A stretch of DNA of 33,794 bases from Candidatus Methanoperedenaceae archaeon (GTDB taxonomy: Archaea > Halobacteriota > Methanosarcinia > Methanosarcinales > Methanoperedenaceae). Position 1 is the stretch's first letter, and every line of letters starts with the position of its first letter. The notes under the pieces were generated by a model. That model ran no database searches and had not been told where the DNA came from. It was given only the letters and a program-made list of their open reading frames with translations. The position numbers and the translations under genes were made by a program. Of this stretch, positions 1 through 33,794 are shown one piece after another. Where the stretch lies: contig JACUTP010000001.1 of the NCBI GenBank assembly GCA_014859785.1, forward strand, positions 1 to 33,794, given 5' to 3'.

Positions 1-310
1 AAAGATGTTTGCCTGTACATCATTCCTCACTTTTGACGAGGTATACTATAAAGTAAACAAAGTCAAAGGAACTGACATAGCTGTGACAAACCTTGAGGCT
101 TTTTTAACTATACCGAATCTTAGATTTATTAACGTTGATGACAGCGTGGTATGGAAAGCTCTTGAACTTATCAGGAAATACAAGATTCTTCCACGTGATG
201 CCATACATGCAGCGTCTGCCTATATTGCAGGAGCCGAAATAATATATTCACAGGATAGTGATTTTGATAATATAACCGGTTTAAAGAGAATATGGAAATC
301 CCAACCCTAA
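1..310 (+). CDS. PIN-domain (VapC-like) nuclease, probably 5'-truncated by the window edge
   Basis: ORF 5..310. C-terminal PIN-type motifs 'LPRDAIHAASA' and 'IIYSQDSDFD'. Only ~100 aa, and the N-terminal acidic strand of a PIN fold is missing, so the true start is probably upstream of position 1. Confidence 0.65.
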   Translation, partial: KMFACTSFLTFDEVYYKVNKVKGTDIAVTNLEAFLTIPNLRFINVDDSVVWKALELIRKYKILPRDAIHAASAYIAGAEIIYSQDSDFDNITGLKRIWKSQP

Positions 311-488
311 ACCCGCATCGAAACTCCCTTAAGCTCCCGTACACCCAGCGCCGTATCAGCGAGAGGAAACGGAATATCCTGCTTGTGGTAAGGTCTGTTT
401 TTGATATGTGATGCGAAATTATATATTACTTTACGCCGTATGTAAACCCCGGATTTTAACCGTACACAAAGGACTGGTATTTTAAAAC

Positions 489-1223
489 ATGGAACCATCA
501 GCACCATCGCTTTTATTGGTCTTCCTGGCAGGCATAGTAACAATACTGAAACCGTGCTGCCTTCCCTTAGTCCCGGTAGTGTTCTCAGGCTCAGCAGGGC
601 ACAAGTACCGCCCGCTTGCAATTGTTTCCGGCTTAACACTCAGTTTTACCTCGATGGGTGTGCTGGTGTCTGCCTTCGGTGCAACTTTCGGGGCTTTTGC
701 GGACAGTTTGCGCAGTATAGCCATCCTGTTCATCATAGGCATGGGCGCAGTGCTCTTTGACGAAGACATTAATATGGAATTCATAAAATTATCAGGCGCA
801 ATAACGCAGGGCATCAGGCAGCGCTTTAGCTCGGTGAGCGGGTACTCGAATTTAAATATGCCTGACGGAGGAATTGCAGGAGGTTTTTTCCTCGGCATGT
901 CCCTTGGCATACTCTGGATTCCATGCGTCGGACCGATTCTTGGTGCAGTGCTTGCATACGTCGCTTCTGTTGGTAATGTTCCCTACGGGGCATGGATGTT
1001 GTTTGTTTATTCCGTGGGTATGAGTCTCCCCATGCTGTCCATAGCCTATTATGGTAAGAAAGCCACGGGCAGGTATAAGTGGTTTGTGATACACGGACCA
1101 GTGCTGAAAAAACTTTCAGGACTTATGCTTATAGTGATTGGTGTTATGCTGCTTTTCAATATAGACAAGCTGATAATACAGGTGCTTTCCCCCTATTTCC
1201 CGACCACGGTTTATGGGATATAA
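489..1223 (+). CDS. ccdA: CcdA/DsbD-family cytochrome c biogenesis thiol-disulfide transporter (paralogue 1)
   Basis: 244 aa, hydrophobic throughout. Carries the two CcdA-type Cys motifs 'LKPCCLPLVP' and 'WIPCVGPILG'. Shares long identical runs with the ORF at 5907..6635. Confidence 0.85.
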   Translation: MEPSAPSLLLVFLAGIVTILKPCCLPLVPVVFSGSAGHKYRPLAIVSGLTLSFTSMGVLVSAFGATFGAFADSLRSIAILFIIGMGAVLFDEDINMEFIKLSGAITQGIRQRFSSVSGYSNLNMPDGGIAGGFFLGMSLGILWIPCVGPILGAVLAYVASVGNVPYGAWMLFVYSVGMSLPMLSIAYYGKKATGRYKWFVIHGPVLKKLSGLMLIVIGVMLLFNIDKLIIQVLSPYFPTTVYGI

Positions 1224-1364
1224 GACCCGATTATGCAGCTTCCTGTCACAGCAGGCGCAGGTGATGATAGAAGAGTTATGACAAATGGTAAGCAGGATTT
1301 ATGCGGGTGTGTATTACCACCTAATCCGGATGATAGTATGACAAACAGGATGAGCAGGACAGCG

Positions 1365-1518
1365 TATCAAGAAAGCCTTCAGCAAAATTATCAACACCGA
1401 ACTGATACGAACTTAAAACTAACTCACTGAGTTCGTTTCAGTTCGTCCTAGTTCGCTGTTTTTATCGCATGCCTCATTTTTCGGGGCTATGAAAATGCGT
1501 TTATAATTTCCTATGCGT
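1365..1518 (+). repeat. Copy A of a ~155-nt module (vapC 3'-end remnant + hairpin/T-tract + TATA-bearing 28-mer); inverted partner at 10885-11044
   Basis: Hand alignment to the reverse complement of 10885-11044. Core 1395-1482 versus 10927-11014 differs at 3 of 88 positions, with one 6-nt indel further on. Confidence 0.85.
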
Positions 1519-1629
1519 TGAAAAAACATCCTGCCAATCCCCGGTCAAATCTTCACAGGCATTTCACCAACTAAGTTTTCCTGCCACTTTTATGCAGATG
1601 CCTGCACGTTTGAGGTAACCCCGTTATTA

Positions 1630-3924
1630 TTATAATCTGCCTTTTGGTTTTGATTTCACAGCCATAATCATGATTATTCCAACAGCGAATAATATGATGC
1701 CAATCCATGCAAGGTTTATGGTAGGGATAATTTTTAGGGTCATGGGAAGAGTGCCGCCGCTTATGCCCTGGAAAATGACGTACACATCACCGCCCAGTAA
1801 AGCAAGTGACGGGTCAATCATAGGGAATGTCCCGCTTCCGCCTTTGCCTTCAAGGTATTCAGCTACACCACTTCCGATTTTCTTGCCGTTCTGGTAAACT
1901 TCAAGCTGGACGCTCTGGACCCGGTATGTGCCTGATGTGGTAAACTCATCAACAGCAATCGGGCTAAGAACCGGTTTATCAAAACCAGGCAGTGTAAAGA
2001 TACTTCCGGTAACAGTCAGTCCCAGGTCGTCAGGCAGGGTTATAATCTCGCTCGGGAAAACAACCCCCATACTTCCGGAGTTATCGGTCAGTTCCACAAG
2101 AGTCCCGTGTCCTTCAATTGGGTTTAAGCCGGTAACCTTTCCGCTTATTGTTACGGTTTTCCCCTCAAGAGATGACGGGTCAGCAAGGACTTCTGCTATT
2201 GCGGTTCCCGGATAAGTTGCCTCTACAAGGCTCCTGGTAGAATAATCAACAACCTTAATACCGTAACCATCACCCACATTTAGTAATATGCCTTTTGCTT
2301 CAAGCGGCATATTTATCCTTTCGTTTGTATAGGTGAAATTAGAACTAATAATTGCGCCAATAAGTGTGAAAATCACTGCTATATGAACTATTGCTATACC
2401 TATCCCCTTCATCTTTACCCGCATGTTGCTGATATTCATGTAACCCGAAAAGTACTGGTATATTGCTGCCGTAGCATATATCAGGGACGGGAAGATGGAT
2501 ATGACCGAGATGGAGCCTATCAGTTTATATATTGGCGGTTCACTTACCCAGAACGGGCTGTTGTGGTCGAGCACATAAAAAGTATCTGTCCGCAGGAACA
2601 TGGTTATTATTGAGAGACCTGCCACAATAAACAGGGTTTTTTTCTGTGCTTCCTTTTTTGATTCCTTATAATTCAAACAGAACCCGAGCGCCAGCAGCAG
2701 CAGGATTGTGAATGGATAGCTCCATAAGTTGAAGAAATTCTTGGTGTCAGAGGCTACGTTTACTTTAATGCCCTGCGTGATCTGGATAAATGCCGGATAG
2801 GATATTCCCCAGAAGGAGATGAACGCCAGTATAACGAATATAAGCAGGGTTATATAGAAAATGTTTGTCTTGTTCCAGATTCCTTTATCCTCTTCTACTT
2901 TATCAGGCTCTTCAAGATACCGCCTCATGCCAAGGACAAGAGATACCAGGCTGATGATGAAGATTAAGCTTAGCAGCAGTGAGCCTGTGGTAGCCTCCCC
3001 GAAAGCATGGACTGAATTGAAAAGCCCGCTTCTGACAACAATGGCAGCATATATTATTAAAATGAAAGTAACTGCAGCCAGTATGGGTGCAGCTACTGAG
3101 AATGTGGTTTTATTCTTCCTGTGAAGAGCTGCTGCATGCATAAAAGCTGTGAGTGTGAGCCATGGAATAAACGAGGCAGTTTCAACAGGATCCCATGCCC
3201 AGAACCCGCCCCAGCCAAGAACGACATATGCCCAGACGCCTCCCACAGCTATTCCCATTCCCAGGATTAACCAGGTAAAACGTGCCCACTGCCTGCCCAG
3301 TTCCTCCCAGCCATCCTCTTTTGTGAGCAAATACACAATAGCGGCTGCAAACGGTATGGTCATTGTTGCATAGCCTATAAACATGAGAGGCGGATGCACT
3401 ATCATCCAGAAGTTTATGAGAAGCGCATTCAGCCCGCTGCCGTCTGCCGGGACAAAACTAAGGGGAACCTCTGCCAGTTCGTAAATTGACTGGAAAGGTG
3501 TCTGGATAAGTGTAAGCACTATAAAATAGGCACCTATTACCAGGGTTATTATCTGGGTTCTCCTTGCCAGCGCAGTGGCGTGCTTCGTTGTCTTTGCAAG
3601 CCATGCCGCTGATAGGAAAATCATCCATACCCAGAGCAAATACGTACCGGGCTGACCTGCCCATGTGCCTGATATTTTATAGATTAAAGGCAAGTCTCGG
3701 CTGGAGTACTGCCAGACATACTCGTATGTGAAATCGCCGGTCACGAAATAATATGTAAGGAGAAGGTAGGCAAATGTGAGCAGTCCTGCCACACTTATTA
3801 TTGCAGGCGTAACCAGCTTATAAAAAATATTATTGTTTTTCAGGTCTTTCAGCAGCAGTCCCGCAATAGCGGCTACGCTTATCGCAAGACTGGCATAAAG
3901 TATTGTATTTCCGAGGGTTAACAT
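1630..3924 (-). CDS. ccmF: CcmF-type cytochrome c heme lyase/assembly protein with extended extracytoplasmic C-terminal region
   Basis: 764 aa polytopic protein. CcmF-like N-terminus 'DFTYEYVWQYSSRDLPLIYKISGTWAG' and WWD motif 'WGGFWAWDPVETASFIPW'. Four His in CcmF-like contexts: H176 'VHPP', H263 'FMHAA', H306 'SVHAFG', H514 'IVHIA'. Confidence 0.85.
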   Translation of the reverse strand: MLTLGNTILYASLAISVAAIAGLLLKDLKNNNIFYKLVTPAIISVAGLLTFAYLLLTYYFVTGDFTYEYVWQYSSRDLPLIYKISGTWAGQPGTYLLWVWMIFLSAAWLAKTTKHATALARRTQIITLVIGAYFIVLTLIQTPFQSIYELAEVPLSFVPADGSGLNALLINFWMIVHPPLMFIGYATMTIPFAAAIVYLLTKEDGWEELGRQWARFTWLILGMGIAVGGVWAYVVLGWGGFWAWDPVETASFIPWLTLTAFMHAAALHRKNKTTFSVAAPILAAVTFILIIYAAIVVRSGLFNSVHAFGEATTGSLLLSLIFIISLVSLVLGMRRYLEEPDKVEEDKGIWNKTNIFYITLLIFVILAFISFWGISYPAFIQITQGIKVNVASDTKNFFNLWSYPFTILLLLALGFCLNYKESKKEAQKKTLFIVAGLSIITMFLRTDTFYVLDHNSPFWVSEPPIYKLIGSISVISIFPSLIYATAAIYQYFSGYMNISNMRVKMKGIGIAIVHIAVIFTLIGAIISSNFTYTNERINMPLEAKGILLNVGDGYGIKVVDYSTRSLVEATYPGTAIAEVLADPSSLEGKTVTISGKVTGLNPIEGHGTLVELTDNSGSMGVVFPSEIITLPDDLGLTVTGSIFTLPGFDKPVLSPIAVDEFTTSGTYRVQSVQLEVYQNGKKIGSGVAEYLEGKGGSGTFPMIDPSLALLGGDVYVIFQGISGGTLPMTLKIIPTINLAWIGIILFAVGIIMIMAVKSKPKGRL

Positions 3925-3925
3925 A

Positions 3926-4399
3926 TTATTTACTCCTTACCTGGTCCCTGACCTTTGTGACTATGGGAAGGAAATAGTTCGCATCCACAGCACCGGGCAC
4001 CCTTTCAAGTACGTTATCATTCCCATCGAGGAAAAGCACATAAGGTGGATAGCTCACGCCATATTTACGCGCAACGTCCCGGTCGATATCCAGGTCCATT
4101 GCCACGAGAACATAATCTGTTTCCAGTATCTCTTTTACCTGCGGATTACCAAGGGTATCAGACTGGAATCTTGCACAGTACTGGCACCATATAGCCCAGA
4201 AGTACACTACAACAGGCTTGTTTTCCTGCTGGGCCTTCAGCAATGAGTCATCAAGTGAACGTGACCACGTAAGACCGCCAAGGTAACTGCTGTTTGTATC
4301 ACTTAACTTGAATTGCGAAAGGGAAATATAATACGTTTCATATGCTATGGATATTATCAATATCAGCACAAATATCGATATAAGTTTCTTGGTTTTCAT
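3926..4399 (-). CDS. Membrane-anchored thioredoxin-like protein (ResA/CcmG/DsbE-like)
   Basis: 157 aa with an N-terminal hydrophobic anchor and thioredoxin-fold motif 'VVVYFWAIWCQYCARF' (WCxxC). Its stop lies 1 nt before the ccmF start. Confidence 0.8.
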   Translation of the reverse strand: MKTKKLISIFVLILIISIAYETYYISLSQFKLSDTNSSYLGGLTWSRSLDDSLLKAQQENKPVVVYFWAIWCQYCARFQSDTLGNPQVKEILETDYVLVAMDLDIDRDVARKYGVSYPPYVLFLDGNDNVLERVPGAVDANYFLPIVTKVRDQVRSK

Positions 4400-4517
4400 C
4401 TGGTGTTTCCTTATAGATTTGCCCTAAATATAAGTATATTGGGTTTGTGTTTTGCAGTCTGGTTTTTTTTATTTTATTTTGTGTAAGTATATACTTTACG
4501 ATAAGTGTAAATGGGAT

Positions 4518-5900
4518 TCATATTATTGGAAGTGTCAGGATTTTAAAGCCGATGATGAGGTAAACAACTGCCGCAAAATCCACGGCAATTATGCCCTGCA
4601 GTATTTCTTTCCTGTTCCGGGAACGTCTTTTACTAATAAGGTATCCTGCCCATATGGTAAAAAGGAACCCCAGTGTCAGGAATACAAGCTGGAGCTGGTT
4701 TATGGTCTCAAAGTTTATGGCAAATCCCCATACCTTCCCGAAAAGAGCTCCGGTTTCTGCTGTTATGAAAAAAATTCCCTTCAGCAGGCGGAAAGTATTC
4801 TCGGCAAGGTAAACCGAAAGACTGAGCGGGATAAACGCATATGATAATTCTATGAATTTATTTTTTGGTTGCGTTCCATGGAAAGATGCCCTTGCTGAAA
4901 CGTACATTAAACCGATAGCTCCCAGTGTTATTAGTGCAAATATGATAATAGCCCACATATTCCGCCAGTAAAGTTGAAGGAAGGTTATAGAATCTATTGG
5001 AAGCGTTGATCTTACAAAACCTATTATGGTATTCCTGAACTCGAACCGCTCCATTCCCATAACGAACAGGAAAATGACAATCATACCGTGGATTAAATAC
5101 GCCTCTGGAAGGTATTTTTTCCTGGAATGAATTATATCAGCACCCGGAATCCTGGGACTTAACCTGATATTTTCTTTTGAACAGGATTTTACACATTCCA
5201 TGCACATGATACATGTGTTATTTCGTTCCATTGTCTGGGGAAACTCATCCACAGGGCATGGTTTTCCCGCTTCTGCTCCTACAATGCATTCTTTTATATC
5301 ATGGTCGTGGCAGGTTTTCCTTGACTTGCAGCGAAGTTCTATTGCCGAGAGCATGGAAAATATCCCGAGCACGAGCCCGATCGGGCAGATGTAGCGGCAG
5401 AAACTCCGTTTTTCATAGACAATTCCCATAACAACAGCGAGTGCTGTGAAAAACAGCAGAAGGTAGGCTGTGCTTACCGGGTTTCTCGTGAACATGAAAA
5501 GATGGCGTTCTGCCGCGAATATGAACAGGAACAGAACTACGGCTATCCAGAGGTTGCGGTACTTTTCAGGATATTTTTTATTGAAACTGAATACTGACTG
5601 CACCCAGTCACCAACCGCACCTATCGGGCAGGCAAAACACCACAGCCTCCCGAAAAGTATAACAGTAAATGCAAGAAGGGGATGCCAGAGATCCCATATC
5701 ATTGTAGTGGCAAAAGGATTGCTTCCTGGAAAGCGCAGGTCGGGTTCACTTTTCAGCCCGGAATATACTATAACCGATAGGAAGATTAAGATAATGAAGT
5801 TTAAAGAAGGCTTGAAAAACCTGTTTTTTACAAGGTTCCTGAAAAAGTAAACATCGAGCAGGTCGGGTTTTCCACTATTCTCCGGTATGTTCCTGTCCAT
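4518..5900 (-). CDS. NapH/MauN-like integral-membrane 4Fe-4S polyferredoxin
   Basis: 460 aa with many hydrophobic segments. Two CX3CP motifs ('WCFACPIG', 'FCRYICPIG') plus a ferredoxin-type 'CIMCMECVKSC'. Further TM segments follow C-terminally. Confidence 0.75.
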   Translation of the reverse strand: MDRNIPENSGKPDLLDVYFFRNLVKNRFFKPSLNFIILIFLSVIVYSGLKSEPDLRFPGSNPFATTMIWDLWHPLLAFTVILFGRLWCFACPIGAVGDWVQSVFSFNKKYPEKYRNLWIAVVLFLFIFAAERHLFMFTRNPVSTAYLLLFFTALAVVMGIVYEKRSFCRYICPIGLVLGIFSMLSAIELRCKSRKTCHDHDIKECIVGAEAGKPCPVDEFPQTMERNNTCIMCMECVKSCSKENIRLSPRIPGADIIHSRKKYLPEAYLIHGMIVIFLFVMGMERFEFRNTIIGFVRSTLPIDSITFLQLYWRNMWAIIIFALITLGAIGLMYVSARASFHGTQPKNKFIELSYAFIPLSLSVYLAENTFRLLKGIFFITAETGALFGKVWGFAINFETINQLQLVFLTLGFLFTIWAGYLISKRRSRNRKEILQGIIAVDFAAVVYLIIGFKILTLPII

Positions 5901-5906
5901 ATGACC

Positions 5907-6635
5907 TCAGATTAAAGGCGGGAAATATGGCAAAAGTTTTGCCTGCAGGTATTTATCCACTCCAAAGAGCAGCATAAGCCCGACAAGTATCAACATCAAT
6001 CCTGAGAGTTTCTTGAAGAAATGCCCTCTTTTCACGAACCAGCTAACATGTCCTGAGACCTTTTTTCCAGAATATGCTATTATGAGCATCGGAATGCTTA
6101 CACCCATTGAGTATACAACCAGGAGTGATGCGGGATAAAGGAGGCTTCCCGAGCCTGCCGAACTCTCAGCCACAAATGCAAGTACGGCGCCAAGTATCGG
6201 ACCAACGCAGGGAATCCATATAATGCCAAGTGACATGCCAAGGAATAGCCCGCCAAAGAGTCCACCCTGCGGTACTTTTGCTTCAAGATTTCCGAGAAAT
6301 GGAAGGTTCTGCCGCGCAAAATTCATTGTGGAACTTGTTATCTTAACATATTCATTGTTTATATCGTCATCAAACAGGACAGCACCCATTCCTATGATGA
6401 AAAAGATTGAAAACCAGCGAAGGTAATCGGTTACGTAACCAAAAGATGCCACTGCTGATATGAGTATTCCCATCAGCGTGAAAGTAATACTCATTCCGGT
6501 AACGATGGCAATCGGGCGCAGCCTGCTCCCCACAGAACCTGAGAGTATCGCAGGCAGGATGGGGAGTACGCACGGCGTAACCACTGTTGCCAGTCCTGCG
6601 ATGAAAACCATTATTGCAGATGGGGTCGTGGGCAT
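5907..6635 (-). CDS. ccdA: CcdA/DsbD-family cytochrome c biogenesis thiol-disulfide transporter (paralogue 2)
   Basis: 242 aa with motifs 'VTPCVLPILP' and 'WIPCVGPILG'. Lies 6 nt upstream of the NapH-like gene. Confidence 0.85.
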   Translation of the reverse strand: MPTTPSAIMVFIAGLATVVTPCVLPILPAILSGSVGSRLRPIAIVTGMSITFTLMGILISAVASFGYVTDYLRWFSIFFIIGMGAVLFDDDINNEYVKITSSTMNFARQNLPFLGNLEAKVPQGGLFGGLFLGMSLGIIWIPCVGPILGAVLAFVAESSAGSGSLLYPASLLVVYSMGVSIPMLIIAYSGKKVSGHVSWFVKRGHFFKKLSGLMLILVGLMLLFGVDKYLQAKLLPYFPPLI

Positions 6636-6690
6636 TTACTGATTGCATCATACAAGCGGCATTTATATTATCTTTTTCTGAATGAAACGC

Positions 6691-7230
6691 CTAATTCAAG
6701 CCAACGTATTTCTGGGTCCTTATCGCATCCCCAACACACATATCACAAAATGAACCATGGTCGTCAAAAACGCCTCCATCAGAAATAAAGCAATCTCTTA
6801 TTGATTTGTGGGGCTTTCCTTCTGATACTACGCTTCCATGACTACCACAGCCGCAGTAACAGGGTATCTGTTCAAGTACTTCAGGGTGTTCGATTGCGAA
6901 CTTGTAGGCATTCAGGGTAATTGGGTTTGTGTATGCGTAACTTGGAAGTTTCAGGTTCTCATCAACCAGCCTTGGTGCCAGTACCGGGATATACCCCTCT
7001 CTAACAGGACCGGTGCTTGTCGGCGACAGCCCTCTTCCAACGTACTGTTCATCAATTGCCCTCCTTGCTTCTGCAAGCGTCATAACTTCGCCTGATGCTC
7101 CCTGACCCGATGGAGCGCCTGAGTTAACAACATACGCAATTCCTGCAATCAATACCAGACCGATTACTACAAGAAGTGTTGTGTTACTTCCTTTCTTTTT
7201 CCGCATTTTTTGTGTTCTTATTTTTGCCAT
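6691..7230 (-). CDS. PCYCGC-motif membrane-anchored protein (function unknown, Cys-rich, probably metal- or redox-related)
   Basis: 179 aa. Basic N-terminus followed by a TM anchor, a literal 'IPCYCGCGSHG' motif, and a downstream 'SFCDMC'. Confidence 0.7.
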   Translation of the reverse strand: MAKIRTQKMRKKKGSNTTLLVVIGLVLIAGIAYVVNSGAPSGQGASGEVMTLAEARRAIDEQYVGRGLSPTSTGPVREGYIPVLAPRLVDENLKLPSYAYTNPITLNAYKFAIEHPEVLEQIPCYCGCGSHGSVVSEGKPHKSIRDCFISDGGVFDDHGSFCDMCVGDAIRTQKYVGLN

Positions 7231-7248
7231 TTATTATTAACCTCTTTC

Positions 7249-7701
7249 CTATACTATTTCGTCCATTCTCATGATAAATGATTCTGTATCAATGTATCCT
7301 GGTATCCTGCTGATCTCTGTGCCGTTGGGATAGAGGAAAACGGATGCTGGAGTGCCCCTTATCCTGAAATCCCTTGTTTCTTCTTTCTGAGTGTTAACAT
7401 CAATTGAAACAATAACGAAATCCTGGTTCAGCTTTGATACGGCGGTATTGTTGTTGAATGTTTCTTCTTCGAATTGCTTACACCAGCCGCAGGATTCCGA
7501 CCTGAAATAAACAAATACCGGCTTATCCTGTGCGGCTGCTGATTCCATCGCTTCCCCCAGGTATGTGCCAAATGTCAGTTTGTATAAGGTTAATGTTCCC
7601 CCACTTTTTGTCTCGTCCAGGTAACTGAGTTTTGGTTCTATATCAAGGCATCCTGAGAGCAGGATGAACAGGATAAGGGACAGTAGTACCAGTTTTTTCA
7701 A
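7249..7701 (-). CDS. Thioredoxin-fold lipoprotein
   Basis: 150 aa with a TTG start (no in-frame ATG near the N-terminus). Lipobox-like 'LLSGC' and 'VFVYFRSESCGWCKQF' CxxC motif. Confidence 0.75.
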   Translation of the reverse strand: MKKLVLLSLILFILLSGCLDIEPKLSYLDETKSGGTLTLYKLTFGTYLGEAMESAAAQDKPVFVYFRSESCGWCKQFEEETFNNNTAVSKLNQDFVIVSIDVNTQKEETRDFRIRGTPASVFLYPNGTEISRIPGYIDTESFIMRMDEIV

Positions 7702-7819
7702 TTTGGATCAGCTTTACATTATGTGTAAAATGATATAAGGGTTGTGGTGAAGCGGGTTAGTTTAAAGTCACTTTTATGTTTAAATTGTCTGCATTTTAGA
7801 TTTATGAACTTGAATAAGT

Positions 7820-8605
7820 TTATTTTTCAAGGCAAATAACTTCCTTATTTAATGAAGAGCAGATTGGAACTAAATGCGGGTCTTTAGTAAGAATAGGCAT
7901 TTCAAGCGGTGCATCTATTGATATGATGATATCACCCAACATAACACAATCATGATTTTCTATTTCTTTATTTTGTATGATTTTTACCAATGATAGACAT
8001 ATTTTATCTACATCATTTTCTTTCTCAATTGGATGTATCACATTATATACATTCTCTAAAACACTCCTCTCTATACTATTATGAAATTTTTCACATCCTC
8101 CACACCCCACTTTAAATAAAAACCCTTCTTTGTACTTTTTTGGTTTAATATAAATTTTATCACATTTAATGACGCTATCAATGAAGGTGACATTTTCTTT
8201 AAATTTAGATTCTAAGCCAAATGTTATTAAAATACGAAGTTTTTGAATAATACTCCTTTCACTTTTATTAGGAAATCCCAGAACTTTCAAAATAGTTATC
8301 CAATTAGCTGCCTGCCTTTTATATTGGGGATTCTCCGTCATATTGTTAATTCTTCTATAAGCCATGCCCAAATCATTGTTATTATCGAGTAATAAGTAAT
8401 AAAGAGAAACACAATCTTTAATTAATGTTCTTTTGAATTCAAGTATACTGAATTTACTTGCATGAAATTTTTTTGTTTTAGATAATTTATAATATTCGGA
8501 TTGCTTTCCATCTAGTTTTTTAAATAATATATTGGTATCAACAAAAATATCCTTCGTACTAAGCGAATGGATTTTATCAATCTTCATATAATTGTGATAT
8601 ACCAT
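7820..8605 (-). CDS. PIN-like nuclease with a large internal insertion (island ORF3)
   Basis: 261 aa. 'KDIFVDTNILF' (D23), 'SILEFKR' (E56), 'MLGDIIISIDAP' (D225/D231) and 'ILTKDPHL' (D242) match the order and context of PIN acidic residues. The insert contains 'GCGGCE'. Low GC. Overlaps the upstream ORF by 29 nt. An alternative start is M7 at 8587. Confidence 0.6.
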   Translation of the reverse strand: MVYHNYMKIDKIHSLSTKDIFVDTNILFKKLDGKQSEYYKLSKTKKFHASKFSILEFKRTLIKDCVSLYYLLLDNNNDLGMAYRRINNMTENPQYKRQAANWITILKVLGFPNKSERSIIQKLRILITFGLESKFKENVTFIDSVIKCDKIYIKPKKYKEGFLFKVGCGGCEKFHNSIERSVLENVYNVIHPIEKENDVDKICLSLVKIIQNKEIENHDCVMLGDIIISIDAPLEMPILTKDPHLVPICSSLNKEVICLEK

Positions 8606-9158
8606 CTAATGAACCCATTGGGTCAAGACCACAATTTACAATTTCATAAAAAATGGTTTCAGTATCATCTTCTGAAATATCGCCACCCTTTATAACATCT
8701 AATATTTTTTCTAAAACATCTATTTGTGGTTTTTGAATATCCTCGACATGTAGATTTTCGATAGAGGTTTCTAACAAGGAAACTAAATTATTCTTTTCAT
8801 CATTTTCTTGAATTAAATCCCAATATTTATTGATGTAATCTGAAAAATCTAATTTGAATTGATGAAGTGTAATTTGTTTATCTACTATACTATCTAAATT
8901 TAAGTACAATTCATTAAGAGACCGCCTCATCTTAGTGATAAAAACATCCTCAAAAGTGTCCAACTTCTTTGGTTTATTTATGTGAGTATATTCCGACTTA
9001 ATATTAATTGGATGGTTTGGTGAATAAACACTACGTTCCCCAATTAAACGCATCTTGCGTGCCCCAACTAAACGCATATGATCTTGCATCGATGGATGTT
9101 GTCCAGATATATAATCGATGTTAAAAGGACTTCTTTCAATTTGAATATTCGCAAACAT
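8577..9158 (-). CDS. Hypothetical protein (island ORF2), no recognised family
   Basis: 193 aa ORF with an ATG preceded by AGGAGA 4 nt upstream. Lies 12 nt after the ORF1 stop. Acidic C-terminal half. Contains an in-frame 24-nt tandem duplication (MRLVGARK/MRLIGERS). Confidence 0.7.
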   Translation of the reverse strand: MFANIQIERSPFNIDYISGQHPSMQDHMRLVGARKMRLIGERSVYSPNHPINIKSEYTHINKPKKLDTFEDVFITKMRRSLNELYLNLDSIVDKQITLHQFKLDFSDYINKYWDLIQENDEKNNLVSLLETSIENLHVEDIQKPQIDVLEKILDVIKGGDISEDDTETIFYEIVNCGLDPMGSLDGISQLYED

Positions 9159-9170
9159 TTTATCTCCTAT

Positions 9171-9800
9171 TTATCTATGTTTTAATGTTTCGATTTCTTC
9201 CAAATGCTTTTTAATTTTATTCAATTGTTCAATAACATTATTTATATCGTAAATATCACATTCCATTATGAAAGTTTCTGTTTTATCCATATTCGGCGCA
9301 TCTGAGAATGGATGACGCAGTCGAAACCTCAATTGTGCAACAGATAAATGTTCTATATCTTCTATTAAAGAGTCATAGTATTTAGTTATAATTGACCAGT
9401 CAAACTTATCAATCAAATTAGTTTTATAGGTATTCTCTAATATAAATTTTTCACGAAGCTGTTTTGATATTAATTTTGTTTTGATTATTTTACATTTTTC
9501 TTTAAAATTAGAATAACCAATTTCATCTGTAAAATCTGATAGTTCCATGTCTCTTTTATTAAGGATGGTTTGAATTAACTCTAAAATACTTTCAATTGAT
9601 TTAACAAAATATTCTTCATCAAGCCCCGAAGACATTAAGAGGTCGTGTCGCATATCACCATCAACTTTAAAACCTATTTGACCTGCATTGAAATAAAAAT
9701 TGCCACCATTCTTTTTTAACAAAGTTTCAACAATATTTACAATTTGATAAAAGCTCTCCATTTCTTCAAAATCCTCACTGTTTTTAATGTTGTTTGCCAT
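9171..9800 (-). CDS. Hypothetical protein (island ORF1), no recognised family
   Basis: The ATG at 9800 is preceded by GAGGTG with 6-nt spacing. The open frame extends to a TTG at 9923, so the maximal ORF is 9171..9923 (250 aa). Lys/Glu-rich and helical-looking. Low GC. Confidence 0.65.
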   Translation of the reverse strand: MANNIKNSEDFEEMESFYQIVNIVETLLKKNGGNFYFNAGQIGFKVDGDMRHDLLMSSGLDEEYFVKSIESILELIQTILNKRDMELSDFTDEIGYSNFKEKCKIIKTKLISKQLREKFILENTYKTNLIDKFDWSIITKYYDSLIEDIEHLSVAQLRFRLRHPFSDAPNMDKTETFIMECDIYDINNVIEQLNKIKKHLEEIETLKHR

Positions 9801-9934
9801 ATCAAACACCTCTATCTGCTTCCCAATATATCCGCGGTACTCGTTCCTTTTTATGACACATCCTTTTGATTTAAACTCCTTGATATACTTGTCTATCCTA
9901 TTTCCTCGTCCTTGAAACAGCAAGCCTTATTATC

Positions 9935-10126
9935 CTATTCCTTCACTGTTGTCCTGCCTGCGTGTTTTGCAAGCACAATAGCCTCGCGCGCAATCTCAAG
10001 CCCTATTTCCTCAAGTACATTTGAAAGCACCATTCCCGCGCCTTCACTAACCCTTCCTGCTCCTGCATTCCTTATAATCCACTCAACCGGTGCAAGCGTT
10101 AAAACCGGTGGTACTGTTCCTGTCAT
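9935..10126 (-). CDS. Archaeal HMf-type histone, C-terminally short (no helix alpha3)
   Basis: 63 aa. 'LAPVEWIIRNAGAGRVSEGA' and 'LEEIGLEIAREAIVLAKHAGRTTVK' match histone-fold alpha1, alpha2 and the L2 loop. The ORF ends at a TAG right after 'TVKE'. Confidence 0.85.
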   Translation of the reverse strand: MTGTVPPVLTLAPVEWIIRNAGAGRVSEGAGMVLSNVLEEIGLEIAREAIVLAKHAGRTTVKE

Positions 10127-10259
10127 ATATTATTATCTCTAAATTAAAATTTACAGTACCTTAAATTAGGAAAAAGGAATATATAAGGATTTTCAGCCTG
10201 AAAACTCATTTCAGGAAGTGTTGTTCATAATTCAAGATGCAGAAAGACTGCGCTGCAAC

Positions 10260-10577
10260 CTATAATCGCGCTCTTGCGCTGGCTGCTATGAAATCACGGA
10301 TAAGTTTTGCACCCAAGACTGACGTATTGCCTGAATCGTAAACAGGTGCAATCTCGAAAAGGTCAAACCCGACTATATCAGGAGCAAGGCATGCAATAAC
10401 TTCCCTAACATCCCGCGGCGTAATCCCGTATGGCTCTGGCGTTCCTACGGCAAGCGCAAACGCAGGGTCAATGGCATCAATATCAATAGAAAGGTAAACA
10501 TGACCCTTAATAACTTTGCGGATTTCCTTAATAATATTTTCTATACCTGAATTAAATACATCCCCTACTGAGAACAC
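10260..10577 (-). pseudogene. speB: Agmatinase/arginase-family (ureohydrolase) C-terminal fragment
   Basis: The 105-aa frame carries 'VYLSIDIDAIDPAFALAVGTPEPYGITPRDV' and 'IVGFDLFEIAPVYD', typical of the C-terminal half of agmatinases. The N-terminal half with the other Mn ligands is absent, and only a GTG opens the frame. Confidence 0.7.
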
Positions 10578-10581
10578 TTTA

Positions 10582-10695
10582 ATCCGGTTTTCCCTGACTT
10601 ACAGTGCCGACTTCAGGACACTCTGCGACATAAATATCGTCCTCTTTGTGGATAAGTGCCGTGAAAGTGCTGTTTTCATAATAAGGATAAATGTA
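10582..10695 (-). pseudogene. HicB/UPF0150-like antitoxin N-terminal fragment (start lost by frameshift, C-terminus deleted)
   Basis: The open frame reads 'YENSTFTALIHKEDDIYVAECPEVGTVSQGKPD*', resembling HicB-family N-termini. It has no start codon. An ATGAAAAC start lies one base out of frame, next to an A-run. Confidence 0.45.
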
Positions 10696-10884
10696 TTATT
10701 TACGACTTAAAATTCGTATAGCTACTGGCTTTGTGTTGTATTCAGAAATTATTTTCTTTTTTCCGTGCTGAGAATCTCTTGCTGGATATCCTGTTTCATA
10801 AAAAATCCGGATATTTCCAGTTCATTGATGATGTCCTGGAGTTCACTTTTATCTTTTATCGGGCAAAGTTCATACCCTTTCTTG

Positions 10885-11044
10885 ACGTATAGGAAAGTAT
10901 AAACGCATTTTCTTATCCCCTTGCTGGAAAAATGAGGCATGTGATAAAAACAGCGAACTAGGACGAACTGAAACGAACTCCGTGAGTTAGTTTTGAGTTC
11001 GTATCAGTTCGGTGCTAATAATTTTGCCGTAGGCTTTCTTGATA
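10885..11044 (-). repeat. Copy B of the ~155-nt module; overlaps the 3' end of the PIN gene 10987..11388
   Basis: Reverse complement aligns to 1365-1518 (core 85/88 identical). Contains hairpin arms 10964-10979 / 10996-11011 and the 28-mer at 10885-10912. Confidence 0.85.
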
Positions 11045-11388
11045 ATTCCGAGTGTTCCGGTTATTTTTACTTGCTCTTTTCTTGCTATTTTCCTGGCATC
11101 AAGGTCATCAAGCGCGGCTATCCAGCCATGTTTTTTGGCAAGTGTAATTACTCCAGCTTCGCCATGGTGTATCGTTTTAAGGTATTTTCCAAAATCATGG
11201 ACTTTTTCTACCGAAATCCATCCGCCGTTTTTATCGATGGCGGAAATCATATCTGGAAATATTATATCTTTTTTTACTGTATGCGGGATTATTGCTTTAA
11301 TTCCAAGACGGATAAGAATTTCCTGTAACAGTGGAAGCCTTTTAGTTTCTGAAAAAGCACTTAATACTCTTGTATCCAGTACAATCAA
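10987..11388 (-). CDS. PIN-domain toxin (DUF3368-type)
   Basis: 133 aa. 'MIVLDTRVL' supplies the N-terminal Asp strand. 'HHGEAGVITLAKKHGWIAALDDLDARKIA...ITGTLGIIKKA' is typical of DUF3368 PIN proteins. Overlaps the upstream antitoxin gene by 4 nt. Confidence 0.8.
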   Translation of the reverse strand: MIVLDTRVLSAFSETKRLPLLQEILIRLGIKAIIPHTVKKDIIFPDMISAIDKNGGWISVEKVHDFGKYLKTIHHGEAGVITLAKKHGWIAALDDLDARKIARKEQVKITGTLGIIKKAYGKIISTELIRTQN

Positions 11389-11705
11389 TTCTTGCTCCCC
11401 TTTAAGGTCTCGTAATCTTCTTTTAACTCTTTGACACCTTCAACACCGAGCTTCGGGTTAATGCCTCTTTCAATTAGAAGCTTTTTCATACTTGTTGAAG
11501 AGAGACCTGCGATACTGGCAGCTTTGGCAATGGAAACTTTTTCCTGCCTGTAAAGTTCGATAGCTATCTCTTTCTCATCATAATCCTTGAGGAGATGGCG
11601 CAGACCGTCGCGTACTGCTTCGGCTATGTTGCTGTAAAGCCCTGCGTCTATCAGGCGCTTTATTCTTGTTTCAAATTCCCCTTTGATTTCAACGGTAGTT
11701 GGCAT
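11385..11705 (-). CDS. UPF0175-family antitoxin
   Basis: 106 aa. 'AIELYRQEKVSIAKAASIAGLSSTSMKKLLIERGINP' matches the UPF0175 helix-turn-helix-like core. 'AEAVRDGLRHLL' is RHH-like. This family is the usual partner of DUF3368 PIN toxins. Confidence 0.75.
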   Translation of the reverse strand: MPTTVEIKGEFETRIKRLIDAGLYSNIAEAVRDGLRHLLKDYDEKEIAIELYRQEKVSIAKAASIAGLSSTSMKKLLIERGINPKLGVEGVKELKEDYETLKGSKN

Positions 11706-11910
11706 GTTAGGTCACTTGATTTTTAGTATGTTTTTTCAAGTTAAGTGGTTTTGGAAGGGCATTGTCTCCTTCGAATACGCCACGGAAATCATGACAAGAG
11801 CCATAGCAACAACTACACCCAAAGCTCTCGTAAAGTCATTCGACTCTATTTTAATAGCCATAAGTCTCAAAAATAGAATACAGGTGAAATAATTTAAAAG
11901 TTCTTAATAG

Positions 11911-11936
11911 AAAAAAGGAAGGGGACTAATGCCCCC
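11911..11936 (-). terminator. Hairpin plus oligo-U terminator candidate downstream of the 116-aa membrane protein gene
   Basis: The minus strand reads GGGGGCAUUAGUCCCC (about a 6-bp stem with a tetraloop) followed by UUCCUUUUUUC. It begins ~18 nt after the stop at 11954. Confidence 0.4.
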
Positions 11937-11953
11937 AAATATTCAAACTTTTA

Positions 11954-12304
11954 TCATTCCTGCCTATCAAAAATATGATTATAACCCCATATAATAACAC
12001 TTATTAAAATGGTTATCGTGGCAACTTTTAAAAATATCCCTGTAAAGTTATTATCTGTTCCATCTTTGTTTTTGATATTTTTCAGAATATGCTTTTTCAC
12101 TTTTTTAGCATAATATACTATCAAATAACTACCGCCACCTACACCAGCAAATATATATTTAAACCAGCCTTCTCCTCCTAAAAAGATGTCTAAAATTGAA
12201 CCAACAACAGCCATGCTTACAAGAATTAGTATCGGAACTAAACATTCGTAAACAAGTTGAGTTAATTTTTCATGAAATTCATATATTTTCATAAAATCCC
12301 TCAA
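11954..12304 (-). CDS. Hypothetical small membrane protein (about 3 TM segments)
   Basis: 116-aa ORF in AT-rich DNA with hydrophobic stretches 'VPILILVSMAVVGSILDIF', 'YIFAGVGGGSYLIVYYA' and 'VATITILISVIIWGY'. No family recognised. Confidence 0.55.
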   Translation of the reverse strand: MRDFMKIYEFHEKLTQLVYECLVPILILVSMAVVGSILDIFLGGEGWFKYIFAGVGGGSYLIVYYAKKVKKHILKNIKNKDGTDNNFTGIFLKVATITILISVIIWGYNHIFDRQE

Positions 12305-12334
12305 TAATTGAGATGTTTAAAAAAGAAAGAGCAC

Positions 12335-12904
12335 TTATTGTGCCCTCAAACTCTCAAGCGCCTGCACCACCATATCCCTGTACTGCGCCTCATTCGTGGA
12401 ATAAAACTCCCTTGCCTTAACAGCATCAGGCTCTGCGCCACGCAGCTTATCAAGCCTTGCAAATGTCAGCTTTGCGGCATCCACAACCCACCTGTCACGG
12501 GTATCCGCATCCACAACCTGGATATACTCAGGCCTGATTGATGTAACAATATGCCCTTCCTTTGTTTCGTACGTGCTTGGCTTGCCGACAACAGCAATAA
12601 ACTCAGGCGGCACTGTTTTCGCAAGAACAGCCGCGGCTTCGGGCTGGTACTGTCCTGCATACACAGTAAACGCGCCGGTCGGGTCAACAATGCGCCCGCG
12701 CCAGAACTGCGCATCAGTTCCAACATCCTCCTTCTCTGTAAGCGTACCCATCACAAATACACGGTTGCACTTTGCACCCGTGGGTGTGAGGAGATACTGC
12801 GGAGCATACTGGTCTTCCCCGTCCCGTGCCTGGAGTGTCGATTCATTAAACTCAGCGGCAAATACACGGTGAGCAACTTCCCTGAAATATCCTCCTTCTG
12901 CCAT
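12335..12904 (-). CDS. RPA-associated OB-fold protein (COG3390/RPAP-like)
   Basis: 189 aa, beginning 2 nt downstream of the rpa-like gene. The length and OB-like core ('NRVFVMGTLTEKEDVG...FWRGRIVDPTGAF') fit the euryarchaeal rpa-rpap operon type. Assignment from memory. Confidence 0.6.
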   Translation of the reverse strand: MAEGGYFREVAHRVFAAEFNESTLQARDGEDQYAPQYLLTPTGAKCNRVFVMGTLTEKEDVGTDAQFWRGRIVDPTGAFTVYAGQYQPEAAAVLAKTVPPEFIAVVGKPSTYETKEGHIVTSIRPEYIQVVDADTRDRWVVDAAKLTFARLDKLRGAEPDAVKAREFYSTNEAQYRDMVVQALESLRAQ

Positions 12905-12906
12905 GG

Positions 12907-13845
12907 TTAAGCCTCCTGTGAAACGGGTGCTGTGTGTGCCAGTAACATGTTAATCTCTTCAACAACCGGCTCTTCATCTTTTTTGATGGATTCCACAAGA
13001 ATGAACCTGTCAACTTTTGCTCCGGAAGCTATAAAATACCTGCCTATAAGCTTATTCTTGATCAGATCACATACAACTGCCTGGTCAAGAGCCTCGGTTG
13101 CCATATCCTTTGCCTCGTCAAGGGTGAGCCCTATAAAAGTTTCAGTCATTTCCCTGTTCAGCAGTATGTCCTGCACTTTTTCACCGTTGTCCATGACAGC
13201 TTTCACGCGCAGGTCATAAACTCCATCAACCTTGCCGTGTTCGCCGCATGCGCCTTTCACCAGCGCCCTGTTGCATTCCGGACACCGTTTTATAAGTCCT
13301 GAACCGTTCTGGATATCTACGATAGCGCCCCTGAACTCAACAGGTATCGAGCCGACATCAATATCCTCGTCAATAGGTAGTATCTCGCTCGTCTTATTGA
13401 ACTTAACACTGAACTGCCCCTGGTATTCAGATGTAGTGATGTTCTTGAAAAGGTAACAATTGCCCTCTACAACATCAGGCAATTCCGCCTTTGCCCATTT
13501 TGTGAACTTTATTGTTCCGGACTCATCGCCGAGTAACCCTACCTGGGATATTGACTCGTGGTTACTTTCCCAGAGCTGTACAACCTTTGCACGAAGTGTA
13601 ATCCACCTGCCGTCCTCATTAATATCAGACGCCTTCACCAGATGTGTTTCACGCGGGGTATAAAATTCAGTACGCGGAATATCATATTCCTTTAAAAAAT
13701 AGTTAATTACGTTCCTGCGTGCTTCTTCGGCTGGAACCTTGAATTCGTTAATCAACCGGTTCAACCGGGTTTCTATGTCTTTTATCTCAACTTTTACGCC
13801 CATTTCTGCAAATCGGGCTTCTATCTGTGTTGCTATTTCTTTCAT
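12907..13845 (-). CDS. rpa: Replication protein A (single-stranded DNA-binding protein with OB fold and zinc finger)
   Basis: 312 aa. OB-fold region 'ISQVGLLGDESGTIKFTKWAKA...YLFKNITTSEYQGQFSVKFNKTSEI' is followed by zinc motif 'CPECNRALVKGACGEH'. Confidence 0.8.
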   Translation of the reverse strand: MKEIATQIEARFAEMGVKVEIKDIETRLNRLINEFKVPAEEARRNVINYFLKEYDIPRTEFYTPRETHLVKASDINEDGRWITLRAKVVQLWESNHESISQVGLLGDESGTIKFTKWAKAELPDVVEGNCYLFKNITTSEYQGQFSVKFNKTSEILPIDEDIDVGSIPVEFRGAIVDIQNGSGLIKRCPECNRALVKGACGEHGKVDGVYDLRVKAVMDNGEKVQDILLNREMTETFIGLTLDEAKDMATEALDQAVVCDLIKNKLIGRYFIASGAKVDRFILVESIKKDEEPVVEEINMLLAHTAPVSQEA

Positions 13846-13910
13846 GTCTTTTCCTCAAGCCTCTTGTTTGGTTTTCTTGTTTGAGAGGCAAATCATACTA
13901 TTACCTGTGA

Positions 13911-13919
13911 ATATATAAA
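13911..13919 (-). promoter_or_regulatory. TATA-box candidate for the rpa operon
   Basis: The minus strand reads CTTTATATAT about 65 nt upstream of the ATG at 13845. GAGGAAAAGAC (SD-like) immediately precedes the ATG. Confidence 0.35.
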
Positions 13920-13967
13920 GCTAACCAGAGCGGGGTGAAAGTAATATTTACATTAAAAACCACAGAT

Positions 13968-15236
13968 TTAAGGTATGTGCGCCCTCAAGAGGCGCAACTC
14001 CGGGTATCTAACAAGAGGCTTTGAAAGGTGGCGGCGCGCACATGAGGGAACCTCATAAAATCCTGGCTCGATTTTCCTCCCCACAATCCCAACTTCCCGG
14101 TCCTTTTTTACCGCCCCGCATCTCACACACCTGAAACCCTGTCCCTTACCCATGGATTTCATGCGTTTTCCACAGCATAACGGATTCCTGAGCACGTAAT
14201 TGTCAAGGGATCGTATCCTGATTTTTTCAAGATTCAGTGTCCCGTCATTCACGCTCCCGAATACTGTGACCTCGTCCCCGGAACGGAGATGTCTTATAAT
14301 ATTGCGGAAGCCTTTCGTTGGCTCAAATGCAGCGCAGTCCATGTATGCGCCGTTATCAGATATCCCAAAAATTACATGCCCGCCTTCAATCGTTTTCGGT
14401 GGTTTGCTTACAATCCCGTCCAGTATATATGAACGGCTGTCCTGCACATCCCGGACATTTGCCCGGACCAGGTGCATGTCAGTATTCTGGTTTGTCCTGT
14501 AAACAACATGTCTTTCAACAGGCTCACTCCTGGTTTTCGAAAACGCATGCCTGACAGCTTCCTCACTGCCGCCGCGTATGCCAAAAAGAATAGGGTCAGG
14601 CGAGTGCGGAGCAAATACGATACTCTTATTCTCATAATCCACAGTGTCCCATGTATCCGGGGTACCGGCAGCATCCCATACCGAATCCTCATCAATTTTA
14701 CGCAAAGTTCCACGATTTTCTATTTCCCTGTAAGCTACCAGTTCATACGTGAAATCAGGCAAACCGCACAACCCAAAACCTGCAGCTGCCAGTGCGCCGA
14801 TAAGCCCCCTTCCGTTCTTGAAACCCTGGTAACTTATCCCGTGCCGCCCCATTAATTCCTCTGCCTGTTCGATTTCCAGGACATCCTGCACAGCCTGCAT
14901 TGAAAAAACCCGAAGGTCAGTACACAGTTTTTCACGGGAGTCTTCAATAAAAACAACTCCAGGATTTGTATTCTCATCTGAAAAAACAGCCATCTCTTCA
15001 ACGGTCTCAATGACAAGCGCTTTAACCTGGCTGGTATCCACATCATTTGAAGGTTCAAATGTTATGGCAAGGGCTGCATTTCCCCGGGTTTTATATTTTA
15101 TGCTGGGGTTCAGGCGGATAAGAAGAGGGTATCCCGGAACAGTTCCGTAATTTTCCAGTTTTTCGATAAGCACCGCTGCAAGGTATGTTGTACACATTCC
15201 ATTCCTTGAATCCGTGTCATCAAGTCCTATAATCAT
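13968..15236 (-). CDS. tiaS: tRNA(Ile2) 2-agmatinylcytidine synthetase TiaS
   Basis: 422 aa. The characteristic N-terminus 'MIIGLDDTDSRNGMCTTYLA' and the C-terminal OB and zinc-ribbon region 'CCGKRMKSMGKGQGFRCVRCG' are both present. Confidence 0.9.
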   Translation of the reverse strand: MIIGLDDTDSRNGMCTTYLAAVLIEKLENYGTVPGYPLLIRLNPSIKYKTRGNAALAITFEPSNDVDTSQVKALVIETVEEMAVFSDENTNPGVVFIEDSREKLCTDLRVFSMQAVQDVLEIEQAEELMGRHGISYQGFKNGRGLIGALAAAGFGLCGLPDFTYELVAYREIENRGTLRKIDEDSVWDAAGTPDTWDTVDYENKSIVFAPHSPDPILFGIRGGSEEAVRHAFSKTRSEPVERHVVYRTNQNTDMHLVRANVRDVQDSRSYILDGIVSKPPKTIEGGHVIFGISDNGAYMDCAAFEPTKGFRNIIRHLRSGDEVTVFGSVNDGTLNLEKIRIRSLDNYVLRNPLCCGKRMKSMGKGQGFRCVRCGAVKKDREVGIVGRKIEPGFYEVPSCARRHLSKPLVRYPELRLLRAHIP

Positions 15237-15373
15237 TGAAGGACTAATCTTTACCCGTAAATTAATAAATCCTTAGTTTATCCACATCAATAATAATCCA
15301 GGACATTTTATTCAGGGAGAGGAGACTTTCAAAACGCTTTTTTGGTTCTGAGATACTGGTATTACAGAATAAA

Positions 15374-15381
15374 TTTATATA
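15374..15381 (+). promoter_or_regulatory. TATA-box candidate for lhr (leaderless or near-leaderless transcript)
   Basis: TTTATATA ends 24 nt before the ATG at 15406, within the divergent tiaS/lhr intergenic region. Confidence 0.4.
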
Positions 15382-15405
15382 CAGCATTGGTCTTTTTCAG
15401 CGTAA

Positions 15406-18228
15406 ATGAACATTTTCAGCCTGCTTAACCCGGCAATACAGGAGGCACTGGCAAAACAGGGTTTTACATCTCCCACCCAGCCGCAGGTAGAAACCATTCC
15501 TGCGCTGCTCGGGCGGAAAAACGTGCTGCTTATCGCGCCTACAGGTTCTGGGAAGACGGAATCTGCCGTACTTCCTGTGTTTAACAGCATACTTGCAAAG
15601 AGCGAAGTGGAAAGAAAGGGTATATCCGTTTTATATATTACTCCGCTTCGCGCCCTGAACAGGGATATGCTGTCACGACTTGAGTGGTGGGGGAATGAAC
15701 TTGGAATAAAAGTAGCAGTCAGGCACGGTGACACATCAGCATACGAGCGGCAGAAACAGTCCCTGAAACCGCCAGATTTCCTTGTAACCACTCCGGAAAC
15801 ATTGCAGATAATGCTTACTGGTAAGCGGCTTCGTAATAATCTCAGGACAGTAACCCACGTGGTTATTGATGAGGTCCATGAGCTTGCTTCGTCAAAAAGA
15901 GGGGCGCAGTTATCCATTGCACTTGAGAGGCTGGTTGAGGTATGCGGCGAGTTCCAGAGAATCGGTCTTTCCGCAACAGTTGGTAAGCCGCAAGAGGTTG
16001 CTAAATTCCTTGCAGGAACTGGCAGGTCAGCCCGCGTGATTGAAGTTTCCCTGATAAAACAGCTCGACTTTAATGTAATATGCCCCAGAGCCAATGATGA
16101 AGACAGGAGTTCCTCGAAAAAACTGGTATGTACGCCTGAAATGGCAGCGCACCTGAGGGCGATAAAGGATATTGTGGAAAAACACAAATCCACCTTGATT
16201 TTCGTAAATACAAGGGAAGCCGCAGAGATGCTCGGTTCACGTTTCAGGATGATGGGCGTTTCCATAGGCGTGCACCACGGCTCACTTTCAAAGGATGCCA
16301 GGATTGATGCCGAGAACAGTTTTAAGAACGGGCTGATTCCTGGATTGATATGTACTTCGTCAATGGAACTGGGTATTGATATGGGGGATATTGACCATGT
16401 TATCCAGTACATGTCTCCAAGGCAGGTTTCAAGGCTTGTCCAGAGGGTGGGGCGGGCAGGGCACGGGATAGGGCGGCTGTCAAACGGCACTATTATTACA
16501 ATGGGTGCGGACGATGCGGCTGAGTCCTCGGCAATTACGAGGAAGGCTGCGGCTGGTGAGATTGAGAACATCGAGTTACACGAGAACAGCTCGGATACGC
16601 TTGCAAACCAGGTATGCGGTATGGTACTGGATTTCGGGGAACTGCCTCTTGAAAAAGTGTATTCAATTGTGAAGCGAGCCTACCCTTTCAGGCATCTTAA
16701 AATGGAGATGCTAAAAGCCGTGATACAACAGCTTGCTGACAGCAGGATTGTCTGGTATGAAAATGATACTGTCGGGAGAAAGAGGAATTGCCTGCATTAT
16801 TTTTACGAGAACCTTTCTATGATTCCTGATGAGAAACGGTTTGAGATATTCGATATTGTCTCGGGCAGGACGGTTGGTGCGCTTGATGAGGTATTCGTGG
16901 TTGATTTTGCAAGACCCGGCGCGGTTTTTATCGCAAAAGGCGAGATGTGGGGCATTATCGAGGTCATCAATGAGAAAAGCAGGATAAAAGTTGAGCCTAT
17001 AAGCGACCCCGGGGGTGAAATTCCCAACTGGACAGGTGAGGAGATACCTGTGCCGTATGAGGTTGTGCAGGAAGTCGGGAAGATAAGGAAGAAACTTGCG
17101 GATGATATAAAGTCCGGCAGGGATGAAGATGGGATTTACAAGGATTACAGGAATGATTATCCTGTGGATAAGGAGGCTCTGGGTGCCATCAGTGCCCTTG
17201 TCAGGAAACAGCTTACAAAAGGCTTGCTTGTGCCGTGTAATGACACTGTTGTTATCGAGCAGGATGGGACGACTATTGTAATCAACATCTGCGGCGGACA
17301 CAGGGTGAACGAGACACTTGGGCGCGTGCTGAGTTCACTTCTTGCGGCAAGGTTCGGAGCCAGCGTAGCTATGGAGATTGACCCGTACAGGATAAAACTT
17401 GAGCTTCCGCGGATGTTCAGTGCAGGGCATATCAGGGAATTGCTTCTTAATACAAGCCCCGGGCATATCGAGCCGATAATCGAAATGACCCTGAAAAATA
17501 CCATGCTCCTGAAATGGAAGATGGTTCACGTGGCGCGCAAATTCGGGGCGCTGAAAAAGGACATGGATTATGAGCGTATCAGCATGAGGAAACTGCTTGA
17601 CGTGTTTGAGCATACGCCCATGTATGACGAGGCTGTGCGTGAAATTTTCCACGACAAGCTGGATATTGCAAGGACGAGGGAGCTGCTTGGCAGGATGCAC
17701 AGCTGTGAGATGAAAGTGGAGGTTCAAAAATTAAGCCCGATTGGTGAAGCCGGGTTCCAGGGCGGCAGGGAATTGATGGCGCCTGAAAGGGCTGACAGTT
17801 CGATTATAGCTGCGCTTAAGAACAGGATTATGGAGGATAGGGTGATTCTTTTTTGCGTTAATTGCAGGAAGTGGCACTCAAACCGGGTGGTTAAGAACGT
17901 GCCTGATGTACCTGAGTGCCCGCTGTGTGAGAGCCGGATGATTGCAGCACTTAAGCCCTGGGAGGAAGAGGAGATGAAGGTTGTTAGGAAGCCTGATAGC
18001 GTGAAGACAGGAGAGGAGCGGAAAAGAACAGCACGGGTGTACAGGAATGCGGCTCTTGTGCTTTCGCATAGTAAGACAGCTGCGATTGCGCTGGCGTCAA
18101 GGGGTATCGGTCCTGAGACTGCTTCGCGTGTGATTCGGAAGCTTCGGGAGGATGAGGAGGAGTTTTACAGGGATATTCTAATTGCGGAGAGGAATTATGC
18201 GAAGACGAAACGGTTCTGGGATGGGTAG
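15406..18228 (+). CDS. lhr: Lhr-family ATP-dependent DEAD/DEAH-box helicase
   Basis: 940 aa. SF2 motifs 'APTGSGKTE', 'VIDEVHE', 'LSATVG' and 'VQRVGRAGHG'. Long Lhr-type C-terminal extension with a CxxC...CxxC element ('CVNCRK...CPLCES'). Confidence 0.9.
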   Translation: MNIFSLLNPAIQEALAKQGFTSPTQPQVETIPALLGRKNVLLIAPTGSGKTESAVLPVFNSILAKSEVERKGISVLYITPLRALNRDMLSRLEWWGNELGIKVAVRHGDTSAYERQKQSLKPPDFLVTTPETLQIMLTGKRLRNNLRTVTHVVIDEVHELASSKRGAQLSIALERLVEVCGEFQRIGLSATVGKPQEVAKFLAGTGRSARVIEVSLIKQLDFNVICPRANDEDRSSSKKLVCTPEMAAHLRAIKDIVEKHKSTLIFVNTREAAEMLGSRFRMMGVSIGVHHGSLSKDARIDAENSFKNGLIPGLICTSSMELGIDMGDIDHVIQYMSPRQVSRLVQRVGRAGHGIGRLSNGTIITMGADDAAESSAITRKAAAGEIENIELHENSSDTLANQVCGMVLDFGELPLEKVYSIVKRAYPFRHLKMEMLKAVIQQLADSRIVWYENDTVGRKRNCLHYFYENLSMIPDEKRFEIFDIVSGRTVGALDEVFVVDFARPGAVFIAKGEMWGIIEVINEKSRIKVEPISDPGGEIPNWTGEEIPVPYEVVQEVGKIRKKLADDIKSGRDEDGIYKDYRNDYPVDKEALGAISALVRKQLTKGLLVPCNDTVVIEQDGTTIVINICGGHRVNETLGRVLSSLLAARFGASVAMEIDPYRIKLELPRMFSAGHIRELLLNTSPGHIEPIIEMTLKNTMLLKWKMVHVARKFGALKKDMDYERISMRKLLDVFEHTPMYDEAVREIFHDKLDIARTRELLGRMHSCEMKVEVQKLSPIGEAGFQGGRELMAPERADSSIIAALKNRIMEDRVILFCVNCRKWHSNRVVKNVPDVPECPLCESRMIAALKPWEEEEMKVVRKPDSVKTGEERKRTARVYRNAALVLSHSKTAAIALASRGIGPETASRVIRKLREDEEEFYRDILIAERNYAKTKRFWDG

Positions 18229-18379
18229 CATGCTATGGCGTCAACAAACCGTTGTATCAGTGATATGAAAGTCCAACCCCCATCTTGACAATGTTTTCCA
18301 ACATGCCCAACGTCAGAGCTCACCATGCACGATAAAAAACTATATTATGTATTAATTGTAAAAGTTATTCAGGGTAACT

Positions 18380-18787
18380 ATGGAATATACAAATATACAG
18401 GTTTCGGCAGATTCGGATGCAGGGGAAATAGCACCTATTGCAATGGCAGTACATGAATTATTAGGACTTCCTGTTACAATGCGAAGTCTTAACAAGAATG
18501 GGGTGCGGATTGAAAAAGGAAAGATACTTGATTCCGATTATACCGGACCCATACTTGAGCGTGTTTTAAAGGAAAATAAAACGCTGCGCATAATCCCGAC
18601 CAGCGGCAAATACACCGGAATACCTGTGATTGTAACCCCGCTAAGAAACAAGCATGGATACGGTATTGCTGCCATTGGTGTGGTGGATGTTGTGGGGACG
18701 GTTGACCTTGGGCATGTGTTCAGTGATTATCCTGATGTTGTACAATCGGTGCAGGAATGTGTGAGGTCACGGATTGCGGCTCCCTGA
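18380..18787 (+). CDS. Conserved archaeal hypothetical protein (possibly DUF2111-like; family name from memory only)
   Basis: 135-aa ORF with normal composition ('GKYTGIPVIVTPLRNKHGYGIAAIGVVDVVG'). No catalytic motif recognised. Confidence 0.55.
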   Translation: MEYTNIQVSADSDAGEIAPIAMAVHELLGLPVTMRSLNKNGVRIEKGKILDSDYTGPILERVLKENKTLRIIPTSGKYTGIPVIVTPLRNKHGYGIAAIGVVDVVGTVDLGHVFSDYPDVVQSVQECVRSRIAAP

Positions 18788-18913
18788 GATATATTATATG
18801 ACTTATTAATGAGACATAAAAACTCACAAAATACAAACCTGGGCTGAATTAGAAACGCTTATATAATATCCTGCCAGATACATTTTCAGTACATGTGACA
18901 TTTCATGTAATAA

Positions 18914-19369
18914 ATGGAGGATGGTTTGAACCTGACATCAAAAACCCTGATATACACACCTGATTGGGTGGTTTCTTTTGAAAAGGAGATGGCAGAAGAT
19001 ATAATACTTGGCAATAATGCCGGCAGGTCAATGCGCAGGTACAGGAGACGGTACGGTTTATCACAGGATACTCTTGGCAGCTTAATGAATTTACGGCGTG
19101 AATCCATTTCCCGTATAGAGAATGGTAATGTGACACCCACGTTTGATTTTGTGAAAAGTTTCATTAAAACCATGGCTTTGATAGAAACAATCAGGGTTGA
19201 AAGGGCAAAGAGTGGAGAGATGGATTTCTATTTTCTTGAAAATGTCGCAAAGGAACTCGGGGTTCCCCTCGAAAAAATGCCGTTTATAATGAAACTGGCA
19301 GTGAACAGTTATGATAAAAAACTTATGAAAATCCAGAAATCTTTGAAGGAGATAAAATATGGAAAATAA
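18914..19369 (+). CDS. XRE-family helix-turn-helix transcriptional regulator
   Basis: 151 aa. 'MRRYRRRYGLSQDTLGSLMNLRRESISRIENGNVTPT' is a classic HTH_3 (Cro/C1) motif. The 3' end overlaps the ppsA start by 11 nt. Confidence 0.75.
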   Translation: MEDGLNLTSKTLIYTPDWVVSFEKEMAEDIILGNNAGRSMRRYRRRYGLSQDTLGSLMNLRRESISRIENGNVTPTFDFVKSFIKTMALIETIRVERAKSGEMDFYFLENVAKELGVPLEKMPFIMKLAVNSYDKKLMKIQKSLKEIKYGK

Positions 19370-21647
19370 TTCGGTTGTATGGCTTGAAGAGGTAGGGAAG
19401 GAGGATATTGGAATAGTCGGAGGGAAGGGCGCCAGTCTGGGGGAAATGATACAGGCTGAACTCCCGGTACCTCCAGGATATGCAGTTACAGCACAGGCAT
19501 ACAGGCGATTCCTTGATGAAAACGGTTTTGCAGATAAGCTTTTCAGGACACTTGATATTGATGTAAATGATGCTGATGCCCTGAACGGAGCTGAGAAAAA
19601 AGCTAAAAAAATAATACTGGATGGTAAAATACCTCCTGACATTGAACAGGGCATCAGGTCAAAATACGCAGAACTCTGTAAAAAAGAAGGGCATGAGGTT
19701 AATGTGGCTATTCGTTCAAGTGCCACAGCCGAGGATTTGCCTGATGCGAGTTTTGCAGGACAGCAGGACACGTTCCTTAATGTCAAAGGGGAGGATGATG
19801 TAATTGATGCTGTAAAGAAGTGCTGGGCGTCACTTTACGGTGCAAGGGCTATATATTACCGTGTAAACCAGGGGTTTGACCACAGAAAGGTTGACCTGTG
19901 TGCTGTTGTCCAGATGATGGTTGATGCCGAAAAAGCAGGAGTAATGTTCTCATCCCACCCGTCAACTGGAGATGGTGTTACAATTATTGAGGGGGCGTGG
20001 GGACTTGGCGAGGCTGTTGTTTCCGGGGTCGTATCCCCGGATTATTATGTAATAGATAAGGGAACAAAGAAGATTAAAGAGCGCAGAATTGCGATTAAAA
20101 ACGTCATGCATACAAAGGATCCGAAAACCGGTAAAACTGTTAATCTCCCTGTACCTAATGATATGAAAAATGCAACCGTGCTTGAAGATGATGAGATGTT
20201 AAGACTTGTGGATTTTGCTGAAATCCTTGAGGAACTCTATGGCATTCCCCAGGATATCGAATGGGCAATAATGAAAGGAGAGGTTTACATACTCCAGTCA
20301 CGACCCATAACCACTATCAAGAAAAAAACAGAATTAATAGAAAACAACCTTACTTCTTCATCGTCTTTACTCCTGCAGGGACTTGGTGCTTCACCAGGGT
20401 CAGTATCAGGGAAGGCGAAGATAGTTTCTGACGCAACTGAACTTGGTAAGGTCAAGAACGGGGATATACTCGTAGCGGTTATGACAACACCTGATATGGT
20501 TCCTGCCATGAAACGTGCTGCAGCAATCGTAACAGATGAAGGCGGTATGACTTGCCACGCTGCTATCGTATCCCGTGAACTTGGATGTGCTGCGGTTGTC
20601 GGGACAAAACAGGCAACTTCGGTATTATCAGACGGTATGATGATAAGCGTGGATGGGGAAAAGGGACTTGTATATGAAGGTAAGCTTGATGTTGTGGAAA
20701 AAAAGGCAATAAAGGCAGAGATGCCGGTTTCATTTGCCAGACCCATGCAGATTACAGCTACTGAAGTGAAAGTTAATGTTTCCGTGCCTGAAGCAACAGC
20801 CAGGGCAGTACAAACCCGGGCTGACGGTGTGGGTCTTTTGCGGATTGAGCATATGATACTCGGACTTCCAAAGCACCCGAAGCAGTATATCAAAGAGGGT
20901 AAAAAGGATGAGTATGTAAGCGAGCTTGTTTCCCGCATCCAGACAGTGGTTGATGCCTTTTACCCGAAACCAGTATGGGTGAGGACACTTGATGCGCCCA
21001 CTGATGAGTTCAGGGCAATGGAAGGCGGTGAAAGCGAGCCAGTCGAGCCAAACCCGATGCTTGGATTCCGCGGTATCAGGCGTGACCTCATTGATACCGA
21101 GCATTTCGAGCTTGAGGTAATGGCATTTAAGGAGCTGATTAAGCGCGGGTATAATAATATCGGCATTATGGTGCCGCTTGTCCAGCATCCTTCAGAGCTT
21201 CGCCGTGCCAGGGAGTTCATGCGTGAAAAGGGGCTGGATATTGATAAGATTGACATAGGGATAATGGTTGAAATCCCTGCTGCGGCACTCATAATCGACC
21301 AGTTCATAGCCGAGGGGCTGGATTTTGTGAGTTTCGGGACAAACGACCTGACGCAGTACACACTTGCGGTGGACAGGAATAACGAGCATGTGTCGCATCT
21401 TTATAATGAGATGCATCCTGCTGTGATGAAGCTTATCGAGCATGTTATTGTGGAGTGCAATAAGGCTGGAGTGAAGACAAGCATATGCGGGCAGGCTGGC
21501 AGTTACCCGAAGGTGGTAAAGCGGCTTGTAGAGCTCGGGATTACGAGCATCTCTGCGAATATTGATGCTGTTGAGACTGTGAGGGAGATGGTGGCAAGGA
21601 CTGAATTGCAGTTGATGTTGAAGGCGGCGCGTGAGAGGAAGGATTGA
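19359..21647 (+). CDS. ppsA: Phosphoenolpyruvate synthase
   Basis: 762 aa. N-terminal 'VGGKGASLGEM', phosphohistidine swivel 'GGMTCHAAIVSRELG', and C-terminal PEP-utilising barrel 'FVSFGTNDLTQY'. Confidence 0.95.
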   Translation: MENNSVVWLEEVGKEDIGIVGGKGASLGEMIQAELPVPPGYAVTAQAYRRFLDENGFADKLFRTLDIDVNDADALNGAEKKAKKIILDGKIPPDIEQGIRSKYAELCKKEGHEVNVAIRSSATAEDLPDASFAGQQDTFLNVKGEDDVIDAVKKCWASLYGARAIYYRVNQGFDHRKVDLCAVVQMMVDAEKAGVMFSSHPSTGDGVTIIEGAWGLGEAVVSGVVSPDYYVIDKGTKKIKERRIAIKNVMHTKDPKTGKTVNLPVPNDMKNATVLEDDEMLRLVDFAEILEELYGIPQDIEWAIMKGEVYILQSRPITTIKKKTELIENNLTSSSSLLLQGLGASPGSVSGKAKIVSDATELGKVKNGDILVAVMTTPDMVPAMKRAAAIVTDEGGMTCHAAIVSRELGCAAVVGTKQATSVLSDGMMISVDGEKGLVYEGKLDVVEKKAIKAEMPVSFARPMQITATEVKVNVSVPEATARAVQTRADGVGLLRIEHMILGLPKHPKQYIKEGKKDEYVSELVSRIQTVVDAFYPKPVWVRTLDAPTDEFRAMEGGESEPVEPNPMLGFRGIRRDLIDTEHFELEVMAFKELIKRGYNNIGIMVPLVQHPSELRRAREFMREKGLDIDKIDIGIMVEIPAAALIIDQFIAEGLDFVSFGTNDLTQYTLAVDRNNEHVSHLYNEMHPAVMKLIEHVIVECNKAGVKTSICGQAGSYPKVVKRLVELGITSISANIDAVETVREMVARTELQLMLKAARERKD

Positions 21648-21696
21648 TTTTATATGATATTTAATAGCATTACTTATGATTTTTTGATTACCTATT

Positions 21697-21726
21697 AATC
21701 ATTTGATTCATGGTCAGTTTCCTATT
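21697..21726 (+). repeat. 30-nt element AATCATTTGATTCATGGTCAGTTTCCTATT, copy 1
   Basis: Identical at all 30 positions to 30034-30063 on the same strand. Confidence 0.9.
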
Positions 21727-21790
21727 TGTTAAAAAGTCTCCAGGAACCCTACCAAAATTAATATCACCTCCCCCCAATCAGTACCTTAGA

Positions 21791-24241
21791 ATGCTCCACG
21801 TCATCATCCACCCCCATAAATCAAATCTCATCATCCTTCCCATAAAAGACAATGCAAAAGAGCCAGTTTTTTACGGAATCCTTACATTGAAGGAAACACC
21901 ACTGGGTGCACGTCCAGCAAGGTTTCGTATCAGGCGGGGGGATAAGGAGGAACTGCGGGCACCCAATGAACTGATAGAACTCCTTCGGCTTGCCGATAAG
22001 ATTCTTTTTGCTGAAGGAAATGAGAAATCAGAAGAAGGGTTCAAGCAAATTCTTGAGGCTTACCAGCTTGATTACGGTTACACAAACCCGTGCCGCATCT
22101 GCCTTGTTGAGGGGAAATTCACACCAATTGATAAGAATTCCATCAGTTACCACAATGAAAAAATATGCATTGTGTGTGCAAAAAGCGAACTGGAAAAAGA
22201 GGCAAGATTCCATAAGCTCGGAGCCATGGGACTTGACCGGCTTTACAGGATATTGCTCAAAACAAAAGACCTTGACAGGGTTATCGGGATGCTGACCCCT
22301 GAAAACATTGATGCCGGGCTTACAAGGTTTGATACTCTAAATGCAAGCAAAGTTGATAAGAAAATCATGGTAAAAGACCTGCCTGTTCATGATAAGTTAA
22401 AAGACATACTTCTTGGCGGGCTTGAGGAACTGCTGCCTGTCCAGGCGCTTTCTGTGGAAGCCGGACTGATTGACGGTAAAAACCAGTTAATCGTCTCGGC
22501 AACTGCAACCGGAAAGACGCTTATCGGGGAACTTGCAGGCATTAATAACATATTAAACGGCAGGGGGAAAATGCTGTTCCTCGTCCCGCTTGTCGCACTT
22601 GCAAACCAGAAGTATGAGCAGTTCACGAAACGGTATTCATCCATCGCAGCAACGTCTTTGAGGGTCGGCACAAGCAGGGTGGGATATAAAACAAAAGGAA
22701 TCATGACCGCTCTTTCCTCAGGGATTATAGTTGGAACATACGAGGGAATTGATTTTATCATAAGGTCCGGGAAGGGAGGGCAGCTCGGCAATATCGGGAC
22801 CGTGGTGATTGATGAGGTGCACATGCTGGAAGACGATGAACGGGGGCACAGGCTTGACGGGCTTATTGCGCGCCTTAAATCCACATCACCAGACGCACAG
22901 TTCATATACCTGTCAGCAACTGTCGGGAAACCCGAATGGCTTGCTGAAAAGCTTGGCGCGGGACTGATAGTTTTCGAGGAGCGCCCTGTTCCGATAGACA
23001 GGCATCTTGTTTTCACCCCTGAATTCACAAAACGGCGCCTGATTGAGAAACTGGCGCGAAAAGAATATGAAACAACCAGTAAAAAGGGGTTCAGAGGGCA
23101 GACCATAGTTTTTACCAACTCGCGCCGCAACTGCCATACGATTGCTGAGGGGCTGGGAATCAGGGCAATGCCGTACCATGCAGGACTGTCGTATAACGAG
23201 CGCAAGAATGTCGAAACGCGCTTTGGCAACGGTGAGCTTCCTGTTGTGGTCACGACAGCAGCACTTGCAGCAGGTGTGGATTTTCCTGCCTCGCAGGTGA
23301 TATTCGAATCCCTGGCTATGGGGATTGAGTGGCTGACCGTGAGGGAATTCCAGCAGATGCTCGGGCGGGCGGGACGTCCTGATTACCATGACAGGGGAAT
23401 CGTGTACCTGCTGGCTGAGCCTGATAAGAGGTTCGGGAAAGGTGAGTCAGAGGACGAGATTGCATTTCGGCTTTTGAGGGGTGAGTTTGAGCATTTCGGG
23501 GTGGATTATGATGAAGATAAACAACTTGAGGAGACACTGTCCAATATCGTTGTTGCAAGGACGCTTCCTGATATTCGGAAATTAAACAAACTGCTTCTTG
23601 GTGCTGGTGATATTGGTTACCTGCTGGATAAACTTGTGGAGAACGGGTTTATTGAAAAAACAGGCACAGGATACACGCCTTCGGAACTCGGATGGATTGC
23701 AGCATCGCATTTTTTGAGTGTTGGGCAGATGTTCCTTATTAAGAAAGCGGTGCTTAAAAACCGCCCGCCGCTTGATATCGTGACAGAACTTGAAACGCTG
23801 GATTCTGTGTATTTCAGCCATGCGGCACGGCTCGGCGAGGCGCTTGGTACTGACATTCCGACACGGGTTTTCGGGGCAGGGCTTGATATTGTGTTCTCGG
23901 CTGAAGGGTTGTCAAGGCTGCCCGGGAACCTGCAAAAGATTGCGCTCGGGTTTGCTACTGAGTTTCTTGCATGTAACTGCAAGGATGCGCCGTATTGCGG
24001 GTGCCCTGAGAGGAAGTTCTCGGAAAGGGTGGTAGGGATGTGCGCTGAGGGTCTGTCTGTTGAGGGAATTGCAGGTGAGCTTACGAAAAGTTACGGGGTG
24101 TATGCGTATGGCGGGGATTTGCTGAATTACCTTGACGGGGCAGCAAGGGCTCTTGAGGCTGTGGAGTTGATTGCTGGTGTTTTCGGGAAGGAAGAGTTGC
24201 GGGAGAGGGCGCGGGAGTTGAGAAGGAGGATGGAGGGGTGA
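21791..24241 (+). CDS. Ski2-like SF2 helicase with N-terminal zinc-finger region and C-terminal Cys cluster (ASH-Ski2/DUF5814-like)
   Basis: SF2 motifs 'ATATGKTLIG', 'VIDEVHMLED', 'LSATVG' and 'QMLGRAGRPDYH'. N-terminal 'CRICL...CIVCA' and C-terminal 'CNCKDAPYCGCPERK'. The open frame reaches back to the ATG at 21710 inside the 30-nt repeat. I prefer M28 (21791), which lies ~30 nt after an AT-rich TATA-like stretch. Confidence 0.8.
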   Translation: MLHVIIHPHKSNLIILPIKDNAKEPVFYGILTLKETPLGARPARFRIRRGDKEELRAPNELIELLRLADKILFAEGNEKSEEGFKQILEAYQLDYGYTNPCRICLVEGKFTPIDKNSISYHNEKICIVCAKSELEKEARFHKLGAMGLDRLYRILLKTKDLDRVIGMLTPENIDAGLTRFDTLNASKVDKKIMVKDLPVHDKLKDILLGGLEELLPVQALSVEAGLIDGKNQLIVSATATGKTLIGELAGINNILNGRGKMLFLVPLVALANQKYEQFTKRYSSIAATSLRVGTSRVGYKTKGIMTALSSGIIVGTYEGIDFIIRSGKGGQLGNIGTVVIDEVHMLEDDERGHRLDGLIARLKSTSPDAQFIYLSATVGKPEWLAEKLGAGLIVFEERPVPIDRHLVFTPEFTKRRLIEKLARKEYETTSKKGFRGQTIVFTNSRRNCHTIAEGLGIRAMPYHAGLSYNERKNVETRFGNGELPVVVTTAALAAGVDFPASQVIFESLAMGIEWLTVREFQQMLGRAGRPDYHDRGIVYLLAEPDKRFGKGESEDEIAFRLLRGEFEHFGVDYDEDKQLEETLSNIVVARTLPDIRKLNKLLLGAGDIGYLLDKLVENGFIEKTGTGYTPSELGWIAASHFLSVGQMFLIKKAVLKNRPPLDIVTELETLDSVYFSHAARLGEALGTDIPTRVFGAGLDIVFSAEGLSRLPGNLQKIALGFATEFLACNCKDAPYCGCPERKFSERVVGMCAEGLSVEGIAGELTKSYGVYAYGGDLLNYLDGAARALEAVELIAGVFGKEELRERARELRRRMEG

Positions 24242-24372
24242 GTTAAATAAGAAACAATGGTGACAGAACTACACGCACCCTTTTTGATACATGACCAGAA
24301 CTCCAGGAGTCTTTACTTTTTCCGGGAAATTCTCTTATACCTTTGCAGTATAATATAATGCTGTGGGAATGT

Positions 24373-25515
24373 ATGTTTTTCAAGCAATTTCGAAACGAAG
24401 GCTGTCTGTCTTACATCATAGCTGATGAGATTACGAAAGAATGTGCAGTTATAGACCCTGCAAAAGAAACAGGACAGTACCTGGAGGCACTGGAAAATTA
24501 CGGTTCTATCAAGTATATTATCGATACGCATTCCCATGCCGACCATGTTACAGGTGCAGGAGAACTCTCTATAAGTACAGGCGGAAAAGTGGTGATGAGC
24601 AGACATGTGGATAAACAGCGCGCTGCCAGTGAGGGAAAAGGTGATGAAATCGGTATCGGCGATATACTCAGGGAAAATTCATCTGTTGCTGTGGCAAAAA
24701 AAGTTAGTGAGGGGGATGAACTTGAAATCGGGAACATTTCTTTAGAAGTTATCGAGACTGCCGGACATACCCTTGACTCGATGTGCCTTTTAATGGAATA
24801 CAGGGTATTTTCCGGTGACACACTTATGATAGGGCTCTGCGGGCGTACTGATTTGCCGGGAGGCAGCACTGAAATGATGTATAACAGTATCTTTGAGAAG
24901 CTCCACACCCTTGAAGACGACCTTCTGGTTTATCCTGCACACGATTATAAAGGCAACATCAACAGTTCTGTCGGTTATGAGAAAATGAATAACCCGTTCT
25001 TTAAGCAAAGGAAACCCGGGGAATTTGTCGAATTCGTAAAAAAGGCATTTCCACCACCCAAAGGTTCTGGTATGCAGTGTGGTGTCATGGATACAAAGGC
25101 TGCCATTCAGGAACCTGGTGCTACAGGACCCTTAATGAAAGATATGTGTGTGGCTATGGAGAAGTTTTTCAGGGACTTGCCCCGTGACTGGAAAAACTGG
25201 AATGTGATGGATGTCAGGGAACTTAAGAAAAAACTGGATGCAGGAGAGAATGTCTTTGTGCTTGATGTCCGAACGCCAGGTGAATATAAGGAGTATCATA
25301 TCAAGGGTGCCAGGAATATTCCCGTAAAAGAAATACCCGGGCGGATAAACGAGCTTCCGAAAGACAGGGACGCAGACATTGTAACTCAATGCGATAGCGG
25401 TTTTCGGAGCGCACATGCAGCGATATTCCTTAAAGCCTACGGATACACAAATGTAAAGAACCTTGAGCATGGTATTCGCAAATGGCTCGAAGAAGGGTAT
25501 GATGTGGAGAGGTAA
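24373..25515 (+). CDS. ETHE1-like metallo-beta-lactamase-fold (persulfide dioxygenase-type) protein fused to a C-terminal rhodanese domain
   Basis: 'HSHADHVTG' (HxHxDH), 'GDTLMIGLCGRTDLPGGS' and 'YPAHDYKG' resemble ETHE1. The C-terminal rhodanese has active loop 'QCDSGFRS'. The ORF opens at 24343, but 'MFFKQF' at 24373 matches typical N-termini of this family. Confidence 0.8.
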   Translation: MFFKQFRNEGCLSYIIADEITKECAVIDPAKETGQYLEALENYGSIKYIIDTHSHADHVTGAGELSISTGGKVVMSRHVDKQRAASEGKGDEIGIGDILRENSSVAVAKKVSEGDELEIGNISLEVIETAGHTLDSMCLLMEYRVFSGDTLMIGLCGRTDLPGGSTEMMYNSIFEKLHTLEDDLLVYPAHDYKGNINSSVGYEKMNNPFFKQRKPGEFVEFVKKAFPPPKGSGMQCGVMDTKAAIQEPGATGPLMKDMCVAMEKFFRDLPRDWKNWNVMDVRELKKKLDAGENVFVLDVRTPGEYKEYHIKGARNIPVKEIPGRINELPKDRDADIVTQCDSGFRSAHAAIFLKAYGYTNVKNLEHGIRKWLEEGYDVER

Positions 25516-25544
25516 TAGCTGTAATTAACAGTTTTCTATGAAAA

Positions 25545-26441
25545 CTACCACCCGCGCTTTTGCAGCAGCTCATTTTCACCCAGCGTGCTGATTGAAATAC
25601 CTTTCATTGGCTCACCCAGACCCTTTGAAATCTCGGCAAGCTTTGCAGCATCTTCGTAATTATTCACAGCTTCAACAATTGCAGATGCCATCTTTTCAGG
25701 ATTGTCGGACTTGAAAATACCCGAACCCACAAACACACCGTCAACACCCATTCGCATCATGAGTGCAGCGTCTGCCGGGGTTGCAATACCGCCTGCTGCA
25801 AAATTCACAACCGGAAGCCTCTGGAGTTTCGCCGTTTCCCTGACAAGCTCAATTGGTGCTTCAATCTGGCGCGCAAATGCTACCAGTTCATCTGAATCCT
25901 TGCCCTTAAGTTCCCTTATTGCACCCATTATATGGCGCATGTGCCTGACAGCTTCTTTCACGTCACCTGTCCCGGCTTCTCCTTTTGTCCTTATCATGGC
26001 AGCACCCTCGTTAATTCGCCTGAGAGCCTCGCCAAGGTCGCGTGCTCCGCACACGAAAGGAATGGTAAATTTCGTCTTGTCGATATGGTACTTTTCATCA
26101 GCCGGCGTGAGTACTTCTGACTCGTCGACCATGTCAACCCCAAGTGCCTGGAGGATATCAGCCTCTACAAAATGACCTATTCTTGCTTTTGCCATTACGG
26201 GAATGGTCACAGAATCAATAATCGCCAAAATAACTGCCGGGTCTGCCATTCTTGCTACCCCGCCTGCTTTCCTGATATCCGCAGGAACCATATGTAATGC
26301 CATTACCGCAACAGCGCCGGCATTTTCAGCTATGTGAGCCTCTTCAGGTGTGGTAACGTCCATAATTACACCGCCTTTTTGCATCTTTGCAAAACCCCGC
26401 TTTAACAGTTCAGTGCCATGTCTTAAATTTTCAAGCTTCAT
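25545..26441 (-). CDS. pdxS: Pyridoxal 5'-phosphate synthase lyase subunit PdxS
   Basis: 298 aa with 'GGVIMDV', '[10 protein letters not shown]', '[12 protein letters not shown]' and '[16 protein letters not shown]', all typical of PdxS/SNZ. Confidence 0.95.
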
Positions 26442-27067
26442 AACCTTCCCTTCATGATAATAAAGGATATTATACTTTGTCTTTATGGGCTTTATCTTTA
26501 TCCGTAGGAAAGACGCATTCCTAAATGGTTTATAAATAATGGAAATATTGGGCGTATTTGAGTCAACCAGAATACATAAAGAAGAAATCCAATTAGGTTT
26601 TTGACTTAAGAATCTATCTGTTTTTTAGCCATAACCTGATTTAATAAAAAGCGCGTCAGATATCGAGACTTTTTAATTTCTTCTGGTTTCCATCAAAAAA
26701 CCAAAAAATACAGTGCACTAAACGCTAAAATTCCAACGTTTCCTCATCCATCTCCAACTAATGGCACAAACATTATATCTATTACTGTTATATTAGTATT
26801 TTTATGTAATACAATGACGCAAAAAAATGAGGTTGCCAGTAAAAAATAAAAAGTCTCACTTTTTAAATATTAATGTAAATCAAAACAATATCCTGCAACG
26901 GGACTATGCCAAACTAAAGCCATATACTGGAAATCCGCACCTGCGGTTTGATGAGGAGGTAGTGGCGAGAGTCACTTCTTTAGTCCTGGATGGCAGGAGG
27001 CTAGTGCACCTGTTAAGGCTGGTTAATAAACTCGCATGGGTTCAAGTGCGCTTTATCCTGTTAAATA

Positions 27068-27892
27068 TCACGCCCCGAATATCCCCTCAAGATACTTCCT
27101 CTCAGCTTCCAGCTCTTTAGTTTTATCCTGTTTTGAAAGCTGTCTTCCGTACACCTTGTCATCAATCTCAATGGTAAGGTCGCCGTCATACCCGGTATCC
27201 CTGAGAGCCATGAGTATCCCCCTCATATTATCTTTCATGTGAAGGGGATAGTGCGGCTTGCCGTCATGGGGCGCACCGGCATGGACATTGGTTATCCTTG
27301 CGCCAAGCTGTTCCACAAAAGATATGGCGTTTTCTGGTGATTCAATAAAAGCATGCACAACGTCAAACGTGAAATAAATGGACTGGAACTTATCAAGGAC
27401 TGCTGTCATTTCATCTGGCGAGGAACACATGCTTGAAACAGAGGGCATGCTGTTCTCAAGAGCAAGCCTGATATCCAGGGCATCTGCCCGCTTTGTGGAT
27501 ATTCCAAGGTATCTCTCGAATTTCTGCCAGTCCTCCTCAAGAGGGGGACGGTTCACTGTTCGTCTCCCGGGATGGATTGTAACTGCCCGTGCCCCGATTT
27601 TCCCTGCCAGTTCAAGAGCCCACAGGGTTTCCTTTATTGTGACTTCACAGACATTTTCATTAATCGATGATGGGTTTAAATCCATGACAGGTGCATGCAG
27701 GGTGCAACCATCTGGCATCATGGACAGGGTTTCTTCAAGCATCAGTGTGTTTGCCGTGTCATTCCTGTTCATCCAGAAACCGGGAGTTTCTGCCCAGAAC
27801 TCAACACTCCTGATACCAGCGTCCAGCAATATCCCCATAATTTCAGGAAGCGTGTACTCCCAGAGAAAAAGGGATGCGCAAGATATTCTCAT
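27068..27892 (-). CDS. Sugar phosphate isomerase/epimerase (xylose-isomerase-like TIM barrel, AP endonuclease 2 family)
   Basis: 274 aa. 'VEFWAE', 'AVTIHPG', 'LALEN', 'FDVVHA' and 'DLTIEID' follow the strand-end motif pattern of this TIM-barrel family. Confidence 0.7.
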   Translation of the reverse strand: MRISCASLFLWEYTLPEIMGILLDAGIRSVEFWAETPGFWMNRNDTANTLMLEETLSMMPDGCTLHAPVMDLNPSSINENVCEVTIKETLWALELAGKIGARAVTIHPGRRTVNRPPLEEDWQKFERYLGISTKRADALDIRLALENSMPSVSSMCSSPDEMTAVLDKFQSIYFTFDVVHAFIESPENAISFVEQLGARITNVHAGAPHDGKPHYPLHMKDNMRGILMALRDTGYDGDLTIEIDDKVYGRQLSKQDKTKELEAERKYLEGIFGA

Positions 27893-27942
27893 ATTGACTC
27901 CTTAATTATACAGTAATAATATTGGAATCATCCTTATTAATA

Positions 27943-29769
27943 TCACCCAATCTTCTTTGAGTGGCGAAGCTCAACTGCAACTCCTCTTGCAGATTCTTTC
28001 ATCTCCCAGCCCGACATGGCAGCCCTTCCGACCCCGAAAATCTTATCACCCTTAACAATTACCTCATCGTTGGGACGAATCTGCGGGTCTGCTTCAATCA
28101 CTCCGGGTGCAAGAATGGTGCTCCGGGGTATGAAATCGCCAATTGTCACGCTGTAACCCTGCCAGTCACGAAGCATCATCCCTCCCTCAATTGTAAGTGC
28201 AAGCGTGCCGTACTGCGGGATAAGCGTTGCAAGCTGTTTTTTCTCCGAGAATAACTGGTATTTCGGATAGGGCGCCCTGACAATTCCGTCACCAGGCACG
28301 AGCATGCGCCCTGCGCCTTTCCCGAACTGGTAATCAGCAGCTACGCGCATGATGTCAAGTTTTGTCTCATCACCTGAGCGCTTTTTACCGTTGTCAAGCC
28401 CAAAAACCGCATCCTTAAGGTTGTTCAGGGACGTGCGCGCCAAAACGCCGTCATCTACTGTATAAACAAAACCAATGCCCGTTTCTTCTTCAACTGATTC
28501 ACAGATTTCCCTGTATGCACCTTCAACATGCGCGATAATGTTCGTGTATTTATTCTTCTGTAGATACGACTTCAGGCATCCCCCGACCCATGCCCGCTCC
28601 TCTGCATCCCAGTCTCCTGTTACCGGCGTGTCATAATGTGCGGCTGGGTACATGAGTTCAAGCTCGCGCGGGACAATTCCCATCGGGGACGTAATAATTA
28701 CCTCGTGGACGAATTTGCGGTATTTCCCGAGTGCATTTATGAATTTCTGGTGGGAAAGGGAAACGGAATAAGGTTTTTTTGCAGAGCACGGAAGCAGCAC
28801 AAGGGTGTCAAGGTCAGGCGGGGTGTACCGTTCCAGTACCCTTTCTGCAAACCGTTTTATTTCAACCCGGTTCATAGATTCTGATGTGTTGGCATACAAT
28901 GTGGCTGACCTGAAAACCGGCGTCCTTTTCTCGATAAATGAATATTCGGAATCAAGGAGGCGAAGCACGGCAGTCAGCCAGGGACGCGTCCTGCACTGGC
29001 GCTCAACGTATTCGCGAAGGCTTCCAGCCCTTACCTGCTCCCTTACGGCACTAAGCTCGCTTGAAAGTGCAAACGAGTTGTGGCGCGAAAGCAGTTCAGC
29101 GCGCTGTTTTTTCGGGAGTTTTAATAGCTTTTCAGGGACAGCAGCAGAGCACACATCACAGGGGCAGGGGAATTCATGCATCCTGTCAAGATGGAACTCC
29201 CCTGAAGTTGTAAGGTAAATATCCTGGTAACCCTTGATTACAGGTAACGTATCATCCACAAGGTCAGCGCCTATATACACAATCATTGCCAGGTTTTCGG
29301 GTTTTGAAAGTGATGGCACGTACAATATTGAGCCTGATTTTGTGTTTTCCCTGATATTAATTATTGAATCCACAAACGCACGAGGGTTATTCTCAAGCTG
29401 TTTTGCAGCGCCGAGTACGTAAAGGTCTGATTCCGGAAGCTGCTGGTAAAGAGGATGCACGACTAAACCTGTGTGCGCCTCAAGTTCATCGGTATTCAGC
29501 AGGGTTTCATCAGAACTCACTGAATCCGCAAGTCCTTTTACTATTTCTTCCCTTGTATGCAAGGGCGCTGACTTGTGCGGAAGGATGATAATTTTTTCCT
29601 GCGTCTTTTCCGGAATTGCGGTTTTTCCCCACAGGCTCCCGGAATCAACAATAAACCCGTCCTTTTTCCACGGCTGGATTATGGCAGGCGTTGATAATCC
29701 GCCGTCCAGTGACAGCTTTCCAATCCGCGCTGCTGCATCGCGGTGTGTTACTTCGAAGATGTTAGTCAT
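27943..29769 (-). CDS. arcS: Archaeosine synthase alpha subunit (ArcS / TgtA2-like) with C-terminal PUA domain
   Basis: 608 aa. TGT-like N-terminus 'FEVTHRDAAARIGKL', 'LLPCSAKKPYSVSLSH' (DUF5591-type motif), and PUA-like C-terminus 'VIVKGDKIFGVGRAAMSGWEM'. Confidence 0.75.
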   Translation of the reverse strand: MTNIFEVTHRDAAARIGKLSLDGGLSTPAIIQPWKKDGFIVDSGSLWGKTAIPEKTQEKIIILPHKSAPLHTREEIVKGLADSVSSDETLLNTDELEAHTGLVVHPLYQQLPESDLYVLGAAKQLENNPRAFVDSIINIRENTKSGSILYVPSLSKPENLAMIVYIGADLVDDTLPVIKGYQDIYLTTSGEFHLDRMHEFPCPCDVCSAAVPEKLLKLPKKQRAELLSRHNSFALSSELSAVREQVRAGSLREYVERQCRTRPWLTAVLRLLDSEYSFIEKRTPVFRSATLYANTSESMNRVEIKRFAERVLERYTPPDLDTLVLLPCSAKKPYSVSLSHQKFINALGKYRKFVHEVIITSPMGIVPRELELMYPAAHYDTPVTGDWDAEERAWVGGCLKSYLQKNKYTNIIAHVEGAYREICESVEEETGIGFVYTVDDGVLARTSLNNLKDAVFGLDNGKKRSGDETKLDIMRVAADYQFGKGAGRMLVPGDGIVRAPYPKYQLFSEKKQLATLIPQYGTLALTIEGGMMLRDWQGYSVTIGDFIPRSTILAPGVIEADPQIRPNDEVIVKGDKIFGVGRAAMSGWEMKESARGVAVELRHSKKIG

Positions 29770-30033
29770 AATATCTAATAATATTACATAGAAAATGGTA
29801 ATTCAAGTACTCTAAGTGAGATGTTTATTTAAATGTGCCTTCGCTTTGCAATAAGCAAAACAATTTTAAATGTTGGGATTAACTTGCTTAAACGGCAGGT
29901 GTAGATTTGTTAAAGTCAAGAATGAAAGCCAATGAGCTCAATTTATCGATTTTGGGTTATATTGATTCAGCCAGCAGATAATGATATAATTTTATACTTT
30001 GTATGAAAAATCGTATTTTCATATTTATCTATG

Positions 30034-30063
30034 AATCATTTGATTCATGGTCAGTTTCCTATT
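30034..30063 (+). repeat. 30-nt element AATCATTTGATTCATGGTCAGTTTCCTATT, copy 2
   Basis: Identical to 21697-21726. Lies in a 585-nt AT-rich intergenic region. Confidence 0.9.
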
Positions 30064-30354
30064 CGTAAAGTTAAAAAAACAATGGAAGAAAATAAAGAAA
30101 ATCAGCATCGTGCGATATTATTCAGACCCTAAATTAGGAACTATTTATGATTTAAGGTGGGAAACATGGGATAAAAGAGAAATTTTGCAATTGTTTAAGG
30201 GCATTATTGAAGGAACTTTCAGAAACAGATTTTATCTTTTCCGATATGCCTGACAAAGTGGTTGAGTTAAAACCTGTTGGAACATAAAAGGCTAATTATT
30301 TTCTACGACATCTATTTGTATGAATACTAAAGACTTAACTTAGGAGGTAAGGTT

Positions 30355-30762
30355 TTGAAAAAGAAAGTAAAGTTGCTCAAGGATATAATGACGAAAAGAA
30401 TAGTAATGATACCTGCCACGCTCTCGATCAGGGAAATTACGAAGATTATGGCCAGGGAAGAGGTATCTGGAGTTGCTGTGGAAAGCCCAGAGAGAGGGGT
30501 CATGGGAATCGTCTCGGAGTGTGATGTGCTTTGTCATTTTGGAAAACTGAACTGGGAGCTTTTAACAGCGGAGGAGATAATGACCCCGCATGTAGAGGCT
30601 ATCAGACCTGAGACAACTCTTGAGGAAGCTGCGGATGTGATGAATGAGAAACACATCCACAGGTTACTGGTGATGGGCAGGGATTTGAGTGAACCTCAGA
30701 TGCCGGCTGGCATAGTCAGCGCAAGCGACATTGTTAAGGAAATTGGCAAGGGGAGTTTTTAG
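30355..30762 (+). CDS. CBS-domain pair protein
   Basis: 135 aa with two CBS repeats ('IMTKRIVMIPAT...GVAVE', 'IMTPHVEAIRPE...IHRLLVM'). The TTG start is preceded by GGAGGT at 6-nt spacing. Confidence 0.8.
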   Translation: MKKKVKLLKDIMTKRIVMIPATLSIREITKIMAREEVSGVAVESPERGVMGIVSECDVLCHFGKLNWELLTAEEIMTPHVEAIRPETTLEEAADVMNEKHIHRLLVMGRDLSEPQMPAGIVSASDIVKEIGKGSF

Positions 30763-30787
30763 TTATTTTCTCAAGGTCTAAGAATAA

Positions 30788-32182
30788 ATGGCTCTAAAGT
30801 TTTACAACACATTATCAGGCAAAAAAGAGGTTTTTGTTCCTTTAACAGATAAATTTGCTGGCATATATTCCTGCGGCCCTACGGTTTATGGTTTCGCCCA
30901 CATCGGTAACCTCCGCGCCTATCTTTTTGCGGACGTTCTAAGGCGGTATCTTGAATTTAAAGGCTACACCGTCCGGCAAGCCATGAATATCACTGACCTT
31001 GATGATAAGACTATCAGGGCATCAAAAGAGCAGGGCATAAGCCTCAGGGAATATACAGATAAGTACATCAGGTTTTTCTTTGAGGATATCGATCTTCTCA
31101 GGATAAAAAGGGCGGATGTTTACCCCAGGGTCACCGACCACATAAATGAAATGGCGGATATGGTCAAATTATTACTTGAAAAGGGCTATGCTTATCGCAA
31201 AGATGGCTCTGTTTATTTTAAGGTGAGTGAATTTCCTGATTACGGGAAACTTGCAAAGATAGACATATCCCGGATAAAGCCCGGGGCTACGGTTGAAGCG
31301 GATGAATATGAGAAAGAAGATGTGCGCGACTTTGCGTTATGGAAGGAAAAGAAAGAGGGTGAGCCTTTCTGGGTGACTGAAATTGGTGAAGGAAGACCGG
31401 GCTGGCATATTGAATGCTCTGCCATGTCCATTAAATATCTCGGCGCTACCATAGATATCCATACAGGCGGCATAGATAACATTTTTCCCCATCATCAGAA
31501 CGAGATAGCCCAGAGCGAGGCTGCGACAGGGCAGAAATTCGTAAGATGCTGGATGCATTGCCAACACCTGCTCGTTGATAATAAGAAGATGTCCAAGAGC
31601 ATGGGGAACATTATTACCCTGAGAGACGTGATAAATAGGGGCTACACGCCAGAGACTCTGCGGTATTTATTCGTATTCTCGCACTACAGGTCAAGACTAA
31701 ACTTCACATGGGAATCTATCGGACATGCCTCGAATACCCTTAACAGGTTAAATCAGTTCGTTGAACGGCTTAAGGATTATAATTCAAAATCCAAAAGTAA
31801 TGAGGAAATAACAATGCTGACCAGCAGGCATGCGCAGCGTTTTGAAACCGAAATGGATAACGACCTTAACACTCCCGGAGCCCTTGCATCCATTTTCGAC
31901 ATGGTAGGTGAAGTTAATGCTGCCATAGAAAAAGAGGATTTGAGCGCTGAGAACGCAAAGGCTGTTTATGAACTTATGCTCAAATTCAATGCGGTTTTGG
32001 GCATCCTGACGCTTAAAGAAAAAGGAGTGCTCTCAGGAAATATAGAAGCGCTTATTGAAGAGAGGGAAAAAGCCAGGGAAAGAAAGAACTTTAAGCATGC
32101 TGATGAGATAAGAAAAAGGCTGGAGGATATGGGTATTGTGCTGGAGGATACAAAGGAAGGGGTAAAGTGGAGGAAAAAATAG
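30788..32182 (+). CDS. cysS: Cysteine--tRNA ligase
   Basis: 464 aa with 'CGPTVYGFAHIGN' (HIGH), 'PGWHIECSAM' and 'KMSKSMGN' (KMSKS). Confidence 0.95.
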   Translation: MALKFYNTLSGKKEVFVPLTDKFAGIYSCGPTVYGFAHIGNLRAYLFADVLRRYLEFKGYTVRQAMNITDLDDKTIRASKEQGISLREYTDKYIRFFFEDIDLLRIKRADVYPRVTDHINEMADMVKLLLEKGYAYRKDGSVYFKVSEFPDYGKLAKIDISRIKPGATVEADEYEKEDVRDFALWKEKKEGEPFWVTEIGEGRPGWHIECSAMSIKYLGATIDIHTGGIDNIFPHHQNEIAQSEAATGQKFVRCWMHCQHLLVDNKKMSKSMGNIITLRDVINRGYTPETLRYLFVFSHYRSRLNFTWESIGHASNTLNRLNQFVERLKDYNSKSKSNEEITMLTSRHAQRFETEMDNDLNTPGALASIFDMVGEVNAAIEKEDLSAENAKAVYELMLKFNAVLGILTLKEKGVLSGNIEALIEEREKARERKNFKHADEIRKRLEDMGIVLEDTKEGVKWRKK

Positions 32183-32185
32183 CCC

Positions 32186-32192
32186 TTTTTTT
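32186..32192 (+). terminator. Oligo-T terminator candidate after cysS
   Basis: A run of seven T starts 4 nt after the cysS stop codon. Archaeal termination typically uses oligo-T tracts. Confidence 0.35.
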
Positions 32193-32451
32193 ATGCTCTC
32201 ATCCCTATCCGAGATAAAAGAAGGACAATTATCGTAAGATTGATTTTATTTATGACCGCCATTGATGCTTATCATCCCCATGCGCCGTTCTGGACATTGA
32301 GCAAAATAGGTTCAATAAATGAAGTTTATCTGAAGCCCTTCAGCGCCTGCCAGCCTGGTTGGTATCCTTTAGACTCCTAAGCCCAGCTTCATGTTTATTC
32401 TGTTAATGCTGCCGTTTTTGGCTTGTTCTATAACGTGGGGTCATGGGCGCC

Positions 32452-32811
32452 TTATCCCTTCATTTCAAACTCCTCAAACCTCTCCTTCTTCGCTCTGCAA
32501 ATCGGGCAGAGGTCTGGTGGTTCCTCCCTTGCGCAGAGATAACCGCACACATTACATCGGTAGACTTGAGCCATTTCTTTTCCTCCTGCTCCTTTTTGTT
32601 CCATAACGCTCGGATAACCTTTCTCATAATATTCCTGCGGGCGCCGCTCCTCTATCGGATCATGCTTTTTCTTCCCGCTTATCCAGTCATCGCTCACATA
32701 CAGCACACACAGGCAGCAGCCGTACTCCTCAACATCAGCGTCGCGGTAGTTACAAGGGCAGATAATGTCCATATCATCTGCCAGCAAGCCGCTTGCTAAG
32801 CGGCAGGGCAT
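32452..32811 (-). CDS. Ferredoxin:thioredoxin-reductase catalytic-subunit-like domain fused to C-terminal rubredoxin-like domain (downstream frame of an apparently frameshifted gene)
   Basis: 119 aa. '(M)PCRLASG...ICPCNYRD...GCCLCVLY' matches the FTR-catalytic CPC..CPC..CxC spacing. The C-terminal 'YRCNVCGY...LCPICRA' is a rubredoxin knuckle pair. Confidence 0.75.
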   Translation of the reverse strand: MPCRLASGLLADDMDIICPCNYRDADVEEYGCCLCVLYVSDDWISGKKKHDPIEERRPQEYYEKGYPSVMEQKGAGGKEMAQVYRCNVCGYLCAREEPPDLCPICRAKKERFEEFEMKG

Positions 32812-32951
32812 GAAATATAGCCGTACCTGTGCTCGTTATCCCACAGACCCTGCAGGATATCATCCAGTTCTTCCTTGACCGGGTTGAACTGGTAGCCTTC
32901 CTCGTCAGCGATTTTCTTCATTTCAGCAAACATCACAGCAACAGTTCTCAT
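32796..32951 (-). pseudogene. N-terminal fragment of the same FTR-like gene in a different frame
   Basis: The ATG at 32951, preceded by AGAGGA, opens 'MRTVAVMFAEMKKIADEEGYQFNPVKEELDDILQGLWDNEHRYGYISCPAA*'. '..RYGY..CP' is the canonical lead-in to the first CPC motif. The frame breaks inside that motif. Confidence 0.7.
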
Positions 32952-33024
32952 GTTCCTCTGTGTGGATTAATAGCTTTGATTTTATTTTTATTGAGCATTT
33001 TCATGAACTCTCCTCGGGTTGCGG

Positions 33025-33432
33025 CTACAGAGGCAGATAATAGGATATGATAGCTATGACAGCACCTGTAATTGCTGAGTATGTAATAATCCGCCACGCC
33101 TTCCGCCGATCCATAGCACGGAACTCCGCCTGTTCTACTGTATCGGTCTTTCCGATATCAGGACTTAAATTGAACACCCCGTGCATGCCGAAATATGCAC
33201 AAAAATGCATGCGCGCCTGAAGGAAACCTATCGCCATTATCATTGCCGGAATAAATATAACAAGCCGCCACGGACGCGGCATATCAAAATATATAAGCAG
33301 ACCCAGGAGAATCACTGTGATGATTAGACCTGACCACCCTGCCTGTTTTCTTCTTTTAACTTCTGATTTTCCGATGTTACATACTCCGGGAATGTATTTA
33401 TCTTGTACATGATTATTCGATATCCCATTCAT
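33025..33432 (-). CDS. Hypothetical membrane protein (about 3-4 TM segments)
   Basis: 135-aa ORF starting 3 nt downstream of the Rieske-like gene. Hydrophobic stretches 'GLIITVILLGLLIYF', 'LVIFIPAMIMAIGFL' and 'IITYSAITGAVIAIISYY'. No family recognised. Confidence 0.6.
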   Translation of the reverse strand: MNGISNNHVQDKYIPGVCNIGKSEVKRRKQAGWSGLIITVILLGLLIYFDMPRPWRLVIFIPAMIMAIGFLQARMHFCAYFGMHGVFNLSPDIGKTDTVEQAEFRAMDRRKAWRIITYSAITGAVIAIISYYLPL

Positions 33433-33435
33433 AAA

Positions 33436-33738
33436 TTAATCCACCTCTACCGTTATCGAATTCCCCTCAACTTTAACAGGATAAGTTTCTAAATCATAAG
33501 TCTTAACCTTTGATAAAAGCATGCCTGCATACTGGAAATATTTCATTAGACTTTCCGGTATTGGTTCCTCTCCAAAATCGGCTGGAACAGGGCCGCTTAA
33601 AACCTCGCCTGTAGTTATATCGAACTGGGAATGGTGCAGAGGGCAGGTTAAAATATAGCCCTCCAGGGTTCCCATTTCCAGGGGAGCTACCAGCTTATTT
33701 TTTTCCTCGTTTGTTATGAATGTTAAATCAGTAGTCAT
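33436..33738 (-). CDS. Rieske-like domain protein lacking the first Cys/His ligand pair
   Basis: 100 aa. 'CPLHHSQFDITTGEVLSGP' is the second Rieske box (CPxH...F...tG...gP). The expected first box CxH about 17-20 residues upstream is replaced by 'KNKLVAPLEMG'. Confidence 0.65.
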   Translation of the reverse strand: MTTDLTFITNEEKNKLVAPLEMGTLEGYILTCPLHHSQFDITTGEVLSGPVPADFGEEPIPESLMKYFQYAGMLLSKVKTYDLETYPVKVEGNSITVEVD

Positions 33739-33766
33739 AATGAACTAACAATAATTTAGTTTTTAA

Positions 33767-33794
33767 ACGTATAGGAAAGTATAAACGCATTTTC
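33767..33794 (-). repeat. Copy C of the TATA-bearing 28-mer (cut by the window end)
   Basis: Identical over all 28 nt to 10885-10912. The TATA-like TTTATAC (33779-33785, minus strand) starts 47 nt upstream of the ATG at 33738. Confidence 0.85.

Follow-up and report, generated by a model that had tools for sequence, protein, structure and literature searches.

In VapBC, a type II toxin–antitoxin (TA) system, VapC is a PIN-domain RNase and VapB is the antitoxin. Three-component TA systems, such as HigBA with a SecB-like chaperone (TAC) and paaR-paaA-parE, consist of three co-transcribed genes that encode a TA pair and one further component. Among PIN-like nucleases, Mut7-C, PRORP, ZC3H12A/MCPIP1, and PIN_11 carry metal-binding modules, either embedded or appended (PMC5499597), and partnerships between HerA ATPases and nucleases are well established, as in HerA–NurA (PMC12977600) and Sir2–HerA (PMC11472057). 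In uncultured methane-oxidising archaea, testing of TA and defence biology is only starting (PMC13385816). The present study concerns a low-GC block of three genes within a 33,794-nt stretch of DNA from a Candidatus Methanoperedenaceae archaeon (hereafter, the window). The explanation that we prefer, with a probability of roughly 0.55, is that the block is an intact, horizontally circulating three-gene module, the core of which is a VapBC-like two-protein pair and the first gene of which is an exchangeable accessory. Its features are as follows:

7702–9934, no strand: the whole low-GC island, between a Trx-like lipoprotein gene (7249–7701) and a truncated histone paralogue (9935–10126)
9171–9800, minus strand: ORF1, 209 aa, the first gene of the module, archaeal-specific, matching no known family
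9159–9170, minus strand: ORF1–ORF2 spacer, ATAGGAGATAAA, read directly, containing the ribosome-binding-site-like AGGAGA
8577–9158, minus strand: ORF2, 193 aa, proposed cognate partner and inhibitor of ORF3
9034–9077, minus strand: in-frame 24-nt tandem duplication in ORF2 (MRLVGARK / MRLIGERS)
7820–8587, minus strand: ORF3, 255 aa (261 aa with the ATG at 8605), predicted VapC-like PIN core

The locus resembles VapBC in that an upstream partner gene overlaps a downstream gene for a predicted PIN-type nuclease, in the acidic order of ORF3 (D-E-D-D/N, the Glu being placed in the helix that follows strand 2) and its best PDB match, VapC 3zvk_A, and in the accessory behaviour of the module, which is patchy, fast-evolving, and low in GC. 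In contrast to VapC, ORF3 is about twice as large, because a Cys4-bearing helical insertion of about 150 residues separates the Glu helix from the third acidic residue, and it fails the Pfam PIN thresholds. ORF2 likewise differs from VapB: at 193 aa it is large for an antitoxin, searches detected no AbrB, RHH, PhD, or HTH DNA-binding domain in it, and it is unrelated to any VapB family. The module also usually has a third gene. The likeness to three-component TA systems presumably lies in the combination of a TA-like pair with an extra gene, which here differs between lineages; no sequence relationship is known, and the extra gene, which comes first, is not recognisable as a regulator and is not known to encode a SecB-like chaperone. 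With Mut7-C, PRORP, ZC3H12A/MCPIP1, and PIN_11, ORF3 shares the joining of a PIN-like core to a Cys-rich, in this case putative, metal-binding element. However, the zinc element of those proteins is C-terminal or a separate domain, whereas ORF3 has its cysteines dispersed (C142...C162-x2-8-C165...C214) over an internal insertion, and no profile match links the ORF3 family to any of them. ANME-1 loci in which the triad abuts a HerA/DUF87 ATPase gene resemble HerA–NurA and the defence systems Sir2–HerA and DUF4297–HerA, but a single lineage accounts for this adjacency, and neither the window nor the bacterial loci contain HerA. The adjoining HerA gene is host-like in composition and under much stronger constraint.

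Layout and composition of the locus

The sequence-only reading had placed three head-to-tail ORFs on the minus strand (9800–9171, 9158–8577, and 8587/8605–7820), and all are present. The 12-nt gap that it described between ORF1 and ORF2, with AGGAGA 4 nt before the ORF2 ATG, was found as stated, and an alignment shows a counterpart, ATAGGAGG(G/A), to be conserved among relatives. Its 29-nt overlap of ORF2 and ORF3 is correct if ORF3 starts at 8605; the alignment and gene calls of relatives favour the ATG at 8587, which gives a 255-aa protein and an 11-nt overlap. For ORF1 two starts had been offered. The ATG at 9800 stands, being conserved and in agreement with the 209-aa gene calls of relatives, whereas the TTG at 9923 is rejected because it falls within a remnant of the 3′ end of the histone gene. 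The AGGAGA-bearing spacer, together with the ORF2/ORF3 overlap at 8577–8587, indicates a predicted single transcription unit, and abutting or overlapping junctions are seen again at other loci of the module. The histone flank is also present in loci L001 and L002, and the Trx-like flank in L004. The wider neighbours in the window are a cytochrome-maturation operon and decayed genes, along with a UPF0175/PIN-looking pair. A search for mobile-element borders of the island found neither an integrase nor a tRNA gene, and no direct repeats flank it; no Rfam RNA was found in the 33,794 nt, and a scan for sigma-70 promoters and terminators was uninformative, as expected of a sigma-70 model applied to an archaeal host.

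The drop in composition is equally clear. The G+C hand counts made for three 60-nt lines (17, 31, and 29) are exact, and the windowed calculation bears out a real discontinuity, with GC of 0.27–0.29 over 7751–9750 against about 0.45 elsewhere. The module as a whole has a GC of 0.283, compared with a mean of 0.451 (sd 0.026, minimum 0.372) for the other windows of 1981 bp (z = −6.6). The difference sits at synonymous sites: GC3 is 0.23 in each of ORF1, ORF2, and ORF3 and 0.39–0.55 in 15 host genes. It also recurs in other hosts, nearly all of which carry the module at a lower GC than that of its flanks.

The ORF3 family and its partner genes

The ORF3 family is rare, with 54 cluster representatives among 1.8 billion, all of about 250 aa and matched over their full length. 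An AlphaFold2 model of ORF3 based on an alignment of 48 sequences has a pLDDT of 91.7 and a pTM of 0.87; four close homologues alone gave a pLDDT of 44. PIN-like domains have a three-layer α/β/α fold around a parallel five-stranded sheet, with elements in the order β1-α-β2-α-β3-α-β4-α-β5. The order of elements in the model is β1-α-β2-α(E50)-insert-β3-Cys hairpin and helices-α(D219)-β4(D236)-α-β5, a PIN topology split by the helical insertion, which carries the four conserved cysteines (C142, C162, C165, and C214). The acidic residues first singled out as a PIN-like signature, D23, D225, and D242 in the 261-aa numbering, do exist, and an invariant Glu that had been missed, E56 (E50 in the 255-aa numbering used hereafter), completes the set. 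Among 48 family members, D17 (D23) is nearly invariant as D or E followed by T, D219 (D225) is invariant, and D236 (D242) is D or N. The putative catalytic residues are D17, E50, D219, and D236, plus T18 and S44. In the model, D17/T18 follow strand 1, E50 starts the helix after strand 2, D219 lies at the N terminus of a helix, and D236 follows strand 4, so that the D/E17-T18, S44, E50, D219, and D/N236 conserved in the 48 divergent members occupy VapC-like elements. The VapC-like group has as its hallmark a catalytic Glu in the helix that comes after strand 2, in a region that forms the antitoxin-binding cleft (PMC5499597), and E50 is placed accordingly.

Searches point in the same direction, at low significance. 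A profile from which the insert had been excised has VapC 3zvk_A as its best PDB match (E 0.016, full length), the D/E/D positions of ORF3 aligning with those of the VapC, and VapC 7by2_B also ranks; the full-length profile had no match among PDB sequences. PIN is the only recurrent Pfam family among the members, found in 6 of the 48 at full length (best E 0.002, below the gathering threshold) and, with the insert excised, in 7 of the 48, with PIN_12 in 4 (best E 2e-4, still weak). The ORF3 of the window itself has no Pfam match at E ≤ 1, and there is no significant PIN profile match across the family. The top Foldseek matches of the model are PIN proteins, none significant (E of at least 0.44, TM 0.4–0.5 on target length); 12 of the top 38 are PIN structures (1ye5, 1v96, 1y82, 3i8o, 4chg, 7vwo) or PIN-like HARP RNase P (7e8j, 7e8k, 7e8o), and a Foldseek search against viral structures gave no match. 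Support for the PIN-like assignment thus comes from the model topology and the order of conserved residues, and also from the weak Pfam PIN matches, the VapC best match in the PDB, and the PIN-dominated, non-significant Foldseek list. Judged by sequence and model, ORF3 would be a PIN nuclease of the VapC-like group that needs metal for its activity.

ORF2 has a variable N-terminal part of about 65 residues followed by a conserved helical C-terminal domain of about 115 aa that ends in an acidic tail (GISQLYED). Its variable part contains the duplication listed above, direct repeat D2 (90% identical, 24-nt spacing), which is specific to this genome and aligns to a gap of 27–30 columns in L001–L004. 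P0013–P0018 are homologues of ORF2. Genes immediately preceding distant ORF3 relatives also encode the C-terminal domain (L008, L009; hhalign probability 97–98%), which is related to the middle genes of bacterial loci as well (97.8%, E 1e-12); ORF2 HMM matches occur at L014, L017, L019–L022, L032, L034, and L035. Single-sequence searches of Pfam, NCBIfam, PADLOC, and PHROGs gave no match for ORF2, and no DNA-binding domain was detected in these databases or by profile against the PDB. AbrB-like N termini in the ORF2-like proteins of two-gene loci (L014, L032) were noted by eye only, and phmmer found no match for them in the PDB. ORF1, which has strongly conserved motifs, KFILENTYKTNLIDKFDWSIITKY and LRFRLRHPFS...ECD, matched nothing in Pfam, NCBIfam, PADLOC, PHROGs, or the PDB. 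Taken together, the profile searches of the PDB with ORF1 and ORF2 returned only an HP0242 duplicated chimera (about E 1 per domain), which we regard as spurious, and designed repeat proteins. The claim that ORF1 and ORF2 are partners belonging to no known family is borne out by these database and profile searches.

Homologues of ORF1 are P0005–P0011, ANME-1 and Methanosarcinales versions (E 1e-22 to 1e-26), and those at 8 metagenome loci, and the gene goes with ORF2 and ORF3 in ANME-1, ANME-2, and Methanosarcinales archaea. At most three-gene loci outside this group, which are mainly bacterial, the first position is instead taken by a TIGR04255-family gene (L017, L018, L020–L023, L034, L035), and some two-gene forms lack any first gene. 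TIGR04255 is an uncharacterised NCBIfam family of sporadic distribution; the literature searched made no mention of it. It shares with ORF1 the first position but no detectable relation, a relationship between the two first genes being rejected by an hhalign probability of 0.1%. The idea of a three-component module therefore holds in that ORF1, ORF2, and ORF3 co-occur, but ORF1 is lineage-specific and replaced elsewhere, mostly by TIGR04255, and hence the universal core is ORF2 plus ORF3.

Distribution and inheritance

Every ORF1-like gene (in the window, L001–L006, L010–L013, L015, L016, and L024–L031) is followed by an ORF2-like gene and, wherever the contig allows, then by an ORF3-like gene; the three thus form a unit. 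Moreover, an ORF2-like gene lies directly upstream of the ORF3 relative at every locus with upstream sequence, in archaea and bacteria, and the stop of the former usually overlaps the start of the latter. Type II TA genes are recognised as adjacent genes found consistently together, and this holds for the ORF2-like/ORF3-like pair at all informative loci. The pair ranges over ANME archaea, Nitrospirota, Desulfobacterota, Chloroflexota, Rokubacteria, and one Borrarchaeota MAG, in a patchy distribution across few archaea and bacteria; many of these loci come from short contigs of metagenomes, and among the archaeal ones several are orthologous, so that there are fewer independent contexts than loci. 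Scans of 2.9 million viral contigs (IMG/VR) found no relatives of the three families. Defence-like neighbours are an Eco57I-type RM methylase (L018), AbiEii (L034), and an AAA_15 ATPase (L029), and ORF3 copies are split or truncated in L005, L019, L023, and L027. The description of the block as undescribed is upheld by the absence of any PADLOC, Pfam, NCBIfam, or PHROGs model and by public names that all read "hypothetical protein." PADLOC-DB v2 gave no significant match for the three proteins or the 48 ORF3-family members, nothing characterised as a toxin, antitoxin, or defence protein matched the module significantly, and no description of it was found in the literature searched.

Relative to their counterparts in relatives, ORF1, ORF2, and ORF3 have dN/dS values of 0.2–0.6 (ORF1, 0.25–0.34; ORF2, the fastest-evolving gene, 0.36–0.63 within the clade of the window) and are real genes under purifying selection. 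In the near-identical strain of L003, ORF2 and the first 105 or so codons of ORF3 form a divergent cassette of 76–94% identity within DNA that is 99–100% identical. An orphan ORF2 C-terminal domain, 74% identical, occurs among unrelated genes on a contig whose GC of 27.7% equals the roughly 28% of the module (L007). The sequence-only reading had regarded the block as horizontally acquired, for which the compositional discontinuity speaks. A private recent insertion is, however, rejected, because relatives that are about 80% identical in DNA carry the block at the same locus and because inheritance within ANME-1 seems vertical. Between ANME-1 genomes the module is 67% (ORF1), 55–60% (ORF2), and 72% (ORF3) identical, much as the flanking housekeeping genes S8e (69%) and Sua5 (66%) are, and this similar divergence suggests long residence and apparently vertical inheritance. 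The ANME-1 module also stays beside the same HerA gene, on either side of it. Together, this adjacency and the housekeeping-like divergence are untypical of a selfish TA system, and the adjacency and apparent vertical inheritance leave some room for a role other than that of a toxin.

Proposed mode of action and alternative explanations

A PIN-type nuclease with a conserved partner, both absent from the databases, probably makes the block a new TA or defence module, and ORF2 is probably the cognate partner and inhibitor of ORF3. In the mechanism that we propose for the VapBC-like core, ORF2 would be translated just before ORF3 from overlapping reading frames, and its conserved C-terminal helical domain would bind ORF3 and keep it inactive. 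The presumed catalytic core of ORF3 (D17/T18, E50, D219, D236) is interrupted by the large helical insertion, which the four cysteines probably hold in place via zinc, or possibly an iron–sulfur cluster, and which probably sets substrate choice or assembly. The first gene, ORF1 or a TIGR04255 protein, might sense a trigger or else regulate or stabilise the ORF2–ORF3 pair. A trigger such as infection, loss of the module, or stress would then release the hold of ORF2, allowing ORF3 to cut RNA and arrest growth. From sequence we would infer toxicity, a role in defence, and RNA as the substrate; physical binding and inhibition between ORF2 and ORF3, the role of the first gene, and metal on the cysteines are likewise predictions. 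The accessory traits are those of TA systems: the module is rare, patchy, and low in GC, with dN/dS of 0.2–0.6, broken ORF3 copies, and an orphan ORF2 domain.

These analyses define a PIN-type nuclease family and a partner family that current domain, annotation, and defence databases do not recognise, and they place the ORF2/ORF3 relatives as a conserved gene pair of archaea and bacteria linked to the uncharacterised TIGR04255. If ORF3 is a regulated toxin, the repertoire of TA and defence systems would gain a structurally unusual PIN effector, whose Cys4 insertion is internal, together with an antitoxin of new fold, and uncultured methane-oxidising archaea would have one of their few native modules of this sort. 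A wider and tentative reading, possible though well short of probable, is that of a new immune or stress system common to archaea and bacteria, in which a PIN nuclease with a metal cluster would be held in check by ORF2 and governed by an interchangeable sensor, with mobile elements deploying ORF2 as a counter-measure. Here the sensor would be ORF1 in methane-oxidising archaea and TIGR04255 proteins in bacteria, and the counter-measures would be stand-alone ORF2 domains carried by mobile elements. If this were true, it would provide the first functional context for TIGR04255, a widespread orphan family.

A quite different possibility is that the genes serve a cellular function, as a HerA–NurA-like complex for chromosomal nucleic-acid processing or repair in which ORF3 is the nuclease and ORF1 and ORF2 are adaptors for a HerA-type hexameric ATPase. 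At seven ANME-1-type loci one and the same HerA (DUF87) orthologue is the immediate neighbour of the triad, lying upstream in L011, L012, L013, L016, and L030 and downstream in L028 and L029, always in the Sua5–S8e neighbourhood, and the divergence of the triad, similar to that of its housekeeping neighbours, suggests long vertical residence. These seven loci are, however, orthologous regions of related genomes and therefore count as one or two independent events. The adjacency is confined to ANME-1-type loci, with no HerA in the 33.8-kb window (tblastn), beside the L010 triad, or in the bacterial loci. Furthermore, the HerA gene is under far stronger constraint than the module genes (dN/dS 0.08 vs. 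0.2–0.25) and host-like in GC3 (0.53 vs. 0.35–0.37), and is therefore unlike a part of the same unit, while a core function would call for a family far more common and evenly spread than that of ORF3. We consider this explanation unlikely. Still less credence, indeed very little, is due to the view that ORF3 is not a nuclease at all but either a Rossmann-like hydrolase with a different catalysis, such as an HAD-like one, or a scaffold without activity, in an unrelated metabolic or regulatory module. HAD structures (2jga, 3nas, 2i6x, 4f71, 3cnh, 4jb3, 2fps, 8wbq) do recur in the Foldseek list, of which no match is significant, but the family lacks HAD motif I (DxDxT), having a single D/E and then T; D219 at a helix N terminus, with strand 4 and D/N236 coming next, conforms to VapC; and profile searches by sequence matched VapC and Pfam PIN/PIN_12 and in no case HAD.

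A strictly antiviral role, in which the first gene senses infection and ORF2–ORF3 is an abortive-infection effector as opposed to a plasmid-addiction TA system, seems rather doubtful to us. It would accommodate the conservation of the effector pair while the first gene swaps, as well as the RM methylase, AbiEii, and AAA_15 ATPase among the neighbours. The mosaic cassette in L003 could then be the mark of an arms race against inhibitors of viral origin, and one such inhibitor might be the orphan ORF2 domain of L007, which lies on a low-GC contig among unrelated genes. On the other hand, no PADLOC model matches any component, the defence-type neighbours are few and anecdotal, searches on L007 gave no confirmation of a virus or plasmid origin, and the cytochrome-maturation operon and decayed genes around the module in the window are no defence island. 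This antiviral role overlaps heavily with the VapBC-like explanation, the trigger being the sole difference between the two.

Anatomy, composition and selection of the module

The three minus-strand ORFs that a sequence-only reading had placed in the low-GC block between a Trx-like lipoprotein gene and a truncated histone paralogue were found where it had put them. Alignment with four related contigs, combined with the gene calls of those contigs, favors one start each for ORF1 and ORF3, giving the following features:

9171-9800, minus strand: ORF1, 209 aa, with its favored start at ATG 9800
8577-9158, minus strand: ORF2
9034-9077, minus strand: in-frame 24-nt tandem duplication (MRLVGARK/MRLIGERS) in the variable N-terminal part of ORF2
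7820-8587, minus strand: ORF3, 255 aa, with its favored start at ATG 8587

The 12-nt spacer between ORF1 and ORF2 reads ATAGGAGATAAA, with AGGAGA 4 nt ahead of the ATG, as had been claimed. The claimed 29-nt overlap between ORF2 and ORF3 holds for an ORF3 start at 8605, whereas the favored start gives 11 nt. TTG 9923 was discarded as a start for ORF1, as it falls within the remnant of the histone gene 3′ end. The duplication in ORF2 is private to the window and missing in every relative.

The compositional drop described in the sequence-only reading was borne out: its three hand G+C counts are exact, and windowed GC is 0.27-0.29 over 7751-9750 against ~0.45 elsewhere. The module (1981 bp) has a GC of 0.283, while other windows of the same size average 0.451 (sd 0.026, minimum 0.372; z = -6.6). 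GC3 is 0.23 in ORF1, ORF2, and ORF3 versus 0.39-0.55 in 15 host genes, and the drop thus lies at synonymous sites. The module also has a lower GC than its flanks in nearly all hosts (0.38 versus 0.55 in the archaeal triad locus L010; 0.35 versus 0.44-0.48 in ANME-1). Comparison with relatives gives dN/dS values of 0.2-0.6, and the three ORFs are therefore real genes under selection, which outpace their neighbors in evolution (0.08 for HerA). Further local GC minima occur in the window at 29751-30250 (0.30), 26501-27000 (0.34), and 11751-12250 (0.33), the first of which seems to be an intergenic region between divergent genes.

Relatives of the module and their gene order

A word-indexed search returned only three relatives of ORF3 (76-88% identity), all on short contigs and all with the same triad (209, 185, and 255 aa). 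The histone gene lies upstream on one of these contigs and the Trx-like gene downstream on another; the island therefore sits at the same locus in genomes that are ~80% identical in DNA. One close relative, L002 (GCA_023135475.1), whose contig bears the triad together with a fragment of an archaeal histone, belongs to a MAG labeled "Spirochaetes bacterium," probably through a binning error. ORF1 and ORF2 have a second tier of homologs at 48-60% identity. In L005, whose MAG is named "ANME-2 cluster archaeon," a small wHTH gene precedes the triad and the ORF3 homolog is shortened to 202 aa, and L006 has a full triad with an ORF3 homolog at 42% identity. When 1.8 billion cluster representatives were searched exhaustively by profile, an ORF3 family of 54 proteins emerged, almost all of ~250 aa and matched over their full length. 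Two scans, of GTDB species representatives for the ORF3 family and of JGI metagenomes for the ORF1 family, followed by HMMs on all ORFs, supplied 22 additional loci.

An ORF2-like gene comes after each ORF1-like gene and, where the contig continues, an ORF3-like gene comes next, in agreement with the earlier proposal that the three form a unit. The complete archaeal triad is present in Methanophagales (ANME-1) and Methanosarcinales genomes (L010-L013, L015, L016, L024-L031). Outside these groups, the gene immediately upstream of ORF3 relatives has the C-terminal ~115-aa domain of ORF2 (hhalign gives a probability of 97-98% at individual loci, and of 97.8%, E 1e-12, for ORF2 against the bacterial middle-gene alignment). 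The first gene there usually encodes a TIGR04255-family protein, to which no relationship of ORF1 is detectable, and two loci (L014, L032) lack both a TIGR04255 and an ORF1 gene. Because the ORF2 domain persists upstream of ORF3 while the first gene varies or is missing, these comparisons identify ORF2 and ORF3 as the universal core and the first gene as exchangeable. By eye, the ORF2-like N termini at L014 124-726 and L032 7246-8000, and that of an extra 82-aa protein, resemble AbrB/SpoVT swapped-hairpin DNA-binding domains; single-sequence PDB searches gave no match.

No significant match to ORF1, ORF2, or ORF3 was found in Pfam, PADLOC, NCBIfam, PHROGs, or the PDB sequences, and PADLOC has no model for the module. 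The named public records of family members are all "hypothetical protein," and the literature searched neither mentioned TIGR04255 nor described a module of this kind.

The fold of ORF3

A model of ORF3 from four close homologs was useless (pLDDT 44); the 48-sequence family alignment gave a confident model (pLDDT 91.7, pTM 0.87), with the following elements:

13-16: strand 1, then D17-T18
40-44: strand 2, with S44 at its end
from E50: long helix after strand 2, E50 being its first residue
73-130: helical insertion
133-136: strand 3, then a small hairpin and further helices with C142, C162, C165, and C214
from D219: helix
232-234: strand 4, then D236, a helix, and strand 5

As modeled, this is a PIN topology with an insertion of ~150 residues. 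Conservation across the family is complete or almost complete at D/E17, T18, S44, E50, C142, C162, C165, C214, and D219, while position 236 holds either D or N. In the VapC-like PIN group, the helical element after strand 2 contributes the catalytic Glu and also shapes the cleft into which the antitoxin helix fits (PMC5499597); E50 of the model lies exactly at this Glu position. PIN is the sole recurring Pfam family among ORF3 members (6/48, best E 0.002). When the insertion was excised in silico, PIN matched 7 and PIN_12 matched 4 of the 48 constructs (best E 2e-4), and the best PDB match of the resulting profile was the VapC toxin 3zvk_A (E 0.016, full length, D/E/D positions aligned), with a second VapC, 7by2_B, also matched. 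A Foldseek search of the PDB with the model returned no significant match (best E 0.44), yet PIN and PIN-like HARP structures account for 12 of the 38 top matches in that nonsignificant list, at TM 0.4-0.5 on target length. These tests are concordant, though individually weak, and together with the modeled topology and the conserved acidic residues they make it very probable that ORF3 is PIN-like, as the sequence-only reading had held. HAD-like hydrolases recur in the same Foldseek list as well, but the DxDxT motif of HAD proteins is absent from the family.

Proposed mechanism, alternatives, and genomic setting

We propose, with a probability of roughly 0.55 for the module as a whole, that it acts like a VapBC-type nuclease and inhibitor pair. 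ORF3 would be a VapC-like, metal-dependent nuclease whose substrate, by analogy with VapC, is most likely RNA, and its insertion, stabilized by four cysteines that may bind a metal, would set substrate choice or assembly. ORF2, presumably coupled translationally to ORF3, would bind and inhibit it via the conserved C-terminal domain, the first gene may provide an exchangeable sensor, regulator, or stabilizer, and once ORF2 is released, the freed nuclease would arrest growth. L003 comes from a near-identical strain. Compared with window 9605-7773, it is 99-100% identical in ORF1 and in the last two-thirds of ORF3, yet only 76-94% in ORF2 and the first ~105 codons of ORF3, a mosaic that stems either from a recombination cassette or from co-existing strains assembled into a chimera; the swapped segment suggests that ORF2 and the ORF3 N terminus must match each other. 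The module is outside every described VapBC family, because ORF3 falls below the Pfam PIN thresholds and carries a unique internal insertion, ORF2 lacks any known antitoxin or DNA-binding domain, and there is usually a third gene. A PIN-based, TA-like module is by itself unsurprising; this candidate is solid and testable, defines two new protein families, and puts TIGR04255 in a context.

The remaining probability is shared by a strict defense function, which overlaps the VapBC-like explanation, a cellular role linked to HerA, and a non-nuclease role. Elsewhere, module neighbors include an Eco57I-type RM methylase (L018), AbiEii (L034), and an AAA_15 ATPase (L029), and in the window the block lies among decayed genes and adjoins a UPF0175/PIN-looking pair. 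The ANME-1 loci leave room for the HerA-linked role: in all seven, the triad adjoins the same HerA/DUF87 ATPase orthologue (84% identical), which is upstream in L011, L012, L013, L016, and L030 and downstream in L028 and L029 (where an AAA_15/AAA_21 ATPase comes after it), always within one conserved Sua5-S8e neighborhood. Triad identities there (ORF1 67%, ORF2 55-60%, ORF3 72%) are close to those of the housekeeping flanks (S8e 69%, Sua5 66%), which points to long vertical residence. However, the seven loci are orthologous regions and thus represent one or two events, HerA has a host-like GC3 and is under much stronger constraint (dN/dS 0.08), the window has no HerA, and none accompanies the module in L010 or in the bacterial loci.

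In four loci (L005 1479-2087, L019 1864-2393, L023 5873-6354, L027 1364-2108) the ORF3-family gene is cut short or broken into two ORFs, either by pseudogenization of the putative toxin or by assembly errors. Beside the module in the window lie the following (all minus strand):

9935-10126: shortened histone-fold gene (63 aa), with GAG->TAG and a 1-nt indel, ending ...TVKE*
10260-10577: 105-aa ORF, a gene remnant whose match to the arginase/agmatinase Pfam model (280 positions) is confined to 177-277
10987-11705: UPF0175-family antitoxin-like gene (106 aa), overlapping by 4 nt a 133-aa gene that starts MIVLDT...

The histone-fold gene ends ...TVKEEDIRLAVSRTKR* in L001 and L002. Because the window copy is cut at its end and the L001 copy lacks its N-terminal half, decay of this paralogue seems to be under way separately in the two lineages. 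The 133-aa protein is PIN-like in look, with no Pfam match at E <= 0.01, and together with the UPF0175 gene it probably makes up another TA pair, located ~1 kb away from the module. L007, an unrelated contig with 27.7% GC, like that of the module, carries at 1828-2220 an orphan C-terminal domain of ORF2 (130 aa, 74% identical) but neither ORF1 nor ORF3; the neighbors of this domain are an unrelated 321-aa gene faintly like archaeal primase (E 0.65) and a 279-aa HhH-containing gene. L007 had no match in IMG/VR, and it may be a mobile element with an antitoxin-like decoy.

Follow-up and report, generated by a model that had tools for sequence, protein, structure and literature searches.

A probable young histone pseudogene at the native histone site of a Methanoperedenaceae genome with an intact, divergent copy on another contig

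Results

The window, meaning the whole stretch of DNA analyzed here, comprises 33,794 nt of contig JACUTP010000001.1 (hereafter C214) from the Candidatus Methanoperedenaceae archaeon assembly GCA_014859785.1. On its minus strand a short histone-like open reading frame (ORF) lies between a low-GC island and the remnant of an agmatinase gene (Table 1), and the G+C content drops from ~48% over the histone gene to 23-33% between ~7700 and 9800. The other genes of the window are ordinary and uninterrupted, including those for TiaS (422 aa), Lhr (940 aa), PEP synthase (762 aa), PdxS and CcmF, which indicates that the contig is chromosomal and that the assembly is not generally error-ridden.

An initial annotation, made from the letters alone, had described a 63-codon minus-strand histone ORF that ends in ...KHAGRTTVKE and a TAG codon, after which the codons read D-N-K-A-C-C-F-K-D-E-E-I-G up to a further TAG at 9893-9895. 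This description is accurate, and the assignment to the histones is borne out by significant matches to both PF00808 (E 1.8e-8; 34.9 bits against a cut-off of 21.4; profile positions 5-57 of 65) and the NCBIfam profile archaea_histone, NF043032 (E 3e-20; 72.3 bits against a cut-off of 50; positions 1-54 of 60). By sequence, the ORF belongs to the HMf-type archaeal histone family. It does not encode a complete histone fold: the stop falls at the equivalent of HMfB A57 and the codons for helix α3 are out of frame. Three structural hallmarks of the family are missing, namely α3, the R10 equivalent and the D59/L62 interface. The start codon is retained and the upstream region is conserved with that of genome G051 (see below), and the gene may still be transcribed to give a 63-aa peptide, or a 77-aa peptide in sister strains.

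Table 1. Features at the histone site, in window coordinates.
Feature	Position	Strand	Basis
Low-GC block (~23-33% G+C) whose three ORFs belong to no known family	7753..9848	-	Insert in the comparison with G051, separating thioredoxin gene and histone
Ancestral 3' flank of the histone gene	9849..9897	-	Aligns with the corresponding flank at loci of the C15/L004/L006 type
Relic α3 codons, out of frame, up to the ancestral stop (9898-9900)	9898..9934	-	Comparison with G051
Extra A at ~9930-9931 and substitution at 9928	9928..9931	-	DNA alignment and direct comparison with G051
Premature TAG from GAG (Glu64), strain-specific	9935..9937	-	Orthologues and sister strains
Probable histone pseudogene, residual 63 codons and TAG	9935..10126	-	ORF and family profiles; spans α1-L1-α2-L2
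Histone upstream (promoter) region and agmatinase-histone spacer	10127..10259	-	Continuous alignment with G051, ~90% identity overall
Agmatinase (arginase-family) 3' fragment, ~110 of 286 codons, preceded by an in-frame stop	10260..10602	-	Pfam PF00491, positions 177-277 of 280
Non-homologous DNA at the agmatinase break; contains an N-terminal HicB-like piece that lacks a usable frame	10603..10884	-	Frame translations
Dispersed MITE-like repeat copy, ~160 nt	10885..11044	.	Other copies at 1365-1518, 33760-33794 and many contig ends

The lesions were read against the intact 75-aa gene that occupies the same chromosomal site on contig C90 of G051, a genome of the same genus. The order in G051 is thioredoxin operon, histone (75 aa), agmatinase (286 aa), aIF5A (128 aa) and CBS, followed by genes like those on contig C79 of the window's genome (G000). 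Window positions 5-7752 are collinear with C90 12493-20073, and positions 9896-10602 align continuously to C90 20106-20809 with 90.4% identity; in G051 these two blocks are 32 nt apart. Relative to G051, the insert thus covers 7753-9895, and its edge lies at least 39 nt from the TAG and outside the ancestral gene. The initial annotation had placed the end of the gene 11 nt from the island edge, which was not borne out, as homology continues past the TAG and the ancestral stop to 9896 in the comparison with G051 and to ~9849 in the comparison with L004 and L006. Truncation of the gene by the low-GC block, also proposed there, was rejected because the α3 segment and the ancestral stop both lie inside the retained DNA.

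The genome has one copy of the island, and G051 has none. Searches with Pfam, PADLOC and NCBIfam gave no significant match for its three ORFs (~209/250, 193 and 261 aa); the 193-aa ORF has a marginal, sub-significant PADLOC match to Csn2 (E 0.0017). The island varies between strains: the contig L025 is only 93% identical, and its 193-aa ORF differs by in-frame indels (3, 22 and 8 nt). The TTG "start" (9923) of the 250-aa ORF is the out-of-frame histone tail, and the same peptide is found among the ORFs of G051, where the island is absent. The true start is likely to be the ATG at 9800, from which the 209-aa gene call on L025 begins.

Compared with the G051 gene, the window copy has four synonymous and three non-synonymous changes (P10T, R16W and E33V) in addition to the stop at codon 64 and an indel. 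Alignment of the orthologues, as suggested in the initial annotation, revealed GAG at the TAG position (G051, L003, L004, C15 and L006 in the DNA comparison) followed by an intact α3. The +1 insertion sits 5-6 nt downstream of the TAG, where GAT-ATC-AGG in G051 has become GAT-AAT-AAG-G in the window and the α3 frame is shifted; the TAG, the insertion and the substitution fall within ~10 nt. Past the indel and the substitution, the α3 codons and the ancestral stop are identical in the window and G051. The faint echo of α3 that had been noticed after the stop comes from the tail DNKACCFKDEEIG, which is the +1-shifted reading of EDIRLAVSRTRK. Judged from this comparison, the coding DNA for α3 is present but scrambled. 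Recoding by pyrrolysine insertion or stop read-through was considered and rejected, since ARAGORN detected neither a CUA tRNA (tRNA-Pyl) nor any other suppressor tRNA among the 40 tRNAs of the genome, and read-through would yield the scrambled tail rather than α3.

A search of a large protein collection returned 43 proteins, consisting of the 63-aa product of the window, a 41-aa fragment and 41 proteins of 71-90 aa; the named homologues come from Candidatus Methanoperedens. Examples are P0008 of Candidatus Methanoperedens nitroreducens, annotated as "histones H3 and H4", and the G051 orthologue. The expectation that an archaeal histone should continue into α3 holds throughout, as all 41 full-length homologues go on with EEDIRLAV.R..K; in the alignment, ...TTVKE is followed in every full-length homologue by EDIRLAV(A/S)R..K, which corresponds to helix α3. 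A PF00808 profile survey of 52 other species genomes from the family gave a histone match in 49, with exactly one match in 48 of these. The matches all span PF00808 positions 3-65 and lie in open frames of 75-85 codons without a stop. An internal stop occurs only in the window copy, whose score in the survey is also the lowest (36.5 bits versus 50-65). The histone is strictly single-copy in Methanoperedenaceae. No 63-aa orthologue was found in the 52 family genomes or among the 42 database homologues, and the gene at the same site in G051 is intact with 75 aa. The proposal that the ORF is a naturally α3-less paralogue from a short family is thereby refuted, because every other histone-bearing genome of the family has an uninterrupted gene.

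Independent assemblies revealed the order of the lesions. The protein cluster of the window product has a second member, P0044 (77 aa), which matches the window product residue for residue, T10, W16 and V33 included, but has Glu in place of the stop and then the same scrambled tail. P0044 is encoded on the Logan contigs L025 and L026 (from SRR22541073 and SRR22541069), which carry the frameshift and the three replacements of the window and differ from it by 2 nt over 10265-9935, one of them at 9937 (G versus T in the window, coding strand). A third Logan contig, L027 (SRR11917416), matches the window without a difference over 1001 nt (100% identity) and has the frameshift as well as the TAG, although it may stem from the same reads as the metagenome-assembled genome (MAG) of the window. 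The frameshift is therefore found in at least three assemblies from three runs (L025, L026 and L027), and the TAG in L027. The frameshift is real and is the older lesion, and the TAG arose later and is private to the strain of the window; because strains with GAG and the strain with TAG have the frameshift in common, α3 was lost before the stop arose. The nonsense mutation put forward in the initial annotation thus stands as a GAG-to-TAG change, but not as the primary lesion, given that the +1 insertion is also present in the GAG-bearing strains.

The three replacements P10T, R16W and E33V all map to the window branch, at columns that are invariant in every other aligned sequence. In HMfB, the dimer is anchored in the DNA minor groove by two arginines, R10 and R19, and the tetramer (dimer-dimer) interface is formed by the H49-D59 pair together with L46/L62 (PMC6136690). 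The equivalent of R10 is Trp16 in the ORF, a residue that is unique to the window lineage at this position, and R25 (the R19 equivalent) and H55 (the H49 equivalent) are kept. The equivalents of D59 and L62 fall past the stop and the frameshift. Three non-synonymous and three synonymous substitutions are counted on the window branch in 63 codons, compared with zero and nine between G051 and L023, which, with so few substitutions (Fisher p ~0.06), suggests relaxed selection on the window branch.

The rest of the ancestral cluster has fared no better. aIF5A and CBS are missing from the window site, only the 3' third of agmatinase is left, and no match to G051 was found beyond 10602. The junction at ~10602 between agmatinase and the HicB-like sequence (10260-10695) is a deletion scar at which the 5' part of agmatinase, aIF5A and CBS were lost.

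Several mobile or dispersed elements were also observed nearby. Further copies of the MITE-like repeat, 87-99% identical to one another, lie on contigs C196, C232, C141, C202 and others of G000, and those at contig ends are probably the cause of assembly breaks. The sister-strain contig L022 has an extra copy at its positions 5196-5356, corresponding to window ~24242-24246; this polymorphism implies that the element has apparently been mobile recently. An inversion between two inverted 155-nt modules was also considered but is not supported, as the modules are copies of this dispersed, multi-copy repeat and collinearity with G051 is preserved in the left part of the window. A toxin-antitoxin pair at 10987-11705 consists of a PIN-like toxin (133 aa), whose gene is overlapped by the repeat at its 3' end, and a UPF0175 antitoxin; the toxin matches the PADLOC candidate family PDC-S70 (E 3e-16) and has no Pfam match. 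Exact-protein look-up of the window thioredoxin, the UPF0175 antitoxin and a 312-aa protein returned no record.

The only other PF00808 match in the genome is an intact 75-aa histone at C15:3553-3780, on a contig of 3819 nt. C15 carries a complete cluster of CBS, aIF5A, agmatinase, a glutamate dehydrogenase (GDH) on the opposite strand, and the histone. A tblastn search with the G051 protein located aIF5A only on C15 in this 95.7%-complete genome, although a PF01287 profile search of the genome for aIF5A was negative. C15 is 99.6% identical to a contig of the MAG GCA_033549205.1, which also holds a contig 99.5-99.75% identical to window positions 22702-29441; contigs of both types are thus binned together in two independently built MAGs, and the run SRR22541069 yields both histone types. 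From this co-binning and the need for aIF5A, we infer that C15 and C214 belong to one chromosome.

A maximum-likelihood tree of the agmatinase 3' part and histone DNA has the topology (C15,(L003,(window,G051))), supported at 95/96 and 90/92. According to this tree, it is the window copy that is truly orthologous to the G051 locus, and the C15 cluster is either a xenologue or an old paralogue. A recent duplication within the genome as the source of the two copies was rejected, since C15 falls outside the pair of window and G051. Over agmatinase-aIF5A-CBS, C15 is 79% identical to G051, compared with 83-91% for other syntenic blocks.

Further differences were observed on C15. Between its histone and the window/G051 type, 11-14 non-synonymous and 8-9 synonymous substitutions are counted in 63 codons; the resulting dN/dS of ~0.4-0.6 is unusually high for a histone and may point to divergence of the replacement copy under adaptation or relaxed constraint. 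The opposite-strand GDH gene between agmatinase and histone (C15/L001, L003 and L004) is present in some members of the family and absent from others, and the agmatinase and histone matches are accordingly contiguous in some family genomes and ~1.1-1.5 kb apart in others. This is an old presence/absence polymorphism at the locus. A second dispersed repeat of ~115 nt (93-96% identical; C15:80-194, C79:8150-8263, C66:322-439 and C236:5455-5509) is located exactly at the break of synteny with G051, which separates the SpoIIM-like gene on C79 from CBS on C15.

Discussion

We consider it very probable that the 63-codon ORF is an ordinary, young pseudogene, the remnant of the native histone gene at its original site beside the thioredoxin/CcdA/CcmF operon. 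The decay took two steps: one extra base scrambled helix α3, and a GAG-to-TAG mutation in the strain of the window then cut the frame just upstream of the insertion. The remaining ancestral cluster at the site (agmatinase, aIF5A and CBS) is broken as well. Such decay could be tolerated because C15, with the only aIF5A and the only intact histone, would supply histone, agmatinase and aIF5A from a second, complete and divergent cluster. Any peptide still made from the ORF is most likely non-functional, as it would lack the α3 interface residues and carry Trp for the DNA-anchoring Arg.

Part of this account depends on C15 being a genuine part of the genome. If C15 had instead been co-binned from a different population, the decayed gene would still be real and its functional replacement would lie in unassembled sequence. 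C15 measures merely 3.8 kb and ends 40 nt past the histone, the flanks seen in L004 were not found in G000, and its divergence from G051 exceeds that of other syntenic blocks. Against this stand the recovery of both contig types at ≥99.5% identity in two independent MAGs, the presence of both histone types in the same run, a CheckM contamination of 0.27%, and the fact that a 95.7%-complete genome has its only aIF5A on this contig, which make co-binning unlikely. Were it true, the context would change, but the pseudogene call would be unaffected.

The product could also be a functional short variant, in which the α3-less 63-aa or 77-aa protein pairs with the C15 histone and caps or poisons the extension of the hypernucleosome. 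The intact start codon, upstream region and α1-L1-α2-L2 segment would fit such a role, as would the persistence of the frameshifted form across several samples, and C-terminally reduced archaeal histones have been noted and regulatory roles proposed for them (Henneman et al. 2018, PMC6136690). However, two successive disabling lesions have hit a single helix, the R10 equivalent has been replaced, the neighbouring genes from the ancestral cluster have plainly been destroyed, and orthologues of the same length are absent from the family genomes and the database homologues alike, so that a functional variant seems very unlikely. On that reading, the product would still be expressed from the intact promoter region and heterodimerise with the full-length C15 histone, a naturally occurring dominant-negative subunit or cap that restricts hypernucleosome growth and is kept as a population polymorphism. 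Least probable of all, and to our minds barely credible, is that the TAG, the extra base or both are consensus errors in an intact gene. The MAG is fragmented (269 contigs) and the lesions are tightly clustered, which could reflect a local error, but the frameshift recurs in contigs assembled independently from SRR22541073, SRR22541069 and SRR11917416, the Logan contig of SRR11917416 has the TAG too, no long homopolymer surrounds the insertion, and the other long genes of the window (TiaS, Lhr and PEP synthase) are uninterrupted.

Read as a pseudogene, the ORF has a practical consequence: it stands in protein databases as a histone-family protein and should be flagged, and it should be counted neither as a short histone variant nor as a second histone of the lineage. 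The locus is of modest interest for genome evolution, as a native histone-agmatinase-aIF5A cluster that has been superseded by a divergent cluster and caught in mid-decay, with the order of lesions readable from strain polymorphism (a shared frameshift and a private nonsense mutation). In a full-text literature search, no paper linked Methanoperedens to this relic locus; the papers on Methanoperedens histones concern Borg/plasmid elements.

The closest known relatives of the relic are the single-copy histones of Methanoperedenaceae (75-77 aa), to which it is 73-95% identical over residues 1-63 and with which it shares the site beside agmatinase (in G051 also the thioredoxin operon) and the upstream region. 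Those histones are intact, whereas the relic has a premature TAG, a +1 frameshift in α3 and three replacements of invariant residues. With HMfB of Methanothermus fervidus, the archetypal nucleosomal histone (69 aa), it shares the α1-L1-α2-L2 layout and the HAGR(K/T)T(I/V)K motif of L2, but it lacks α3 and the D59/L62 equivalents and has Trp at the R10 equivalent and Thr at the P4 equivalent. The C-terminally reduced histone of Lokiarchaeota GC14-75 is likewise a histone-fold ORF; its last residues probably form no α3, and it was considered as a candidate functional variant (Henneman et al. 2018, PMC6136690). Unlike in that reduced histone, the codons for α3 persist out of frame in the relic and the lesions can be defined from intact orthologues, which argues for decay and not for a variant family. 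The arrangement as a whole resembles displacement pseudogenes, in which a broken native copy also remains at the ancestral site while an intact, divergent copy that branches outside the native clade is found elsewhere. Pseudogenes left by gene displacement are well known, and the relic is therefore not a new kind of feature.
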